From Nitrosospira sp. (lineage in GTDB: Bacteria; Pseudomonadota; Gammaproteobacteria; Burkholderiales; Nitrosomonadaceae), in assembly GCA_043721435.1 (NCBI GenBank), contig JAYSQR010000038.1, positions 7,629 to 71,628 of the forward strand: DNA of 64,000 nt, written 5' to 3'. Below the pieces are notes generated by a model, which saw nothing but the letters and a program-made list of their open reading frames with translations, did not search any database and had not been told where the DNA came from. A program made the position numbers and the translations under genes. Below, one piece after another: positions 1 through 64,000 of the stretch (its first letter is position 1; every line of letters starts with the position of its first letter).

Positions 1-109
1 GACTCTTCGAACGTCCAAGAATCTCTGAAGCCAAGCTGTCGCACGCATAAATTTTTCCATCTGCAGTCTGCAGCACCACACCTTTATTTAAATTCTCTTC
101 ACTTGTCAT
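1..109 (-). CDS. 5-prime fragment of a gene continuing beyond the left edge; possible PAS-domain signalling protein
   Basis: Minus-strand ATG at 109, open to base 1. It is absent from the ORF track because there is no stop in the window. Translation MTSEENLNKGVVLQTADGKIYACDSLASEILGRSKS resembles the start of a PAS fold. Only 36 codons are visible. Confidence 0.3.
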   Translation of the reverse strand, partial: MTSEENLNKGVVLQTADGKIYACDSLASEILGRSKS

Positions 110-301
110 AGATGTGCGATCAGGTATGTATCATAAATACAAGCTCAGTAGAAACGCTTTTTGAAGGTTAAGGCCGGAAAAAAAGGGGTAACTCCGCTTG
201 GTTGGGATAAAAGATTGACGTTTCCCTGTACTACCCGTTGACAGCATTGTTAAACCGCATGGCGGATTTTGCGATTGCATTTGATCGAACGGCTGGGATA
301 T

Positions 302-802
302 TCAGCGAGCTTTGTAGCCGCGAGCTTTTGTAAGGCTCCACGAGAACTCGCGGGTGCCGTCGGATATGAGTGCCACTGAAAGCGCGCCCTTGGTGAGCGG
401 CTGCACGGTCACATCGATGTTGTATTCCCTCGTGATCAGAGACGATCCGGCAGGTATCGGAGCGAGAAGAAGAGTGACTTGCGTGACGGTGTAATCACTG
501 TTGCCGTTGTAGATACTGCCGCTGAATATGCCGTAGCCAAAACCACCGTCGGTGTCGAGCTTGCCCAGCGCCTCGGACGGCAGATTTTCGTCTTTTGGTA
601 CTTTCCCCAGGAATTTTTTGCGGCAGGAGCCTGCGCCTTCGCGGGCAGCCAGGTCGCCGACTGCCTTGTTGGTTGCCGCCAGCACGCATTGGTCATAATT
701 GACCGGATCAGGCTGGCTGGCGACGGACAAGGCCGGTGAGAGCAGGAGCGCCGTAGCGAACAAAATCAGGGGCACCGAGGTTGCTTTGCGTCCCGCCCCC
801 AT
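302..802 (-). CDS. hypothetical secreted/periplasmic protein (166 aa)
   Basis: ORF with an N-terminal signal peptide (SVPLILFATALLLSPALSVASQ). It lies 4 nt downstream of the preceding minus-strand gene. No family recognised. Confidence 0.55.
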   Translation of the reverse strand: MGAGRKATSVPLILFATALLLSPALSVASQPDPVNYDQCVLAATNKAVGDLAAREGAGSCRKKFLGKVPKDENLPSEALGKLDTDGGFGYGIFSGSIYNGNSDYTVTQVTLLLAPIPAGSSLITREYNIDVTVQPLTKGALSVALISDGTREFSWSLTKARGYKAR

Positions 803-806
803 GCTT

Positions 807-1556
807 TTAGAAATTGAGGAATAAATTAGCCGACAGAATATGATCCATCAGGTTGTGCGAATTGTTTATTCTGTTGAGCGTCTGGTTCATGTAGCCGATC
901 TCGGCTCGGGCGTTTTTGTTGACGGTGTAAGCCACTCCGGCAAATGCCCGGTTCTGATCGAAACCGCTACGCGGCCCCCAGTCAGCCGGATTGAGATGGA
1001 CAAATATTTCGTTGGCCAGTACCAAGCCAAAGGCTGGCGCTTGCGGGAGCGGTATCAACACCCTGGCCAATTGCCGGAAACGATAAGCGGTATCCTGCCC
1101 CTTCCAATTGTCTACCCAGCGTTCTTCGATGCGGCTACGCAGGGCGACTGTCGGATTGAAAGGACCTATTTTGTATCGATCGGTCCATAATGCTTGCTGC
1201 CACATCCGGTGTTCGTCGAACGCGTGGCTGGCAAAGGGCGTGGTGGTCGGAGCCCAGGCATAACCTACCCAGAGACTGGTAGTCCTGTTAATTTGATAGC
1301 CGATACCAGGGCGGATTATGGCCTGAGAGAAACGTGTTCCGTCATCGCCAAAACGCCCCTGTCCTTCCATCCACCACCTGAAGTTCGCCAATTTTGGATT
1401 AGTGATACCCAGAGCATCAAACTTACCGATTGCTGTGACATTGTTCCAAGACTGGAAGTCCACGGTATCGTTTGGATCTTGGGCTGCAGCTATGGAACCC
1501 GAGAGTATCAGACCAGACGCTGCCAATAGCGCGAGAATTCTTTGTTTGTTTAGCAC
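807..1556 (-). CDS. outer-membrane beta-barrel protein, DUF2490-like
   Basis: Signal peptide (ILALLAASGLILSGSIAAAQD), alternating amphipathic strands, and an aromatic C-terminus (LSANLFLNF) typical of OM barrels. Family assignment is from memory. Confidence 0.65.
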   Translation of the reverse strand: MLNKQRILALLAASGLILSGSIAAAQDPNDTVDFQSWNNVTAIGKFDALGITNPKLANFRWWMEGQGRFGDDGTRFSQAIIRPGIGYQINRTTSLWVGYAWAPTTTPFASHAFDEHRMWQQALWTDRYKIGPFNPTVALRSRIEERWVDNWKGQDTAYRFRQLARVLIPLPQAPAFGLVLANEIFVHLNPADWGPRSGFDQNRAFAGVAYTVNKNARAEIGYMNQTLNRINNSHNLMDHILSANLFLNF

Positions 1557-1746
1557 TTAACTCCCCTTTACCAAGTGTGTATTAGGTTCTTGAAATTGAA
1601 TTACAGAAATCTCAACTGTTCCTCGCGTACGGTCCCTTGGCTCTACAGGATGAGGAGTCGGCGCGGCTAGACAGCAGGTGCAAGTACAATTATTCCAGTT
1701 ACAGTGTTGCTGGTTTTCGGGCCGCTATGGACAGCCAATTCCGACT

Positions 1747-1793
1747 AAAAAAGTGGAGTACTGCACCACGGTGGGGAAATTAACATGGTGCAG
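1747..1793 (-). terminator. candidate intrinsic terminator downstream of glnS
   Basis: 8-bp stem CTGCACCA (1761-1768) / TGGTGCAG (1786-1793) with a 17-nt loop. On the minus strand a T6 run (1747-1752) follows after 8 nt. The spacing to the T-run is not ideal. Confidence 0.35.
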
Positions 1794-1860
1794 GTGAGGA
1801 AAGTGTCAGGCGGAAGTGAAGTATTCGTGAAGTTCATGGGGTGATCGCCAGGGAGGTAAA

Positions 1861-3567
1861 TTAAGTGCTTTTCCCCCACGAGTCGCGCAGCGTTACCGCA
1901 CGGTTGAACACCGGTTTGCCCGGTTTTGTCTCCACCCGGTCGGCGATAAAGTAACCATGGCGTTCAAACTGGAACAGTTCTTCCGGTTGGACCTCACTGA
2001 GTACAGGCTCCAGATAGGCGGTGATGATTTCCTTCGAGTGTGGATTGAGGAACGCCTTGTAGTCCTTGCCGCCCGCATCAGGATGGGGATCGGCAAATAA
2101 ACGATCGAACAGCCGCACTTCGGCTGGGCGCGCATGACTGGCCGAGAGCCAATGGATGTTGCCCTTGACCTTGCGTGTTTCCGCGCCTGCGGTACCACTC
2201 TTGGTGTCCGGGTCATAGGTGCAATGAATTTCCTCAATTTCGCCGCTGACGCCCTTCACCACACTGACGCACTTCACGATATAGGCATAACGCAAACGCA
2301 CTTCCACGCCGGGTGAAAGACGGAAGTAGCCTTTGACAGGTATTTCCATGAAGTCATCGTGCTCAATGTAAATGATTCTTGACAGAGGTACGGCACGCTT
2401 ACCCCATTCAGGTTTTTGCGGATGGTTGGGGGCAAGGCATTCCTCCTCGCTGTCTTCCGGATAATTGTCGATGATGAGTTTCAGCGGCTTCAACACGGCG
2501 ATGCGGCGCGGCGCGCGTTCGTTCAGATCCTGGCGCAGACAGTCTTCCAGCACGCTCATGTCTATCCACGAATCGGCTTTGCTGACACCGATGCGCTCGG
2601 CGAACAGGCGGATGGATTCGGGCGTAAAACCACGGCGGCGTATCCCCACCAGAGTATTCATGCGGGGATCGTCCCAGCCATCCACCAAACTGCCTGTCAC
2701 CAGTTCCATCAGCTTGCGTTTGCTCGTCACAGTGTAGGTGAGATTCAACCGGGCAAATTCGATTTGCTGTGGATGGCAGGGAGCCACATCTTGCAGTTGA
2801 TTCAGCACCCAATCGTAGAGCGGGCGGTGATCCTCGAATTCCAGTGTGCAAATGGAATGGGTGATTTTCTCCAGCGCATCGGAGATGCAGTGGGTGTAAT
2901 CGTACATCGGATAGATGCACCACTTGTCGCCGGTGCGGTGATGATGAGCTCGGCGGATACGGTAGATGACCGGGTCGCGCAAGTTGATATTGGGAGAAGA
3001 CATGTCGATTTTGGCGCGCAGCACGTGAGCGCCATCGGCGAATTCTCCTGCTTTCATGCGGCGAAACAGATCGATGTTTTCCGTGATGCTGCGATCACGG
3101 TACGGACTGTTCTCGCCGGCCTCGGTCAGGGTGCCGCGCAGCGCGCGGATCTCCTCGGCAGTGAGACTGTCCACATAGGCTTGCCCCCGGTTGATAAGGT
3201 GTTCGGCGAATTCATACAGTTTGTCGAAATAATCGGAAGCGTAATGAAGGTTTCGTCCCCAGTCGAAGCCGAGCCATTTGACGGACTCGAGTATCGCATC
3301 GACGTATTCCTGTTCTTCTTTCTCCGGATTGGTGTCGTCAAAGCGCAGATGGCAGACGCCGCCGTAATCACGCGCGAGACCGAAATTGAGGCAGATGCTC
3401 TTGGCATGGCCGATGTGCAGGTAGCCGTTCGGCTCAGGCGGAAACCGGGTTTCCACGCGCCCGCCCCACTTGCCGCTGCGATTATCCTCATCAATGATGT
3501 TGCGGATGAAATTGGCAGCAGGCGCAATCGGGGCGGTAGGCGGGGTGATTACAGGGGTGTCTTTCAA
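1861..3567 (-). CDS. glnS: glutaminyl-tRNA synthetase
   Basis: [10 protein letters not shown]...[17 protein letters not shown] (HIGH motif) plus class I GlnRS-like body and C-terminal anticodon-binding region. The ORF track extends to a TTG at 3654. By comparison with known GlnS N-termini I prefer the TTG at 3567 (MKDTPVI...) or the GTG at 3609. The start is uncertain. Confidence 0.93.
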
Positions 3568-3639
3568 GTTGGCTTCTCGCGAGGTAATTCGCCATGCATG
3601 GCGCAGCACATTATATAATGACCAGCCATTCAGATTCGG

Positions 3640-4023
3640 AGAACTACTGAACAAATCCCACGCGGGCGCACCAGCGGCTTTGCGGGATGGGATGCACGAA
3701 AGGCGAGGACGCGAATGGCCATTCCCTTCGTTACGAGCCTGACACCGCAGACCGCCTGCAAAGTCCCGTCCCGTAGGGTTGCGGTGAAATCGGGCGCTTG
3801 CTGTGTTGCGCTCCTTGGCCTACGAGGCCAGCTACGACCTGCATCGCGCGCCTTGCGCAGCGCCGGAGCGTGGGCCGCCAGCGCAGGCGAACATAGGCTC
3901 GCGATCGGGAACAATGGCGCTGCTATGGTTCGCTTCACTGTGCTGCTACGTTGGCACAACGTTACGCGAGCCATCCCGATTTTACCTGCAACGCGCTCCA
4001 CGGAGGACTTGTTCAGTAGTTCC
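3640..4023. repeat. MITE-like element bounded by about 18-bp terminal inverted repeats, in the glnS/birA divergent spacer
   Basis: Left end GAACTACTGAACAAATCC (3641-3658). The reverse complement of the right end is GGAACTACTGAACAAGTCC (4005-4023), with one mismatch over 17 nt and degenerate similarity further inward. About 384 bp with no credible coding content. The left-end subsequence recurs at 57379-57429. Confidence 0.55.
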
Positions 4024-4082
4024 ATAACAGTCTATATTGAAACAGTTGCACCCGTGATTCCAACACTTGCCGATAATTTGCC

Positions 4083-5072
4083 ATGAAGCCGCTCACTTTC
4101 TCCGTTCTGCGTCTGTTGAACGATGGCGAATTCCATTCCGGTGTAACTATCGCCCGAAATCTTGGTGTGTCGCGCGCCAGCGTGTCCCTCGCGTTGCGAG
4201 GCCTGGATGAAGTGGGGTTGGTGGTGCATAAGGTTCATGGCCGCGGCTACCGTCTGCCCGATCCGATGCAATGGCTGGAACGGGAGGTGATCCTGCATCA
4301 CCTCGGCACGGAAGCGAAAACGTTTCGTCTCGAAATTCTGGACACTGCCGAATCAACCAACAGCTTGTTGTTGCAACAGGCCGCAATGGAAATGGGTTCT
4401 GGTAGCGGCGGTGTGCGTGTTGTGGCGACAGAACTGCAAACTGGCGGACGCGGGCGGCGCGGGCGGGAATGGCATTCCGGTCTGGGCGACGGTCTTACAT
4501 TTTCTCTGCTGTGGCGTTTCCAGCAGGGCGCCAATCTCTTGTCGGGCTTGAGCTTGGCGGTGGGGGTTGCTATCGCCCGTGTACTGCAATCCTCCGGGAT
4601 CAGAGGTGCGGTGCTTAAATGGCCTAACGACGTGCTGTTTCACTACCGTAAATTGGCGGGTATCCTGATCGAGTTGCAGGGAGATATGCTGGGCCCCACT
4701 GTTGCTGTGATCGGTATTGGCATGAACTTGAAATTGTCGGACAGTATAAAGGCGCGCATAGGCCAGGGTGCGACAGACCTGTTTTCCATCACTGGTGAAA
4801 TGCCGGACCGCAACAAGCTGCTGGCTGCGCTGCTGGTCGAGTTGGTGACGGTACTGAGAGTGTTTGAACGGCAAGGTTTTGCACCCTTCAGGGAGGAGTG
4901 GGTGCATTGTCACGGTTTCGAGAATAAATGCGTTACCTTGCAACTGCCCGACGGCTCGAGCCAGGAAGGCGTAGTGCATGGCGTGGGGGAGGACGGTTCG
5001 CTGCTATTGCGGACTCCAGCAGGCAATCGTGGCTACAGCGGCGGCGAAATCACCCTGCGCAAGGTGGCATGA
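4083..5072 (+). CDS. birA: bifunctional biotin-[acetyl-CoA-carboxylase] ligase / biotin operon repressor
   Basis: N-terminal winged HTH (VTIARNLGVSRASVSLALRGLDEVG), the GRGRRGR(E)W biotin-ligase motif, and KWPNDV. Immediately followed by coaX, a common pairing. Confidence 0.92.
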   Translation: MKPLTFSVLRLLNDGEFHSGVTIARNLGVSRASVSLALRGLDEVGLVVHKVHGRGYRLPDPMQWLEREVILHHLGTEAKTFRLEILDTAESTNSLLLQQAAMEMGSGSGGVRVVATELQTGGRGRRGREWHSGLGDGLTFSLLWRFQQGANLLSGLSLAVGVAIARVLQSSGIRGAVLKWPNDVLFHYRKLAGILIELQGDMLGPTVAVIGIGMNLKLSDSIKARIGQGATDLFSITGEMPDRNKLLAALLVELVTVLRVFERQGFAPFREEWVHCHGFENKCVTLQLPDGSSQEGVVHGVGEDGSLLLRTPAGNRGYSGGEITLRKVA

Positions 5073-5073
5073 C

Positions 5074-5820
5074 ATGACCTATTTGCTGGCGGTTGACTCC
5101 GGTAATACCCGCATCAAGTGGGGGCTGCATGATGGGCATGGCTGGTTGCAGCAGGGGGCGGTGGCGCAAAGTGGCAGCGCGCTGCTGGAGCGGGAATGGC
5201 AAGATCTGCCAGAACCGGCGCGTATCATGGTTTCCAACGTGGCTGGTGAGCAAACGAAGACGGAACTGTCGGGGTTGTTTTCCCGTTGGGAAGCTGAGCC
5301 GCAATGGGCAGTCGCCAGCGCATATCAGTGCGGAGTACGCAACTACTATGCCGATCCAGCGCAACTTGGCAGCGATCGCTGGGCAGCGCTGGTTGCGGCA
5401 TGGAGGTCGCAACGGCAGGGTTGCCTGGTAGTGAGTGCCGGTACCGCCATGACAGTGGATGCCCTTTCCGACACGGGCGAATTTCTTGGCGGTATCATCG
5501 TCCCCGGTCTTGAATTAATGCAGAAAGCATTGACGGCAAACACTGCATCGTTGAAACTTGGAGAAGGAGAGTTCCGTGACTATCCGGACAGCACTGCCGA
5601 CGCCATCTACAGTGGTGGGGTGCAGGCGCTGGCCGGCGCAGTGGAGCGCATGGTTATGCTGCTCACCGCCACCCTGGGTCATGTACCCGACTGCATCGTG
5701 AGCGGCGGTACGGCGCCGCTATTGCTGGCGCAGCTTAATACTCCCGCCAGGATGGCAGATAATCTGGTGCTGGAAGGTTTGGTGGCCATTGCCGAAGAAG
5801 CTGCAGGGACCCCGCTGTAA
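5074..5820 (+). CDS. coaX: type III pantothenate kinase
   Basis: [17 protein letters not shown] is the typical CoaX N-terminus. The ATG at 5074 follows the birA stop (5070-5072). The ORF-track start at 4978 would overlap birA by 95 nt and is rejected. Confidence 0.9.
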
Positions 5821-5882
5821 GTTCAGTTGCCGCACGGCCAACAATTAATTTTCCAGTTCCACTACGTCTGACCCGGAAATCC

Positions 5883-6569
5883 ATGTCTCTTTTTCAACAC
5901 GCGACTTTTTACACTACCGTCAATCACATACGAGATTTGCCGCTGCCCGGTGGAGTGGAAATCGCTTTTGCCGGACGTTCTAACGCAGGCAAATCGAGCG
6001 TTATCAACACCCTGGCCAATCGCGGCCGTCTCGCCTTTGTCAGCAAGACACCGGGGCGCACTCAGCATATCAACTTCTTTCAACTGGGAAATGACCGTTT
6101 TCTGGTTGATCTTCCTGGCTATGGCTATGCCAAGGTGCCGCTGGAAATCCGCCAGCACTGGGAACACCTGCTCAGCACCTATCTGCAAACCAGGGAGTCG
6201 CTTCACGGCATGGTGCTTATCATGGATGTGCGTCATCCTTTAACCCCGCTTGACCGGCGGATGCTGGACTGGTTTGCGCCAACCGGGAAAGCGGTGCATG
6301 TGATACTTACCAAAGCGGACAAATTCACCCGGCAGCAGGCCAGAAAAACTCTGAAGGAGGTACAGGTTTTTTTGCAGGAAAGCTATCCACAATGCAGCGT
6401 CCAACTCTTTTCCAGCCTGGCCAAAGAAGGGGTCGAAGAGGCAACTGCCGTACTTGGAAGCTGGCTCGAATTGGACGCAGCTTTGACGCCGGAATCAAAG
6501 CCGACGGCTAAGCCTGAAATAAAAAACCCCCGGTTAAAGGGGAATAAAACCGGGGGCAAACTGCCTTAA
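5883..6569 (+). CDS. engB: ribosome-biogenesis GTPase YihA/EngB
   Basis: G1 motif [18 protein letters not shown], and TKADK (G4), with a basic C-terminal tail. Confidence 0.9.
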
Positions 6570-6680
6570 CAAGTATTAAGGCCCCGCTTAGGGAGGGGAA
6601 GCGGGAGACAGTCAAACATCGTCTGTCAATAAGACGACAGAGTTATGGAACAAGTTCCCGGAATCTTAAATTTTTGTTAG

Positions 6681-7721
<1,041 letters not shown>

Positions 7722-7757
7722 AGGATGGTCGCGAGTAGCGTGATGGCCTGTTTGCTG

Positions 7758-10076
7758 CTACAACAACCGATCCGGCACATCGCCTGATGGTTTGTCGACG
7801 TCATCATCATCGCGACCCGCTTCCGGCGGCAGTTGCTCCTGCAGAAAATACTCTGTCATTGCGCCATGCGCTTCTCTCAGGCCAGTTGCCGGATTGATTT
7901 TGGCCATCGTGACGCCTCTTGGAGGGGTATAGATAGCCATGGGGACATCCTGCAACACTTTTCCCATATAATTCATCCATATCGGCAGGGCAGCCCGACC
8001 CCCGGTTTCATGCTCCCCCAATGATCTGGGATTGTCGAAACCGATCCAGGCTACCGCGACCAGATTGGTCTGGTAACCACAAAACCAGGCATCGACATGA
8101 TCATTGGTAGTGCCGGTTTTTCCGGCCAGGTCGGTACGGCTGAGCTGCTTTGCTCTGGTCGCAGTGCCGCGCTCCACCACATCCCGCATCATGCTGGTCA
8201 TAAGAAAAGCATTGCGCGGGTCTATGATCTGTTTGGCGTTCTCCGCCACCCGCACCGGTTGGGCCTGTTCCAGTACATTGCCTTTTTCATCCTCGATGCG
8301 ATCAATGAAATAGGGTGCGATGCGGAAGCCGCCATTGGCGAACGTCGTGTAACCCACTGCCATCTGCATTGGCGTTACTGACCCCGCACCCAACGCCATG
8401 GTCATGTAAGGCGGGTGCATGCTGGGGTCAAAACCGAAGCGGGAGATGTAATCCTGGGCGTACTGGACGCCAATGGCCTGGAGAATACGGATTGATACCA
8501 TGTTCTTGGATTTGGCAAGCCCTTCCCGCATGCGTAACGGCCCTTCGTACTTGCCATCGAAATTCCTCGGTTCCCACAGTTTGCTGCCCGTTTCGGCGGC
8601 ACTAAAGGAAAGCGGCGCATCGTTGATGACCGTTGCGGGAGTAAAACCCTTTTCCAGTGCGGCGGAATAAATGAAGGGCTTCAGGCTGGAACCCGGTTGA
8701 CGCCAAGCTTGTGTGACGTGGTTGAACTGGTTGCGGTTGAAGTCAAATCCGCCCACCAGCGCACGAATCGCTCCATCTTGCGGGTCGATTGAAACCAGCG
8801 AAGCTTCAACCTGGGGAAGCTGCACAATTTGCCATGCCCCTTTTTCGTTTTTCTGCACCCGGATCACCGCCCCCGGGCGAATACGCCGTTGACCGGGGGT
8901 TGTCGTATCGGCGAGGAATTTATGCGCGAATTTGAGACCATCGCCGGTGATCTCGATGTTTTCGCCCCCTCTGCGGTAAGCATGCACGGATTTGGAGTCG
9001 GCAGTCAGCACCACGGCAGTATGAATATCATCGCTGTCGAGCGTATCCTGCAGCGCATTTTCCAGCGCCTCTTCCTGATTTGCGCCGTTTTTTAGCAAAT
9101 CAACGACCGCGTCTGGGCCGCGATAGCCGCGCCGCCGGTCATACTCCATCACGCCCTGGCGCAGAGACTGGTAAGCCGCTTGCTGATCCAGTTGCCGTAC
9201 AGTCGTATAGACTTTGAAACCTCTGGTGTAGGTTTCTTCCTGATAACGGTCATAGACCGCTTGACGCACCATTTCAGCTACGTATTCAGCCCGTATCGGG
9301 AATTCCTGCGATTTGCGCTTGATCCGCAGTGGCTGTTCCCCGGTCTCCTTGAATTCCTGAGTGGAGATATGGCCGAGTTCGTGCATGCGCCGCAGCACAT
9401 AGAGTTGCCGCGTCTTGGCACGCTTGGGATTGACTATCGGGTTGTAGTGCGAAGGCGCTTTGGGCAGACCCGCCAGCATGGCAGCTTCAGCCAGGTTAAG
9501 ATCAGCCAGGGGTTTGCCGAAGTAGACTTGTGCTGCGGAGGCGAAACCATAGGCACGTTGGCCGAGATAAATCTGGTTGATGTAGAGTTCGAGGATCTCA
9601 TCTTTGCTCAAGCTGTGTTCAATCTTGAATGCAAGCAGAGCTTCGCTGAATTTCCGTGTCAGGGTTTTTTCCTTTGTCAGGAAGAAATTCCGCGCCACCT
9701 GCATGGTGATGGTGCTGGCGCCCTGACGGACGCCGCCGGAGGCGAAATTGGAATAAGCGGCACGCAGCACGCCCGCATAATCCACCCCGCCATGCTGGTA
9801 AAAGCGGTCATCCTCCGCTGCCAGAATCGCCTGCTTGAGGCGTTCCGGCACTTCGCTGACTTTCACTATGTCGCGGCGCTCCTCGCCGAACTCTCCCATC
9901 AGCACGCCTTCGGCACTATAGACCCGTAACGGAATCTTTGGACGGTAGTCAGTCAGTGCTTCAAGCGATGGCAGCGTGGGGAGGGTAACCAGCACCGCGA
10001 ACCCAACCAGCAGGGCGCCGAGCAGGCTCAGCCCCAGTAAAGCGGCGATTGGGTAAAGCCACCAGCGTGCTAGCAT
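7758..10076 (-). CDS. mrcA: penicillin-binding protein 1A (bifunctional glycosyltransferase/transpeptidase)
   Basis: GT51 motifs EDDRFYQHGGVD and GASTITMQVARN. Transpeptidase motifs SSLKP (SxxK) and KTGTTN. N-terminal TM anchor. Divergent from pilM, as in many proteobacteria. Confidence 0.93.
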   Translation of the reverse strand: MLARWWLYPIAALLGLSLLGALLVGFAVLVTLPTLPSLEALTDYRPKIPLRVYSAEGVLMGEFGEERRDIVKVSEVPERLKQAILAAEDDRFYQHGGVDYAGVLRAAYSNFASGGVRQGASTITMQVARNFFLTKEKTLTRKFSEALLAFKIEHSLSKDEILELYINQIYLGQRAYGFASAAQVYFGKPLADLNLAEAAMLAGLPKAPSHYNPIVNPKRAKTRQLYVLRRMHELGHISTQEFKETGEQPLRIKRKSQEFPIRAEYVAEMVRQAVYDRYQEETYTRGFKVYTTVRQLDQQAAYQSLRQGVMEYDRRRGYRGPDAVVDLLKNGANQEEALENALQDTLDSDDIHTAVVLTADSKSVHAYRRGGENIEITGDGLKFAHKFLADTTTPGQRRIRPGAVIRVQKNEKGAWQIVQLPQVEASLVSIDPQDGAIRALVGGFDFNRNQFNHVTQAWRQPGSSLKPFIYSAALEKGFTPATVINDAPLSFSAAETGSKLWEPRNFDGKYEGPLRMREGLAKSKNMVSIRILQAIGVQYAQDYISRFGFDPSMHPPYMTMALGAGSVTPMQMAVGYTTFANGGFRIAPYFIDRIEDEKGNVLEQAQPVRVAENAKQIIDPRNAFLMTSMMRDVVERGTATRAKQLSRTDLAGKTGTTNDHVDAWFCGYQTNLVAVAWIGFDNPRSLGEHETGGRAALPIWMNYMGKVLQDVPMAIYTPPRGVTMAKINPATGLREAHGAMTEYFLQEQLPPEAGRDDDDVDKPSGDVPDRLL

Positions 10077-10127
10077 GAAAAATAAGCTTCGGAGTGGAGG
10101 GTCAAAATAAACTTCTTTGAATTATAA

Positions 10128-10141
10128 GGGGTATATACCCC
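10128..10141. promoter_or_regulatory. perfect 14-bp palindrome in the mrcA/pilM divergent promoter region
   Basis: GGGGTATATACCCC followed by GCTTTTCT. It could be an operator or a small hairpin. Function unknown. Confidence 0.25.
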
Positions 10142-10284
10142 GCTTTTCTGCAAATGGCTTGTTCTCAAAAAAGGCCAGAATAAACGTACACCATTATAGG
10201 GGGTGTGTTGGTAAAATACTTTATATGCGTTATAGTTGCCAAGAGCATTTAATCTCTTTTATATGCATTGCTCCTAACTAACTA

Positions 10285-11388
10285 ATGTTAAATGGAAAGC
10301 TTGACATAGATTTTACCTTTCTTCAAACAAGATCGCCATCGCTGATAGGTGTAGATATCAGTTCGTCTTCGGTGAAGATGATTGAGCTTTCCATGGCCGG
10401 AAAGAACGGTAACGTTTATCGGGTCGAACGTTACGCGATCGAGCCCTTGCCCAGGGACGCCATGCTGGATGGCAATATCGTCAGCCTGGAAGCGGTAAGT
10501 GAAAGCCTGCGGCGCGGCTGGAAGCGCATGGGGACACGGCTTAAGACAGTTGCCCTGGCATTGCCGGCGGCGGCAGTGATCACCAAGAAAATCATCGTTC
10601 CGGCAGGGCAGCGGGAAGACGATCTGCTTTTCCAAGTCGAGACCGAGGCCAACCAGTATATTCCCTTCGCGCTGGATGAGGTAAATCTCGATTTTCAGGT
10701 GGTGGGGCCAGTACCCGGCAATCCGGAAGAAGTGGAAGTACTGATTGCCGCTTCGCGCAAGGAAAAAGTGGAGGATCGGGTAGCCGTTGCGCTGACTGCC
10801 GGTCTGAAGGCTGCGGTCATGGACGTCGAGCCGTATGCCGCACAGGCTGCTTTCGAGTTGATTGAAAACCGGTTGCCGGGCGGTGGAAAAGACCAGATCA
10901 TCGCACTGGTTGACATTGGTGCCACGAGTATAAGCATCAATGTATTGCGCAATGGGCAATCGGTCTATATGCGCAATCAACCGTTTGGCGGCGACCAACT
11001 TACCCAGGAAATTCAAAGCCATTTCAATCTTGCGCCGGAAGAAGCGGAAGCCGCCAAGCGCAGCGGCGAACTTCCTGATAATTATAAGACCAGCGTGTTG
11101 CAGCCATTCCGCGAAACCCTGGCGCTGGAAGTGGCTCGTGCCCTGCAATTTTTCTTCACCTCGACCCAGTTCACTGCTGTCAATTACATCTTCCTGGCAG
11201 GTGGGTGCGCAGTCATCCCGGAGTTGGACGAGATTATTGCGGCCCGCACCCAAGTCGGCACCTTGGTTGTCAATCCTTTCATCGGCATGGAACTATCCAG
11301 CCGGATTGCACCGAAACAACTGAGTGCCGATGCCCCTTCGCTTCTAGTCGCCTGTGGTCTGGCTTTGCGAAGTTTTGATCGATCATGA
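10285..11388 (+). CDS. pilM: type IV pilus assembly ATPase-fold protein PilM
   Basis: LIGVDISSSSVKMIELS actin-like N-terminus. First gene of a pilMNOPQ array with overlapping or abutting stops and starts. Confidence 0.92.
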   Translation: MLNGKLDIDFTFLQTRSPSLIGVDISSSSVKMIELSMAGKNGNVYRVERYAIEPLPRDAMLDGNIVSLEAVSESLRRGWKRMGTRLKTVALALPAAAVITKKIIVPAGQREDDLLFQVETEANQYIPFALDEVNLDFQVVGPVPGNPEEVEVLIAASRKEKVEDRVAVALTAGLKAAVMDVEPYAAQAAFELIENRLPGGGKDQIIALVDIGATSISINVLRNGQSVYMRNQPFGGDQLTQEIQSHFNLAPEEAEAAKRSGELPDNYKTSVLQPFRETLALEVARALQFFFTSTQFTAVNYIFLAGGCAVIPELDEIIAARTQVGTLVVNPFIGMELSSRIAPKQLSADAPSLLVACGLALRSFDRS

Positions 11389-11984
11389 TCCGTATCAACC
11401 TGCTACCTCACCGTGAACTCAAGCGCAAGGCGAGACAGCAGCAAATCGCTGTGCTGGCCGGAATGACATTCATACTGGGACTCGTAATTGTTGCTGCTGT
11501 CCATGTTGCGATCGTTGGGCAAATCGAATACCAGAATGGGCGCAACAACTACATGAAAGAGCAGATTGTCATCCTCGATAAGCAAATTGAAGAGATCAAG
11601 AAAATCAAGGGGCTAACAGATGCGCTGTTGGCGCGCAAGAAAGTGGTCGAGACTTTGCAGGACGACCGGGTTGAAGTGGTGCATTTGCTGGATCAGTTGG
11701 TGCGACTGCTTCCAGACGGAGTCTATCTCAGTAGCATCAAGCAGACCAACCATGACATCAATCTGGCAGGGTATGCCCAGTCCAGCTCACGGGTGTCGGT
11801 TCTGATGCGCAATCTGGAATCGTCCCCCTGGCTGGAAGCGCCATCATTGATTGAAATCAAGGTTGCCACGATGAATAACGCCCGCCTCAACGAGTTCAAT
11901 CTTAATGTAAAGCTGTCCGGGAATGCCGATGACAAGATTCCGTCTGCGGATTTGGCAAAACCTGTAGAAAAGCCAACAAATTAA
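11385..11984 (+). CDS. pilN: type IV pilus inner-membrane component PilN
   Basis: MIRINLLPHRE N-terminus, a single TM, 4-nt overlap with pilM. Confidence 0.88.
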   Translation: MIRINLLPHRELKRKARQQQIAVLAGMTFILGLVIVAAVHVAIVGQIEYQNGRNNYMKEQIVILDKQIEEIKKIKGLTDALLARKKVVETLQDDRVEVVHLLDQLVRLLPDGVYLSSIKQTNHDINLAGYAQSSSRVSVLMRNLESSPWLEAPSLIEIKVATMNNARLNEFNLNVKLSGNADDKIPSADLAKPVEKPTN

Positions 11985-11990
11985 ATCGCC

Positions 11991-12626
11991 ATGAGCCTAT
12001 CCGAAGAAATAAGACTACTCAATCCCCGTGATCCGGGCGGCTGGCCTGCGAGCATAAAAACTGGCGCCCTCGCCACGTTGCTGATGGCGATCATTGCTGT
12101 AGGCGGTATGCTGGATTGGCAGGGGCAGTGGGAAATTCTGGATCGAGCCAAGACAGAAGAAACGGAACTGAAAGAGGCCTATCTGGCAAAGAGAAGGAAT
12201 GCAGCCAATCTAGATATCTTGCGACAGCAATTGCAGGACATCGAACAGTCTCTCAGTACCTTGTTGAAACAATTGCCGAGCAAGTCCGAAATGGATGCAC
12301 TGCTGATAGACATCAATCAGGCAGGGCTGGGACGTGGCTTGCAGTTTGAGCTGTTCAGGCCGGCGGCCAGCGAGACCATGTCAGAGTTCTACGCCGAGCT
12401 GCCCATCACGGTTCGTGTCACCGGCAGCTACCACGACATTGGTGCATTTGCCAGCGACATTGCGCAGTTACCGCGTATCGTAACGCTAAACAATATAAGC
12501 GTTGCTCCCGGCACTAAAGGAGACTTGGTGCTGGATGCCACGGCCAAAACGTTTCGCTACCTCGATGAGGAAGAGGTGGCAAAGCAGAAAAAGGTTGCGG
12601 CACTGGCGGCCGAGGGCAAAAAATGA
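11991..12626 (+). CDS. pilO: type IV pilus inner-membrane component PilO
   Basis: Position in the operon; TM, coiled coil and ferredoxin-like C-terminus (ELPITVRVTGSYHDIGAFASDIAQLPRIVTL). Confidence 0.88.
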   Translation: MSLSEEIRLLNPRDPGGWPASIKTGALATLLMAIIAVGGMLDWQGQWEILDRAKTEETELKEAYLAKRRNAANLDILRQQLQDIEQSLSTLLKQLPSKSEMDALLIDINQAGLGRGLQFELFRPAASETMSEFYAELPITVRVTGSYHDIGAFASDIAQLPRIVTLNNISVAPGTKGDLVLDATAKTFRYLDEEEVAKQKKVAALAAEGKK

Positions 12627-13150
12627 TGCGGCAATCTCATCTGCTGCCGCTGCTGATTTCATTAGCGCTATCTGCTTGCGCTGAGAGTACCTATAGCGAT
12701 CTGGATCAATTCATCAGGGATTCCGGCAAAGATCTGCATGGCAAGGTGGTTTCGCCACCCGTAATCAAGCCCTATGAGCACTATCCCTATGACGCATTCG
12801 ACATTCCCGATCCATTCAAGCCGCGCAAGAGCGAGTCGATGAAAAGTGGCGGCGGTGGACTTCAGCCAGACCTGAAGCGACGCAAGGACCTGTTGGAAAG
12901 TTTCCCGCTGGAGAGCCTGAAAATGGTTGGCTCGCTGCAACAAAATAAGGTGATCTACGCGCTGATCAGAGCGCCGGACAATACCCTCCACCGGGTCAGA
13001 GTGGGTAGCTATCTGGGTCAGGACTTCGGGCTGATAACCGCAGTCTCGGAATCCGAGATCAGGCTCAAAGAGATCGTGCAAGACAACACCGGTGACTGGG
13101 CAGAACGTGTCAGCACCCTAATACTGGAAGATCAGGAGCGAAGTCAATGA
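12623..13150 (+). CDS. pilP: type IV pilus lipoprotein PilP
   Basis: Lipobox LALSAC, a small beta-domain C-terminus, 4-nt overlaps on both sides. Confidence 0.85.
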   Translation: MMRQSHLLPLLISLALSACAESTYSDLDQFIRDSGKDLHGKVVSPPVIKPYEHYPYDAFDIPDPFKPRKSESMKSGGGGLQPDLKRRKDLLESFPLESLKMVGSLQQNKVIYALIRAPDNTLHRVRVGSYLGQDFGLITAVSESEIRLKEIVQDNTGDWAERVSTLILEDQERSQ

Positions 13151-15282
13151 ACACACCGACTGTTATGAATCGTTATGCGTGGCTGGGATGCACCTTGTTA
13201 TTGGCCATGCTTCCACCCGCAAGCGCGGCTGACACGGAACCGGCTGCTGCTGCGCAATATAATATTGAAGACATCAGTGTTTCCGCCGCTCAAGGCAATT
13301 TGACAATGGTCAAGGTGACAATGAATCAGCCGCTGACTGCCCCTCCCGTGGGCATTTCCCTGAGCAATTCAGACTCGGCACGGATTTATTTCGATTTCCT
13401 CAACACGTCCAATGCACTGGGCAAGAATATCCTGAAAATTGACGAGGGGGGGGTGCGCAGTTTCAATATTGTGCAGGTTGGAGGCCGTACCCGGCTGGTA
13501 ATGAATTTGTCTCGACCGATGAATTATGTCGCTGCAATTGAAGATAAAGTAGTTTTAATCACTTTGCGGAATGTGGTCGCTGAACCTACAGCGAGCGCGA
13601 CCACACATTTTGCCGAAGTCAAACCCGACAGGCCGCAGCTCCTCAGTTTACGGGATGTGGAGTTTCGCCGTGGCGCCGACGGTGAAGGACTGGTACAGGT
13701 GGATTTGTCGGATGCCGGTATCGGAATTGATGTGCGCCAGCAGGGGAAAAATATCGTAGTCGAATTCATCAGGGTATCCCTGCCGCGTAATCTGGAGCGG
13801 CGGCTAGATGTAGTGGATTTCGCCACGCCGGTACAAACCATCGAAACCCTCACGCATGGGGAAAACGTACGCATGGTAATTGAATCCAAGGGGCTATGGG
13901 AACACTCGGCTTATCAGACGGACACCAAATTCATTCTGAAAGTGAAGCCGGTGGCAGAGGATCCCGACAGACTCGCGAATGGAAAATCCGGCCGTGGAGG
14001 TTTCAAGGGCGACAGGCTGTCGCTTAATTTTCAGAACGTGGATGTGCGCGCAGTGCTGCAGGTGATCGCTGATTTTACCGGACTCAATATCATCACCAGC
14101 GACACAGTTACCGGCAATCTTACGCTGCGGTTGAAGGATGTCCCATGGGATCAGGCATTGGATATCATGCTTCAGGCCAAAGGATTGGGCCAGCGCCAGG
14201 TCGGCAACGTCATTCTGATTGCGCCACGCGATGAAATTGCCACCAAGGAGAAGCTTGACTTGGAGTTCCTTCAGCAGATTTCCGATCTGGAGCCGATCCA
14301 CACCGAAAGTTTCCAGATGAGTTACCAGAAGGCCGACGTGATCAGAACGATGTTGGCTGATCCGGTGCAGAAGATGCTGAGCAAGCGTGGTAGCGTAGCA
14401 ATGGATGCCCGCACCAACACCTTGTTCGTGCGAGATACACCCACGCAACTGGAAGAGTTGCGCAAACTACTCGTAAAAATCGATATCCCCGTGCGGCAGG
14501 TGATGATCGAGGCACGTATCGTGGAAGCGATTGATACATTCAGCCGCAACCTTGGCGCCCGCTTCGGTGTTCAGAGTAACAGCGCCGGCGGCCTTGGAGT
14601 TTCCGGCACACAGGCGGGTTCCAGCGCCTTGGCCACTGGCGGCTCCCCGAGCGGCTCAACTTTGTTTAACAACGTCAACATGCCCGCACTCGGTGCTGCA
14701 GGTGCCGCTGCCGCATTGGGCGGGCCGTTTACGCTGGGCCTCAGCCTGATCAAAATCAATAACGGCACCCTGGTCAACCTGGAGTTGTCCGCACTGGAGA
14801 CTGATGGCAGAGGCAAAGTCATTGCCAGTCCGCGGATAGTGACTGCCGATCAGGTTGAGGCCACCATTGAACAGGGTGCGCGCATCCCCTTCCAGCAGGC
14901 GACCAGCAGCGGCGCCACCAGCGTTGTTTTCAGGGATGCAACGCTGCGCCTCAGAGTCACGCCGCAGATTACACCCGACAACAATGTCATCATGAACCTG
15001 AACGTCAACCAGGACAGCATCGGAGCGCTTACAGCCACCGGTGTGCCGACCATCAATACCAAGCAAATTACCACGCAGGTACTGGTGGAGAATGGCGGGA
15101 CGGTAGTCATTGGCGGCATTTTCTCCCGGGACGAAAATAATTTGACCAACAGGGTGCCGCTGCTGGGGGATATTCCGTTGCTTGGAAACGTGTTCAGGAA
15201 TAACGCAAGAAGGGACAATAAAACGGAACTGCTGATTTTTGTTACTCCGCGCATATTGAAAGACAGCCTTAATATGCGCTGA
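13147..15282 (+). CDS. pilQ: type IV pilus secretin PilQ
   Basis: AMIN-like N-terminal repeats, secretin N domains, and a C-terminal secretin core (GGTVVIGGIF...VPLLGDIPLLGNVFR). Confidence 0.94.
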   Translation: MNTPTVMNRYAWLGCTLLLAMLPPASAADTEPAAAAQYNIEDISVSAAQGNLTMVKVTMNQPLTAPPVGISLSNSDSARIYFDFLNTSNALGKNILKIDEGGVRSFNIVQVGGRTRLVMNLSRPMNYVAAIEDKVVLITLRNVVAEPTASATTHFAEVKPDRPQLLSLRDVEFRRGADGEGLVQVDLSDAGIGIDVRQQGKNIVVEFIRVSLPRNLERRLDVVDFATPVQTIETLTHGENVRMVIESKGLWEHSAYQTDTKFILKVKPVAEDPDRLANGKSGRGGFKGDRLSLNFQNVDVRAVLQVIADFTGLNIITSDTVTGNLTLRLKDVPWDQALDIMLQAKGLGQRQVGNVILIAPRDEIATKEKLDLEFLQQISDLEPIHTESFQMSYQKADVIRTMLADPVQKMLSKRGSVAMDARTNTLFVRDTPTQLEELRKLLVKIDIPVRQVMIEARIVEAIDTFSRNLGARFGVQSNSAGGLGVSGTQAGSSALATGGSPSGSTLFNNVNMPALGAAGAAAALGGPFTLGLSLIKINNGTLVNLELSALETDGRGKVIASPRIVTADQVEATIEQGARIPFQQATSSGATSVVFRDATLRLRVTPQITPDNNVIMNLNVNQDSIGALTATGVPTINTKQITTQVLVENGGTVVIGGIFSRDENNLTNRVPLLGDIPLLGNVFRNNARRDNKTELLIFVTPRILKDSLNMR

Positions 15283-15369
15283 CCACGGAGAATTTCTCCA
15301 GCCTCGGCAAAGCCCGCTACGGTTTTTTGTGTTTACGCGGATGCAGGCATTTCCGCTACAATTGCCCGA

Positions 15370-15966
15370 ATGAATTCAGCTAAAGCGACAACGATGCCAG
15401 ACCATGCTGCAGCAGAAGCGGGCGGAAATATTTTTCTGGTGGGCATGATGGGCGCGGGGAAAACCACCATCGGCAAGTCTTTGGCCAGCCATCTGGATAA
15501 AACATTTTTTGATTCGGATCGTGAAATTCAGAAACGTACCGGAGTCGGCATACCGGTAATTTTTGAAATTGAAGGAGAGGCCGGTTTTCGCAAGCGCGAG
15601 ACGGAAATGCTACGGGAACTGGTGAAATTAAAGAATATTGTGCTGGCCACAGGGGGTGGTGCAATATTAAGTGCGGAAAATCACGAGTTGTTAAGGCGTA
15701 ATGGTACCGTAGTCTATCTGCGAGCCACAGTGGATGATCTGTGGCGGCGTACCCGGCACGACAAGAGTCGGCCACTGCTGCAGACCCCGAATCCCCATGC
15801 CAAGCTGGCTGAGCTCTATGCGCAACGTGATCCACTTTACTGTGAAATAGCGCATATCGTTGTTGAAAGCGGAACGCAGAGTACTCGTCAACTGACTCAA
15901 TCACTCGCACAGCAGCTAACGGGTGCTGATTTGAACATAGACGGGACTTATTCAGAGGTTCCTTGA
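15370..15966 (+). CDS. aroK: shikimate kinase
   Basis: Walker A motif [12 protein letters not shown], and the conserved pilQ-aroK-aroB order. Confidence 0.92.
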
Positions 15967-16015
15967 TCCACCTTGGCAGTCTTGTTGCAACACCCATGAA
16001 ATTCATACGAATACC

Positions 16016-17116
16016 ATGCAAACCATTACGGTAGAGCTTGCCTCCGCAGCAAACGAGCGTAGTTACCCGATACTTATCGGCGCTGGCATATTGGATCAGC
16101 CCGACCTTATTCTGCCCTACCTGCCGCAGAAGCGGGTTGCTATCGTCACCAACACCACGGTGGCGCCGCTTTACCTGGAACGATTGCGTATGGGGCTGGA
16201 AAGCCATGGGGTAGCGGCTATCTCCATCGTCCTTCCCGACGGCGAGGAACACAAGAACTGGCAAACATTAAATCTTATTTTCGATGCGCTACTGTCAAAC
16301 CGCTGTGAACGCAACACTACGGTCATCGCGCTGGGCGGTGGAGTCATCGGCGATCTGGCCGGATTCGCCGCCGCAACTTATCTGCGTGGGGTGCCGTTCA
16401 TTCAAGTTCCAACCACGTTGCTGGCACAGGTAGATTCTTCGGTGGGCGGCAAGACCGGCATCAACCATCCGCTCGGCAAGAACATGATCGGCGCTTTTTA
16501 TCAGCCGCGCGTGGTGCTGGCAGACAGCGCGACGCTCGGCACCTTGCCCGAGAGAGAATTGCGTGCAGGCATTGCGGAGATCATCAAGTATGGATTGATC
16601 CGGGATCCCGCCTTTTTTGAGTGGCTGGAGCAGAATATGACCCAGTTGCTGGCACGTGATCGTAGCGTGCTGAACGAGGCAATTCGACGGAGTTGCGAGA
16701 ATAAGGCAGAAGTTGTCGCAGCTGACGAACGCGAAAGTGGTGTAAGGGCGCTGCTCAATCTTGGCCATACCTTTGCCCATGCCATCGAAAATGGCATGGG
16801 CTACGGCGTGTGGCTGCACGGCGAAGCGGTGGCAGCAGGCACGCTGCTGGCTGCAGAATTGTCACAGCGCATGCACATGATCAGTACAGCCGAAGTCGGG
16901 CGCATCCGCAAGATTTACTTGCAGGCTGGACTTCCTGTTGTCGCGCCCGATCTTGGCGTGGAAAAGTACCTGCACCTGATGGGAATGGACAAAAAAGTCG
17001 AAGGCGGGAAAATGCGTTTTGTTCTCCTCAAACGCATTGGTGAAGCTGTGATTCATGCCGAGGTACCCGCGGCCGTATTAACCGGCACTCTGGTGGAATG
17101 CATTGTTAATGCATAA
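16016..17116 (+). CDS. aroB: 3-dehydroquinate synthase
   Basis: [45 protein letters not shown] is the canonical DHQS nucleotide/metal region. Confidence 0.95.
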
Positions 17117-18230
17117 GTTCGCGCCTTACGCAGTATCGTCGGCAAATTCACGCGGCCGTCGTGTGCAGGAGGAATTCCCGTCCGGGCGCAGTGAATTCCA
17201 GCGCGACCGTGATCGCATCATTCATTCCACCGCATTCCGCCGGCTTGAATACAAAACCCAGGTTTTCGTCAATCATGAAGGCGACCTGTTCCGTACCCGT
17301 CTGACCCACAGCCTGGAAGTGGCGCAAATCGGCCGCTCTGTCGCGCGCAATCTGCATCTTAATGAAGATCTGGTTGAAGCCATTGCCCTGGCGCATGACC
17401 TGGGGCATACGCCATTCGGTCACGCCGGGCAGGATGCGCTGAACGACTGCATGAAAAACCATGGCGGCTTTGAACACAATCTGCAATCCCTGCGCGTGGT
17501 TGATGTGCTGGAAGAGCGTTACGGCGCGTTTGACGGTCTGAATCTGTGCTTCGAAACCCGTGAAGGCATACTTAAACACTGCGCGAAGAAAAATGCCAGA
17601 AAACTCGGGGACGTGGGCGAGCGCTTTCTCTCCAATCAAAGGCCGTCACTGGAAGCGCAACTCGCCAATCTGGCCGATGAAATCGCCTATAACAATCATG
17701 ACGTGGACGATGGCCTGCGTTCTGGCCTCATCGCTCAGGAGCAACTGGAGCAAGTCGGCATATTTTCGCGGCATCTGGCGATGGTGAGAAAACTTTATCC
17801 TGAGATCTCGGGACGGCGTCTGGTTCATGAAACCGTGCGGCGCATGATCAACACCCTGGTGGCGGATCTGATCAGACAAAGTGCGGCCAGCATCACTGCC
17901 GCCCGGCTGGAAGACTTGCCTGCGGTGCGAATGGCCCCGCTACTGATCGGTTTCAGTGAGAAAATCAGGTTGGAACAGCAGGAGTTGAAGAAATTCCTGC
18001 GCAACCATCTTTACCGGCACTATCAGGTGGCGCGCATGAGCAACAAAGCGCGGCATACCATCGAAATGCTGTTCAATGCATTTAGCTTGGATACCCGTTT
18101 GCTTCCGTCAGAGCACCAGATCAAATACCAGCAGGACGGGCATCAGGCCATCGCCGACTACATCGCCGGCATGACTGATCGCTACGCAATCCGGGAATAC
18201 CGGCGGCTGTTCGCCATCGAGGAAAGCTGA
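17109..18230 (+). CDS. dGTP triphosphohydrolase-like HD-domain protein
   Basis: [34 protein letters not shown], and [11 protein letters not shown] (HD domain). I prefer the ATG at 17109; the ORF-track start at 17103 is a TTG. Confidence 0.88.
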
Positions 18231-18358
18231 TTAAAAAATGGCTCAGCCATATTCAGATCGGTCGCTGTGGCACTGCTTCTGGACGACGCGCACTGTGTAC
18301 GCAGAAGCCAATCGCTGGTAGTATCTGGTTGAATTTATGCGATTGAGTGGGCTTGCAA

Positions 18359-19423
18359 ATGACAAAACTAAAAAACGATACGCTGATACGTGCGCTGCTG
18401 CGCCAACCCACTGAATATACTCCGGTATGGCTGATGCGTCAGGCTGGGCGCTATCTCCCCGAATATAACCAGACTCGTGCCCGTGCCGGCGATTTTCTTT
18501 CGCTGTGCAAGAATCCCGATTTCGCCACGGAAGTCACCATGCAGCCGCTGGCACGATTTCCACTGGATGCGGCGATACTGTTTTCCGACATCCTCACCAT
18601 TCCGGATGCGATGGGGCTGGGGCTTTACTTCGCCGAAGGCGAGGGTCCCAAGTTCGAGCGGCCGTTGCGTGAGGAGTGGGAAATTCGCGCGCTGACAGTG
18701 CCCGATCCTGCCGTGCATTTACGCTATGTGATGGACGCGGTCGCACAAATTCGTAAGACGCTGGATAACCAAGTGCCGCTGATCGGTTTTTCCGGCAGTC
18801 CATTTACGCTTGCCTGCTATATGGTGGAAGGCTGCGGCGGTACTGATTTCCGGCAAATCAAAACCATGCTTTACCAGCGCCCCGATCTGCTGCACCACAT
18901 TCTCAACATCAATGCCCAGGCTGTCATTGCTTATCTCAACGCGCAGATTGAATCCGGTGCTCAGGCAGTGATGATTTTTGATACTTGGGGCGGAGCGTTA
19001 TCGCATAACGCCTATCAGGAATTTTCCTTGCGCTACATGAGCCAGATACTGGCCGGAATAACGCGTGAGCATGGCGGCGTGCGTATCCCCGCCGTTGTTT
19101 TCACCAAGGGCGGCGGACTGTGGCTGGAAAGCATTGCCAACAGCGGGTGTGATGCGGTGGGACTCGACTGGACCGTGGATATCGCGGAAGCGCGGCGGCG
19201 CATCGGCCACAAGGTTGCGCTGCAAGGCAATCTCGATCCGGCAGTATTGTTCGCGGCGCCGGAAGTTATTATTGCCGAAACAGAAAAAATTCTTGCCGGC
19301 TATGGCAACGGCAGCGGCCATGTGTTCAATCTGGGACACGGCATTTCCCAGTTTACGCCGCCGGAGAGCGCCCTGACCCTGGCGGAAGCGGTACATGCCC
19401 TGAGCCGTAAATATCACCAGTGA
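18359..19423 (+). CDS. hemE: uroporphyrinogen decarboxylase
   Basis: [15 protein letters not shown] signature. The ATG at 18359 gives 354 aa. The ORF track starts 4 codons earlier at a GTG. Confidence 0.95.
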
Positions 19424-19501
19424 TCAGTTTGATGGGGTACTTCTAACAATCCGGATTTCAGCGCGGCACTTCTTTGTAATGTTTCAGCAGGACACCCATC
19501 C

Positions 19502-20185
19502 GTGCATATACTCATAATCGAAGACGATCCCACGATCGCTACCAATCTCTACGATTTTCTGGAAGCCCGCGGACACTGTGTCGATGCGGCCGCTGACGGT
19601 ATCACCGGCCTGCATCTCGCGATCACACAGCACTTTGACGGTATTCTGCTTGATCTCGGTCTGCCGGGCATGGACGGCATCACATTGTGCCGCAAGCTAC
19701 GGCAGGAAGCGCATCTCGACACGCCGGTACTGATGTTGACCGCGCGCGACACGCTGGAGGACAAGCTGAAAGGTTTCGAACATGGGGCTGATGACTATCT
19801 GGTCAAACCGTTTGCATTAAGAGAAGTTGAAGCGCGTCTGGTTGCAATGCACAAACGCCATAGTGGCAAGGTCACCAGTCGCACATTGGAAACCGGCGAT
19901 CTGTCATTCGACCCCAAAACGATGTCGGTCAATTTCACCGGTGCAGGGGTCAAATTGCCGCCGAAATGCATTCGCCTGCTTGCACTCATGATGGGCGAGC
20001 CCGGCCGCGTATTCAGCCGGAAAGAACTCGAGTCGGGAGTGTGGGGGGATGCGCAGGGAACCAGCGATACCCTGCGCAGTCATATGCACGAACTGCGCCG
20101 CGCACTGATCCGGGTTGGCGGCTACGATCCGATCGAGACCGTCCACGGTCTCGGTTACCGCCTGATTACTCGTGCTCGAGCTTAA
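19502..20185 (+). CDS. OmpR-family response regulator
   Basis: Receiver domain (ILIIEDD...LLDLGLPGMDG...DDYLVKPF) plus a winged-helix C-terminus (VHGLGYRL). GTG start. Confidence 0.9.
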   Translation: MHILIIEDDPTIATNLYDFLEARGHCVDAAADGITGLHLAITQHFDGILLDLGLPGMDGITLCRKLRQEAHLDTPVLMLTARDTLEDKLKGFEHGADDYLVKPFALREVEARLVAMHKRHSGKVTSRTLETGDLSFDPKTMSVNFTGAGVKLPPKCIRLLALMMGEPGRVFSRKELESGVWGDAQGTSDTLRSHMHELRRALIRVGGYDPIETVHGLGYRLITRARA

Positions 20186-21440
20186 GCGCGGCCTGCGCCT
20201 GCGCATTGCGCTGGCGTTCGCAATCTTCTGCATATTCGTCGTCGGCACCCTGGGCATCAGCCTTTATGTCGCTTCCGGCGATATCGAAGAGGCGCACATT
20301 GAGCAGGTCATTGAAATGGAGATGGACCACCTCATTGAGCGCTATCGTCAGCAGCCTGATTTTATTCCCCAAGCGGGCTCCAACCTCGAAGAATACATCT
20401 TGCGCGACCATGCTGAGGAATTGCGGCTGCCGGGTTACCTGCAGGGTCTTAACCAAAGGCGGCACATGGTATTTCGTGGTCCACAGGAAGTCCGGGTCGC
20501 GGTACGGCACGTCGATGGCGTCAAATTTCTTGTTGCGTACGAAATCGGGCTGCATGAGCAGCGCAAGCAGGAGTTCGGGCTGCTGATCGGGTTGTCGCTG
20601 ATCTCGCTGGTTGGCGTAGCACTGGTGGTGGGATACCTGCTCGCCGGATTGCTCGTCAGAGAAGTCGCCGATCTTGCCGAGCAGGTAAGGAATCTTGCGC
20701 CCGGCAATGTGCAGGGCGTGACGCTGACACAGCCAGGGATGGATGAAGAAGTGGCGCAGCTGGCACGCGCACTGGATGATTACCAGAGCCGTATCAGGCG
20801 CATGTTGCAGCGTGAACAGGAGTTCACCGCCAATGTGAGCCATGAAATGCGCACCCCGATCACCACGATTCTGACGAGCTGCGAGTTGCTGGCGACCGAG
20901 CCGAACATGTCCGAAAAGGTGCGCACCCGCATCGGCATGATCGAAGCGGCAGCGACCCGCATGGGCGAACAATTGCAGGCTTTGCTGTTTCTTGCCCGCG
21001 AACAGGCGCTGGGTGTCACGGAACCGGTTGCAATCGCGGAATGCGTGTACGATGCGGCCGAGCCGTTACGCCCGGAAATCGCGCGCAAACACCTCGACTT
21101 CGAGGTGGCAGTGGAGCCGGACGCCGTCCTCACACTCAACCGGCAAGCGCTGCACACCGCCCTGGTGAACCTGCTGCGCAATGCCGTGCAATATACCGCA
21201 CACGGTTCTGTGCGGGTGAAATTCAGCGGACGCCAACTCACGATCTCCGACTCGGGTATCGGTATCGAACCCTCTTACCTGCCTTTCCTGTTCGAACGTT
21301 TTTTCCGAGGCTCGACCCAAGGTGAAGGCTTGGGGATCGGGCTAGCCATCGTCAAGCGCATTTGCGATCACTACGGCTGGCGCATCGAAGTCGACAGTAC
21401 GCCCGGGCAGGGTGCAACCTTCCATATCACCTTTCCCTGA
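20172..21440 (+). CDS. sensor histidine kinase (HAMP + HisKA + HATPase)
   Basis: Two TM segments, H-box FTANVSHEMRTPIT, N-box LLRNAVQYT, and G-boxes DSGIGI / GLGIGLAIV. Overlaps the regulator gene by 14 nt. Confidence 0.9.
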   Translation: MLELKRGLRLRIALAFAIFCIFVVGTLGISLYVASGDIEEAHIEQVIEMEMDHLIERYRQQPDFIPQAGSNLEEYILRDHAEELRLPGYLQGLNQRRHMVFRGPQEVRVAVRHVDGVKFLVAYEIGLHEQRKQEFGLLIGLSLISLVGVALVVGYLLAGLLVREVADLAEQVRNLAPGNVQGVTLTQPGMDEEVAQLARALDDYQSRIRRMLQREQEFTANVSHEMRTPITTILTSCELLATEPNMSEKVRTRIGMIEAAATRMGEQLQALLFLAREQALGVTEPVAIAECVYDAAEPLRPEIARKHLDFEVAVEPDAVLTLNRQALHTALVNLLRNAVQYTAHGSVRVKFSGRQLTISDSGIGIEPSYLPFLFERFFRGSTQGEGLGIGLAIVKRICDHYGWRIEVDSTPGQGATFHITFP

Positions 21441-21465
21441 CCATAAGTACCGCAAGCCTCACAAA

Positions 21466-21497
21466 TTCATCACATCTAAAAGATGTTTTCTTCACAT
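21466..21497 (+). promoter_or_regulatory. direct repeat pair upstream of the sbtA-like gene (candidate response-regulator site)
   Basis: TTCATCACAT (21466-21475) and TTCTTCACAT (21488-21497) are 9/10 identical with starts 22 bp apart. They flank the small palindrome ACATCTAAAAGATGT and lie 65-95 nt upstream of the ATG at 21562. Confidence 0.3.
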
Positions 21498-21561
21498 TTG
21501 CTGTGCTAACTTGCTGCACTCGTATAGCTAGTAGAAAACCAATCAAATAGGGAGATGACGT

Positions 21562-22515
21562 ATGCCAACCGTGCAACCAGTAGTACTGTTTTTCATCTTG
21601 GGCGTTTTGGCCGGGGTATTGAAATCCGACCTCAAGATTCCTGAGGCTTTATACAAAAGCATGAGTCTCTTCCTGTTGATCGCGATCGGTCTCAAGGGCG
21701 GGGTGTCGATGGCCAAGTACGAAATCATGGAGGTGCTGCCCATTGCCCTGTCCATGGTGGTGCTCGCGGCACTGGTTCCGCTGTGTGCCTACCCCATATT
21801 GAAGCATATAGGTAAATTCAACCAGGCTGACTCGGGAGCCATCGCCGCCCACTACGGTTCGGTGAGCGCGGTGACCTTCGCCGTGGGCCTTGCCTTCCTG
21901 GAAGGAATAGGGGAGACGTCCGAGGGTTACATGGTACTGATCATGGCGCTGATGGAGATACCGGCGCTGGTAACCGGCACGATCCTGGCGCGGCGCGGTG
22001 CCGGAGGCGAAACCGCGTGGGGCAAACTGATGCACGAGATCCTAACCGGCACCAGTATTTTCCTGATGGTGGGCGGGGTCATCATCGGTTACTACGCCGG
22101 CATGGTGAAATTAGTCTCGCCGCTGGACAAGATGTTCATGGACTTGTTCATGGGGGTGCTGGCTTTCTTCCTGCTGGAGATGGGCCTGTTGGCATCGGCG
22201 CGGCTGTCGGCAATTAAGAAAAAAGGGCCGTTCCTGCTTGTGTTCGGTATCGCATTCCCGTTAGTAGCCGGGGTGTTGGGCGCCTTCCTGGGCAGCGCAT
22301 TCGGCCTGTCGCTGGGCGGCACCACGATGCTCGCCGTACTGTACGCCAGTTGCTCCTACATCGCGGCTCCCGCAGCCATGCGCATTGCAGTGCCGGATGC
22401 GGATCCTGCGGTATCGATCGGCGCTTCGCTCGGGGTGACCTTCCCATTTAACATATTTATCGGCGTGCCGATTTACTATGAAATGGCGAAATTTTTCGTC
22501 GGCGCTCCAGCATAG
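21562..22515 (+). CDS. sbtA: SbtA-family (sodium-dependent bicarbonate transporter-like) permease, short form
   Basis: Blocks align by eye to Synechocystis SbtA. These are LKIPEALYKSMSLFLLIAIGLKGG, HYGSVSAVTFA, MEIPALVTG, and SLGGTTMLAVLYASCSYIAAPAAMRIAVPDADPAVSIGASLG. About 10 TM, with only a short central loop. Confidence 0.8.
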   Translation: MPTVQPVVLFFILGVLAGVLKSDLKIPEALYKSMSLFLLIAIGLKGGVSMAKYEIMEVLPIALSMVVLAALVPLCAYPILKHIGKFNQADSGAIAAHYGSVSAVTFAVGLAFLEGIGETSEGYMVLIMALMEIPALVTGTILARRGAGGETAWGKLMHEILTGTSIFLMVGGVIIGYYAGMVKLVSPLDKMFMDLFMGVLAFFLLEMGLLASARLSAIKKKGPFLLVFGIAFPLVAGVLGAFLGSAFGLSLGGTTMLAVLYASCSYIAAPAAMRIAVPDADPAVSIGASLGVTFPFNIFIGVPIYYEMAKFFVGAPA

Positions 22516-22564
22516 AACGGACAGATTCCAACTCAATCAATATTGATCATTTTCAGGGGAAGTT

Positions 22565-22882
22565 ATGAATAACTCGATAGCAATGAAACGATTCGAGATC
22601 GTTGTTGATGAAGAAAAACTCAACGAACTGATCACGTTGTTGGGGGAGGTTGGCGTGCGCGGCTACACCTTCATCAAGAACACGGGCGGCCTCGGTTCAC
22701 GCGGCGAACGGCGTCCCGATGGCCTCTTTTTACAGGAAGAAAATGCCATGGTGATTCTGGCTTGCCAAGAAGAGCAGGCGCAGAAGGTGATTGCGGCGCT
22801 ACGTCCCAAGCTGAAGGAATTCGGCGGCATGTGCCTGATTTCGGACTGTCTCTGGGTGGAAGGGCCGGCAGTCTCATATTGA
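22565..22882 (+). CDS. sbtB: SbtB-type PII-like signalling protein (copy 1)
   Basis: 105 aa. RFEIVVDEEKLNELITLLGEVGVRGYTFIKNTGGLGSRG matches the PII fold and T-loop start of SbtB (KLVIVTEK...GAKGYTVMNTGGKGSR). Lies directly downstream of the sbtA-like gene. Confidence 0.8.
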   Translation: MNNSIAMKRFEIVVDEEKLNELITLLGEVGVRGYTFIKNTGGLGSRGERRPDGLFLQEENAMVILACQEEQAQKVIAALRPKLKEFGGMCLISDCLWVEGPAVSY

Positions 22883-22924
22883 TTTTGATTTTTCCATCAG
22901 GCGTCGCCGATGGGCAGTGGTCGA

Positions 22925-22941
22925 GTGCAGACAGTCTGCAC
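22925..22941. repeat. 17-bp palindrome downstream of sbtB copy 1
   Basis: GTGCAGACAGTCTGCAC, 43 nt after the stop codon. It may be a hairpin or a protein site. Confidence 0.3.
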
Positions 22942-23026
22942 TACGTCACTTCACTAGGCTAAAAAAGTCCCAGCTATGACTGACTGGCTTCCCCTGATGC
23001 AACCTTCTCAATTCATTAAAACGGTG

Positions 23027-23061
23027 ACGGCTGCATGGTTGCAATGACCATGCAGCCGTTT
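23027..23061 (+). terminator. candidate intrinsic terminator of the sbtA-sbtB unit
   Basis: Perfect 13-bp stem ACGGCTGCATGGT / ACCATGCAGCCGT with a 7-nt loop, followed by TTTAA. The U-tract is short. Confidence 0.5.
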
Positions 23062-23228
23062 AATCGAGGGTTGGCAAGAGAGCGTATTCATCCTGTTGGG
23101 TGAAGCAAGACATAAGACATTGTCGTGTCAGAAAAGGGGAGGGGCAGGGATGCGGGATACTTCCGGTGATCAAATTTGCGTCGGGTATGGCCCTGTTGCG
23201 GCCAGTATGTTGCGCGCGCGCTTGCTTT

Positions 23229-23273
23229 CCTGCATTAAATACATTCTGCGAAATGCAGTATTCAATATGCAGG
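23229..23273. promoter_or_regulatory. nested inverted repeats upstream of the NuoM/DabA operon (candidate operator)
   Basis: CTGCATT-N15-AATGCAG (23230-23258), plus a third arm ATGCAGG (23267-23273) that can pair with CCTGCAT (23229-23235). About 100-140 nt upstream of the ATG at 23372. Confidence 0.25.
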
Positions 23274-23371
23274 CGGCGGATCCACCGCTGACCCGCATCT
23301 GCCAGGGAGATGGTCTCCGGGGCATACGCTTCCTCAAATCTCGTCTTCAAGCGTAAAGGCGGACCAAAGTC

Positions 23372-24844
23372 ATGGGGATACTCAGCTTATTGCTTTGGAC
23401 CCCAATTGTTGGCATTCTGGTTTTGTCTTTGACATCCGGTCAGGATGCCCGCTCGATTCGTTTCTTCGCCAACCTGTTTGCCACCCTCACATTTCTGCTT
23501 AGTTGCTGGCTAGTTATCATCTATGACCAGCAGGATAGTGCCATTCAGTTCGGTGAACAATTTACGCTTAACCCCAAATTGGGTAGTGCTTTCGCCCTGG
23601 GTGTTGATGGCCTGTCGATCCCCATGCTGGTATTGGCGACATTACTTACGTCCATTGCAATGCTTGCTTCTTTTACCATTTCTAACAGTATTAAAAGTTT
23701 TCATATTTGTATCCTGTTGCTGGAGTTTGGCATGTTGGGCGTGTTTCTGGCACAGGACTGGGCGCTGTTCTACATTTTCTGGGAACTGACTTTAATCCCG
23801 CTGTTCTTTCTGATCGACCGCTGGGGCGGTAAACGGCGGCACACGGCCAGTCTCAACTTCGTGCTGTACACGATGGGCGGTTCGATTTTCATGCTCATCA
23901 GTTTGCTCGCGATTGGTCACTACATGCCTGAACACGGCGGATCGTTGATGGCTTCGATGAGTCAGGCGGCGCAAAGCATGCCGCGGGATGAGCAAGTCTG
24001 GGTGCTGCTGGGGTTTTTGATCGGTTTCGGGGTCAAGATGCCGATTTTCCCGTTGCACGGCTGGCTGCCTTTGGCCCACGTTGAAGCACCCAGCCCGGTC
24101 AGTATCCTGCTGTCGGGCGTTTTGCTGAAAATGGGTTCTTATGGCCTGATACGAGCCGTGGTGATGCTGCCGGAGGCCGCACAAATATTGCAGCCATGGC
24201 TGGTTTTCCTGGCGTTATTCGGGATGATTTACGGTGGCTTGCTGGCCTGGCGGCAAAGCGATCTCAAAGCGATGGTGGCTTATTCTTCGGTCAGCCACAT
24301 GGGCATAGTCTTGCTGGGCATTGCCGCCTTGAATGAAACCGGGCTCACTGGCGCAGTCTTGCAGATGACCGCTCATGGATTGATTGCGGGCGCAATGTTC
24401 CTGCTGGTGGGACTGCTGTATGAGCGCACTCATACCCGCAACATTCAGGATTACAGCTCATTGGTCCAGGTGGTGCCGCGTTTTGCCTTGTTCATGACGT
24501 TGACCCTGTTTGCAGCGATGGGCTTGCCGGGTTCGGTGGGTTTCATTGCCGAATTGCATGCCGTTATCGGTGGCTATCAACAATGGGGCGGCTTGATGGT
24601 ATTTTTTAGTCTGAGCATCCTGATCGGTTCTGCCTACGCCATTCGCACCATCGGCCTATTGTTCACCGGTCCGGTAAAGCCGCAGATGCGAGAGATCGAA
24701 GACTTGCGTACCCCCGAGTTATTGGCAGCCGGTTTACTGGTTACGGGTATTGTGTTCTTCGGTCTGCTGCCGGCGCCGCTGATTGACTTGTCGTCAGCGA
24801 CCCTGGGCCACATGAGCAGCTTGATCAGTCAACGTATTCAATAG
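23372..24844 (+). CDS. NuoM/NdhD/MrpD-type antiporter-like subunit (copy 1)
   Basis: FYIFWELTLIPLFFLI (TM5 Glu motif) and GFGVKMPIFPLHGWLPLAHVEAPSP...LLKMGSYG (TM7/TM8 lysines). About 14 TM. SD AAGGCGGA upstream. Confidence 0.9.
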   Translation: MGILSLLLWTPIVGILVLSLTSGQDARSIRFFANLFATLTFLLSCWLVIIYDQQDSAIQFGEQFTLNPKLGSAFALGVDGLSIPMLVLATLLTSIAMLASFTISNSIKSFHICILLLEFGMLGVFLAQDWALFYIFWELTLIPLFFLIDRWGGKRRHTASLNFVLYTMGGSIFMLISLLAIGHYMPEHGGSLMASMSQAAQSMPRDEQVWVLLGFLIGFGVKMPIFPLHGWLPLAHVEAPSPVSILLSGVLLKMGSYGLIRAVVMLPEAAQILQPWLVFLALFGMIYGGLLAWRQSDLKAMVAYSSVSHMGIVLLGIAALNETGLTGAVLQMTAHGLIAGAMFLLVGLLYERTHTRNIQDYSSLVQVVPRFALFMTLTLFAAMGLPGSVGFIAELHAVIGGYQQWGGLMVFFSLSILIGSAYAIRTIGLLFTGPVKPQMREIEDLRTPELLAAGLLVTGIVFFGLLPAPLIDLSSATLGHMSSLISQRIQ

Positions 24845-24853
24845 GATATTGCC

Positions 24854-27800
24854 ATGCACGCAGCCCATGAATCCCTCGATAAACGTGAGCAGATCATCGC
24901 GTCACTGAATCATCTGGATCATGTCCTTCCTGGGCAAGGACCGATTCTTGATTTCGTCCACCACAATACTCTGCATGGTTACCAGCATCTGCCATTCGAG
25001 CAAGCACTGGCGGAATCCGAGGCGCTTACTGGTATTTGCGGCTATCTCCCTGAAGTACAAAACCGGGGATTTTATCAGCGCGGACGGATTAATGACCGGG
25101 ATCTGTTTGCGGCACTCGCACATAACCCGCAGTTGCAGGCTGAGCAAGTCGTCTGTGCAGCGGGCGATTTAACGATTACGCGCAAGGATATTTATCGCAT
25201 CGCCATGTTATTCGACTTGCAAGCCCTCACTGTCAGTCAGTTGAACTGGCAAATAGAAGAGTTGGATGCGCTGGGCACAGTGCAAGCCGATGTGCCTGAA
25301 CAAGTCCGCAGGCGGCTGCTGGAAAACAGCCCTGACCAGAGCAATGCCATCAGGCAGTTGTGGGAAAGTATCTCGGATAAGTTGGGGTTGGAACAGGTTG
25401 CTCTGCATCCGGAGAACATGCTGGATTTATCACTGGATCAGGCCGAAGACTGGCTGGAGAAAATTCACTCCAGTGATCCGGATAGCAGCAGTCTTACGCT
25501 GCATCAGCGCATGCGGCAACAAGCCGCCGCTTCACTGGATGAGTTGCTGGCCCAACTCGGCGACAGCATTACCCTGCGCGGTTTTATCCTGGCATTGAGC
25601 GGGATCGACATTCTCTACTCCGTTCGCCCGCAATTGATACGCATCTGTGCGTCTGCCCTGGACGAAGGCATGGCCGCCTGGCAACTGCCAGAACGCAACC
25701 AGTTGGGTCTTTACGCTGCTTGGCGGGCAACGGCGCAATATGACGCGAATCCGTTTTTGCATGACTTGCCAGATTGGCAGCGGATTGTGGCCGAATCACC
25801 TGAAAATGCGGTCGATGCCATTATCCAGCAACTGACCCAACTGGAGATGCCGCATGATAAATGGGAAGGATATCTGCAGCGACTGGCGCTTGAGTTGCCG
25901 GGTTGGTCTGGAATTATCAACTGGCGGCAACATCACCCGCAATACCATGCCGAGAACGATGCGGCGCCGAAACTAGCGGATTATCTGGCTATCCGGCTGA
26001 TTCTGGACAGACTCTGGCTTGATCAGGCTTGCCGTGAAACCTGGAAAATCGAAGCCAAACTGAGTTCGTTGCAATTCTATTTCAGTAAAAACCTGTCGGA
26101 ATTCATGGTACGCAGGAAACTGTATCAGGGCGGCCTGCCTGAGTATCTGACCCAGCCGGCTGAATCATTGATAAGCCGCGCCGGTTCTGAACGGTATAAA
26201 CAATCCGACTGGCAGCAGCTCGCCGATCTGGTCTGGACCTGGCAGTTCAGTCCGATGGCGGAAACCAACGCCGGAAGCTGCGGCTTTAATTGGGGCTGGC
26301 GTCTGTTCCGTTTATGCCAGCATCTGGGGCTCAACGCCGCATATGTTCAGCAACTGCAGCGAAAAGATTTGCAGCAGATGCTGGCGCTACTGGATGAATT
26401 TACCGCCACTGAGCGCAGCAAGGTCTGGCTTGATGCCTACGAGCATCATTACCGGGAAGATTTTTTTCAGGCATTGCGTGCCAATCGTAATCGCGGCCGC
26501 TGGGCCAGGCGCGATACTCGCCCGGATTCGCAACTCATATTCTGCATAGATGACCGTGAAGAAAGTATTCGTCGTCATCTGGAAGAATTCAATCCCGCCA
26601 TTGAAACATTGGGTGCTGCCGGTTTTTTTGGCGTACCCATGAACTATAAAGGGCTGGATGATAACAGGGTAACGCCGTTATGTCCGATCGTGGTGACCCC
26701 GGCGCATGAGGTTCGGGAAGTGCCACGGGCGGGCAGCGAACAGTCACTGCTCTCGCATAACAACGGCCGTAAGACGTTACAACGGGTTGCCAATCTGCTG
26801 CATCAGGGTTTGCGCCGCAATCTGCTGTTGTCGCAAGCGGTTATCGATGCGGTTGCACCGATTACTCTGGCTGGATTGCTGGCAAAGATACTGTTCCCCA
26901 AACCACAGCAACATCTGCTTGCCGACATAAAGAAGCTGGTCTCGCCTGAAGTTGCGACTCAACTGATGTTTACTTCAATGGATAATGAGACAGTTGCGTC
27001 GCCGGCAAAACCTAAACTGGGTTTCACCGATAATGAACAAGCCGACCGGGTAGCAGGCTTTTTGCGCAATAGCGGTTTGACTTACGGGTTTGCGGAACTG
27101 GTTATTCTGGTAGGGCATGGTTCCATCAGCCAGAATAATCCACATTTGGCTGCTTATGACTGTGGTGCCTGCAGTGGCCGGCATGGCGGACCGAATGCCA
27201 GATTGTTCGCAGCAATGGCCAATCGTCCGGAGATACGCAAGCTGGTGGCAGCGCGCGGCATCAATATTCCGTCTGATACCTGGTTCATCGGCACTGAGCA
27301 CAATACCTGCAATGAAGAATTCATTTGGTATGACCTTTGTGAGGTGCCTGCGGAACGACTACCCGCACTAAAGAAATTGCAACAGGAGATACAACACGGG
27401 CAGCACATGTCCGCACATGAGCGTTGCCGCAGACTGGCTTCCGCGCCGCGCAACCCGACGCCGGAGCAGGCACTGGCACATATAACAGAAAGAGCCACAG
27501 ATTTCTCCCAAGCCCGTCCCGAACTTGGTCATGCGACTAATGCTGCTGCAGTTGTTGGCCGCCGTTCAGTAACACAGGGCGCATTCTTTGATCGCCGTGC
27601 GTTCCTGATTTCTTATGATCCGACGCAAGATCCGGAGGGCAAGATACTGGAAGGAATTCTGCTGGCCGTTGGGCCGGTCGGGGCAGGTATCAATCTGGAA
27701 TATTATTTCTCCACCGTCAATAATGAACGCTTTGGATGCGGTACCAAGGTTCCGCATAACGTCACCGGTTTCTTCGCCGTAATGGAAGGCACCAGCAGTG

Positions 27801-28132
27801 ATTTGCGTACCGGCCTGCCCAGGCAGATGATCGAGATACACGAAGCGGTGCGCCTGCTGATCGTGGTCGAGGCGAAGACTTCAGTGCTCGGGGAAATCTA
27901 TGCGCGTCAAGCAAGTTTGCGCGAACTGATAGCTGGCGGCTGGGTGTTGTTGAGTGCAATAGATCCCGACAACGGTGAAATTTCCTTCTTCGAACGTGGC
28001 GTGGGTTTCGTCCCGTGGCAAGCTGAAGCAGTAGATTTGCCAGTTGTTGAAAAATCGCCGGATTGTTATCGGGATCAGACTCTCCCCGTTGCGCCGGTAT
28101 TGATTAAACAGCCCGAATTTTCGGGGGCCTAA
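24854..28132 (+). CDS. dabA: DUF2309/DabA-like protein (putative vectorial carbonic anhydrase subunit of a DAB-type inorganic-carbon pump)
   Basis: N-terminus LDHVLPGQGPILDFVHHNTLHGYQHLPFEQA is typical of PF10070. Zinc-site pattern FCIDDRE (C564, D566, R568; TGC at 26543) and GHGSISQNNPHLAAYDCGAC (H755 at 27116; C770). Followed after 4 nt by a NuoL-like gene. Confidence 0.85.
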   Translation: MHAAHESLDKREQIIASLNHLDHVLPGQGPILDFVHHNTLHGYQHLPFEQALAESEALTGICGYLPEVQNRGFYQRGRINDRDLFAALAHNPQLQAEQVVCAAGDLTITRKDIYRIAMLFDLQALTVSQLNWQIEELDALGTVQADVPEQVRRRLLENSPDQSNAIRQLWESISDKLGLEQVALHPENMLDLSLDQAEDWLEKIHSSDPDSSSLTLHQRMRQQAAASLDELLAQLGDSITLRGFILALSGIDILYSVRPQLIRICASALDEGMAAWQLPERNQLGLYAAWRATAQYDANPFLHDLPDWQRIVAESPENAVDAIIQQLTQLEMPHDKWEGYLQRLALELPGWSGIINWRQHHPQYHAENDAAPKLADYLAIRLILDRLWLDQACRETWKIEAKLSSLQFYFSKNLSEFMVRRKLYQGGLPEYLTQPAESLISRAGSERYKQSDWQQLADLVWTWQFSPMAETNAGSCGFNWGWRLFRLCQHLGLNAAYVQQLQRKDLQQMLALLDEFTATERSKVWLDAYEHHYREDFFQALRANRNRGRWARRDTRPDSQLIFCIDDREESIRRHLEEFNPAIETLGAAGFFGVPMNYKGLDDNRVTPLCPIVVTPAHEVREVPRAGSEQSLLSHNNGRKTLQRVANLLHQGLRRNLLLSQAVIDAVAPITLAGLLAKILFPKPQQHLLADIKKLVSPEVATQLMFTSMDNETVASPAKPKLGFTDNEQADRVAGFLRNSGLTYGFAELVILVGHGSISQNNPHLAAYDCGACSGRHGGPNARLFAAMANRPEIRKLVAARGINIPSDTWFIGTEHNTCNEEFIWYDLCEVPAERLPALKKLQQEIQHGQHMSAHERCRRLASAPRNPTPEQALAHITERATDFSQARPELGHATNAAAVVGRRSVTQGAFFDRRAFLISYDPTQDPEGKILEGILLAVGPVGAGINLEYYFSTVNNERFGCGTKVPHNVTGFFAVMEGTSSDLRTGLPRQMIEIHEAVRLLIVVEAKTSVLGEIYARQASLRELIAGGWVLLSAIDPDNGEISFFERGVGFVPWQAEAVDLPVVEKSPDCYRDQTLPVAPVLIKQPEFSGA

Positions 28133-28136
28133 GCGG

Positions 28137-29705
28137 ATGGATGCATTGGTCGCATTGATTCCATTGTTACCGCTGGTTGCTGCAGCTGTTATCGGTATAG
28201 GCCATTTGTTTGGCCAGATCAGCGGTGAAAGCGGTGAGCGCACGACAGCAAACATTGCTACCGGAGCTATTACTCTGTCCTGTGTGCTGGCGTTGACCCT
28301 GTTGGGCGCCGATCTGCTGGGTAAAAACACCGGCTCATTCAACGCGGGGCAGTGGCTGCGCAGTGGCACGCTGGGCATACAAGTAAGTTTTATCACCACT
28401 GGTTTCAGTATCATTCTGGCAGCGCTGTTTTCGATACTGCTGATTATTGTCACCCGTTTTTCAATCAACTACATGCACAGAGAAGCGGGATTTCACCGTT
28501 TCTTTTTCATTCTGAGCCTGTTTTCTTCGGCAATGCTGCTGCTGGTGCTGTCGGGTAATGCCATTGGCACTTTCATCGGCTGGGAAATTGCCGGGTTATG
28601 CTCCTACCTGTTGATATCCTATGCCTATGATCGCCCGGTTGCGGCCCTCAATGCAACCCGTGTATTCGTCACCAATCGCATCGGCGATGCCGGGTTCATT
28701 CTGGGAATAGGGGTCAGCTATCTCTATGCCAAGAGCATCGAATGGAGTAGTCTGAATGCGGTGGCAGAACAGTTGACCACCCCTACTGCCACTGTGATCG
28801 CGCTGTGTTTCGCCATAGCAGCTTTTGCAAAATCGGTACAATTACCATTCACCCCCTGGCTGGGACGGGCAATGGAAGGACCGACACCATCGAGTGCGGT
28901 GTTTTACGGCGCGGTCATGGTACATGCCGGGATCTATCTGGTAATTCTGCTGCAGCCCATCTTTGAACGCGCGCCATTTGTCATGGTTCTGCTGGCCGTG
29001 GTGGGACTAAGCACCGCCATCTATAGCTTTGTGGTCGGATTGACTCAAACCGATGTTAAAAGCTCGTTGTGTTTTGCTACATCCGGCCAACTGGGTTTGA
29101 TGTTTCTGGAATGCGGTCTGGGTTTGTGGCAACTGGCCAGCTGGCATCTTTGCGCTCATGCTATTGTTCGTGGCTATCAGGTATTAACCGCACCATCGCT
29201 GATGCACAATGTACTCGGCAATCCGATCAAACCGGTTAGTCGCGATATTGCCGGACTGCGCTGGCTATATACCGCATCGATACAGCGTTTCTGGCTGGAT
29301 CCGATTGCCGATCGGGCGTTAGTAAGACCGGTTCACGGACTCGGGCGCGATCTGGGCTATTTTGATGACCATATCGTCGATCGCATCATGGGTACACCTG
29401 CGCGCGCAGGCCGTGCCATATCGTCACTGGCGCAATTGGAAAAGAGAGTGCTGAGCGCCCAGTCGGAGCATGACCCCAATGAATTCAGTCGTAGCAGTGG
29501 TGTGGCCGGAAAACTGTTCCAATGGACAGCGGACATTTTCAACTGGTTTGAAGATCGCCTGGTATTGCGAGGCATAGGCATAGACGCGATCGACATGGGA
29601 CGCCAGCTCGGATATGCCGCCAATAAATTTGAGAAATTGATACTGAAGCCTCGCTACCTGGTGGTGTTTGTAGCCATAGTGTTACTGCTTGCAGCTGCAA
29701 TCTGA
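28137..29705 (+). CDS. dabB: NuoL/NdhF-type antiporter-like subunit (DabB-like), lacking the long lateral helix
   Basis: GWEIAGLCSYLLISYAYDRPVAALNATRVFVTNRIGDAGF and AKSVQLPFTPWLGRAMEGPTPSSAVFYGAVMVHAGIYL are NuoL signatures. At 522 aa it is shorter than respiratory NuoL. Confidence 0.88.
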   Translation: MDALVALIPLLPLVAAAVIGIGHLFGQISGESGERTTANIATGAITLSCVLALTLLGADLLGKNTGSFNAGQWLRSGTLGIQVSFITTGFSIILAALFSILLIIVTRFSINYMHREAGFHRFFFILSLFSSAMLLLVLSGNAIGTFIGWEIAGLCSYLLISYAYDRPVAALNATRVFVTNRIGDAGFILGIGVSYLYAKSIEWSSLNAVAEQLTTPTATVIALCFAIAAFAKSVQLPFTPWLGRAMEGPTPSSAVFYGAVMVHAGIYLVILLQPIFERAPFVMVLLAVVGLSTAIYSFVVGLTQTDVKSSLCFATSGQLGLMFLECGLGLWQLASWHLCAHAIVRGYQVLTAPSLMHNVLGNPIKPVSRDIAGLRWLYTASIQRFWLDPIADRALVRPVHGLGRDLGYFDDHIVDRIMGTPARAGRAISSLAQLEKRVLSAQSEHDPNEFSRSSGVAGKLFQWTADIFNWFEDRLVLRGIGIDAIDMGRQLGYAANKFEKLILKPRYLVVFVAIVLLLAAAI

Positions 29706-29712
29706 GGGACTG

Positions 29713-31302
29713 ATGGCAATTACTCCTGTTATCCCCTGGTCAGAATCAGCAGCGTTTCCGTTGCTGACTATGCTGACGCTTATCCCGTTGACGACGCTGG
29801 TCGCTGTTCTGTTGTCACGTTCATCGTCGGTGGCATTGCGTATCGGTTTTGCCGGAACACTTTCGACGCTATTGCTCAGCTTCTACCTGCTGAGCGTTTT
29901 CGATGCTGATCGTCCTGGTATTCAACTGGCCGAAGAGATGCACAATCTGGGTTTTACCTACAGCGTGGGTGTTGACGGTGCCAATATACTGTTTATTCCA
30001 CTGACGGCCATTTTTACACTGCTGGCCTTGATTTATACCTCAATCACCCGGCATGCCACTGATCGGGTATACATTGCCTGTTTGCTGGGTTATGAGGCTA
30101 TCCTGATTGGTGCGTTCTCGGCGATGAATCTGATGCAGTTCTGGCTATGGTGTGTGCTGGAACTGATCCCGGTGGTGCTGCTGACGATTCGTGCCGGCAC
30201 CGGGCAAAACCGGCGCTGGGTCGTCTCACTTTTGCTGCAGCACTGGCTGAGCGGATTGTTGATGACCCTGGCAGGTTTCATGTTGCTCGCCTTTGGCTTA
30301 ATGAATGTAGTACCTGACGCCGAACTGACTTTTGACTGGCTGAAATTGAAAGAAGTCAGTAATGCGCAGTTACAGTATGGGTCACTGATCTTCTTTCTCC
30401 TGTTTTTTGGTTTTGCCATCCGCATGCCGATATTCCCGTTTCACGGCTGGCTGCCGGTATTGGCGGAACAAGGCACCGTCGCGAGCGTGGCCATTTTCCT
30501 GGGGGGCCTGAAACTGGGGGTTTACGGAGCCATTCGTTTTATCCTGCCGCTGATTCCGGAGGCCGCCGAACAATGGTCCGGATTTGTGCTGACACTGGGT
30601 TTAATCAGTATCGTTTACGGCGCGTTGCTGGCGCTGATGCAAATCAATATTCGCCGTTTGCTGGCCTTTGCCGTAGTCAGCCATACAGGCATGCTGGTCA
30701 TCGGCATTTTTGATTTCAACAAATACGGCATGGAAGGCACTATCCTGTTATCCGTTGCTTATGGCCTTGCAACTGCGGGCATGTTTTTCAGTGTCGGTTT
30801 GATTTATGAGTGGACTCGTACTGCTATTATTCCGCGCCTGGGCGGGCTGTTTGATGCCAATATCACCATCGCATTCCTGTTCGTGATCTCTGCACTGACT
30901 ACCATGGTCATGCCCGGCACCCCAGGGTTTGACGGCGCGCATCTGCTGATCGAGGGTACTGCCTCAAGATACGGTTGGCTGGTCGTTACTGCGATATTGC
31001 TGGGCAACCTCCTGGCTGCCGGTCTGCTGCTGCGTGCTTTTCAGCAGATGTTTGTTGCCGCGCCGAAACGATTTCTGCAACCCCACAGCAGTGCTCATAA
31101 ACCCGCCAAGAAGGAACAGGTTATTGCAGTGGTAATTTGCTCATTATTGATCGGTACGGGTTTTTACACGACACCCTGGGTGCATGTGATAGACCAGAAC
31201 GTAGTGGCCTCCATGAACGAGCTGGAGGCCTCCCTGCATCATGGTACACAACAGTCTGGCACGGTGACTGTGCCTGTCGGGGTTAAAGGCGGGCATAAAT
31301 GA
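29713..31302 (+). CDS. divergent NuoM-type antiporter-like subunit (copy 2) with a hydrophilic C-terminal tail
   Basis: GFAIRMPIFPFHGWLPVLAEQGTVASVAIFLGGLKLGVYG aligns to the NuoM TM7/TM8 region. The TM5 motif is altered (QFWLWCVLELIP). I prefer the ATG at 29713, preceded by GAGGGA; the ORF-track start at 29689 overlaps dabB. Confidence 0.82.
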   Translation: MAITPVIPWSESAAFPLLTMLTLIPLTTLVAVLLSRSSSVALRIGFAGTLSTLLLSFYLLSVFDADRPGIQLAEEMHNLGFTYSVGVDGANILFIPLTAIFTLLALIYTSITRHATDRVYIACLLGYEAILIGAFSAMNLMQFWLWCVLELIPVVLLTIRAGTGQNRRWVVSLLLQHWLSGLLMTLAGFMLLAFGLMNVVPDAELTFDWLKLKEVSNAQLQYGSLIFFLLFFGFAIRMPIFPFHGWLPVLAEQGTVASVAIFLGGLKLGVYGAIRFILPLIPEAAEQWSGFVLTLGLISIVYGALLALMQINIRRLLAFAVVSHTGMLVIGIFDFNKYGMEGTILLSVAYGLATAGMFFSVGLIYEWTRTAIIPRLGGLFDANITIAFLFVISALTTMVMPGTPGFDGAHLLIEGTASRYGWLVVTAILLGNLLAAGLLLRAFQQMFVAAPKRFLQPHSSAHKPAKKEQVIAVVICSLLIGTGFYTTPWVHVIDQNVVASMNELEASLHHGTQQSGTVTVPVGVKGGHK

Positions 31303-32804
31303 GTGAAGCTGGTTTCCCGCTGCTGAGCCTAGCCATTCTGTTGCCGCTGCTCGGTGCTCTTGCAGTCGGGATCACCCGCGACATAAAGCTGGCCAAGGGG
31401 ATTGCGCTGGCAATCGCCGGTTGCGAACTGTTGCTGACGCTGCTGATAGTGCAGTCGTTCAACGCCGGTAGCGGCAGTTTCCAACTGGTCGAAAAGTATC
31501 CCTGGATACCGTTCCTGAATATCGATTATCTGGTCGGTGTTGATGGCATCTCAGTATTGTTCCTGCCAATGTCAGCGTTATTGACGCTGACAACGATCAT
31601 TGCTTCGTGGAATTCGATACAGCATAACCCCCGCTTTCATTTTGCGTTATTGCTGGCATTGGAAGGAATCACCATCGGGGTGTTTACTTCACTGGATACG
31701 GTGTTGTTCTTTTTGTTCTGGGAACTGACGCTGCCGCCATTCTTCTTTTTAATCGGTTTATGGGGCATCGGTTCGCAACGCCGTGGTGCGGCAATGAAAT
31801 ACACGCTGTTTATGTTGTTTGGCGGGGTGCCGCTATTGCTTGCTTTCATCATACTGGCGATTAATCATGCCACTGTGGCGGGTGGAGTCATTCCCCATGC
31901 GCTCTCCTTCAGTTTGCCGGTCCTGCTGGAAACGCCCTTGCCAGATAATTTACAGATACTGGTTTTCTTGTTGCTACTGCTTGGCTTCGGTGTCAAAGCA
32001 CCTCTGGTTCCCTTTCATACCTGGTTGCCGACTGCCGCAATGGAAGGTCCGGTACACGTAACGGCGATACTGACCGGTCTGAAGCTGGGCGCTTACGGTA
32101 TCTTGCGTTTTGCCATGCCATTAGCCCCTGCTGCGGCTGTCGAATACAGTTGGATACTGGGCATTCTGGGTACGGTTACGCTTATATATGGTGCGCTGAT
32201 TGCTTTGCAACAGACTAATCTGCGCCGTCTGCTGGCTTACGCCAGTATCAGCCACGTCGGTCTGGTCGTGGTTGGTATCGCGTCCTTGAATATACAGGGT
32301 CTGCAGGGTGCGGTTTTTCAATTGCTCAACTTCTCTTTGGTGGCCAGTTCACTGATACTGATTGTCGGCATGATTCAACACCGCCTGGGCAGTACCGAGA
32401 TTATCCATTTGGGTGGCTTGGCCAAAGTGATGCCACGGCTGACCTGTTTCTACTTCCTGTTTACCCTGGCGAGTATCGGGGTACCGGGAACCAACGGGTT
32501 TCCCGCTGAACTGATGTTGATTATCGGTGCATTGAAAGCCCACTCCAGTCTGGGAGTTGCCGCGCTGGTCGGCGCAGTCCTCGGTGCTGCATACATGCTG
32601 TCCTATATCCGCCGTGCCTTTTTTGGTCCGATCACGCAATCCGTTGTCAGTCAGGCGCAGGATTTATACCCGCGAGAACTGGCTCTGTTATGTGTTCCTG
32701 CCTTGCTGGTTCTGGTGTTTGGGTTTTTCCCGGACAGTGTGCTGCATATCAATCAAATGGCGTCGGAAGTATGGTTGTCGCGGATACTTAATCCAGCTCC
32801 TTAG
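31299..32804 (+). CDS. NuoM/NdhD-type antiporter-like subunit (copy 3)
   Basis: FFLFWELTLPPFFFLIGLWG and GFGVKAPLVPFHTWLPTAAMEGPVHVTAILTGLKLGAYG. ATGA overlap with the preceding gene. Confidence 0.9.
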   Translation: MSEAGFPLLSLAILLPLLGALAVGITRDIKLAKGIALAIAGCELLLTLLIVQSFNAGSGSFQLVEKYPWIPFLNIDYLVGVDGISVLFLPMSALLTLTTIIASWNSIQHNPRFHFALLLALEGITIGVFTSLDTVLFFLFWELTLPPFFFLIGLWGIGSQRRGAAMKYTLFMLFGGVPLLLAFIILAINHATVAGGVIPHALSFSLPVLLETPLPDNLQILVFLLLLLGFGVKAPLVPFHTWLPTAAMEGPVHVTAILTGLKLGAYGILRFAMPLAPAAAVEYSWILGILGTVTLIYGALIALQQTNLRRLLAYASISHVGLVVVGIASLNIQGLQGAVFQLLNFSLVASSLILIVGMIQHRLGSTEIIHLGGLAKVMPRLTCFYFLFTLASIGVPGTNGFPAELMLIIGALKAHSSLGVAALVGAVLGAAYMLSYIRRAFFGPITQSVVSQAQDLYPRELALLCVPALLVLVFGFFPDSVLHINQMASEVWLSRILNPAP

Positions 32805-32896
32805 GGCGTAACCGTCAGTAGCCTTTTTGTCCCACAGCTCTTTTCTTTTGGGTTCTACATTCGTTATAATATTGTAACTAACATGGAGATAACCGT

Positions 32897-33967
32897 ATGA
32901 ATACCGGAACTGATTACCTGCTTGATTTGAATGCACGCCACTCGCGGGCTTTTATTGATTTGGCCATGGAGCGCCGCAGATACCGGGGCGAACATCCCAC
33001 TGAAATAGCGGCGCTTAAATGCATGGATGGCAGGCTTAACCTGTCGGTCATGACACGAACCGCAGTCGGGATCATTCAACCTTTTCGCAATCTGGGTGGC
33101 AAGTTTGATCTGGGCTGGCCCTTCTTCCAGGCAACTCTGGATCAATGGGCGCAGTACTCCATCGGCCGCGGCAGGTGCTGCCTGATCTTTGTGACCTATC
33201 ATTTTGCGCGCGGGGATACTCATCGTGGTTGCAGGGGATTCAATTACGATACCAATGCTGCCAGAGACACGGCTATAAAACTCAAGAATCAGTTTGAGCG
33301 TATTTATGGCAAGGGTGCCGTGGTGCCCATTGTGTGCGGGATTGAGACTGACCTTGATGCCTTGATCCTGCACGGCGAAGATGGTCGTGTTGTTGATCTG
33401 GCCGAAGTAAAGGAAGACTTATCCGGACTCGAATTGGAAGGTTTGCTGCGTTCGCTGTACCCCTCAATGCCGGAACGGATTCTCAAGGATATGATCCCGC
33501 TGGTTGAAGGAAACATCAAACACTCCCGAAAGATCCGCGCTTCCAACAGGCCGATCGAGGATGCCGAACACAAGGAATGGGTCTTGGGAGTGGGGCGCGG
33601 CTTTGACTGGCTGCATGCCATCAATACGGCTTTCATCGTCGGGCCGTTCGATCCGAATCTTTCTGATGCGATTGGAACTGCGGCCACACTGCTGAAAGGC
33701 AATATTGACGACGGCCGGGTTAACCCAAGCGGTATTGTGCTCATGACTTCGGCTGCTTACAGAGAAATTGGCCCCGAACGTGAACTGGCTAAAGAGAAAG
33801 CAAGATTCCTGAGCAAATTTGCGCTCGATGTTATCAAGGCCAAGGTTCCGGATCTGGTGCCTCACCTGAACATACTCACTGGATTCACTGATTTAAACAC
33901 TAGAAAATTCGAAGTGCTGGAGCGTCTGGACAAGGTTTCCAACCCGGTGGCTTACAAAGTCGCTTAG
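32897..33967 (+). CDS. uncharacterised 356-aa protein with beta-carbonic-anhydrase-like motifs
   Basis: KCMDGRLN (C42-x-D44-x-R46; TGC at 33020), GIIQPFRNLGG (compare GxxFVxRNxxN of beta-CAs), and THRGCRG (H109-x-x-C112; CAT at 33221). About 150 aa of unrecognised C-terminal region. Own SD (GGAGA) and a TATAAT box in the 92-nt upstream spacer. Confidence 0.6.
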   Translation: MNTGTDYLLDLNARHSRAFIDLAMERRRYRGEHPTEIAALKCMDGRLNLSVMTRTAVGIIQPFRNLGGKFDLGWPFFQATLDQWAQYSIGRGRCCLIFVTYHFARGDTHRGCRGFNYDTNAARDTAIKLKNQFERIYGKGAVVPIVCGIETDLDALILHGEDGRVVDLAEVKEDLSGLELEGLLRSLYPSMPERILKDMIPLVEGNIKHSRKIRASNRPIEDAEHKEWVLGVGRGFDWLHAINTAFIVGPFDPNLSDAIGTAATLLKGNIDDGRVNPSGIVLMTSAAYREIGPERELAKEKARFLSKFALDVIKAKVPDLVPHLNILTGFTDLNTRKFEVLERLDKVSNPVAYKVA

Positions 33968-34159
33968 TAGGCACCGCTTTTTTGTTTCGTTCACGCCAGA
34001 TTCGCGCCGCATCGCGGCATAGGCTGAATTCCTATCCGCCGTGAGCAAGCCATCGCAGCAAAAATAGATGGTTGCAGATTGCCCACTTGACGGCGGAGGT
34101 TACGTCATCTATGAAATTAACAGGAAGCGTTCAATTCAGAATTATTTCCGGAGGAAGCC

Positions 34160-34477
34160 ATGAATAACTCAATACCAATGAAACGATTCGAGATTGTTGT
34201 TGATGAAGAAAGGCTCAACGAGTTGATCGCGTTGCTGGGATCAACCGGTGTGCGTGGCTACACTTTCATCAAGCATACGGGCGGCCTCGGCTCGCGCGGC
34301 GAACGGCGTCCAGATGGCCTCTTTTTACAGGAAGAAAATGCCATGGTGATTCTCGCCTGCCAGGAAGAGCAGGCGCAGAAAGTGGTCGCGGCGCTACGTC
34401 CCAAGTTGAAGGAATTCGGCGGCATGTGCCTGATTTCGGACTGCCTCTGGGTTCAAGGACCTGCAGTTTCATATTAA
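34160..34477 (+). CDS. sbtB: SbtB-type PII-like signalling protein (copy 2)
   Basis: 105 aa, 97/105 residues identical to the product of 22565-22882. Strong SD GGAGGA 6 nt upstream. Confidence 0.8.
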   Translation: MNNSIPMKRFEIVVDEERLNELIALLGSTGVRGYTFIKHTGGLGSRGERRPDGLFLQEENAMVILACQEEQAQKVVAALRPKLKEFGGMCLISDCLWVQGPAVSY

Positions 34478-34730
34478 CCTGGTTTTTTACTCAAATTCCC
34501 CAGCCGTTCGACAAAACAGGGGCTGGAACCTATCTGTCTGGCAGTATTCATTGCAACCGACTTCCCGGTAGAGCCGGGTAGCGTCACGACTCACCGTACA
34601 CCGCACTGTGGATGCGACGCTCCTGCCCTGTTCTATTCTTCTTGAGACCCTGTGATTATGGCTTAAGCTAGCAACATTTATTGTTCGATATCGTCGTGTT
34701 CTCGGCGAATATCTAGGTGAGGATTTTCTG

Positions 34731-37280
34731 GTGAATTTCACGAGATCAAAAGACTCGCCGTGGTGGGCGCGCAGTGTCGAAGAGACAGCCCAGGATATCG
34801 GCGCATCGATTAATGGCCTTAGCACGGCCGAGGCGACTGAGCGGCTTAAACATTTTGGTGCCAACGCACTCGAGGATAATGGTGCACCTAGCGTTGTTTC
34901 CTTACTGTTGCGACAGTTTGGCTCTCCCATTGTCCTGATCTTGATTGTCGCAGCGATTCTGTCGTTCGCGGTGCACGACCCGAGCGATGGGTTCATCATT
35001 CTCTTTATCGTTGCCGCCAGCGGTTTGCTGGGTTTCTGGCAGGAATTCCGTGCCGCGACGGTCGTCGCCAGCTTGCAGGAAATGGTCGAACTAAGTGCCA
35101 TGGTCATGCGCGATGGTGCGGCAACCAGCGTACCGCGGGATGAGGTGGTGCCAGGTGATGTTGTTCTCCTTTCCGCAGGTTCTGGCGTACCTGCAGATTG
35201 CCGCTTGTTGGAATTACGTGATCTGTTCGTCAACGAGGCGACCCTGACTGGAGAGACATTCCCGGTCGAGAAGATTGCGGCTGATTTGCCGGCAGACACG
35301 CCGCTGGCACACCGCACCAATGCGCTGTTCCAGGGCACCCATGTGGTCAGTGGGAATGGCCGGGCTCTGGTCATACGAACGGGCCGCAACACGGAGTTTG
35401 GTGCGATTGCACAGCAGTTACGGACTCGGCCGGAGGAATCTGATTTCGAGCGCGGAGTGCGTCAATTTGGCACACTGCTGATCCGGCTGACGTTGATCCT
35501 CGTGATCCTGATCTTTGCCTTCAACGTCCTGTTGCAGCGGCCGGTCCTCGATTCGTTCCTGTTCGCGCTGGCGCTCGCTGTCGGCCTGACCCCAGAATTG
35601 CTGCCGGCGATCATCAGCGTAAATCTGGCCAGTGGGGCTCGCCGGATGGCTGCCAAGAAAGTCATCGTTAAACGACTCGTTTCGATCGAGAACTTTGGCA
35701 GCATGGACGTGCTGTGCTCGGACAAGACGGGCACGCTTACAGAAGGCAAGGTCAGCCTGGAAGGCGCGCTGGATGCAGAAGGGAATCCAAGCGAGCGTAC
35801 GCTACGGCTGGCAGCAATCAATGCGGCATTCCAAACTGGATTTAACAACCCGATTGACGATGCCATCACGGTGGGGGCCGATCACGGGACTTTCGGCGCA
35901 GTGCGTCTTGACGAGATACCGTACGATTTCACACGCAAACGTCTGAGTGTGCTGGCGGCCATTGATGGACAAGCCGTACTCGTGACCAAGGGAGCGCTGT
36001 CACAGATGATCGATGCGTGTGTTACGGTGCAACTGGCCGACGGCCGAATTGTTCCCATTATGGGGCAGGAGCAGGCGATCCTTGAGCGCTATGCCGCGTT
36101 TAGTGCACGCGGGCTGCGCACGCTTGGAATTGCGGCAAAGTCATTGCCGGGGCGCTCCGCCGCCGGGCGAGAAGACGAGACAAATCTCACGTTTGTCGGC
36201 TTTTTGCTATTCGCGGATCCACCGAAAGCAGGGATTGCGGCAACGATCCTGGAGCTGCAAGGTCTTGGCATCGCGCTCAAGGTGATTACCGGGGACAATC
36301 AGTTGGTGGCGCGAGAAGTAGCCAGGCAGATCGGCCTGGTTGATGCGCGTATCGTGAGCGGGCAGGAACTGCGACAGGTAAGCGACGAGGCGCTGCCACA
36401 GTTGGCGCGGATGACAGACATTTTTGCCGAGGTTGAGCCGAACCAAAAAGAGCGCATCATCCGTGCACTCCGCAAGGCAGGCCACGTGGTTGGCTACCTG
36501 GGCGATGGCATCAACGATGCTCCAGCGCTGCACGCTGCGGACGTTGGCTTATCGGTTCAAGGCGCCGCAGATGTAGCGAAGGAAGCCGCCGACATCGTGT
36601 TGCTCGAGCCGGATCTCGCCGTGCTTGCTGCCGGTGTGCGTGCGGGCCGTGCAACCTTTGCGAATACCATGAAATACGTTTTCATGGCCACGAGCGCAAA
36701 CTTCGGCAACATGTTCAGCATGGCCGGCGCATCGCTTTTCCTGCCTTTTCTGCCGCTGCTGCCAAAGCAGATCCTGCTCACTAATTTGATGACTGACTTG
36801 CCGGAAATGGCCATCGCCACGGATCAGGTAGATACCGAATCGGTCGAGCAGCCCCAGCGCTGGGATATGGAATTCATCCGCGACTTCATGCTCAAGTTCG
36901 GGTTGCTCAGTTCTGTTTTCGACTTCCTCACATTTGGAGTGTTGTTCTTCATCCTGGAAGCCTCTCCCGAGCTATTTCGCAGCGGCTGGTTCGTCGAATC
37001 TGTCGTGTCGGCTGCGCTGGTTGTGCTCGTCATTCGAACTCGCGGGCCATTCTGGAGGAGCAGGCCGTCCACGGCACTGACGCTGGCGACGCTGACTGTA
37101 GCCGCTGCCGCAGTCGCGCTCCCGTATACGCCGCTTGGCAACCTGTTTGGCTTTGTGCCGCTTCCGCCCCTTTTTCTCGGACTCATGGGGCTGATTGTGC
37201 TGGGGTACATCGGCTCAGCCGAAATCCTGAAGCAAACGTTCTACCGGCAGTACGAAAAAGGGAGTCGGGCTGCGGCCTAG
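34731..37280 (+). CDS. mgtA: P-type ATPase, MgtA-like magnesium-translocating type
   Basis: TGE-type motif (ATLTGETFPVEK), phosphorylation site CSDKTGTLTEG, hinge GDGINDAPAL, and GWFVESVVS...LVIRT, which is typical of MgtA-type C-terminal TMs. GTG start with AGGTGAGGA upstream. Confidence 0.85.
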   Translation: MNFTRSKDSPWWARSVEETAQDIGASINGLSTAEATERLKHFGANALEDNGAPSVVSLLLRQFGSPIVLILIVAAILSFAVHDPSDGFIILFIVAASGLLGFWQEFRAATVVASLQEMVELSAMVMRDGAATSVPRDEVVPGDVVLLSAGSGVPADCRLLELRDLFVNEATLTGETFPVEKIAADLPADTPLAHRTNALFQGTHVVSGNGRALVIRTGRNTEFGAIAQQLRTRPEESDFERGVRQFGTLLIRLTLILVILIFAFNVLLQRPVLDSFLFALALAVGLTPELLPAIISVNLASGARRMAAKKVIVKRLVSIENFGSMDVLCSDKTGTLTEGKVSLEGALDAEGNPSERTLRLAAINAAFQTGFNNPIDDAITVGADHGTFGAVRLDEIPYDFTRKRLSVLAAIDGQAVLVTKGALSQMIDACVTVQLADGRIVPIMGQEQAILERYAAFSARGLRTLGIAAKSLPGRSAAGREDETNLTFVGFLLFADPPKAGIAATILELQGLGIALKVITGDNQLVAREVARQIGLVDARIVSGQELRQVSDEALPQLARMTDIFAEVEPNQKERIIRALRKAGHVVGYLGDGINDAPALHAADVGLSVQGAADVAKEAADIVLLEPDLAVLAAGVRAGRATFANTMKYVFMATSANFGNMFSMAGASLFLPFLPLLPKQILLTNLMTDLPEMAIATDQVDTESVEQPQRWDMEFIRDFMLKFGLLSSVFDFLTFGVLFFILEASPELFRSGWFVESVVSAALVVLVIRTRGPFWRSRPSTALTLATLTVAAAAVALPYTPLGNLFGFVPLPPLFLGLMGLIVLGYIGSAEILKQTFYRQYEKGSRAAA

Positions 37281-37321
37281 CAGGCTGTTGCCTCTGGCTG
37301 CTATTCAGCCAACGCTGGCCC

Positions 37322-38239
37322 TCATTTCCGCGACGCATTCCCCAGTGATGCTGCCAGTTTCCGGTAGAAAGCAAGGCGCCGTGCGTTGATTTCCCCTGCT
37401 TCTGTCGCCTGCGCCAGCGCGCATCCGGGTTCGCCGGTGTGCCGGCAATTGCTGAATCTGCATTGCCCGAGGTAGGGGTGAAATTCGATGAATCCCCACG
37501 CCAAATCCGCTTCGTCAATATGATGCAGACCGAATTCCTGCATACCGGGGGAATCGATCAGGCGACTATTCTGATCGAGGTGGTAGAGCCGCGCGTGGGT
37601 GGTGGTGTGACGTCCAGTATCAAGTGCGACGGAAATCTCTGCAGTGGCACGTTCTGCAGCCGGGATGAGCGCATTGATGAGGGTGGATTTGCCCATGCCT
37701 GATTGTCCTACCAGCACACTGAGCTGGCCTTGCAGATACGGCAGCAGCGGTGTGACATCTGCCTTGGCGCTGAGCTGCAGCAGCGGATAACCCAGTTCCC
37801 GGTAAAGCAGGAGAGAAGCGGCGGCAGCACGCGTGGGATCAGCGAGGTCAGCCTTGTTGAGCACGATCAACGCTTTGATATGCTGGCTTTCGGCAGCGGC
37901 GAGGCAACGGTTCACCAGTTCTTCACTGAAGCTGGGAACGGCGGCTACCACGATGATGACCTGGGTGACGTTGGCGGCGATCAGTTTTTCGCGGAAAGCG
38001 TCACTGCGATACAGTAGCGCGGTACGTGGCAGAATGGTTTCGATTACACCTTGTCCGGGTGTGGTGGGCTGAATCAGCACCTGGTCGCCGCATGCCGCAC
38101 CGCCTTTCTTGCCGCGCATCACGCAGGACCGGGTTACCTCGCTTGCGGTTTCAACCAGATAATGCCGACCGAATGCGGCGACTATCTGTCCTGCAACAGG
38201 TGAGGGTGAAACAGACGGGGAGTTGCGGGCCGGACTCAA
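37322..38239 (-). CDS. rsgA: ribosome small-subunit-dependent GTPase A
   Basis: OB-fold N-terminus (GQIVAAFGRHYLVE), circularly permuted GTPase (NKADL...GQSGMGKSTLIN), and a C-terminal zinc knuckle (CRFSNCRHTGEPGC). The ORF track extends to 38272. The TTG at 38239 would form a TTGA overlap with the phhB stop. The start is uncertain. Confidence 0.9.
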   Translation of the reverse strand: MSPARNSPSVSPSPVAGQIVAAFGRHYLVETASEVTRSCVMRGKKGGAACGDQVLIQPTTPGQGVIETILPRTALLYRSDAFREKLIAANVTQVIIVVAAVPSFSEELVNRCLAAAESQHIKALIVLNKADLADPTRAAAASLLLYRELGYPLLQLSAKADVTPLLPYLQGQLSVLVGQSGMGKSTLINALIPAAERATAEISVALDTGRHTTTHARLYHLDQNSRLIDSPGMQEFGLHHIDEADLAWGFIEFHPYLGQCRFSNCRHTGEPGCALAQATEAGEINARRLAFYRKLAASLGNASRK

Positions 38240-38577
38240 ATCTTGAACAGGGCATCGACCTTCGCCGCGCAAATGAAATCATTCTCGGACAGTCCATTGA
38301 CGGCGTGAGTGGTGTATTCCACGCGGCATTTATTGTAGCCGACGGTGATGTCCGGGTGATGATCCTCGCGGTGCGAAACCCATGCGACCGCATTGACGAA
38401 CGCCATGGTCTGATAATAATTCTTGAAATCGTAAGTTTTCCAGATTCGCTGGTCGAGAAGCTGCCAGCCCTCAAGCTGAGGCAGCAGCGTGGTGATTTCG
38501 CTGGGCGTGAGCGGCGGCATACCGCCTTCGCAGGGTTTGCATTGTTTGGTTGCGAGATCACAGACGGAAGTATTCAT
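38236..38577 (-). CDS. phhB: pterin-4-alpha-carbinolamine dehydratase
   Basis: 113 aa. FKNYYQTMAFVNAVAWVSHREDHHPDI is the PCD signature. Confidence 0.9.
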   Translation of the reverse strand: MNTSVCDLATKQCKPCEGGMPPLTPSEITTLLPQLEGWQLLDQRIWKTYDFKNYYQTMAFVNAVAWVSHREDHHPDITVGYNKCRVEYTTHAVNGLSENDFICAAKVDALFKI

Positions 38578-38623
38578 TGTTTCTCTCCTTTGTAAGGTGG
38601 AGGAACGGGTCGAGATTTCTGCG

Positions 38624-39913
38624 TCAATTATGCGCCAGGTTCTGCAGCCGCGCTATCCTTAACGCAGCAGGCGGATGAGAGTCATAAAATGCCGAATGCA
38701 GTGGGTCGGGAGTGAGCGTTGCGGCATTGTCCTGGTAGAGTTTTACCAATGCCCGGATGAGATCGGTGGCAGAGGCTTTGTGTGCGGCGTATTCGTCAGC
38801 TTCAAATTCGTGCTTGCGCGAATACAGGCTGGCCAGAGGCTGCAACAGGAACGTAAACACGGGCATCGCCAGGAAAAACAGCAATAGTGCCATTGCGGTT
38901 GAAGGTACGGCCGCAACGGTCACGCCCAATCCCTGATAGAACCAGTCCTGCTGCATCAGGTAGCCCAGTCCCCACAGGAACACCAGGCTCATGGCGAAAG
39001 TCCAGACGATGCGTTTCATGACGTGGCGGCGCTTGAAATGTCCCAGTTCATGCGCCAGCACTGCTTCGATTTCGGGTGCGTCGAGACGCGAAAGTAAAGT
39101 GTCGAAGAAAACGATACGCTTGGTTTTGCCGAAGCCGGTGAAATAAGCGTTGCCGTGACTGCTGCGGCGCGAGCCGTCCATCACGAACAGCCCGCTGGAT
39201 TCGAAGCCGCATTTTTGCAGCAGTTGTTCGATACGCGCCTTGAGCGTAGCATCTGCCAGCGGCGTGAACTTGTTGAATAACGGCGCAATCCAGGTGGGGT
39301 AGATAGCCAGAACCAGCAGGTTGAATGCCATCCACGCGAACCAGACGTAGAGCCACCAGTGCGCACCCATCTCCGCCATCAGCCACAGTACCCCGAATAA
39401 CAGCGGTATGCCGAGCAGCATGCCCAACGCAGTCTGCTTGATGAGATCGGCAAAGAACATGGCGGGCGTCATTTTATTGAAGCCGAATTGTTGTTCGATG
39501 ACAAACGTGCGATAGTAAGTCAAGGGGATTTCTACTACACTCATCAGCAGCATGGTGCTGATGATCAGCGCTATGCCGTGGGTTATCGGGTAATTTGCTG
39601 AACTGCCGTCGAGCGGTATCGGGACACCCAGCCAGTCTGACCAGAAAGCGGCCAGAGCATTCAACCCGCCGCCGAGGGTAAGAGCCAGTAGCAATGCCGC
39701 TTCCAGAAATATGTTGAGATAACCGAGACGGGTTTTTGCGCAAGTATAGTCGGCTGCTTTCTGGTGCGCCGCCAGATCGATTTGCGCGGAAAAGTTGTCG
39801 GGCACGCTGGCGCGGTGGGCGCGGATATGGCGGATGTGCCGCGTTGCGAGCCACATGCGCACACAGGTGGTGAGCAGCAGGGCGGCAACAAAGACGGCAG
39901 TGAAGATTTGCAT
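38624..39913 (-). CDS. M48-family zinc metalloprotease (Ste24/HtpX-like, with N-terminal membrane domain)
   Basis: HELGHFKRRH (HExxH), a downstream EFEADEYA glutamate, and multiple TMs. I prefer the start at MQIFTAVF (39913) over the ORF-track 39979. Confidence 0.85.
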   Translation of the reverse strand: MQIFTAVFVAALLLTTCVRMWLATRHIRHIRAHRASVPDNFSAQIDLAAHQKAADYTCAKTRLGYLNIFLEAALLLALTLGGGLNALAAFWSDWLGVPIPLDGSSANYPITHGIALIISTMLLMSVVEIPLTYYRTFVIEQQFGFNKMTPAMFFADLIKQTALGMLLGIPLLFGVLWLMAEMGAHWWLYVWFAWMAFNLLVLAIYPTWIAPLFNKFTPLADATLKARIEQLLQKCGFESSGLFVMDGSRRSSHGNAYFTGFGKTKRIVFFDTLLSRLDAPEIEAVLAHELGHFKRRHVMKRIVWTFAMSLVFLWGLGYLMQQDWFYQGLGVTVAAVPSTAMALLLFFLAMPVFTFLLQPLASLYSRKHEFEADEYAAHKASATDLIRALVKLYQDNAATLTPDPLHSAFYDSHPPAALRIARLQNLAHN

Positions 39914-40013
39914 GGACAATTGAGACCAGAGGTTAGCAACGGGCAGTGAGCGTGACGGACTGCCAGCGGTATGACACAATTACACCCTGAAAATTCAGGG
40001 GAAGGGTCGGATT

Positions 40014-40559
40014 ATGGCACAAGATAACGGTAACCTCATCTGGATCGACATGGAAATGAGCGGACTCAGTTCGGATCGCGATCGCATCATCGAAGTGGCC
40101 CTGGTCGTGACCGATTCGCAGTTGAATGTGGTGGCGGAGGCGCCGGTACTGGTGGTACATCAATCAGACGCGGTGCTGGATGGGATGGACAACTGGAATA
40201 AATCCACTCATGCCAAATCCGGTTTGATCGACAAGATCAAGGCGTCAACCCTGACAGAAGCCGAGGTGGAGACACGCATGCTTGCGTTTCTGCAGCAGCA
40301 CGTTCCAGCCGGGATTTCTCCCATGTGCGGCAATTCCATCTGTCAGGACCGCCGCTTCCTGGCGCGTTCCATGCCGCAACTGGAGGCATATTTTCATTAT
40401 CGCAATCTAGATGTGAGTACCCTGAAGGAACTGGTCAAACGCTGGAAGCCCGAGATTGCCGCAGGCTTGACCAAGCAAAGCAAGCACGAAGCGCTGGCGG
40501 ATATTTACGATTCCATTGTCGAAATGAAGTATTACCGCGAGCATTTCCTCAGAGCGTAG
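40014..40559 (+). CDS. orn: oligoribonuclease
   Basis: [12 protein letters not shown] (DEDDh exo I), [11 protein letters not shown], and [18 protein letters not shown]. 181 aa. Lies close to rsgA, as in E. coli. Confidence 0.95.
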
Positions 40560-40627
40560 CAGAGTGATGCGAAATTTACTTTCCTGCTTGCAACCTACTG
40601 TCTAGCCCCCGTCAAGGAGAGTTACGT

Positions 40628-43183
40628 ATGTCCTCCGGCACTGTATTCAACCTCGCAGTCAATCCAAAAATCCCCCACCGGCTGGTCCGCCTGGAGGAGT
40701 TAGCCAACAATCTCTGGTACAGTTGGGATCGCTCAACGCGCTCGCTGTTTTCCCGTTTGCATCCCGGTTTATGGGGGGCAGTGGGGCATAATCCCAAGGC
40801 TTTTCTTAAACGCGTGGACGAATCCCTGCTATTGGAAGCCGCAGAGGATCAGGTATTTCTCGCCAATTACAACAGCATTTTATCGTCCTACGATTCTTAT
40901 CATTCCGAACCGTTACGGCATAACGGCGCCGAAGGTCTGCGTCCGCATGACCAGGTAGCGTACTTCTGTTTCGAGTTTGGTTTTCACGAGAGCTTTCCGA
41001 TTTATTCCGGTGGCCTTGGCATCCTGGCTGGCGACCACTGCAAGGCGGCGAGCGATCTGCGCCTGCCGTTTGTCGGTGTCGGCCTGCTCTATCGTCAGGG
41101 CTATTTCTTCCAGACTATCGATAACCAGGGTAACCAGCAGGTCACCTACACCGATTCGGATTTCGAGGACTTGCCAGCGGCACCGGTACTGCATGCAGAT
41201 GGCTCGGAGGTGCGGGTCGAAGTGGAATTGCCGCAGCGCAAGGTGGTGATAAAAGTATGGCAAGCGCAGGTGGGCCATGTGACGCTGTATCTGCTGGATA
41301 CCGATTTGCCGGAGAATTCCTCGCAGGACCGAGACATTACCCATCAGCTCTATGGTGGCGACAAAGCCATGCGTATCGAGCAGGAAATCATACTCGGTGT
41401 CGGTGGCGTGCGCGCATTGCAGGCGGTGGGCAGGCGGCCGACGGTGTGGCACATCAACGAAGGTCATGCGGCATTCATGATGCTGGAACGCATGCGCAAT
41501 CTGGTGCAGCAGGGTCTGGATTTCGCCAGCGCACTGGAAGCGGTGGCAGTGAACACGGTGTTCACCACCCATACCGCAGTACCGGCGGGGCATGACCATT
41601 TCAACGCAGACATGATGCAGACATATTTCGAGGGATTCTACCGTGATCTCGGCATCGCTCGCGAAGAGTTCATGGCACTGGGCCGCGTTCCCGACGGTCC
41701 GGATTTCAACATGACCGCGCTCGCCATCCGCAGTTCGCGCTCGCATAACGGTGTGAGCAGGATCCACGGTCATGTGTCGGCGCGCATTTGCCAGGATTTG
41801 TGGCCGCAGATCGAGCCGGAAGAGAATCCAATGGGGTATATCACCAACGGCGTGCATGTGCCGACGTTCCTGGCGCAGGAATGGTCCGATCTGTTCGACC
41901 GCCATCTCGGCCATGAGTGGCGCAACAAACTGTGCGACGCCGAGTATTGGTCGCGCATCGAGACGATACCCGACCACCAGTTCTGGAGCGTGCGGCAATC
42001 GCTGAAATCACAAATGCTTTATGGCGTACGTTCCCACCTCGCCGTACAGAATTCCCGTAACCATGGTTCTGAGGCGCATCTCGACCGATTGCTCAAGCTC
42101 ACCGATCCGATTAATCCGAATATCCTGACCATCGGTTTTGCCCGCCGTTTCGCCACTTATAAACGCGCCACGCTGCTATTCGAGAATCTCGACTGGCTGC
42201 GTAAAATCATCCTTGACCAGGAACGCCCGGTATTGTTTATTTTTGCCGGCAAGGCGCACCCAGCGGATATTCCCGGACAGGATTTGATCCGGCGTATCAG
42301 CCAGGTCGCACGCCTGCCGGAATTTGAAGGGCGGCTGCTGTTGATCGCGGGCTATGATCTGCGGCTTGCGCGGCGGTTGGTGGCGGGGGTGGATGTGTGG
42401 CTCAATAACCCGGTGTACCCGTTGGAAGCAAGCGGCACTTCCGGGATGAAAGCGGGCATCAACGGGACGATTAACCTGAGCGTGCTCGATGGCTGGTGGG
42501 GAGAAGGCTACGATGGCAAGAATGGCTGGGCCATCAAGCCGGGACCGGAGGATATGCCGCCCACGCTGCGCGACCAGGAAGAGAGCCAGACTCTCTACGA
42601 AATCCTGCAGGATCGGGTGGTGCCGCTCTATTATCATCGCGACAAGCTCGGTTACTCGCCCGAGTGGGTGAGAATGGCCAAGCATTCGATGATGTCATTG
42701 CTGCCGCGCTACAATGCCACGCGCATGCTGGGCGAGTACCTGAACAACTTCTATCTGCCGGCGAGCAACCAGGGTGCGCTCTATACCGAGAATGGCTTTG
42801 ATGGCGCCAGAAAAGTTGCCGCCTGGAAAACCCATGTGAGAAATGCATGGGGTGGAGTGACGCTGCGTCGGCTGGATACCCCATGCAAGCGCATCAGTTT
42901 TGGTGATGTCGTACATTTCAGTATCGCCGCAAGACTGAACGGCCTGCAGCCCGAGGATGTGGTGGCGGAACTGTTGGTTTGCCGTCAGTTCAAGGGCAGC
43001 AAGCCATGCGATTTCAAGCACTTCAGGTTCGAAGCCAGCGGTGTCGAGGAATCGGGCGAGCATCTGTTTGAACTGAATCTCGCTCCGGAACTATGCGGCA
43101 GGCTGGAATATTACATCCGTATTTATCCATATCAGCCGCTGCTGACACATCCGCTGGAAATGGGCCTGATGGCATGGCTGTAG
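40628..43183 (+). CDS. glgP: alpha-glucan phosphorylase (GT35, GlgP family with DUF3417 N-terminus)
   Basis: NLWYSWD N-terminal domain, GGLGILAGDH, and the PLP-lysine region EASGTSGMKAGINGTINLSVLDGWW. Confidence 0.92.
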   Translation: MSSGTVFNLAVNPKIPHRLVRLEELANNLWYSWDRSTRSLFSRLHPGLWGAVGHNPKAFLKRVDESLLLEAAEDQVFLANYNSILSSYDSYHSEPLRHNGAEGLRPHDQVAYFCFEFGFHESFPIYSGGLGILAGDHCKAASDLRLPFVGVGLLYRQGYFFQTIDNQGNQQVTYTDSDFEDLPAAPVLHADGSEVRVEVELPQRKVVIKVWQAQVGHVTLYLLDTDLPENSSQDRDITHQLYGGDKAMRIEQEIILGVGGVRALQAVGRRPTVWHINEGHAAFMMLERMRNLVQQGLDFASALEAVAVNTVFTTHTAVPAGHDHFNADMMQTYFEGFYRDLGIAREEFMALGRVPDGPDFNMTALAIRSSRSHNGVSRIHGHVSARICQDLWPQIEPEENPMGYITNGVHVPTFLAQEWSDLFDRHLGHEWRNKLCDAEYWSRIETIPDHQFWSVRQSLKSQMLYGVRSHLAVQNSRNHGSEAHLDRLLKLTDPINPNILTIGFARRFATYKRATLLFENLDWLRKIILDQERPVLFIFAGKAHPADIPGQDLIRRISQVARLPEFEGRLLLIAGYDLRLARRLVAGVDVWLNNPVYPLEASGTSGMKAGINGTINLSVLDGWWGEGYDGKNGWAIKPGPEDMPPTLRDQEESQTLYEILQDRVVPLYYHRDKLGYSPEWVRMAKHSMMSLLPRYNATRMLGEYLNNFYLPASNQGALYTENGFDGARKVAAWKTHVRNAWGGVTLRRLDTPCKRISFGDVVHFSIAARLNGLQPEDVVAELLVCRQFKGSKPCDFKHFRFEASGVEESGEHLFELNLAPELCGRLEYYIRIYPYQPLLTHPLEMGLMAWL

Positions 43184-43229
43184 GGTGATGCTGGGGAGTA
43201 GTGAGTGGAAAGTAGGGAGTGGGGAGGCA

Positions 43230-44762
43230 CTACATTTTCCGCTGCCGTTTGGATGTGGCCGGTTTGGCGCGCGCCTGTTTCGATAGCCTGGATGCTAGCG
43301 ACAGGTAGATTTCATGGTAGGCCGCAGCGCTGGGGCGCCAACTGAAATCTTTGGCCATGCCGTTCCTCTGCAAGCGGTGCCAGGTTGGTTTGTCTTGGTA
43401 GGCGATGCTGACACGACGGATGGCGGCGAGGAAATTGCCGGGGGTCATGGGGTGGAACAGAAAACCGCTGGCGCTTCCGTCGGCCAGCGTTGCCGGGGTG
43501 CAATCCACCACCGTGTCGAGCAGACCACCGGTGGCATGTACCACGGGTGGCGTGCCGTAGCGTTGGCTGTACATCTGGTTCAAACCGCAAGGTTCGAAGC
43601 GCGATGGCATCAGGAAGCTGTCGGCGCCGGCCTCGATCAAGTGTGACAGCGCCTCGTCAAAGCCGATGCGCACCGCGATTTTCCCAGGGTGAGTTTTTGC
43701 CAGCAGCGCTAACCGCTGTTCCAGTGCCGCTTCGCCGTTGCCCAGGATGACCAGTTGTGCGGGAAGCCTGGTCAGTTGCGGTACGACCTGCAGCAGCAGG
43801 TCGTAGCCTTTCTGGTGAGTGAAACGGCTCACTGCCCCAAACAACAAAATATCTGGATCGACCGTGAGTCCCAGCGCCTGCTGCAATGCGCGTTTGTTGG
43901 CGGCTTTGGCGGCAAGCCTGCGGGCAGTGTAATTGCGCGCAAGACAGGGGTCGGTGGCGGGATCCCATTCAACGGTGTCGATGCCATTGACGATGCCGCT
44001 GAGATGTTTGCGGCGTCCCGCCAGCAACCCTTGCAAGCCGAAACCCAGTGGCGCCGTCTGGATTTCTCTGGCATAGGTGGGACTGACGCTGACGATGTGG
44101 TCGGCATAATAGAGTCCGGCCTTGAGAAATGACATTTTGCCGTGGTATTCAACACCGTTGACGTCGAAGCTGGCGGCAGGCAGCCCCAGTTGGGTTACGC
44201 TGCCGGGCGGGAATACCCCCTGAAAAGCGAGATTGTGCACCGTCATCAGGGATGCCGCTTTTGTTCCCCGATGAAAATACAGATATGCCGGCGTGAGGCC
44301 GCTTTGCCAGTCATTGCAGTGGACCACCTGCGGGCGCCAGGCGAGCGGACTGTCATCGCATGCCAGAATTGCGCCGACTTTTGCGAGCAGACCGAAACGC
44401 AGTGCGTTATCCGGCCAGTCGCGCCCGGCTGCATCCAGGTATGGACCGCCTTCGCGCCGGTAAAGGCCGGGGCAGTCGATGATGAATGCGGGAACGTCTG
44501 TGGACGCACTTACCGGCAGTCTGGCGGATAACAGCACGGCTGGCGGAAATTGCGCCAGATCACTCAGCTCTGCTACCTTGCGTTTATGTTTGAGTCCCGC
44601 CAGCACTTGCGGGTAACCGGGGATCAGCAGGCGCACATCCACCCCCAATTGCCGCAGCGCCGCCGGCAGTGCTGCGCTGACGTCACCCAGACCGCCGGTT
44701 TTACTCAGAGGATGGACTTCGGATGTGATGAACAGGATGCTAGTGGATGACGTGGGTGGCAT
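43230..44762 (-). CDS. glgA: glycogen synthase (ADP-glucose type)
   Basis: KTGGLGDV motif at the N-terminus, PSRFEPCGLNQMY, GT5 architecture. Confidence 0.93.
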   Translation of the reverse strand: MPPTSSTSILFITSEVHPLSKTGGLGDVSAALPAALRQLGVDVRLLIPGYPQVLAGLKHKRKVAELSDLAQFPPAVLLSARLPVSASTDVPAFIIDCPGLYRREGGPYLDAAGRDWPDNALRFGLLAKVGAILACDDSPLAWRPQVVHCNDWQSGLTPAYLYFHRGTKAASLMTVHNLAFQGVFPPGSVTQLGLPAASFDVNGVEYHGKMSFLKAGLYYADHIVSVSPTYAREIQTAPLGFGLQGLLAGRRKHLSGIVNGIDTVEWDPATDPCLARNYTARRLAAKAANKRALQQALGLTVDPDILLFGAVSRFTHQKGYDLLLQVVPQLTRLPAQLVILGNGEAALEQRLALLAKTHPGKIAVRIGFDEALSHLIEAGADSFLMPSRFEPCGLNQMYSQRYGTPPVVHATGGLLDTVVDCTPATLADGSASGFLFHPMTPGNFLAAIRRVSIAYQDKPTWHRLQRNGMAKDFSWRPSAAAYHEIYLSLASRLSKQARAKPATSKRQRKM

Positions 44763-44802
44763 GGAGTGAATTGGTATGTTTAGCTTATCTGTCGCTCTGT
44801 TG

Positions 44803-46437
44803 CTAACAGTTTGCCTTGAAATAATTCATTAATCCGTTGGTGGAGGCATCATGGGCGGTCACTGGTTCATCCTGCTCCAGTTCGGCCAGAATTTTCCCGG
44901 CCAGTTCTTTGCCCAGTTCCACTCCCCATTGATCGAATGGGTTTACGTTCCAGACCACGCTTTGTACAAATACCTTGTGTTCGTACAGGGCGAGGAGCGA
45001 CCCCAGGGTCTGGGGATCCAGTTGCCTGAACAGGACGGAAGTGGTGGCATGGTTGCCGGGGAAAGCCTTGTGCGGCAGCAGTTTCTCCAGTGGTTCTCCT
45101 GTCATCCCCTGGGCTGCGAGTTCGGTACGGACTTCGCTTGCGTTCTTGCCGCGCATCAGCGCTTCGGTCTGGGCAAAGAAATTGGCCAGCAACAGGCGAT
45201 GATGGTTGTCGACGGGATTATGGCTTTGGCAGGGCGCCAGGAAATCTGCCGAGATGGTTTGCGTACCTTGGTGCAGTAACTGGTAGAAAGCATGCTGCCC
45301 GTTGGTTCCCGGTTCACCCCATACCACCACGCCGGTGCTGTAGTCCACCGTGTTACCGTCGCGGTCTGTGCGCTTGCCGTTGCTCTCCATTTCCAGTTGT
45401 TGCAGATAAGCCGGGAAGCGCTGCAGATATTGATCGTAAGGCAGCACCGCATGGGTTGTGGCGCCGCAGAAATTGATCTGCCAGATGCCGATGAGGCCGA
45501 GTATGACCGGCAGGTTCTGTTCCAGCGGCGTGCTGCTGAAATGCCGGTCCATTCCCCTTGCCCCGGCGAGTAGCGCATAGAAATTTTCCATGCCGATCGC
45601 AAGTGCAATCGGCAGGCCGATGGCCGACCACAGCGAATAGCGTCCGCCCACCCAATCCCAGAACTCGAACATGTTGCCGGAATCGATGCCGAATTTCTCC
45701 ACCTCCGCACGGTTGGCGGAGACCGCAACGAAATGGGTGGCGACATCCTGTTCCTTGCCGCCATGGGCAAGAAACCATTCCCGCGCGGCGCGGGCATTAG
45801 CCATGGTTTCCTGGGTAGTGAAAGTTTTCGAGGCGATGATAAATAGCGTGGTTTCCGGGTTCAACTGCCCCAGCGTTTCAGCAAGCTGGGTGCCGTCGAT
45901 GTTGGAAACGAAGTGTGGCATGAGATGGGGCGAGCCATAAGGCCGGAGTGCTGCGACCACCATTGCCGGTCCGAGATCGGAACCGCCGATGCCGATATTG
46001 ACCACATCGGTGAAGCGATTGCCGGTGTAGCCTTTCAACTCGCCGCTGCGCACAGTGTTCGAGTATTGTTCCATCTGCGTCAGCACCCGTTTGACCGCGG
46101 GCATGACATCGACCCCGTCCACCAGCACCGAGTTCTCACCGCGCAGTGCAACATGCAGGGCGGCACGGCCCTCGGTATTGTTTATTTTCTCTCCGTGGAA
46201 CATCTGCGCGATCCAGTCCTCCAGCCCTTGCTGGCGGGCGAGTGCTAACAACAGGGTAATGGTCTCCCCGCTGACGGGATGCTTGGAATAGTCCAGCAGC
46301 ATATCGTTAAACCGCAACGAGAATTTGTCGAAGCGCTGCTTATCCTGTGCAAATAACTCGCGCAAATGCTGCCCTGCCATGACTGGCTGGTGGGCCTGCA
46401 ATGCAAGCCAGGCAGGGGACAGGGTGAGAGTGGACAT
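44803..46437 (-). CDS. pgi: glucose-6-phosphate isomerase
   Basis: [19 protein letters not shown], and [11 protein letters not shown] signatures. 544 aa. Confidence 0.95.
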
Positions 46438-46473
46438 GTTGCTTTGTTCCTGATTGTGGAAAATTTTAGGGTT

Positions 46474-46713
46474 ATCCTAAATCCGGCAGTTGAACAGGGT
46501 AGAGTGTGCGGTTTTTGGTGTGCAGGGAAAGGCGCAGCGACGCGGAATGGTCATTCCATTCCAAGGAGTTGCAACGCAGCCATGTTCTGCAAAAATCGTG
46601 CAATTTGCCCTGTAGCGGACTCACCCAAAAGGCGAGGATCAAGCACTGTAAAAAATTTCTATGAGTCATGCTGTTAGACTAAAAAATAAGCGATTAACTG
46701 CCGGATTTAGGAT
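46474..46713. repeat. 240-bp segment bracketed by a perfect 18-bp inverted repeat (MITE-like or long-range hairpin)
   Basis: ATCCTAAATCCGGCAGTT (46474-46491) and its exact reverse complement AACTGCCGGATTTAGGAT (46696-46713). It can also be read as 17-bp IRs flanked by TTA/TTA. The right TTA is the thiolase stop codon. Confidence 0.5.
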
Positions 46714-47897
46714 TATAGACGTTCGAATATTGCCGCGATGCCCTGACCGCCGCCAATGCACATGGTTACCAGCGCATAGCGTCCACCGCTGCGGTGCAGT
46801 TCGTAAATCGCCTTGACCGTAAGGATGCAACCGGTTGCGCCGATGGGGTGCCCCAGTGCCACCGCTCCGCCGTTGGGATTGGTTTTTAGCGGATCAAAAT
46901 GCAACTCTCTCGCCACTGCGCATGCTTGAGCAGCAAAAGCTTCGTTGGATTCAATCACATCCATGTCGGCCACCGTGAGGCCGGCGCGATTCATGGCATT
47001 CTGCACTGCCGGTACCGGACCGATGCCCATGTATTTCGGATCAACCCCGGCGTGGGCATAGGACACCAGTCGCGCCATCGGTTTGAGGCCGCGCTTCTCG
47101 GCGGCACTGCGCTCCATCAGCACCACCGCCGCCGCGCTGTCGTTGATGCCGGAAGTGTTGCCGGCCGTGATTGTGCCGTCTTTCTGGAACACCGGGCGCA
47201 ACCCGGCCAGACCTTCGATACTCACATCCGCGCGCGGATGCTCGTCGACGTCAAAAATTGTCGTACCTCTACGGGTTTCCAATTCAATGGGCAGAATTTG
47301 TTCCTTGAAATAACCATTCCTGATGGCATCGACGGCGCGCCGGTGGCTTTCCAGCGCGAAGGCGTCCTGCTCTGCGCGGCTGATGCCCCACTTGGCGGCG
47401 ATGTTTTCCGCAGTAACTCCCATGTGCACGTTGTCGAACGGGTCGGTCAGTGCGCCTACCATCATGTCCACGGTGCCGCCGTCGTTCATGCGCTGCCCCC
47501 AGCGCAGTGCCGGCAGCAGATATCCGCCGCGACTCATGGATTCCGCGCCGCCGGCAACGGCTGCATCGGTGTCGCTCAGCAGGATGGTTTGCGCGGCGGA
47601 GATGATGGCCTGCAGGCCGCTGCCGCACAAGCGATTCAGGGTCAGTGCGGCGGTGCTCTGCGGCAGGCCGCCGTTGATGCAAGCCACCCGCGCAAGATAT
47701 AGGTCGCGGGCCTCGCCGTGGATCACGTTGCCAAAAACCAGATGTCCGGCTTCGTTGGGATCGATCCCAGCGCGGGCTACTGCCACGCGCACCACTGTTG
47801 CCGCCAGTTCTGTGGCAGCAACATCCTTGAGTGCGCCGCCGTAATCGCCGATGGCGGTACGGACGCCGCTCAATATCACCACTTCCCGTGCTTTCAT
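46713..47897 (-). CDS. acetyl-CoA C-acetyltransferase (thiolase II)
   Basis: Active-site regions LNRLCGSGLQAI, NEAFAAQ, GHPIGATGC, and CIGGGQGIA. 394 aa. Confidence 0.92.
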   Translation of the reverse strand: MKAREVVILSGVRTAIGDYGGALKDVAATELAATVVRVAVARAGIDPNEAGHLVFGNVIHGEARDLYLARVACINGGLPQSTAALTLNRLCGSGLQAIISAAQTILLSDTDAAVAGGAESMSRGGYLLPALRWGQRMNDGGTVDMMVGALTDPFDNVHMGVTAENIAAKWGISRAEQDAFALESHRRAVDAIRNGYFKEQILPIELETRRGTTIFDVDEHPRADVSIEGLAGLRPVFQKDGTITAGNTSGINDSAAAVVLMERSAAEKRGLKPMARLVSYAHAGVDPKYMGIGPVPAVQNAMNRAGLTVADMDVIESNEAFAAQACAVARELHFDPLKTNPNGGAVALGHPIGATGCILTVKAIYELHRSGGRYALVTMCIGGGQGIAAIFERL

Positions 47898-47965
47898 GAA
47901 GTTCTCTCTGGCCGTTCAAAAAATGCTGTTTTATCCGTGCGCATTCGTGGCCAGGTTTCCCCGGA

Positions 47966-50233
47966 TCACTTGCCCACCTCGATCGTTACTGCCGCGCTGC
48001 TGCCTAGGGAGAGAATGATCCCCGTCAGCGGCGGCAGCGTGATGACAATAGAATCCGGCAGCCCCATCCATGACTCGCCGCTGGTGGCGAGATGTCCCAG
48101 GTTGCCCAGATTGCTGCCGCCGTAGTAGGTGGAATCGCTGTTGAATATTTCTTGATAATTTCCCGCAACAGGAACACCGATACGATAGCCCACCCGCGGT
48201 ACCGGGGTGAAATTAAGCGCGATCAGCACGAATGAACCATCCTGTGCGCGGCGCAGGTAAATGATTACGGAATTATCGGCATCGTGGCAGTCGATCCAGG
48301 CAAAGCCTTCTGGCGAGAAATCCAGTTGATACAATGCAGGAGTATTGTTGTAGAGATGATTGAGGTCACGCAACACCGCCTGTATACCGCAGTGCTGTTC
48401 GTATTTTAGTAGACTCCAGTCCAGCTCCCGGCTGGCATTCCATTCGCGCCCCTGGGCGAATTCGTTGCCCATGAAATTGAGTTTCTTGCCGGGGTAAGTC
48501 ATTTGATAAGCAAACAGCAGGCGCAGGTTGGCGAATTTCTGCCAAGCGTCACCCGGCATTTTGTCCAGCAGCGAGCCCTTGCCATGCACCACTTCATCAT
48601 GCGAAAACGGCAGCATAAAATTTTCGGTATAGGCATAGAGCTGGCCGAAAGTGAGCCGGTTATGATGGAACCGCCGGTGCACCGGGTTTTGCAGCATGTA
48701 GGCAAGCGTATCGTTCATCCAGCCCATGTTCCACTTCATCGAGAATCCCAGTCCGCCAGCATAGGTGGGATGCGACACCCCCGGCCATGCGGTGGATTCC
48801 TCAGCCAGCGTCAGCGCCCCGGGGAATTCTTCATGCACCATGATGTTCAATTCACGCAGGAATTCGATGGCCTCGAGGTTTTCCCTGCCGCCATATTTGT
48901 TGGGCAACCATTCGTCCTGCTTGCGGGAATAGTCCAGATAGAGCATGGATGCAACCGCGTCCACCCGCAGTCCGTCAAAATGAAATTCCGCTAACCAGTA
49001 ATGGGCGCTGGATAGCAGAAACGATTTAACTTCGTTACGCCCGAAATTGAAAATATAGGTGCCCCAGTCCTGGTGAAATCCCAGGCGCGGGTCTTCGTGT
49101 TCGTATAGTGCGGTGCCGTCAAAACGGGACAGGGCAAAGGCGTCCTGCGGAAAGTGTGCCGGCACCCAGTCGAGTATCACACCGATCCCCGCCTGATGGC
49201 AGGCATCGATAAAGAATTTCAGATCATCCGGCGGGCCATAGCGGCTGGTGGCGGCGAAATAGCCGGTGGTCTGGTAACCCCAGGATTCATCGAGCGGATG
49301 TTCCGATACCGGTAGCAGTTCGATATGGGTATGGCCCATTTCCAGCACGTAGGGAATCAGGTGCTGGGCAAGCTCGCGATAAGTATAGAAGCGTCCATCC
49401 GGATGCCGTTTCCACGATCCGGCATGAATTTCGTAGATATTCAGCGGCGCGTGCAGCCAGTCCCACTCTGCGCGGTTTGCCAGCCAGCCGCTATCCCGCC
49501 AGTTGATAATATCGGCAGCGGGGGTACGCGCGGCAGTGCCGGGGCGCAGTTCGTAGCGCGTGGCATAAGGGTCGGTTTTCAGCACGACTTCGCCGCTATC
49601 GCGGTTGCGGATCTCGTACTTGTAGAGTGAGTCCGGCGGCAGGCCCGGGATAAACAGTTCCCAGACACCGCTGGAGCCGTGTACCGCCATCGGATGCACT
49701 CGCCCATCCCAGCGGTTGAAATCACCTACTACGCTGATGCGTTCAGCATTGGGTGCCCACACCGAAAAACATACCCCTGCGACACCGTGGATTTCAGCAA
49801 TACGGGCGCCCAGGGTGCGGTACGCCTGCCGTAACCGGCCTTCGTTGAACAGATGCAAGTCATGAGCGGAAATTTGTGGCGGGAATGCGTAAGCATCATA
49901 AGTTTCATATACTGTGGCATTCCGCGCTGCGTCATGTTCCTCAACGCGCAGCAGATAGGGCATGGCGGGCAGAATCGCGCTGTGCCATTCGAAAATCCCG
50001 CTGGGATGGGCGTACGCCATCGGCTCAAAACCGTCGGCTGTTTTGATCCAGACGTTGCTGGCGTGGGGACGGAACACCCGCACCAGGCCGTGGTCTTGCT
50101 GCATGTGGGCGCCAAGAAAAGTGAAAGGATCGTGCAGCCGTGCTGCCAGTAGCGCTTTCAGCAGCGGCGCAACTTTAACGGAGGTGACGGGTTTCACGAG
50201 GCTGGGTTGCATGAGCGGGATTATAGCTTGCAT
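47966..50233 (-). CDS. glgB: 1,4-alpha-glucan branching enzyme
   Basis: GH13 regions [27 protein letters not shown], and [10 protein letters not shown], plus an N-terminal CBM48-like region. Confidence 0.94.
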
Positions 50234-50330
50234 GTGACCGTTGATTCAGAGCAAATTTCATTGTGGGAAAGTGCCATAATGTGAAAATATTATATGCTGA
50301 AGCGCGGTGCCATAATCAAGGGAGCAATAT

Positions 50331-51629
50331 ATGCCTGAGAACTCTTACCCGATGAAGCACGATGCTGATCTGCGTGTTCACAGCCAGATTACACGTAATG
50401 CGATAGCGCTGATACTGGCGGGTGGACGCGGTAGCCGCCTGCAGCAACTCACTGATTGGCGCGCGAAGCCCGCAGTGCCATTCGGCGGCAAGTTTCGCAT
50501 CATTGATTTTCCCCTTTCCAATTGTGTCAATTCCGGTATCCGCCGCATCGGTGTTGCCACCCAGTACAAGGCACAGAGCTTGATAAGACATATCCAGCAC
50601 GGCTGGGGTTTTCTTGATGGCCGCTTCAATGAGTTCGTCGAATTGCTACCTGCACAGCAGCGGATTGAGGAGACCTGGTACCAGGGAACTGCCGATGCGG
50701 TATTCCAGAATCTTGACATCCTGCGCCGCCATGAGCCGAAACACGTGCTGATTCTGGGGGGCGATCACGTTTATAAAATGGACTACAGCAAGCTGCTGGC
50801 CGAGCATGTGGAAAAATCTGCCGATATGACCGTGGCCTGCCTGGAAGTGCCGCTGGAAGAGGCGAGTGGCTTCGGTGTCATGAGCGTCAATGATGAATGG
50901 CGTATCACCAGTTTTGCTGAAAAACCCGCGAACCCTGCACCTATTCCCGGTCAGCCGGGGCAGGCGCTCGTCAGCATGGGCATTTACGTGTTCAACGCCG
51001 CGTTTCTTTTCGAACAATTGATTCGCGACCATGATGACCGCAACTCATCCCACGATTTCGGCAAGGATCTGATTCCGTACCTGGTGCCCCACCATCGGGT
51101 ATTTGCCCACCGTTTTTTTGACAGTTGCGTCAACATGGTCTCGGGTGTACCGTACTGGCGGGACGTGGGTACGGTCGATGCTTACTGGGAGGCCAATCTT
51201 GATCTCACCCATGTGACCCCGGAGCTCAACCTATACGATGAGGACTGGCCGATCTGGACTCACCAGGAACAACTGCCGCCCGCCAAGTTTGTGTTTGATG
51301 ACGAGGACCGGCGCGGCCAGGCGCTGGATTCGATGGTGTCGGGCGGTTGCATCATCAGCGGTGCGACGGTACGCCGCTCAATACTATTCTCCAATGTGCA
51401 AGTCCGCAGCTACAGCAGTATCGAGGACTCGGTGATATTGCCCAACGTCGACATCGCCCGGCATGCGCGCCTGCGGCGGGTGGTAGTAGACAAGAATTGC
51501 ATGATTCCTGAAGGACTGACGGTGGGGTTTGATCCGGAGGAAGACCGCAAGCGGTTTTATGTCACTGATAAAGGCATCACGCTCATTACCCCGGAAATGC
51601 TCGGGCAGAATGTGCATTATGTCAGGTAG
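50331..51629 (+). CDS. glgC: glucose-1-phosphate adenylyltransferase
   Basis: [38 protein letters not shown] and a C-terminal left-handed beta-helix. Confidence 0.95.
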
Positions 51630-51713
51630 CCGGATGGCTGAAGATCACAAATAGGGTATGATTTTCGCTACCTGAAGTTGTCCCGCTGAGTTTTCAGAGA
51701 GTTTCTACCGTAA

Positions 51714-53420
51714 ATGCAACCACTAAACCTTGTCCTGCTGTGGCACATGCACCAGCCGGATTACCGTAATTACAAGACCGGCGAATTTACGCTGCCGTGG
51801 GTGTATCTGCATGCCATCAAGGATTACACCGACATGGCGCATCACCTTGAGGCGCATCCGCGCATCAAGGCAGTCGTGAATTTTGTGCCGGTGTTGCTGG
51901 ACCAGCTGGAAGATTACGCCGCACAGTTCGCCCTGGGGCGGATGCGCGATCCGCTATTGCGCTTGCTGGCCAACCCAGACCTGGAGCAGGTATCCGCGAG
52001 CGACTGTCTGCATGTATTCGATAGTTGCTTTAGCAGCAACCATGCCACCATGATGCAGCCGTATCCGGCGTACCAACGCCTGTATGATCTGCACGAAACG
52101 CTGCGTGGACATGGCGAGGCCCAATTGGCTTATCTTTCCGGTCAATACCTGGCGGACTTGCTGGTGTGGTATCACCTGGCATGGACCGGCGAGAGTGTGC
52201 GCCGAGGCAATGAGGTGGTGGCGCGATTGATGGCGCAAGGCGGGAATTTTAGCCACGCTGACCGGGTTGAATTGTTTAATCTGATTGGAGAATTGATTCA
52301 GGGGTTGATTCCGCGCTACCGCAAGCTGGCCGAGTCGGGTCAGATCGAGCTGTCCACTACGCCGCATTACCATCCACTCTCGCCGCTGCTGATTGATTTT
52401 TCTTCGGCCCGTGACAGTCTGCCCGGTGTTGTTTTGCCGACGGAAGAGGTTTATCCGGGGGGGCGCAGCCGTGTCGCATTTCATCTGACATCGGCGATCG
52501 AGAGCCATGCGCGGCGCTTCGGCATCAAACCTACTGGCGTATGGCCGGCGGAAGGCGCGGTATCGTCGCCATTGCTGGAAATCCTGGCAGAGCACGGCTG
52601 TCAATGGAGTGCCAGCAGCGAGGGCGTGCTGGTCAATAGTTTGCACAAATCATATCCTGACAAGCCGTTGCCGGAGCGAGGCCGTTATCTTTACCGCCCC
52701 TACCGGGTGCAGGGGAGAGCCGATGGCATGACCTGTTTTTTCCGTGACGATAAACTATCGGACATGATCGGTTTCGAGTATGCCAAATGGTTTGGACGCG
52801 ATGCCGCCGAGCATCTGGTGCACTCGTTGGAAGAAATCAGCCGTGCTGCCCCAGCGGAAGAGAGCCCAGTGGTGAGCGTGATTCTGGATGGTGAGAATGC
52901 CTGGGAATACTATCCTTACAACGGCTATTATTTTTTTAATGATCTTTATGAAATTCTTGAAAATCATTCTTCAGTCCGCACCACTACTTACCGCGATTAT
53001 GTCGCATCCCCAGAGTTTGCCGACGCCGTCGTGCTACCAGTACTGGCGGCGGGTAGCTGGGTGTACGGGACATTTTCCACCTGGATCGGTGACCACGACA
53101 AAAACCATGCGTGGGACCTGTTATGCGCCGCCAAGCATAGCTACGATCTGGTGATGCAAAGCGGGCGCCTGACGGACGAGGAAAAGGCCGCAGCCGGACG
53201 GCAACTGGCTTCCTGCGAAAGCTCAGACTGGTTCTGGTGGCTGGGTGATTACAATCCGCCGAATGTGGTGGAGGGGTTTGATAAGCTGTTTCGCGACAAT
53301 CTGGCCAATCTTTACAGTTTGCTGAAACTGCCGGTACCGGCAGCGGTGCTTAAGCCTATCAGTCATGGTAGCGGACATCCCGAGTCGGGCGGTACGATGC
53401 GGCGGGCGACGCAGGAATAA
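51714..53420 (+). CDS. GH57-family glycoside hydrolase (amylase/branching-enzyme-like)
   Basis: GH57 conserved regions HMHQPDY, GQIELSTTPHYHP, GVWPAEGAVS (nucleophile Glu), and VILDGENAWEYY (acid/base Asp). Confidence 0.85.
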   Translation: MQPLNLVLLWHMHQPDYRNYKTGEFTLPWVYLHAIKDYTDMAHHLEAHPRIKAVVNFVPVLLDQLEDYAAQFALGRMRDPLLRLLANPDLEQVSASDCLHVFDSCFSSNHATMMQPYPAYQRLYDLHETLRGHGEAQLAYLSGQYLADLLVWYHLAWTGESVRRGNEVVARLMAQGGNFSHADRVELFNLIGELIQGLIPRYRKLAESGQIELSTTPHYHPLSPLLIDFSSARDSLPGVVLPTEEVYPGGRSRVAFHLTSAIESHARRFGIKPTGVWPAEGAVSSPLLEILAEHGCQWSASSEGVLVNSLHKSYPDKPLPERGRYLYRPYRVQGRADGMTCFFRDDKLSDMIGFEYAKWFGRDAAEHLVHSLEEISRAAPAEESPVVSVILDGENAWEYYPYNGYYFFNDLYEILENHSSVRTTTYRDYVASPEFADAVVLPVLAAGSWVYGTFSTWIGDHDKNHAWDLLCAAKHSYDLVMQSGRLTDEEKAAAGRQLASCESSDWFWWLGDYNPPNVVEGFDKLFRDNLANLYSLLKLPVPAAVLKPISHGSGHPESGGTMRRATQE

Positions 53421-53424
53421 TCTG

Positions 53425-55446
53425 ATGTCCCCACCCATTTCTCTGCTTTTCGGCGTTCATGCTCACCAGCCTGTCGGCAACTTTCCAGAAGTGCTGGCCG
53501 ATGCACACCTGCGCTGTTACCAACCCTTTCTGCGGATACTCTACCGCTACCCGGATTTCCACTTTGCGGTACATTTTTCCGGCTGGTTGCTGGATTATCT
53601 GATCGAACATTATCCGCAAGACATGGCACTGTTGCGGGAAATGGTGACGCGGGGGCAAGTGGAATTATTCGGTGCGGGCGACACCGAGCCGGTGCTGGCA
53701 GTGATCCCCAACCGTGATCGCATCGGGCAAATTCAGACTTTTTCTGACAAGCTGGAAATGAAATTAGGCCAGCGCCCCCAGGGTGCGTGGCTGACAGAGC
53801 GGGTGTGGGAAGCAACGGTAGTTCCGGCGCTGGCCGATTGCGGCATACGCTATGTGATTGTGGACGACTATCATTTTCTTTGCACCGGTAAAACGGTAGC
53901 GGAATTGAATGGTTATTTCACCACCGAGGAGGATGGACGCACGCTGGACCTGTTTCCCATTTCCGAAACCTTACGCTACAAGCTGCCGTTTTCTCCGGCC
54001 CACGAAGCGGTGGCGTACATCGAGTCTCTGGCCGAGGGCAGTACCGCAGACGGCGGCAATGCAGCGGTTTATTTCGATGACATCGAAAAATTCGGCATTT
54101 GGCCGGAAACTTACCAATGGGTATACGAAAAAGGCTGGCTCGACCAATTCATCCAAGGTGTGCTGGCCTCACCAAAAATCCGCACCCGGCACTACCGCGA
54201 TTATCATGCCAGCGAAAAGACTCGTGGCATAGTCTATCTGCCCACCACCTCTTACATTGAGATGAACGAGTGGACACTTCCTGCGCAACCAGCCAATGCC
54301 TACGCCGATTTGGTGCAGCAGGCAAAAACGGACGGCCGCTACGAACACGATAAAGCGTTTCTGCGCGGCGGCATCTGGAAGAATTTCTTTTCGCTCTATC
54401 CCGAGTCCAACTGGATGCACAAGCGCATGCTGGGGCTTTCCGCGCGTCTTGCCACGCTGCCGCAGACGCAGCGCACTGCCGCCATGCAGCAGAAGTTGTA
54501 CGAGTCTCAGGCCAACGACGCTTACTGGCATGGTTTGTTTGGCGGCCTGTATCTGCCGCACCTGCGCCGCGCCGTATATAACGACATGGTCGCCCTGGAA
54601 GCGATGCTCGATGCCTGTGCGCCGCGTCCGATGCGTTTCATGGAAGATACCGATCTTGACGGGGTGGATGAGGCATATCTGCAGAATGGCGTGCTCCAGG
54701 CGGTGTTGAAACTCGACGGTAATGCCTGTATCTGCGAACTTGATGCCTATGCATTCAATCACAACTTCGGTGATACCTTGCGGCGCCAGGCCGAGCATTA
54801 TTACCGCCGGATTCAACAGGGTGAGGGAGGCGGACACGGGCACAGTGATGCAGGCATTGCCTCGGCGCACGAGCGCGTCAATTTCAAGCATGAAATAAAT
54901 GCTGCGGACATGGAGGCTGACGATCATGTACGCGGACTATTCGTTGATCGTCTGAATGGTGTGTTCATGCACTACCGGCATGATCCTTCCACTGTGGGCG
55001 GCGTGCATTTCCTGGCAGATACTTCTTGCCTATCTGTTAGCAAAAGTTTCGAGCTTGCGGCTAACCGCCTGCATGTGTCGTATCGCTTTACCGGCGAAGC
55101 GGAAGGCGTATTTAGCACCGAACTCAATCTCGCCATGCCCAGTTGCGACGGCTGGGGCGGGCGCTACATTCACCAGGGGCAAATCCCCGGCGGCTTTGGT
55201 CAACCATTAGAGCTGGCTACGCTGGATGAGATAACGCTGGACGATGACGTGCTGGCCGGAAGCATTACCTTGCATGTTTCCTCGCCAGTGGCGCTATCTG
55301 CGCAGCCGCATTATTCCGTATCGCAGTCTGAGGGCGGATTCGAGAAAATCATGCAGGCGGTGACACTGAAACTGGAATGGCCGGTGACCGCTCGTGAGTT
55401 GACCATCACTCTGGAGATAGTCGTGCGCGGTAAGGAAGCTGCATGA
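53425..55446 (+). CDS. GH57-family 4-alpha-glucanotransferase-like protein
   Basis: VHAHQPVGNF, GQVELFGAGDTEP, GAWLTERVWE, and YFDDIEKFGIWP, plus a large C-terminal beta-rich extension. The ATG at 53425 lies 4 nt after the upstream stop. The ORF-track start at 53365 is rejected. Confidence 0.82.
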   Translation: MSPPISLLFGVHAHQPVGNFPEVLADAHLRCYQPFLRILYRYPDFHFAVHFSGWLLDYLIEHYPQDMALLREMVTRGQVELFGAGDTEPVLAVIPNRDRIGQIQTFSDKLEMKLGQRPQGAWLTERVWEATVVPALADCGIRYVIVDDYHFLCTGKTVAELNGYFTTEEDGRTLDLFPISETLRYKLPFSPAHEAVAYIESLAEGSTADGGNAAVYFDDIEKFGIWPETYQWVYEKGWLDQFIQGVLASPKIRTRHYRDYHASEKTRGIVYLPTTSYIEMNEWTLPAQPANAYADLVQQAKTDGRYEHDKAFLRGGIWKNFFSLYPESNWMHKRMLGLSARLATLPQTQRTAAMQQKLYESQANDAYWHGLFGGLYLPHLRRAVYNDMVALEAMLDACAPRPMRFMEDTDLDGVDEAYLQNGVLQAVLKLDGNACICELDAYAFNHNFGDTLRRQAEHYYRRIQQGEGGGHGHSDAGIASAHERVNFKHEINAADMEADDHVRGLFVDRLNGVFMHYRHDPSTVGGVHFLADTSCLSVSKSFELAANRLHVSYRFTGEAEGVFSTELNLAMPSCDGWGGRYIHQGQIPGGFGQPLELATLDEITLDDDVLAGSITLHVSSPVALSAQPHYSVSQSEGGFEKIMQAVTLKLEWPVTARELTITLEIVVRGKEAA

Positions 55447-55480
55447 TGCACAGCAGTCCTCTAGGAACCAGCCCGTTTCA

Positions 55481-56341
55481 TCAAATCACGTTGACGGGTA
55501 CTTTTAGATAAGTAGTACCGTTCGCTTCCGGCGGCGGCATCTCCCCAGCGCGCACATTGATCTGCACCGATGGCAGCAACAAAGTCGGCATCTCGAGCGT
55601 GGCGTCACGCGTTTCACGCATGGCAACAAACTCGTCTTCGCCAATGCCGTCATGTACATGAATGTTATGCGCGCGCTGTTCGGCCACCGTGCTTTGCCAC
55701 TGTGCGGGGCGATCTGTAGGCGGATAATCGTGGCACATGAATAATCGTGTTTCCGGCGATTGTGCAAGCAGTCGGCGCACCGAGCGGAACAGGCGGCGGG
55801 CATCACCGCCCGGAAAATCGGCGCGCGCCGTACCCACATCCGGCATGAACAGCGTATCGCCTACAAAGATTGCATCATCGAACTGGTACGCCAGATCGGC
55901 TGGTGTATGGCCTGGCAGCGCAATGGCTGTCGCATCCAGTTTTCCAACCTTGAAAGTTTCTCCATCTGCAAACAAGTGGTCGAACTGCCTGCCGTCCGGA
56001 ATGAAGTCATCACCGAGATTGAATATTTTCTTGAATGTTTCCTGCACCTGGGGAATTTCATGGCCTATGGCAATTCTTCCACCCAGTTTTTCCCTGAGAT
56101 AATGCGCGGATGAAAGGTGGTCGGCGTGCGCATGCGTTTCGAGTATCCATGCAACGTTCAGTCGCCGGTCGCGGATGAATGCAATCAGCTTGTCCGCGGA
56201 TGAGGTGCTGATCCTGGCCGATTTTGGCTCGTAATCCAGAACGGGATCGATAATTGCGCAACTCCCGCCAGGCTCGTCATATACAACATAGCTGACGGTC
56301 CATGTGGCTTGGTCAAAAAAAGCCTGGATCTGCGGGGACAT
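55481..56341 (-). CDS. MBL-fold hydrolase, Blh/ETHE1-like persulfide dioxygenase candidate
   Basis: ETHAHADH metal motif, and similarity to the Blh proteins of bigR operons. I prefer the second ATG (56341), preceded by AGGAGA. The ORF-track ATG at 56356 lacks an SD. Confidence 0.8.
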   Translation of the reverse strand: MSPQIQAFFDQATWTVSYVVYDEPGGSCAIIDPVLDYEPKSARISTSSADKLIAFIRDRRLNVAWILETHAHADHLSSAHYLREKLGGRIAIGHEIPQVQETFKKIFNLGDDFIPDGRQFDHLFADGETFKVGKLDATAIALPGHTPADLAYQFDDAIFVGDTLFMPDVGTARADFPGGDARRLFRSVRRLLAQSPETRLFMCHDYPPTDRPAQWQSTVAEQRAHNIHVHDGIGEDEFVAMRETRDATLEMPTLLLPSVQINVRAGEMPPPEANGTTYLKVPVNVI

Positions 56342-56368
56342 CGTTTTCTCCTGCATTTAAAGTTTTGT

Positions 56369-56407
56369 GTTGACAACAATATATCAATTTATATATTATT
56401 CGTCAAC
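56369..56407. promoter_or_regulatory. 39-bp imperfect palindrome containing back-to-back sigma70-like promoters and a likely BigR/SqrR-type operator
   Basis: The sequence is GTTGACAACAATATATCAATTTATATATTATTCGTCAAC. On the plus strand: TTGACA (56370-56375), 16 nt, TATATT (56392-56397). On the minus strand: TTGACG, 17 nt, TATATT. The arms GTTGAC...GTCAAC are exact. Confidence 0.5.
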
Positions 56408-56465
56408 ATAATGTTATTGGCTCGCAAGGAGCCGCTTCCAAAAATCAGGCAAAAGGATAAATAAG

Positions 56466-56900
56466 ATGTTGATCGACTGGAGTCACTTCACTCCATGGTC
56501 CGCGCTGGCAGGCGGGATGACCATTGGTATCGCGGCTGCGCTGTTCGCATTGCTGAACGGACGTATTGCCGGAATCTCCGGCATAGTCGGCGGATTGTTC
56601 AGGTTGCAGACGGGTGATATAGGCTGGCGTATTGCTTTTGTTGCGGGGCTGGTTGCTGCGCCGCTGGTATGGCAACTGTTTCATAGCCTGCCCACCTTTC
56701 AGATTGATACCGGCTACGGCATGCTGGCGCTGGCTGGTCTGGTTGTCGGCATCGGCACGCGCTACGGCTCCGGTTGTACCAGTGGTCACGGGGTTTGCGG
56801 AATGTCCCGTCTGTCGCCGCGCTCCATCGTTGCCACCCTGGTATTCATGGGCACGGGCTTCATCACCGTTTACCTCATGCGGCATGTGTTCGGCGGATAG
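56466..56900 (+). CDS. YeeE/YedE-family sulfur-compound transporter, half-size (part 1)
   Basis: 144 aa, 4 TM. GSGCTSGHGVCG conserved cysteine motif of PF04143. Confidence 0.8.
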   Translation: MLIDWSHFTPWSALAGGMTIGIAAALFALLNGRIAGISGIVGGLFRLQTGDIGWRIAFVAGLVAAPLVWQLFHSLPTFQIDTGYGMLALAGLVVGIGTRYGSGCTSGHGVCGMSRLSPRSIVATLVFMGTGFITVYLMRHVFGG

Positions 56901-56924
56901 CGCCATCATCGGAGGAGAAATCAA

Positions 56925-57371
56925 ATGGCCAACATCACTGCATTGCTAGCGGGTCTGATCTTTGGGCTGGGACTTATTCTGGCGGGAATGGCGAATCCAG
57001 CCAAGGTTCTGGCATTTCTCGATATCGCCGGCGCATGGGATCCTTCTCTCGCATTGGTCATGGGGGGCGCGATTGCCGTGGGATCGATCGCTTTCGCCGT
57101 GGCTGGCAGGCTCAGCCGCAGTTATCTGGGGTTGCCCATGCACTTGCCTACTGCGCGGGCGATCGATAAGCGCCTGGTGCTGGGGAGTCTTGCATTCGGT
57201 ATCGGCTGGGGGATGGCGGGCATCTGTCCCGGGCCAGCACTGGTTCTGCTGGGAGCTGGCAGCAGCGAAGGCATCGTGTTTGTGGCGGCAATGCTGCTGG
57301 GAATGGGGATCTTTGAAATTCTGGAAAGATCCAAATCCGTTGAACGGCCCAAAATGGGGCGGCATGTCTGA
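56925..57371 (+). CDS. YeeE/YedE-family membrane protein, half-size (part 2)
   Basis: 148 aa, 4 TM. GIGWGMAGICPGP motif. Typical partner of the preceding half-transporter. Confidence 0.75.
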   Translation: MANITALLAGLIFGLGLILAGMANPAKVLAFLDIAGAWDPSLALVMGGAIAVGSIAFAVAGRLSRSYLGLPMHLPTARAIDKRLVLGSLAFGIGWGMAGICPGPALVLLGAGSSEGIVFVAAMLLGMGIFEILERSKSVERPKMGRHV

Positions 57372-57378
57372 GGAATCG

Positions 57379-57429
57379 CTGAACAAGTCCCATGCGGGTG
57401 CGATGGGGGTTTTGCACGAAAGGCGGAGG
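57379..57429 (+). repeat. partial copy of the 3640-4023 element left end; forms a hairpin with a T-run and supplies the SD of the downstream regulator gene
   Basis: CTGAACAAGTCCCATGCGGGTGCG compares with CTGAACAAATCCCACGCGGGCGCA at 3647-3670. GCACGAAAGGCGGAGG compares with GCACGAAAGGCGAGGA at 3694-3709. Stem CCCAT/ATGGG (57389-57407) is followed by GGTTTTG. Confidence 0.5.
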
Positions 57430-57434
57430 TGTTT

Positions 57435-57758
57435 ATGAAAACGGAACCAGATTTGCCCAGCATTGCGGTGATACGCGCATCCGCAATGGAAGCCTGTTCC
57501 ATGCTGAAAGTGCTGGCAAACGAAGACAGGCTGCTCATTTTATGTCAGCTGATTCAAGGCGCCAGAAACGTCGGCGAGCTGGAAGAGTTGCTGGATATCC
57601 GGCAGCCTACACTATCACAGCAGCTCACCGTGCTGCGCGCAGAGGGGTTAGTCACAACTGAGCGCAAAGGTAAATACATCTATTACAGTCTGTCCAGCCA
57701 TGAAGTAATTCAAATCATGCAGACTTTATCCAGTCTTTATTGTGACAAGGGCCATTGA
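57435..57758 (+). CDS. ArsR/SmtB-family repressor of the BigR/SqrR persulfide-sensing type
   Basis: wHTH motif (LANEDRLLILCQL...VGELEELLDIRQPTLSQQLTVLR). Two cysteines, C37 and C103, are 66 residues apart, the same spacing as BigR C42/C108 and SqrR C41/C107 (from memory). ATG at 57435 with GGAGGTG upstream. Confidence 0.8.
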   Translation: MKTEPDLPSIAVIRASAMEACSMLKVLANEDRLLILCQLIQGARNVGELEELLDIRQPTLSQQLTVLRAEGLVTTERKGKYIYYSLSSHEVIQIMQTLSSLYCDKGH

Positions 57759-57761
57759 GTT

Positions 57762-58595
57762 ATGGAGCAGCAAGCAATCCAGATAACCAGTGCACTGCTA
57801 GGTTCTCTTGTGGGCATAATTCTCGCGCTTACTGGGGCAGGCGGCGCCATCATTGCGGTTCCCCTGCTCATCTTTGGTTTGCATCTTGCTGTTGCCGAGG
57901 CAGCCCCTATTGCGCTGCTTGCCGTGAGCTTGTCGGCTGCCATTGGAGCCATGCTGGCGCTGAAGCGGGGAAAAGTGAGATACCGGGCGGCCGGATTGAT
58001 CGCTGTTAGTGGTGTCCTGACTGCACCCATCGGCATCTGGGCAGCGCACAAATTACCCAACGCGCCTCTGACCCTGTTGTTTGCCATCGTATTGGCGTAC
58101 GTTGCGGTTCACATGCTGCGCCAGAGCAGGACGGTTGCTGCCAGGATTGAAGAGTCACGCCCTGTCGCTGTGCCCTGCCAGCTTGATACAGGCATCGGAC
58201 GTCTGATCTGGACAGAGCCTTGTGCCAGGGCGCTGGCAATTTCAGGCGCTTTTGCGGGTTCTTTGTCGGGTCTGCTGGGGGTTGGCGGTGGTTTTGTCGT
58301 GGTGCCCGCACTCAGGAAGGCCACCAATCTGGAGATGCAATCCATACTGGCAACAGCGCTTGCGGTGATCGCACTTATTTCCGCAACCGGTGTTGCCTCA
58401 GCCGTTTTGATTGGCGGAATGGACTGGTCAATCGGACTTCCATTTTCCGCTGGCGCGGTCGCGGGAATGGTGGCAGGCGGAATGTTTGCCAGGCGTTTTG
58501 CGGGTCCAAAGCTGCAGCAGAGTTTTGCTGTTCTCGCGCTGTGTGTGGCGATGGGCATGGTTGTTAAAGTGCTACTGGCTGCGGACATCGTTTAA
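57762..58595 (+). CDS. TauE/SafE-family sulfite/anion exporter
   Basis: 277 aa, about 8 TM, with duplicated GxGGGxxxxP-like motifs (LTGAGGAIIAVP; LLGVGGGFVVVP). Confidence 0.8.
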   Translation: MEQQAIQITSALLGSLVGIILALTGAGGAIIAVPLLIFGLHLAVAEAAPIALLAVSLSAAIGAMLALKRGKVRYRAAGLIAVSGVLTAPIGIWAAHKLPNAPLTLLFAIVLAYVAVHMLRQSRTVAARIEESRPVAVPCQLDTGIGRLIWTEPCARALAISGAFAGSLSGLLGVGGGFVVVPALRKATNLEMQSILATALAVIALISATGVASAVLIGGMDWSIGLPFSAGAVAGMVAGGMFARRFAGPKLQQSFAVLALCVAMGMVVKVLLAADIV

Positions 58596-58691
58596 CAGGC
58601 CGTGCGATTATTGGCTATACGGTTGTAGTGATGCCCGTAAAATTTCTGGTAAAATTACGGATTCTCAAAGAGCCCGCAAGGAAGAATTGCC

Positions 58692-59015
58692 ATGACTTAC
58701 GTAGTAACTGAAAACTGTATCAAGTGCAAATACACCGAGTGCGTAGATGTATGTCCGGTGGATTGCTTCCGCGAAGGCCCCAATTTTCTGGTGATTGATC
58801 CGGATGAATGCATCGATTGCACCCTGTGTGTAGCTGAGTGCCCAGTGGAGGCGATTTTTGCCGAGGATGACGTACCGGATAATCAGCAGAATTTCATCTC
58901 GCTCAATGCCGAATTGTCAAAAGTCTGGGGACCCATCATCGAGAAGAAAGATGCTCCGCCCGATGCCGACGAATGGGCAAAAGTGACAGATAAGCTGGAT
59001 AAGCTGGAACGCTGA
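58692..59015 (+). CDS. fdxA: 7Fe ferredoxin (Azotobacter FdI type)
   Basis: [25 protein letters not shown] and [12 protein letters not shown] cluster motifs. 107 aa. Confidence 0.93.
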
Positions 59016-59044
59016 TCCGGCGCAGCGGTAGCTTGTCCCGCCGC

Positions 59045-61801
59045 ATGTCTATCACCCTGAAATTTCCGCAACTCACTCCCGCTGATGTTTTCGCACATCT
59101 TGCCGCCGGGCTGAAAGCCGGTAGCACGGTCGTTACCCCTAACCGGCGGCTCGCGCTGGCGCTTAAGCGTGAATTCGACGCTGCCCAGGCAGCCCAGGGA
59201 CTCAGTCTCTGGGATACAGCTGATATCCTCCCATTCCCCGCATTTGTCGAACGTGCTTATGAGGACGTGCTTTACTCCGGACAGGCAACCGGACTGCCCA
59301 TTCTGCTTACCACTGCGCAGGAACAGGCATTGTGGGAGGACGCCATCCGGCGTGCGGATACGGCTTTGCTTGCTATTGCGGAAACCGCACGGCTTGCGCG
59401 CGAAGCGTGGCAGCTCGCGCACGCATGGCAGCTTCTTCCGCAGATCAGAAACTTCCCACTCAACGAAGACGGCAAGGCATTCCAGGATTGGTCACAGCAT
59501 TATGCACGCGCTACCGGGCGCAAACAGCAAACCGACAGCGCGCGTCTGTGTTATCTGGTGGCCGGATTGTGGCAGCACGCAGCGGTAACAAAACCGCAAC
59601 GCCTGATCTGCTATGGCTTTGACATCATCACGCCGCAGCAGGCAGCGTTGCTGAGCAAACTCGAGGCAGCCGGTTGCGAAGTACTGCTGGCGCGATCGCA
59701 GTCGCAACTGCGGCTGCATCATGGCACTGTGCAGCGCGTCGCAGGTGCCGACAGCCGCGATGAAATTCAGCGTGCGGCAATATGGGCGCGGGCACGGATC
59801 GAGACTAACGCTGCGGCGCGTATCGGCATTGTTGTGCCGGATCTTGCCAAGCGGCGCAGTGCGATCATGCGCATTTTCAGTGCGGTGATGGAACCGGACG
59901 CGCAGTGTGTGTTGCCGGACACTGCCCAACGCACATTGCCGTTCAACACCTCGCTTGGCGTGGCTCTGACTTCATATCCGCTGGTCAGCACCGCGTTTCT
60001 GCTACTCGAACTGGCCGGACGGGAGATTGAGTTTGAACGTGCGAGCCGCTTGCTGCGCTCGCCGTTTGTTGCGGGCGGCGAGACTGAAATGACCGGCCGC
60101 GCGCGGCTCGATGCCCAGTTGCGCAAGCGTGCCGAACCGGTAATGACGCTCGACCGGCTGCTCACGCTGATTGAGCGCGATGGAGGAAACTGTCCGATGC
60201 TCAAGCAGCGCTTGTTCGCACTGGCTGAATTCCGCAAGGCAAATCTGTTCGGCGCACAGGCGCCCTCAGCGCTGGCCAAAGCCATTTCCGCAGCGCTGCA
60301 AATTGTCGGTTTTCCCGGCGAGCGCAGCCTCGATTCGGCCGAATACCAGGCCCTAAAAAAATGGCACGAGGTTGTCGCTGATTTTGCTGCACTTGACAGC
60401 GTCATAGCGCGTACCGGCTACAGCGAAGGGCTGTCGCGCCTGCGCCGCATGGCGGCGGAAACCTTGTTCCAGCCCGAGACAGCAGATGTTCCCATCCAGA
60501 TTCTCGGTGTGTTCGAGGCTGCGGGCATGGAATTCGATCACCTGTGGGTGATGGGGCTATCCGATGAAGTATGGCCGCAGCCGCCACGTCCGAATCCGTT
60601 CCTGCCGGTCGAGCTGCAACGCGCGGCAAAGCTGCCGCAGGGTTCTGCCGCTGAATCGCTCGAGCTGGCGCGCCGGCTTACTGCTGACTGGCTATGCAGC
60701 GCGGACGAAGTCATTCTGAGTCATCCACAGCACAGCATGGATCGCGGCGGCCAGGAACTCATGCCCAGTCCGCTGATCACGCACATTGCCGTGAGTGAGC
60801 CTGCACTCATATCGATACCAGCCGCTTATGCCAACCACCGCGATCTGATCCACAGCGCCGGTCAGTTTGAACACAGCGAGGATGATAAAGCACCTGCGGT
60901 CAATCAGACGATGTACGCCATCAGCGGTGGCACAGCGGTGATAAAAGATCAGGCGGCCTGTCCATTCCGCGCACTGGCGCTACACCGGCTCGGCGCACAG
61001 AGCCTACAGGCTCCGCACACCGGGCTGGATGCACGGGAGCGCGGCACGCTGGTGCATCGTGTGCTCGCACAGGCGTGGAAACAATTGAAAAGCAGCAGCG
61101 CGCTCACTGCGGTCAGCAGCGATGATCTTGAAGCAATGCTGAGGCAGGCCGCCGCAGAGGCGATTGCGCACATCCGCAAAGACCGGCCGGCCACGCTCGC
61201 CGGACGTTTCGCGGAAATCGAACAACGGCGGTTGGTGCGGCTGGCACGCGAATGGCTCAACGCAGACAAAGAGCGCGGCGATTTCACCGTCATCGCCTGC
61301 GAAGACAAACGCAGCATCGAAATCGGCGGGCTGGCGTTGACTACCCGTCTCGACCGCGTTGACGAGCTTGCTGACGGGCGCCGCATCGTCATCGATTACA
61401 AGACCCGCGCACCGCCGGTTGGCACCATGCTGGGCGAGCGTCCGGACGAGCCGCAACTGCCGCTGTATTTGGTCACTGCCGAGCCGGATGCCGCAGCGGT
61501 TGCCTTTGCCCAGGTCAGGTTGGGCGCCATGCAATTCACCGCACTGGCGCGCGACAACGACCTGTTGCCCGGGGTGAAAGCTTTCTCCGAATCGCGCCAG
61601 CGTGAACGGCATGGCTCGTGGGAAGAACTGATTGTGGCTTGGCGCACCGATCTCACCCACCTTGCCGCAAGTTTCCGTAGCGGCGATGCCCAGGTCGACC
61701 CCAAGAAATATCCGTTTACTTGCCGCAATTGTGACATGCAGCCGTTCTGCCGCATCTACGAACGCAGCGAGAGCGCGTTTTCCCAAGAGGAGAGGGAATG
61801 A
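59045..61801 (+). CDS. addB: double-strand-break repair protein AddB (proteobacterial type, PD-(D/E)XK nuclease with Fe-S cysteines)
   Basis: C-terminal nuclease (VIDYKT) with cysteines ACPF...CRNCDMQPFC. ATGA-coupled to a UvrD-type helicase-nuclease gene. I prefer the ATG at 59045 over the TTG at 59033. Confidence 0.8.
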   Translation: MSITLKFPQLTPADVFAHLAAGLKAGSTVVTPNRRLALALKREFDAAQAAQGLSLWDTADILPFPAFVERAYEDVLYSGQATGLPILLTTAQEQALWEDAIRRADTALLAIAETARLAREAWQLAHAWQLLPQIRNFPLNEDGKAFQDWSQHYARATGRKQQTDSARLCYLVAGLWQHAAVTKPQRLICYGFDIITPQQAALLSKLEAAGCEVLLARSQSQLRLHHGTVQRVAGADSRDEIQRAAIWARARIETNAAARIGIVVPDLAKRRSAIMRIFSAVMEPDAQCVLPDTAQRTLPFNTSLGVALTSYPLVSTAFLLLELAGREIEFERASRLLRSPFVAGGETEMTGRARLDAQLRKRAEPVMTLDRLLTLIERDGGNCPMLKQRLFALAEFRKANLFGAQAPSALAKAISAALQIVGFPGERSLDSAEYQALKKWHEVVADFAALDSVIARTGYSEGLSRLRRMAAETLFQPETADVPIQILGVFEAAGMEFDHLWVMGLSDEVWPQPPRPNPFLPVELQRAAKLPQGSAAESLELARRLTADWLCSADEVILSHPQHSMDRGGQELMPSPLITHIAVSEPALISIPAAYANHRDLIHSAGQFEHSEDDKAPAVNQTMYAISGGTAVIKDQAACPFRALALHRLGAQSLQAPHTGLDARERGTLVHRVLAQAWKQLKSSSALTAVSSDDLEAMLRQAAAEAIAHIRKDRPATLAGRFAEIEQRRLVRLAREWLNADKERGDFTVIACEDKRSIEIGGLALTTRLDRVDELADGRRIVIDYKTRAPPVGTMLGERPDEPQLPLYLVTAEPDAAAVAFAQVRLGAMQFTALARDNDLLPGVKAFSESRQRERHGSWEELIVAWRTDLTHLAASFRSGDAQVDPKKYPFTCRNCDMQPFCRIYERSESAFSQEERE

Positions 61802-64000
61802 GCGCTATGCCCATTCCGGATTCTGCCGAGCGCCGTCGCGCACTCGATCCGGCGCAGTCGTTCATCGTGCAGGCACCGGCCGGATCAGGCAAAACCGGGC
61901 TGCTGATCCAGCGTTATCTGCGGCTGCTGGCATGTGTCGAGGCGCCGGAAGAAATCATTGCGATCACCTTTACCCGCAAAGCCGCAGCGGAGATGCGCGA
62001 ACGGGTGCTGGCAGCGCTGATGCAGGACGGCGCTCCACTCGCAACCGAACATGAGCAACTGACCCGCGAATTGGCGCACGCGGCTTTGCAGCGCGACGCT
62101 GAAGCGGGCTGGCAGATTGCGGCGAATCCGGCGCGGCTGCGCATCCAGACCATCGATTCATTATGTGCCGCCCTTACGCACCAGATGCCGTTGCTGTCAA
62201 AGTTTGGTGCGCAACCGGAGAGTGTCGAGGACGCATCCGAACTTTATCTGGAAGCAGCGCGCGCGACCATCGAGCTGGTCGAAGGTGACGATGCAGTGGC
62301 GCAGGATGTCGAGCGCTTGCTCGAGCATCTCGACAATGACGTGGCCCGGATCGAAATGCTGCTGGCCGACATGCTGGCGCGGCGTGACCACTGGCTGCGG
62401 CATATCCACGGCAGAGACCGTGACGAGCTGGAAGCAGCACTGAAAAATGCGCGGCGCGAAGCACTGGAACGCGTGTGCGGCCTGTATCCCGTCCTGGCGC
62501 AGAGCGAGTTGATCGGACTTGCACGCTATGCCGCCGCCAATCTGGCCGCTGACGGCAGGAGCTCTCCAATAGGCGTGTGTGACGAACTCGCTGCCTTGCC
62601 GGGAAGCGAAGATGATGATGTCGTGCGGTGGCACGGCATCGCCGAGCTGCTGCTGACCAAAGAAGGCGATTGGCGCAGACAGCACGATGTCAAGAATGGT
62701 TTCCCGCCGGGCAGCAGCAAGGCCGAGAAAGAAATTTCGAAATCATGGAAAGAGCGCGCACTTGCATTGATCGCTGCGCTCAAGGAAAACGATGCGTTGC
62801 GCCAGGCGCTGCATGACATGCGCCGCCTGCCGCCGCCCGCTTACACCGACATGCAATGGGAGGTACTCGGTGCGATCACCCGCTTGTTGCCGCACGCCGT
62901 CGGCCAGCTCAAGCTCGTGTTCCAGGTGCGCGGCCAGGTGGATTTCACCGAAGTCGCGCAGGCTGCGCTGCTCGCGCTGGGCGAGCCGGATGCGCCGACC
63001 GATCTCGCGCTTGCGCTCGATTATCGCATCCGGCATTTGTTGATCGATGAATTCCAGGATACGTCGATCAGCCAGTATGAGCTGGTGGCAAAGCTTATTG
63101 CCGGCTGGGAACCGGGAGACGGTCGCAGCCTGTTCGTGGTTGGCGACTCGATGCAGTCCATTTACCGTTTCCGCGAGGCCGAGGTCGGATTGTTCCTGCG
63201 TGCGCGTGCGGTGGGGATCGGCAACCTCGCACTGCAGCCGGTTGCACTGTGTGCCAATTTCCGTTCGCAGCGCGGCATTGTCGACTGGGTCAATGCCACT
63301 TTCGCGCAGGTGATGCCGGCGCAGGAAGATATCGCTGCCGGTGCGGTACCGTACACAGCATCCGTCGCCACGCACGCAATGCTTCCCGGCATGGCAGTCA
63401 ATGTGCACGCATTTTTCAATGATGACCATGCGGCCGAAGCGGCGAAAGTGGTGGAGATCATCAAGCAGGCGCAGCACGATGATCCGTCCGCCACAACCGC
63501 AATTCTGGTGCGCAACCGTAGCCACTTGCGCGAAATCGTACCGCGGCTCAACGCAGCCGGATTGCGTTTTCGCGCAATCGAGATTGAAGGCCTCGGCTAC
63601 CGGCCCGTGGTGCAGGATTTGCTGGCGCTGACGCGTGCGCTGGCGCATCCGGCCGATCGCCTGGCGTGGCTGGCAGTGTTGCGCGCGCCGTGGTGCGGTC
63701 TCACGCTTGCCGATCTGCATGCGCTGGCTGCAGTGCAATCTGCTTTCGATGACAGCGAGCGCACCGTATGGGAACTGCTCAACGACGACGCGCGCATGGC
63801 GGCAGTTTCCGACGATGGCGCTGCGCGACTGCTGCGTGTGCGAACAGTGTTGCGCGCTTGCATCGGCAACCGCTGCCGTTCATCGCTGCGCATGCTGGTC
63901 GAAGCAGCATGGCTGGCGCTGGGCGGACCAGCTTGTGTCGGCGATGTGACCGATCTCGCAGACGCTGAAATCTATTTTGATTATCTGGAAGCGCATGAGG
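61798..64000 (+). CDS. addA: double-strand-break repair helicase AddA (UvrD family), 5-prime part, continues beyond the right edge
   Basis: Not in the ORF track because there is no stop in the window. Frame 1 is open from the ATG at 61798. Translation MSAMPIPDSAERRRALDPAQSFIVQAPAGSGKT (Walker A), ITFTRKAAAEMRERV, IQTIDSLC, and LLIDEFQDTS (motif II near 63040). Confidence 0.85.
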   Translation, partial: MSAMPIPDSAERRRALDPAQSFIVQAPAGSGKTGLLIQRYLRLLACVEAPEEIIAITFTRKAAAEMRERVLAALMQDGAPLATEHEQLTRELAHAALQRDAEAGWQIAANPARLRIQTIDSLCAALTHQMPLLSKFGAQPESVEDASELYLEAARATIELVEGDDAVAQDVERLLEHLDNDVARIEMLLADMLARRDHWLRHIHGRDRDELEAALKNARREALERVCGLYPVLAQSELIGLARYAAANLAADGRSSPIGVCDELAALPGSEDDDVVRWHGIAELLLTKEGDWRRQHDVKNGFPPGSSKAEKEISKSWKERALALIAALKENDALRQALHDMRRLPPPAYTDMQWEVLGAITRLLPHAVGQLKLVFQVRGQVDFTEVAQAALLALGEPDAPTDLALALDYRIRHLLIDEFQDTSISQYELVAKLIAGWEPGDGRSLFVVGDSMQSIYRFREAEVGLFLRARAVGIGNLALQPVALCANFRSQRGIVDWVNATFAQVMPAQEDIAAGAVPYTASVATHAMLPGMAVNVHAFFNDDHAAEAAKVVEIIKQAQHDDPSATTAILVRNRSHLREIVPRLNAAGLRFRAIEIEGLGYRPVVQDLLALTRALAHPADRLAWLAVLRAPWCGLTLADLHALAAVQSAFDDSERTVWELLNDDARMAAVSDDGAARLLRVRTVLRACIGNRCRSSLRMLVEAAWLALGGPACVGDVTDLADAEIYFDYLEAHE

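Follow-up and report, generated by a model that had tools for sequence, protein, structure and literature searches.

A widespread multi-antiporter form of the DAB family, as yet uncharacterised, in Nitrosospira and other bacteria

In the cyanobacterial NDH-1MS complex (NdhF3-NdhD3-CupA), a CO2-hydrating protein is attached to L- and M-type antiporter-like subunits. Within the DAB family, DAB2 of Halothiobacillus neapolitanus functions as a two-subunit complex (10.1101/476713; PMC13144422), of which DabA2 carries a membrane-inserting finger or elbow with a conserved acidic Glu444 (PMC13144422). DAB1 is a trimer of DabA, DabB and DabC; DabC aligns with the NuoM helices beside NuoL and is hydrophobic at the proton-path positions, yet it is essential (preprint 10.64898/2026.05.01.722082). 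A gene-neighbourhood study with COGNAT (Klimchuk et al. 2017) described, as ‘Clade C’, ybcC (dabA) genes located 5′ of nuoL homologues, with COG1008 (NuoM) and COG0659 (SulP) genes frequent among their neighbours. That paper, which predates knowledge of what DabA does, treated YbcC as having an unknown fold and perhaps an exergonic catalytic activity, and its authors reasoned that the number of ions translocated would rise with the number of membrane subunits (PMC5700660).

The locus described here lies in a window of 64,000 nt from Nitrosospira sp. (GCA_043721435.1, JAYSQR010000038.1:7629-71628), which is the whole stretch of DNA that was analysed. Five plus-strand genes were identified by ORF listing and a junction check, in the order M1-DabA-L-M2-M3. 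M1 (23372..24844, +) encodes a NuoM-type antiporter-like subunit of 490 aa and is followed by the gene of a long-form, cytoplasmic β-carbonic-anhydrase-like DabA subunit of 1092 aa (24854..28132, +), by L (28137..29705, +; 522 aa), which combines a NuoL-type core with a tail and an anchor, by M2 (29713..31302, +), a divergent NuoM-like subunit of 529 aa from its ATG (537 aa from an alternative TTG start at 29689), and by M3 (31299..32804, +), a NuoM-type antiporter-like subunit of 501 aa. The M1/DabA, DabA/L and L/M2 junctions have gaps of 9, 4 and 7 nt, respectively, while the M2 stop and the M3 start share 4 nt (ATGA); the coordinates, order, gaps and overlap reported in an earlier sequence-only reading of this DNA are all correct. 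With such junctions the five genes are predicted to be translationally coupled. The gaps are too short for hidden small ORFs, and no MrpB/C/E/F/G small subunit is encoded in the operon (ORF list, Pfam). Neither the operon nor the annotated flanking genes of the window include NuoH/A/J/K/N, a Q-module or other redox module, or CupA. A strong hairpin (23021..23060, +; 15-bp stem, -29.5 kcal/mol, from the sequence with RNAfold) located 3′ of a PII-like gene is probably the terminator between the sbtA-PII unit and the five genes, and the 489-nt spacer 5′ of M1 showed no conservation in related loci.

DabA matches PF10070 with 837 bits and the solved DabA2 structure (9rd0_A) with an E-value of 1e-72. 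The motif FCIDDRE fixes C564, D566 and R568, and a second motif of 20 residues fixes H755 and C770; these motifs align with C351/D353/R355 and the H524/C539 region of 9rd0_A, which confirms the zinc-site pattern that had been read from the window. The predicted Zn site consists of C564/H755/C770, with D566/R568 as the putative catalytic dyad, and all five residues, together with C773, are invariant in 72/72 DabA relatives. According to hydropathy, the sole hydrophobic stretch of DabA is a hairpin at ~657-681 carrying K678. This position is K or R in 65 of 72 long-form DabA relatives, and two DabAs of 870 aa, encoded at other loci, have Glu at the aligned position; K678 was equated with Glu444 of DabA2 through these two proteins, the region being unalignable by sequence to DabA2 itself. 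Compared with the DabA of two-gene DABs (870 aa), the window DabA has four additional segments (99-148, 176-250, 401-463 and 484-516).

For L, the Pfam matches to PF00662 and PF00361 cover aa 73-358 only, and the NuoL match (NCBIfam/Pfam) is confined to residues 1-360. Its TM1-11 core (aa 1-350) is followed by a hydrophilic tail of ~145 aa and a C-terminal TM anchor (~501-519). No hydrophobic segment was found by hydropathy from aa ~350 to ~500, i.e. TM12-15 are absent, while the canonical DabB proteins of two of the related loci do have them. The best solved relatives of L are NdhF1 (6hum_F, 199 bits) and DabB2 (9rd0_B, 123 bits), and Foldseek found a resemblance to NuoL/ND5/NdhF across ~350 residues. 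The NuoL-like/DabB label of the sequence-only reading needs correcting here: L is not a typical DabB, as its NdhF1/NuoL score exceeds that of DabB2 and TM12-15 are absent. The core was modelled confidently by AF2, and E150, R181, D184, K232, H263, H337, H341 and R345 are nearly invariant (55-57 of 57 orthologues). The tail has a pLDDT below 50 yet is predicted to be helical; it is conserved and amphipathic (z = 3.2 against shuffles). Comparison with helix HL of NuoL gave no significant sequence similarity, and the likeness of the tail and anchor to this lateral helix would be one of architectural layout.

Key residues of the M subunits were located by alignment to E. coli NuoM. The TM5 Glu, TM7 Lys, TM8 Lys and TM12 Glu are present in M1 and M3 and absent as a set in M2. 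M1 (PF00361, E 1e-67; TIGR01972 (NuoM), 479 bits) has a complete proton-path set of E138, K222, K253, E394, H309 and H335, all six of which are invariant in 58/58 orthologues. The set is likewise complete in M3 (PF00361, E 2e-62; TIGR01972, 466 bits), where 48-51 of 52 sequences keep E142, K233, K262, E404 and H319; those that do not are the L-adjacent (M2-position) genes of other phyla and the last, N-like gene of one locus. Both subunits score far higher with NuoM models than with MrpD models. M2 matches PF00361 with 128 bits and, with 274 bits, barely exceeds the 263.8-bit cut-off of TIGR01972. Its charge set is degenerate (V148, R237, K267, A409): in 46 of 46 orthologues a hydrophobic residue stands in for the TM5 Glu, Arg takes the place of the TM7 Lys, and the TM12 Glu has been exchanged as well (A or V in 42 of them), while the TM8 Lys is retained. 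M2 is probably a structural or connecting module beside L. As it is systematically degenerate, only three of the four modules (M1, M3 and L), those with a full charged pathway of buried Lys/Glu/His residues as in complex-I antiporter-like subunits, look like working channels, and the ‘four antiporter modules’ proposed by the sequence-only reading are an overstatement.

L and M2 can be one polypeptide. In-frame fusions, with M2 joined to the C-terminus of L, occur in three genomes, as proteins of 1036-1045 aa plus a 940-aa ORF with an interrupted M2 part, and only ~10-15 aa link the final TM of L to TM1 of M2. The three fusion genomes show 65-75% mutual identity, and the fusion is one single evolutionary event.

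Related loci were collected from the top 80 among at least 594 matches to two DabA peptide patterns, a census that is therefore biased towards the DabA clade studied here, and 83 loci from one-genome-per-species contigs were compared. The complete M1-DabA-L-M2-M3 order recurs in 36 of the 83, in several phyla, and the others are mostly variants or cut by contig ends, including further cut loci consistent with the same order. Given this recurrence in 36 context-complete loci of several phyla, the arrangement is far beyond chance; the five genes are supported as acting as one conserved unit across phyla, and the layout is recurrent rather than a local oddity of Nitrosospira. It was found in taxa that include Nitrosomonadaceae, Methylococcales, Thiotrichales (Thiothrix), Chromatiaceae, Thiobacillus, Rhodocyclales, Accumulibacter, Magnetococcales, Actinomycetota and Myxococcota, with hosts comprising nitrifiers, methanotrophs and sulfur oxidisers. 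In almost every related locus, M1 lies directly 5′ of dabA. Among the context-complete loci, four have M1-DabA only, three have DabA alone and one has A-L only; therefore, the five genes are not obligatorily together, or their partners are encoded elsewhere. DabA length varies with the number of antiporter genes: 870 aa with one, 1019-1061 aa with two, about 1045-1125 aa with four and 1296-1343 aa with five. The L tail is also longer where M genes are more numerous, and the L of loci with five antiporter genes combines retained TM12-15 with a hydrophilic tail measuring ~170-210 aa. The sequence-only reading knew of no description of such a system. The layout had in fact been noticed once, in the 2017 COGNAT neighbourhood note, while the DAB papers give only two- or three-subunit complexes; no experimental study of the layout is known.

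In this Nitrosospira the operon is part of an inorganic-carbon island that also contains SbtA/PII genes, those of a two-component system and one for a CsoSCA-like carbonic anhydrase. An OmpR-type response regulator (19502-20185, +; Pfam Response_reg and Trans_reg_C) and a sensor histidine kinase (20172-21440, +; Pfam HisKA and HATPase_c) are candidate regulators tied to the operon by neighbourhood, and hemE-RR-HK genes also adjoin the operon in Nitrosovibrio tenuis and one Nitrosomonas contig. An SbtA-like bicarbonate transporter (21562-22515, +; PF05982, E 9e-111) and a PII-like, SbtB-type protein (22565-22882, +; PF00543, E 2.5e-13) form a predicted second inorganic-carbon uptake unit of the island; in other genomes either SbtA+PII or SulP+Usp lies 5′ of the operon. 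Starting 92 nt 3′ of M3, a stand-alone CsoSCA-like β-carbonic anhydrase of 356 aa is encoded (32897..33967, +), which matches PF20686 at the cut-off. Its C42/D44/R46/H102/C112 are invariant, its AF2 model has a pLDDT of 89.8, and the best Foldseek matches are carboxysomal CsoSCA structures (8thm, 9g4t and 2fgy; E ~1e-17, TM 0.73); the protein thus has the CsoSCA fold with Cys/His/Cys zinc ligands and an Asp-Arg dyad, although it lacks the CsoSCA N-terminal domain. No carboxysome genes were found within the window. The CsoSCA-like gene adjoins the operon in seven of the related loci and is missing beside the operon in Methylococcales, and it is an island member in Nitrosomonadaceae, outside the conserved five-gene core. 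A P-type cation ATPase is encoded just further 3′ (34731-37280).

We consider it probable, at roughly 0.6, that the operon encodes a five-subunit, redox-independent, energy-coupled (‘vectorial’) carbonic anhydrase of the DAB family, of which we infer the assembly, subunit order, ion species, stoichiometry and CO2-uptake activity. A single complex is indirectly favoured by the L-M2 fusions, the DabA size trend and the tail-plus-anchor layout of L, and the NuoM proton-path residues, which never vary in M1 and rarely in M3, also point to it. In such a complex, DabA would sit on the cytoplasmic face of L, its hairpin (~657-681) with the basic K678 filling the space of the missing TM12-15. M2 would be packed on L at the NuoM position, as the small, non-conducting DabC is in the DAB1 cryo-EM structure, and M1 and M3 would supply two complete ion channels; the spatial order may mirror the gene order (M1, then the DabA hairpin with L, then M2 and M3). 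The amphipathic tail of L and its TM anchor could strap the array in the manner of NuoL helix HL in complex I. H+ (or Na+) would run downhill through up to three channels, and the effect of ion entry would reach the active site of DabA by way of a central axis of charges, rendering CO2 hydration effectively one-way and allowing HCO3- to build up in the cytoplasm. If several ions were used per CO2, the driving force would be larger than in two-subunit DABs, with the consequence of a higher affinity, of a steeper gradient or of an ability to work when the membrane potential is low. Against a five-subunit pump, at least three ions per CO2 seems energetically lavish, and among the hosts are many methanotrophs and heterotroph-like organisms with no dependence on Rubisco. 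The neighbouring CsoSCA-like cytoplasmic carbonic anhydrase would, in addition, short-circuit a bicarbonate pump unless regulated or compartmentalised.

Alternatively, DabA and L alone could be the CO2-hydrating pump, as in DAB2, with M1, M2 and M3 as a separate cation/proton transporter that is co-expressed for the proton of CO2 hydration, or for pH/Na+ balance, and has no physical coupling to DabA. The two-subunit functioning of DAB2 fits this, as do the related loci consisting of DabA-L without M genes or of M1-DabA without the rest, and antiporter-like subunits of Mrp and complex I are able to conduct ions alone. We nevertheless regard it as unlikely, given that dabA-L is flanked by M1 on one side and by M2-M3 on the other, with translational coupling predicted throughout, that L and M2 are fused in one clade, and that DabA acquires segments as M genes increase. 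Moreover, an L without TM12-15 but with a long tail and an anchor has no obvious use in a two-subunit pump, M2 is without the charged residues that a functional channel would carry, and the operon has none of the MrpB/C/E/F/G genes, whose small products are required for Mrp function.

Coupling and direction could also differ from those proposed. Instead of pure proton influx, the same five-subunit complex may use Na+ or a mixed Na+/H+ antiport of the Mrp kind, in which case the degeneracy of M2 and its Arg/Lys substitutions would represent a different ion path; PF00361 also covers the Na+/H+ antiporter subunits MrpA and MrpD, the SbtA-type protein of the island falls in Pfam's Na+-dependent bicarbonate transporter family, and the P-type cation ATPase is close by. 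The NuoM-type E/K/K/E set and the high NuoM scores of M1 and M3 speak against this possibility, no sequence feature separating Na+ from H+ was found, and we judge it distinctly unlikely. Very unlikely, in our estimate, is a reverse mode, in which the complex would not take up CO2 but would act as an ion pump expelling H+ or Na+, driven by the exergonic hydration of metabolic CO2 with subsequent bicarbonate export via the neighbouring SbtA or SulP. The COGNAT authors did propose that an exergonic YbcC reaction drives ion export, with more membrane subunits for more ions (PMC5700660); the operon is common in methanotrophs, which make much internal CO2 and are not Rubisco-dependent, and anion transporters (SbtA, SulP) regularly adjoin it. 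However, it is equally common in the obligate autotrophs Nitrosospira, Nitrosomonas, Thiobacillus and Thiothrix, the characterised DABs import inorganic carbon driven by membrane potential or a cation gradient, and the rest of the island in this window resembles an uptake system. We also reason that the cytoplasmic CO2/HCO3- disequilibrium holds little free energy.

Returning to the five-subunit DAB-type pump, its relation to the Mrp antiporters is limited to a shared independence of redox chemistry and to antiporter-like subunits of the L type (MrpA) and the M type (MrpD). The operon has no MrpB-like extension and no MrpC/E/F/G genes, and it encodes, unlike Mrp, a carbonic-anhydrase-like soluble subunit. 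With the membrane arm of complex I/NDH-1 it has in common one L-type and several M-type subunits, the canonical TM5 Glu, TM7 Lys, TM8 Lys/His and TM12 Glu/Lys residues, and, by its predicted layout, an L-type subunit ending in a long amphipathic segment and a terminal TM. The differences are that NuoH/A/J/K/N and the Q- and redox (N) modules are lacking, that in the proteobacterial form L is without TM12-15, and that one M module is degenerate. The analogy with NDH-1MS drawn in the sequence-only reading is architectural only, no link of the operon to a redox module having been found, and the carbonic anhydrase is CupA there and DabA here. The ‘Clade C’ description fits the window operon, whereas its fixed M1-A-L-M2-M3 order, degenerate M2, truncated L with tail, L-M2 fusions and size co-variation are not reported in that paper.

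The operon has the PF10070 β-carbonic-anhydrase-like zinc site of the DAB family (two Cys, one His and an Asp-Arg dyad), in the same Cys-x-Asp-x-Arg ... His-x14-Cys form as in DAB2 and staphylococcal MpsAB, and a NuoL-like PF00361 subunit with conserved proton-path residues encoded beside dabA. By hydropathy, the DabA hairpin is at the position where the membrane-inserting finger is described for DabA2 (PMC13144422), and both kinds of system are presumably driven by ion gradients rather than by redox reactions. In contrast to the two genes of DAB2 and MpsAB, five coupled genes are found here, with dabA preceding the L gene; DabA is ~220 aa longer through four insertions and has a conserved Lys/Arg in the hairpin where the 870-aa DabAs have Glu. 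DabB2 embraces the finger with TM12-15 (DabBs having 12-15 TM in all), while L has its ~145-aa tail and anchor instead. The three-subunit DAB1 (Thermocrinis albus, H. neapolitanus) offers further points of comparison: by position and description its DabC would parallel the degenerate M2 directly after L, DabA1 is also long-form (1046 aa in H. neapolitanus; 10.1101/476713), and the His-to-Cys spacing is identical (H694/C709 in T. albus, H755/C770 here). DabC, however, is small, whereas M2 is a full-length PF00361 protein keeping the central TM8 Lys, and DAB1 is without counterparts of the two fully equipped NuoM-type subunits M1 and M3. Overall, the operon is a genuine and widely distributed form of the DAB family with multiple antiporter genes, as yet uncharacterised.

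Five genes on the + strand make up the operon, and their products were assigned to families with Pfam and NCBIfam. M1 (23372-24844, 490 aa) is a clear NuoM-type protein (TIGR01972, 479 bits), followed by DabA (24854-28132, 1092 aa; PF10070, 837 bits), by L (28137-29705, 522 aa), whose match to NuoL is confined to the first ~360 residues, by M2 (29713-31302, 529 aa counted from the ATG), a divergent NuoM-type protein scoring 274 bits against a cut-off of 263.8 bits, and by M3 (31299-32804, 501 aa), again clearly of NuoM type (TIGR01972, 466 bits). The junctions consist of gaps of 9, 4 and 7 nt and a final 4-nt ATGA overlap; the ORF list and a junction check confirmed in every detail the five-gene + strand operon claimed by the sequence-only reading. 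Terminator-like hairpins within the operon were not in excess (21, against 14.9 ± 4.5 by chance). The 489-nt spacer 5′ of M1 showed no conserved small ORF, RNA element or promoter when related loci were compared, and neither an Rfam match nor a convincing sigma-70 site was found in it.

The M-A-L-M-M order was also present in Methylobacter, Nitrosovibrio tenuis and a Nitrosomonas contig, where three DabA homologues were looked up; genes for SulP and Usp or for SbtA and PII are located 5′ of those operons. The sequence-only reading had called for a neighbourhood census, and this was carried out by aligning DabA against one genome per species. It yielded 80 loci with 35-75% identity, which are the best 80 of at least 594 hits, obtained from two peptide patterns, and cover this DabA clade rather than the whole of PF10070. 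The ORFs were classified against the window proteins and again with HSP-based coordinates. Among these best hits the order does recur: 36 of the 83 non-redundant loci had the exact order M1-A-L-M2-M3 and further sequence on either side, while the others mostly showed the same pattern interrupted by a contig end. Hosts include Nitrosomonadaceae, many Methylococcales, Thiothrix, Cocleimonas, Chromatiaceae, Thiodiazotropha, Competibacter, Thiobacillus, Sulfurimicrobium, Accumulibacter, Dechloromonas, Magnetococcales, Actinomycetota, Myxococcota and MAGs of Nitrospirota and Acidobacteria.

Several variant arrangements were observed. Two Thiothrix loci read M1-A-L-A′-L′-M2-M3, with a second DabA only about 40% identical to the window DabA, suggesting a complex with two carbonic-anhydrase heads or with alternative heads. 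M1-A-L is followed by three M/N-like genes in Actinomycetota, the last one being the most NuoN/L-like, and by two M genes in Polyangium; Sorangium-type loci comprise A-L-M only. Four context-complete loci (L048, L071, L025 and L039) carry M1-DabA only, followed by unrelated genes, and at another locus (L054) DabA stands alone ahead of co-directional ORFs of 203, 344 and 321 aa. Such loci are either reduced forms or have their partner genes elsewhere, and the M1-DabA loci hint that M1 may contact DabA directly. Two MAGs labelled Bathyarchaeota (L028) and Synechococcaceae (L061) contain proteobacterial-type operons with 48-60% identity to the window DabA, and these labels probably represent binning contamination rather than the true hosts. 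In Methylomicrobium lacus (L013) and Methyloglobulus morosus (L080) a two-gene DAB (DabA of 870 aa, DabB of 624-676 aa) directly adjoins the five-gene operon; the two forms thus coexist and are presumably not redundant.

The zinc-site pattern that had been claimed for DabA is present. The motif FCIDDRE supplies C564, D566 and R568, a 20-residue motif supplies H755 and C770, and both pair with their counterparts when the protein is aligned to the solved DabA2 structure 9rd0_A (E 1e-72); by this alignment, the window DabA carries an intact DabA2-like zinc site. The protein has a single hydrophobic hairpin (657-681), in which position 678 (K678 here) holds Lys or Arg in 65/72 long-form DabAs and aligns with Glu in the two 870-aa DabAs. 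In DabA2, Glu444 has been reported to substitute for NuoL K399/D400 (PMC13144422). No alignment of the hairpin region to the solved DabA2 was obtained that would place Glu444, so the equivalence with K678, drawn indirectly through the two 870-aa DabAs, is only a lead. Across loci, DabA size grows with the number of antiporter genes, from 870 aa with one gene (the two-gene DABs) to 1019-1061 aa with two (Myxococcota), about 1045-1125 aa with four (the proteobacterial five-gene form) and 1296-1343 aa with five (Actinomycetota and Polyangium). Relative to the window protein, the 870-aa DabA lacks segments 99-148, 176-250, 401-463 and 484-516, and the Myxococcota DabA lacks 176-219 and 411-463.

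Ion-path residues were mapped by alignment to E. coli NuoL, NuoM and NuoN, and their conservation was scored across orthologues. M1 keeps E138, K222, K253, E394, H309 and H335 in 58/58 orthologues, M3 keeps E142, K233, K262 and E404 in 48-51 of 52, and L keeps E150, R181, D184, K232, H263, H337, H341 and R345 in 55-57 of 57. In M2 the TM5 Glu position is hydrophobic, the TM7 Lys position is occupied by Arg and the TM8 Lys is present (46/46 each); at the TM12 Glu position 42/46 have Ala or Val and the rest a different small or hydrophobic residue. The TM5 Glu is also missing from the gene 3′-adjacent to L at two actinomycetotal (L066, L079) and two myxococcotal (L073, L083) loci. These alignments show three subunits with complete complex-I-type charged pathways and one degenerate subunit. 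Four antiporter modules had been proposed; all four genes are there, but only three look functional, given the losses seen in every M2.

L had been read as DabB, but it is not a typical one. Its TM helices end at about aa 350 in the hydropathy profile, followed by ~145 hydrophilic residues and one C-terminal TM, so that L, as far as can be read from its sequence, lacks TM12-15 and bears a tail and an anchor. It scores higher against NdhF1 (199 bits) and NuoL (153-174 bits) than against DabB2 (123 bits), and its fold matches NuoL/ND5/NdhF across about 350 residues. In the AF2 model the core is confident and tail helices (375-418, 456-477 and 483-502) are predicted at low confidence; the tail is conserved among 57 orthologues, with an amphipathicity above that of shuffled controls (z = 3.2). 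The layout of tail and anchor resembles that of the lateral helix HL plus TM16 in NuoL, where about 70 residues separate TM15 from TM16 in the E. coli protein, although sequence similarity between the tail and HL is not significant (0.1-0.6 bits with HMMER, nothing significant with BLAST). The canonical DabBs of the two adjoining two-gene DABs keep TM12 onwards and have no tail of the L type. Three actinomycetotal L proteins (L066, L069, L079) and the one of Polyangium (L078) are about 720-750 aa long and keep TM12-15, with a hydrophilic tail of about 170-210 aa ahead of the terminal TM.

In three genomes L and M2 share a single reading frame, at L052 (13378-16515, 1045 aa), at L081 (11137-14247, 1036 aa) and at L061 (6958-9780, an ORF of 940 aa in which M2 is interrupted). 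The three genomes are 65-75% identical to each other; the fusions have a linker of about 10-15 residues between the last TM of L and the first TM of M2, and represent a single ancient event that has since been retained. The fusion makes topological sense: with an 11-TM core followed by one TM, the C-terminus of L would come to lie on the side of the M-subunit N-terminus, as we infer from NuoL/NuoM topology. The clade carrying it is Competibacter-related, and at L081 a 4.2-kb insert lies between dabA and the fused gene. Apparent M2-M3 fusions of 903-942 aa in Rhodocyclaceae loci were rejected as artefacts of ORF extension to the furthest start in GC-rich DNA; their N-terminal parts were Arg/Ala/Pro-rich nonsense, and re-analysis with HSP coordinates gave normal M2 genes.

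The operon is embedded in a carbon-related neighbourhood. On its 5′ side, hemE is accompanied by genes for an OmpR-type response regulator and a histidine kinase and for an SbtA-like bicarbonate transporter with a PII-like protein; a strong hairpin at 23021-23060 (-29.5 kcal/mol) probably terminates the sbtA-PII unit. On the 3′ side, 92 nt past M3, begins a gene (32897-33967, +) for a 356-aa protein with invariant zinc-site residues C42, D44, R46, H102 and C112, whose AF2 model (pLDDT 89.8) matches carboxysomal CsoSCA structures in Foldseek (E about 1e-17, TM 0.73). From sequence and model, it is classed as a putative stand-alone CsoSCA-type β-carbonic anhydrase; it has the catalytic and pseudo-catalytic fold without the N-terminal domain. 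Its homologues at 55-60% identity have an odd distribution, in Patescibacteria/CPR, Nitrosomonas and Nitrosospira. CsoSCA has been described as the closest structural relative of DabA (10.64898/2026.05.01.722082), which makes the adjacency of the two genes notable. A cytoplasmic neighbour of this kind would undermine a bicarbonate pump unless regulated.

Two PII-like (SbtB-type) genes of 105 aa, at 22565-22882 (+) and 34160-34477 (+), bracket the operon, the first 3′ of the SbtA-like transporter gene and the second 5′ of a P-type cation ATPase gene (34731-37280). Their identity (97/105 aa, 280/318 nt) suggests that they duplicated recently or underwent gene conversion, and perhaps that different transporters share regulation. 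These neighbours make the locus an inorganic-carbon island. Genes for complex I, Mrp, CupA or carboxysomes were not found within the 64-kb window, and nothing in it ties the operon to a redox module. Elsewhere in the window, a match to the anti-hemB sRNA (RF02837, Burkholderia RNA 7; 73.6 bits against a gathering score of 49.5 bits) is located at 6519-6608 (-), antisense to the hemB/ALAD gene (6711-7721) and a short way upstream of it. A glycogen/α-glucan cluster at 40628-55446, unrelated to the DAB operon, encodes a glucan phosphorylase, a starch synthase-type GlgA, PGI, the branching enzyme GlgB, GlgC and two GH57 enzymes.

We favour, with a probability of roughly 0.6, the reading that the five products would form one complex acting in energised inorganic-carbon uptake. 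In such a membrane complex DabA would be seated on L, its hairpin filling the TM12-15 gap, with M2 next to L at the NuoM position and the arm extended by M3 and M1. The order may follow that of the genes (M1, A + L, M2, M3), in which case M3 E404 could lie opposite M2 R237, and the TM5/TM7 pair of M1 opposite the hairpin Lys; the tail of L may act as a strap across the array. Up to three channels would admit ions to drive one-way CO2 hydration, with a driving force per CO2 above that of two-subunit DABs. Several ions per CO2 are costly for energy-limited nitrifiers.

The main alternative, that DabA and L are the pump and the M subunits a separate transporter, seems unlikely to us: M genes flank dabA-L on both sides, L and M2 occur fused, and the architecture of L and the co-variation of DabA size with antiporter number likewise speak against it. 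Coupling to Na+, a variant of the single-complex reading, is given a small chance, and a reverse, energy-conserving mode of the complex a slighter one. The interpretation offered by the sequence-only reading is largely right in spirit, with the module count, the type of L, the redox link and the matter of prior description corrected.

DABs are the main known CO2 pumps in chemoautotrophs and are being engineered into crops and industrial microbes, while the coupling between ion flow and carbonic anhydrase in them is still debated. A conserved DAB with three extra complex-I-type modules would show that the family is not confined to two or three subunits. The five-subunit form would allow ion-to-CO2 stoichiometry and affinity to be studied in a natural experiment, would link DAB structurally to the CupA-bearing NDH-1MS and to the complex I/Mrp membrane arm, and would serve as a redox-free model of long-range coupling among antiporter-like subunits. 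The operon is widespread among bacteria of ecological importance, namely ammonia oxidisers, methanotrophs, sulfur oxidisers and polyphosphate accumulators. Nitrogen, methane and sulfur cycling depend on these organisms, as does the treatment of wastewater, so the operon may shape their carbon acquisition, and it deserves structural and physiological study.

The sequence-only reading knew of no description of the architecture, but a brief notice exists. The COGNAT paper of 2017 reported an operon clade of ybcC (COG3002, i.e. DabA) with ybcC ahead of a nuoL homologue, the neighbourhood of which “frequently contains” COG1008 (NuoM) and COG0659 (SulP); its authors, to whom the function of the protein was not then known, took the count of membrane subunits as a reflection of how many ions are moved (PMC5700660). 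Publications on DABs describe systems of two or three subunits, and in the searchable full-text library no description of multi-antiporter DABs later than COGNAT was found, so the architecture has been noted before and not characterised. Within that library, the constancy of the gene order, the degeneracy of M2, the truncation and tail of L, the L-M2 fusions and the co-variation in size appear to be new.

In DAB2, DabA and DabB form a heterodimer, and a “finger” of DabA inserts beside TM12-13 of DabB (PMC13144422). DAB1 is a heterotrimer, and its DabC, half as large as NuoM, aligns with those helices of NuoM that adjoin NuoL and is essential despite hydrophobic residues at the proton-path positions of NuoM (10.64898/2026.05.01.722082). 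In our searches DabC matched no Pfam family. We tentatively raise the possibility that the five-subunit form is a full-size relative, perhaps even an ancestor, of all DABs, with a free-standing, redox-independent complex-I-type membrane arm (L plus three M subunits and a lateral-helix strap) whose sole “head” is a carbonic anhydrase. If this were true, DabC would be an M2 reduced in size and DAB2 the last stage in a loss of subunits, several ions per CO2 would buy affinities or gradients beyond those of two-subunit DABs, and the complex would be a natural minimal system for long-range coupling of antiporter modules without electron transfer.

The window operon fits as a larger member of the series formed by DAB2 and DAB1. 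M2 looks like the full-length counterpart of DabC, to which it is likened by description because it is degenerate, is encoded right after L and can be fused to L, and M1 and M3 would be additional complete modules relative to both known systems.

Follow-up and report, generated by a model that had tools for sequence, protein, structure and literature searches.

A predicted short, non-carboxysomal CsoSCA-type beta-carbonic anhydrase at the end of a DAB operon in Nitrosospira and related ammonia-oxidising bacteria

Introduction

What does a gene for a soluble carbonic anhydrase (CA)-like protein do directly behind the genes of an inorganic-carbon (Ci) pump? The question is raised by a 64,000-nucleotide stretch of Nitrosospira DNA (the window, meaning the whole stretch analysed), for which a first-pass annotation made from the letters alone had singled out a 356-residue protein as unrecognised and unlike any known CA. 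It noted three motifs resembling those of the beta-CA zinc site, suggested an accessory component or CO2/bicarbonate sensor of the pump, and found a free cytoplasmic CA puzzling at such a place, as it would normally short-circuit a carbon-concentrating pump. The RuBisCO used by ammonia oxidisers for carbon fixation is non-encapsulated, and the Ci acquisition of these bacteria is poorly described. Our literature search found no paper that connects Nitrosomonas or Nitrosospira with DabA or DUF2309, and nothing relevant on CsoSCA in Patescibacteria or on a "carboxysome shell carbonic anhydrase" of Nitrosomonas; the N. briensis genome paper mentions neither carboxysomes nor CA. Here we report what homology, a predicted fold, conserved residues and gene order in other genomes indicate about this gene and its product (the CA gene and CA protein).

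The CA gene and its neighbours

The reading frame is a real, conserved gene for which 1675 homologues were retrieved, and its ATG, Shine-Dalgarno sequence, TATAAT box and 92-nt separation from the last NuoM-like gene, all described in the first-pass annotation, were verified in the sequence (Table 1). The TATAAT box is coupled to a poor -35 element, so an independent CA promoter is unproven; a promoter scan 5' of the reading frame found no sigma-70-like site meeting its criteria. At the other end of the gene folding revealed a terminator-like hairpin that is locally clear, with a z-score over the whole 76-nt stretch that is not significant, and which a consensus terminator scan missed owing to its length and interrupted stem. 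This hairpin likely marks the end of a DAB-CA transcription unit, in which the CA gene would be co-transcribed with the DAB genes.

Table 1. Features of the CA locus, with positions in the window
Feature	Position	Strand	Evidence
SbtA-like bicarbonate transporter, upstream of the DAB operon	21562-22515	+	PF05982, E 8.6e-111
Second PII-like gene, paired with the SbtA-like gene	22565-22882	+	PII paralogue
SbtA-like/PII-like pair, just 5' of the DAB operon	21562-22882	+
Five-gene enlarged DAB-type operon, 5' of the CA gene	23372-32804	+	Pfam PF10070 (E 2e-251), PF00361, PF00662
NuoM-like, first gene of the DAB operon	23372-24844	+	Pfam
DabA, 1092 aa	24854-28132	+	PF10070, E 2e-251
NuoL-like	28137-29705	+	Pfam
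NuoM-like, second of three	29689-31302	+	Pfam
NuoM-like, third, directly 5' of the CA gene	31299-32804	+	Pfam
TATAAT, 5' of the CA gene	32865-32870		Sequence reading
Shine-Dalgarno GGAG, 8 nt 5' of the ATG	32885-32888	+	Direct sequence reading
Predicted short "non-cso" CsoSCA-type beta-CA, 356 aa, ATG start	32897-33967	+	ORF call, homologues, profile, AF2, Foldseek
Codons C42-M-D44-G-R46: predicted first zinc-ligand Cys and Asp-Arg dyad	33020-33034	+	Invariant 48/48; align with H. neapolitanus CsoSCA C173-A-D175-G-R177 (C42=C173, D44=D175, R46=R177)
Codons H102 (33200-33202) to C112 (33230-33232): predicted zinc-ligand His and second Cys	33200-33232	+	Both invariant; align with CsoSCA H242 and C253
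H109 codon, non-ligand, between H102 and C112	33221-33223	+	His in 29/48
H225 codon, counterpart of CsoSCA His397	33569-33571	+	Invariant 48/48; alignment with H397
Terminator-like hairpin, interrupted 13-bp stem, overlapping the CA stop codon, then UUUUUUGUUU	33945-33987	+	Folding
Promoter-like site before the downstream PII-like gene	34117-34145		Promoter scan
PII-like gene 3' of the CA gene	34160-34477	+	PF00543, E 1.6e-12

The PII gene that had been noted downstream was confirmed by its Pfam match, and among the related loci it follows the CA gene only in a Nitrosospira/Nitrosovibrio sub-clade. Its coding sequence is mostly identical in DNA to that of the PII-like gene paired with the SbtA-like gene, with flanks that are not alignable; the 86% column identity of the pair refers to the whole 483-column alignment, flanks included. 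The CA gene itself is not a fragment or duplicate of dabA, as the CA protein had no PF10070 match, matched the DabA of the window by BLASTP only at E 0.75, and showed no relation in an hhalign profile-profile comparison with 21 DabA sequences (probability 0.1).

Family assignment and predicted fold

Searched as a single sequence, the CA protein matched Pfam PF20686 (CsoSCA_cat) exactly at the gathering score (21.5 bits, E 1.8e-4) and the full-length equivalog model TIGR02701 weakly, with 25.4 bits against a cut-off of 241. A phmmer search of the PDB also gave a match to CsoSCA, and a profile built from 48 family members placed CsoSCA chains (E 1.5e-17 to 7e-17) above the classical beta-CAs. 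The AF2 model (pLDDT 94.9, pTM 0.91) is compact and globular, with no membrane or docking features; its Foldseek matches were headed by five CsoSCA structures (E 3e-16 to 2.5e-15, TMq 0.68-0.73; 8thm, 9g4t and 2fgy among the top matches), followed by the two-domain Porphyridium CA and then classical beta-CAs. The model divides into a catalytic domain (approximately residues 1-225) and a degenerate C-terminal pseudo-domain (approximately 226-356), with residues 1-35, which form two short helices, alone preceding the first catalytic strand. On sequence and model we therefore class the CA protein as a beta-carbonic anhydrase of the CsoSCA lineage. The beta-CA relationship suspected at first pass is thus upheld by both profile and predicted fold, and the label "unrecognised" can be dropped, the more so as some RefSeq orthologues already carry the name [quoted passage not shown].

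Active-site residues

The three motifs lie where the first-pass annotation had placed them (K41-C42-M-D44-G-R46, G58IIQPFRNLGG68 and T108-H109-R-G-C112), and their conservation in 48 diverse homologues (29-81% identity) is far above chance: C42, D44, R46, H102, C112 and H225 are invariant, as are G67 and G111, and R64 is kept in 46 of the 48. Three of the four residues proposed at first pass as the metal site thus held up (C42, D44 and C112). The fourth, H109, read as the His of an HxxC zinc motif, is His in just 29 of the homologues and is therefore not a zinc ligand; we rejected it, whereas H102, found in the context Y-H102-F, is invariant and aligns with H242 of CsoSCA. With C42, H102 and C112 as the predicted ligands the spacing is Cys-60-His-10-Cys rather than that of an HxxC motif, similar to the spacing of 69 and 11 in CsoSCA, which also contains a "THSGC" motif whose His is likewise not a ligand. 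The Cys-His-Cys ligand order of beta-CAs is therefore present on a predicted beta-CA alpha/beta fold, together with the Asp-Arg dyad of the CxDxR motif (D44 and R46). H225 corresponds to His397 of CsoSCA, which a preprint (10.64898/2026.04.02.716132) describes as critical for catalysis and regulation, and to which a second preprint (10.64898/2026.05.01.722082) also assigns a role. A complete predicted zinc site with its dyad in a soluble beta-CA-like protein is thus supported, and the protein would be expected to bind zinc and to be catalytically active.

The Cys-His-Cys zinc site and Asp-Arg dyad also occur in carbonyl sulfide and CS2 hydrolases, and we considered whether the CA protein could be a beta-CA-fold enzyme acting on such a substrate. 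The profile weakly matched a COS hydrolase (3vqj, E 0.006) and a CS2 hydrolase (3ten, E 0.02), and the hosts include sulfur oxidisers such as Thiobacillus. These matches, however, were limited to about 35 residues of the shared CxDxR region, while CsoSCA, a true CA, matched over the whole fold and at least 12 orders of magnitude better. The His397 equivalent is invariant, and the gene lies among genes for Ci transporters and RuBisCO rather than sulfur genes; we consider a different substrate very improbable.

Comparison with carboxysomal CsoSCA and the non-cso group

Carboxysomal CsoSCAs (H. neapolitanus 2FGY and 9G4T; Cyanobium 8THM) share with the CA protein the catalytic fold, the degenerate C-terminal domain, ligands and dyad in register, and a type-I open site. 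The CA protein is about 160 residues shorter and only ~18-21% identical to them, and it lacks the N-terminal domain, the structural-zinc hook and the Rubisco-binding peptide/tail; HMM alignments start at the catalytic Cys of CsoSCA, and the N-terminal hook domain has been reported as exclusive to cso-associated sequences (Pulsford et al. 2024, PMC11086599). Also absent is the vicinal-cysteine redox switch (C283/C284 in H. neapolitanus; preprint 10.64898/2026.04.02.716132) found in about 80% of CsoSCA orthologues: its cysteines align with G138 and K139, at positions variable in the family. The C94-C95 pair of the CA protein, tried as an alternative switch, was rejected as unconserved in the 48 homologues. 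As the C283A/C284A variant of the H. neapolitanus enzyme is inactive (same preprint), absence of the pair is by itself no proof of constitutive activity. Of the RuBP-binding residues of Cyanobium CsoSCA (R266, K469 and R560), R266 falls in a region of ambiguous alignment with the CA protein, and the HMM alignments end short of the C-terminal domain.

Could the CA protein be a genuine carboxysomal CsoSCA that is merely encoded apart from its cso operon? The nearest solved structures are carboxysomal, and database names on some homologues say as much. Against this, the TIGR02701 score is far below the cut-off, and no N-terminal domain, Rubisco-binding tail or redox cysteine pair is present, from which it follows that the CA protein should not be carboxysome cargo. 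No RuBisCO or carboxysome (cso) genes were found among the window ORFs scanned (roughly 13-55 kb), and the 79 related loci that we examined yielded no cso genes; the RuBisCO genes of Nitrosomonas Is79 are unassociated with carboxysome genes (PMC3764937). We give this explanation next to no credence; this genome would presumably lack carboxysomes.

The features of the CA protein instead agree throughout with those of the "non-cso" cluster of orphan CsoSCA homologues (Pulsford et al. 2024, Sci Adv, PMC11086599; e.g., UniProt A0A080M7C6): a length of ~350 residues, a single predicted zinc site in each pseudo-dimer, absence of the N-terminal "hook", a location outside cso operons, and models that fit CsoSCA above other beta-CAs. 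The published dataset includes a Nitrosomonas sp. Is79A3 orthologue of the CA protein. Judged by sequence and model, the CA protein therefore belongs to this known group, described by bioinformatics in 2024, and the annotations "hypothetical protein" and "carboxysome shell carbonic anhydrase" would be better replaced by "non-carboxysomal CsoSCA-like beta-CA". The 2024 study gives the neighbours of non-cso genes only as "NAD or [Fe-Ni] hydrogenases or permeases", with no mention of DAB/DabA, cbbLSQO, SulP or ATP-synthase synteny.

Synteny in other lineages

The 79 related loci came from a search built on 12 closer homologue sequences. In the Nitrosomonadaceae-type clade a NuoL/M-like gene lies directly upstream on the same strand in 22 of 25 loci, and in 21 of these 22 the DabA operon is visible; Nitrosospira, Nitrosovibrio and Nitrosomonas clusters share this order, with 70-95% protein identity and short intergenic gaps. 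The CA gene is thus consistently the last gene of the enlarged DAB operon in ammonia-oxidising bacteria. Outside this clade DAB linkage was limited to one Thiobacillus locus, where cbbR is followed by a divergent cbbL-cbbS-cbbQ-cbbO series, a 98-aa ORF and, last, the CA gene, which overlaps that ORF by 1 nt; DabA is there on the opposite strand to the CA gene. At an N. communis locus the cbb operon is convergent with the DAB-CA operon. A SulP permease gene stands immediately 5' of the CA homologue in Nitrospira and a SulP gene just 3' of the CA gene in cluster-6a Nitrosomonas. The proposed link to Ci genes is therefore borne out by several kinds of neighbour (DabA, cbbLSQO, SulP and, in the window, the SbtA-like gene), and the expected co-occurrence with PF10070 holds for the 21 Nitrosomonadaceae-type loci but not for most of the family, which has no DabA nearby.

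For the majority of homologues, both in CPR bacteria and outside them, no Ci genes lie within 10 kb, so that the general role of the family may be housekeeping. On such a reading the enzyme would supply bicarbonate and buffer pH, and its position in the DAB operon would reflect gene history, possibly with a CPR-like source. Twelve of the 44 loci lacking nearby Ci genes, often from CPR bacteria, sit directly behind an F1Fo ATP synthase operon; a neighbour-joining tree nests the Nitrosomonadaceae clade among CPR sequences; the DAB operon is missing from two loci of the Nitrosomonadaceae-type clade whose CA is full-length (L010 and L013); and in the model of Flamholz et al. (PMC9894237) CA is beneficial chiefly through the supply of bicarbonate and not through CO2 pumping. 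The "Saccharibacteria" label of L013 and of L080 is doubtful because their flanks encode SurA-like and SpoT-like proteins, and we set it aside as evidence of recent transfer to CPR bacteria. A purely housekeeping role in the ammonia oxidisers nonetheless seems unlikely to us, given the order conserved over three genera, the independent Ci links in Thiobacillus (cbbLSQO) and Nitrospira (SulP), and a terminator-like hairpin that comes after the CA gene rather than before it.

The pump subunit or sensor suggested at first pass would make the CA protein an attached part of an enlarged DAB complex, adding a second module for catalysis or regulation in which the degenerate C-terminal domain might bind a ligand. 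Its terminal position in the operon is conserved, and published DAB1 has three subunits against five here, so that extra partners are conceivable. Cyanobium CsoSCA binds its allosteric activator RuBP near the defunct C-terminal site, and cryptic regulatory roles of this domain in non-cso isoforms were raised by the same authors (PMC11086599). Yet the family is widespread without DAB, as in CPR bacteria and Nitrospira, the CA protein is unrelated to DabA in sequence or profile, its model shows no features for docking or membrane attachment, and the invariance of every catalytic residue points to an enzyme and not a sensor; we regard such a role as quite improbable. Taken as a whole, the first-pass observations of the ORF, motifs and PII neighbour survive, as does the idea of a soluble beta-CA-like protein linked to Ci genes; its unlikeness to any known CA, the H109 ligand and the subunit or sensor role are not supported.

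Proposed function

We think it probable that the product is a cytosolic, short non-cso CsoSCA-type CA which brings bicarbonate supplied by pumping into equilibrium for a non-carboxysomal RuBisCO. One polypeptide would form a cytoplasmic type-I beta-CA pseudo-dimer, its N-terminal half carrying the single zinc site (C42, H102, C112 and water) with H225, and a D44-R46 dyad that would keep the site open, its C-terminal half being a degenerate copy without metal ligands. The pumps (DAB and, here, the adjoining SbtA-like transporter) would build a cytosolic bicarbonate pool, which the CA would rapidly equilibrate with CO2, so providing CO2 to RuBisCO and HCO3- to bicarbonate-dependent carboxylases; CO2 that would otherwise leak could be re-hydrated by the membrane DAB, the whole acting as a carboxysome-free Ci-acquisition module. 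Such a direction of net flux through DAB and CA is presumed. By our own reasoning, if the CO2 hydrated by DabA is merely that which has entered the cytoplasm by diffusion, DAB plus CA alone cannot lift cytosolic CO2 above that outside.

The short-circuit puzzle is weaker than it first appeared, both because the form IA RuBisCO operon of Nitrosomonas Is79 (cluster 6a) is unassociated with carboxysome genes (PMC3764937) and because DAB2 with a cytosolic CA supported rubisco-dependent growth of E. coli in ambient air with no carboxysome (Flamholz et al. 2022, PMC9894237). In the model of that study CA reduces the required rate of Ci uptake, and the DAB2 plus CA state was proposed as an evolutionary intermediate towards CCMs. 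A wider and decidedly speculative scheme, which we would not expect to hold in full, is that carboxysome-less ammonia oxidisers run a natural carboxysome-free Ci module of five-subunit DAB, SbtA or SulP importers, free CsoSCA-type CA and cytosolic RuBisCO, that the non-cso enzymes stand for the ancestral state of CsoSCA before carboxysomes, and that the CA may be gated either by the PII proteins encoded nearby or through its own degenerate C-terminal domain. If so, gating would keep the CA from simply dissipating the work of the pump, and these bacteria would embody to this day a stage that has been proposed in the evolution of CCMs, "CA plus transporter before carboxysome". The operon offers a concrete system in which to study whether a pump and a cytosolic CA cooperate or compete, what non-cso CsoSCA enzymes do, and how the carboxysomal CA arose.

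Comparison with known systems

SulP transporters paired or fused with classical beta-CA domains exist, and the Nitrospira and cluster-6a Nitrosomonas loci resemble such pairs; in the window, by contrast, the CA neighbours are DAB and an SbtA-like gene. DabA (PF10070), the vectorial CA subunit of DAB pumps, is like the CA protein a divergent beta-CA, here encoded in the same operon, and its closest solved structure is reported to be CsoSCA (preprint 10.64898/2026.05.01.722082). It is, however, three times as long, docks on membrane subunits and has Leu at the CsoSCA H397 site, where the CA protein keeps His (H225). The closest functional parallel to the module proposed here may be the engineered rubisco-dependent E. 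coli of Flamholz et al. (PMC9894237), in which an energised DAB pump (DAB2), a free cytosolic beta-CA (Can) and non-encapsulated RuBisCO are combined. That combination was built artificially with a classical beta-CA, whereas the ammonia oxidisers have a natural, conserved operon with a CsoSCA-type CA and a five-subunit DAB, which would make it the natural counterpart of the engineered, carboxysome-free state that allows growth in air.

Identity of the 356-residue protein

The 356-residue protein encoded behind the genes of the DAB CO2-uptake pump had been noted in the first-pass annotation for three beta-carbonic anhydrase (beta-CA) motifs in a protein that resembled no recognized CA. The ORF, with GGAG and TATAAT upstream, and the motifs were found as described; the lack of resemblance did not hold, as Pfam, a family profile and Foldseek all identified the carboxysomal carbonic anhydrase CsoSCA. 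The sole Pfam match was to CsoSCA_cat (PF20686, residues 95-162, E-value 1.8e-4) at 21.5 bits, exactly the gathering score, and the score against NCBIfam TIGR02701 (carboxysome shell CA) was 25 bits versus a cut-off of 241. A phmmer search of PDB sequences returned CsoSCA chains only (E-values 2e-4 to 3e-3). There were 1675 matches in a 90%-clustered database and 463 clusters of 50%-identity representatives (213 at E <1e-30), nearly all members being ~350 residues long. A profile built from 48 members (29–81% identity to the query) matched CsoSCA structures with E-values of 1.5e-17 to 7e-17, classical beta-CAs following at 1e-5 and weaker. The annotation had proposed an HMM search and a structure prediction as checks, and the latter agreed with the former: an AlphaFold2 model from the 48-sequence alignment was very confident (mean pLDDT 94.9, pTM 0.91), and its best five Foldseek matches in the PDB were to CsoSCA of Cyanobium (8THM) and H. 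neapolitanus (9G4T and 2FGY; E-values 3e-16 to 2.5e-15, query-normalized TM 0.68-0.73), ahead of a two-domain Porphyridium beta-CA and ordinary beta-CAs.

Ten alignment columns were invariant among the 48 sequences: C42, D44, R46, G67, H102, G111, C112, T151, H225 and G233. HMM alignment, with H. neapolitanus numbering corrected for the 28-residue tag carried by chain 2fgy_A, paired C42-M-D44-G-R46 with C173-A-D175-G-R177, Y-H102-F with Y-H242-F, G-C112 with G-C253, and H225 with H397. In H. neapolitanus CsoSCA, C173, H242 and C253 are the zinc ligands and D175 and R177 the Asp-Arg dyad; H397 is reported as critical for catalysis in two preprints (10.64898/2026.04.02.716132, 10.64898/2026.05.01.722082). 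The annotated Cys-x-Asp-x-Arg motif and C112 were thus borne out, C42, D44, R46 and C112 all being invariant, while the proposed zinc-binding H109 was variable (His in only 29 of 48 homologs) and matched the non-ligand His of the CsoSCA 'THSGC' motif. Beyond residue 225 the alignment held no conserved Cys or His besides H225 itself, which fits a second domain that would be degenerate, as in CsoSCA. We consider it highly probable that the protein is a non-carboxysomal CsoSCA-type CA; that it is instead a COS or CS2 hydrolase seems very improbable.

Pulsford et al. (2024) described an 'orphan cluster' of shorter, uncharacterized 'non-cso' CsoSCA homologs, encoded outside cso operons, with one predicted zinc site per pseudo-dimer and no hook insertion (PMC11086599). 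Since the Nitrosomonas sp. Is79A3 ortholog is present in that dataset (PMC11086599) and some RefSeq orthologs are named 'carboxysome shell carbonic anhydrase domain-containing protein', our protein belongs to a known, so far uncharacterized group.

Gene neighborhoods

The window locus is an inorganic carbon (Ci) island in the order two-component system, SbtA-like transporter, PII-like gene, DAB operon, CA gene, second PII-like gene (the one annotated after the CA gene) and P-type ATPase. The DAB operon comprises NuoM-like, 1092-residue DabA, NuoL-like, NuoM-like and NuoM-like genes, an order kept across Nitrosomonadaceae loci, and its last gene lies 92 nt from the CA gene. No sigma-70-like site ahead of the CA ORF passed our promoter scan, so a promoter of its own is a candidate only; the hairpin and U-run at the CA stop codon and the promoter-like site before the PII gene suggest that the CA gene is the last of the DAB transcription unit. 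Neighboring DabA and the CA protein had no profile similarity, and we think it improbable that the latter docks on the DAB complex as a subunit or acts as its sensor. The two PII-like paralogs bracketing the DAB-CA block have mostly identical coding DNA and flanks that cannot be aligned; the first follows the SbtA-like gene, resembling an SbtA-SbtB pair. Housekeeping functions occupy the stretch scanned from ~38.6 to 55.4 kb, joined from 40.6 kb by a glycogen-metabolism cluster unrelated to the CA finding (phosphorylase-like, starch/glycogen synthase, PGI, branching enzyme, ADP-glucose pyrophosphorylase-like and two GH57 enzymes, with a thiolase gene inside).

Features of the window and of related loci (L-numbers)
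Feature	Locus	Position	Strand	Basis or remark
Two-component system	window	19502-21440		
SbtA-like transporter	window	21562-22515		PF05982, E 9e-111
First PII-like gene, 105 aa	window	22565-22882		
DAB operon, five genes	window	23372-32804		
TATAAT	window	32865-32870	+	upstream of CA ORF
GGAG	window	32885-32888	+	upstream of CA ORF
CA gene, 356 aa	window	32897-33967	+	ORF call
Hairpin, then U-run	window	33945-33987	+	folding; overlaps CA stop codon
Promoter-like site	window	34117-34145	+	promoter scan; ahead of PII gene
Second PII-like gene, 105 aa	window	34160-34477		
P-type ATPase	window	34731-37280		
Glycogen-metabolism cluster	window	40628-55446		
~95-aa acidic ORF	L016	11283-11573		equivalents in L009, L018, L019, L020
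RuBisCO operon with CA	L076	3368-11023		Thiobacillus MAG
'CSDGD ... HTPCG' protein, ~200 aa	L027; L044; L046; L051	28-657; 11063-11683; 11119-11922; 11098-11748		
Paired CA copies	L014; L039	9848-12254; 9941-12213		tandem
Paired CA copies	L024	1083-3429	opposite	
CA copy, 'Candidatus Saccharibacteria'	L013/L080	10001-11077		

In a synteny survey of 79 related genome loci, the Nitrosomonadaceae-type clade (70–95% identity; Nitrosospira, Nitrosovibrio, N. oligotropha, N. communis and MAGs) had small gaps between the CA gene and the gene before it, which was NuoL/M-like and on the same strand in 22 of 25 loci (all except L010, L013 and the fragmented L053). The full NuoM-DabA-NuoL-NuoM-NuoM series was seen in 21 of these 22, the flank of the other being too short. 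A PII gene 3' of the CA gene was confined to the Nitrosospira/Nitrosovibrio sub-clade; cluster-6a Nitrosomonas had in its place a SulP permease (PF00916), a putative bicarbonate importer, with a conserved ~95-residue acidic ORF lacking Pfam matches in between. Four Nitrospira loci had a SulP permease immediately 5' of the CA homolog. In a Thiobacillus MAG (L076) the CA gene ends a non-carboxysomal RuBisCO operon (cbbL-cbbS-cbbQ-cbbO and a 98-residue ORF, which the CA start overlaps by 1 nt), with a divergent LysR gene upstream and a DabA operon a few kb off on the opposite strand; such a location favors an enzyme working for RuBisCO. An N. communis locus (L029) has a cbbS-cbbQ-cbbO cluster convergent with its DAB-CA operon, and the ~100-residue ORF after its cbbO belongs to the same ORF cluster as the Thiobacillus 98-residue ORF; we presume that these may be the small cbbN gene.

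Near the CA homologs of CPR/Patescibacteria-like loci we found no Ci genes, so the Ci linkage proposed in the annotation held through DabA, RuBisCO or SulP genes in Nitrosomonadaceae, Thiobacillus and Nitrospira and failed here. In 12 of the 44 such loci with enough flank the homolog lay directly 3' of an F1Fo ATP synthase operon (complete operons were upstream in L023, L025, L031, L033, L034, L039, L043, L044, L052, L054, L055, L066 and L081). A housekeeping CA, with a merely historical DAB linkage, is to our minds unlikely, though the least so of the alternatives. Four CPR loci have, beside the CA gene, an ORF for a ~200-residue protein with 'CSDGD ... HTPCG' motifs and no Pfam match, which may be a single-domain beta-CA-like paralog. 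Adjacent CA copies occur downstream of the DAB operon in one Nitrosomonas MAG, and two CPR-like loci also have such a pair. A rough neighbor-joining tree with a midpoint root placed the Nitrosomonadaceae clade among CPR sequences, away from the Thiobacillus/Nitrospira clade. A copy on a 594-kb contig labeled 'Candidatus Saccharibacteria' shares 80% identity with the query, nests within the Nitrosomonas clade and lacks a DAB operon; its SurA-like, SpoT-like, Fur and Zip neighbors indicate either an unreliable taxon label or a recent transfer.

Proposed role and comparison with known systems

The protein combines a predicted CsoSCA-type beta-CA fold and a complete set of invariant catalytic residues with a conserved slot behind the DAB pump. 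As a soluble cytosolic CA, it would equilibrate a bicarbonate pool built by DAB plus SbtA or SulP, supplying CO2 to non-encapsulated RuBisCO and bicarbonate to other carboxylases, and leaking CO2 would be recaptured by DAB. The annotation had objected that a cytosolic CA would short-circuit the pump. This objection is softened, as Nitrosomonas Is79 has a form IA RuBisCO not associated with carboxysome genes (PMC3764937) and rubisco-dependent E. coli grows in ambient air with DAB2 and a cytosolic CA (Flamholz et al., 2022; PMC9894237). In the model of that study, moderate CA lowers the needed uptake rate and most of the benefit comes from bicarbonate supply, not CO2 pumping (PMC9894237). We lean toward the full statement, a non-carboxysomal CsoSCA-type CA with a role in Ci acquisition; the first-pass observation is partly confirmed and its interpretation partly supported. 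Ammonia oxidizers with the conserved DAB-CA operon probably lack carboxysomes, and in the literature searched such an operon appears undescribed; it is open to experiment.

The window operon is an enlarged variant of DAB1, which is published as a heterotrimer of DabA with one NuoL-like and one NuoM-like subunit, whereas here there are three NuoM-like genes. A true carboxysomal CA is hardly credible: the window ORFs scanned (roughly 13-55 kb) included no RuBisCO or carboxysome genes. Carboxysomal CsoSCA has an N-terminal domain, a 'hook' and a disordered Rubisco-binding tail, all three absent from our protein, whose model has just two short helices (residues 4-32) before the first catalytic strand. 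The query C94-C95 pair is not conserved among homologs. The vicinal C283/C284, the redox switch of H. neapolitanus CsoSCA (10.64898/2026.04.02.716132), align with G138-K139 in our protein, positions that vary across its family.
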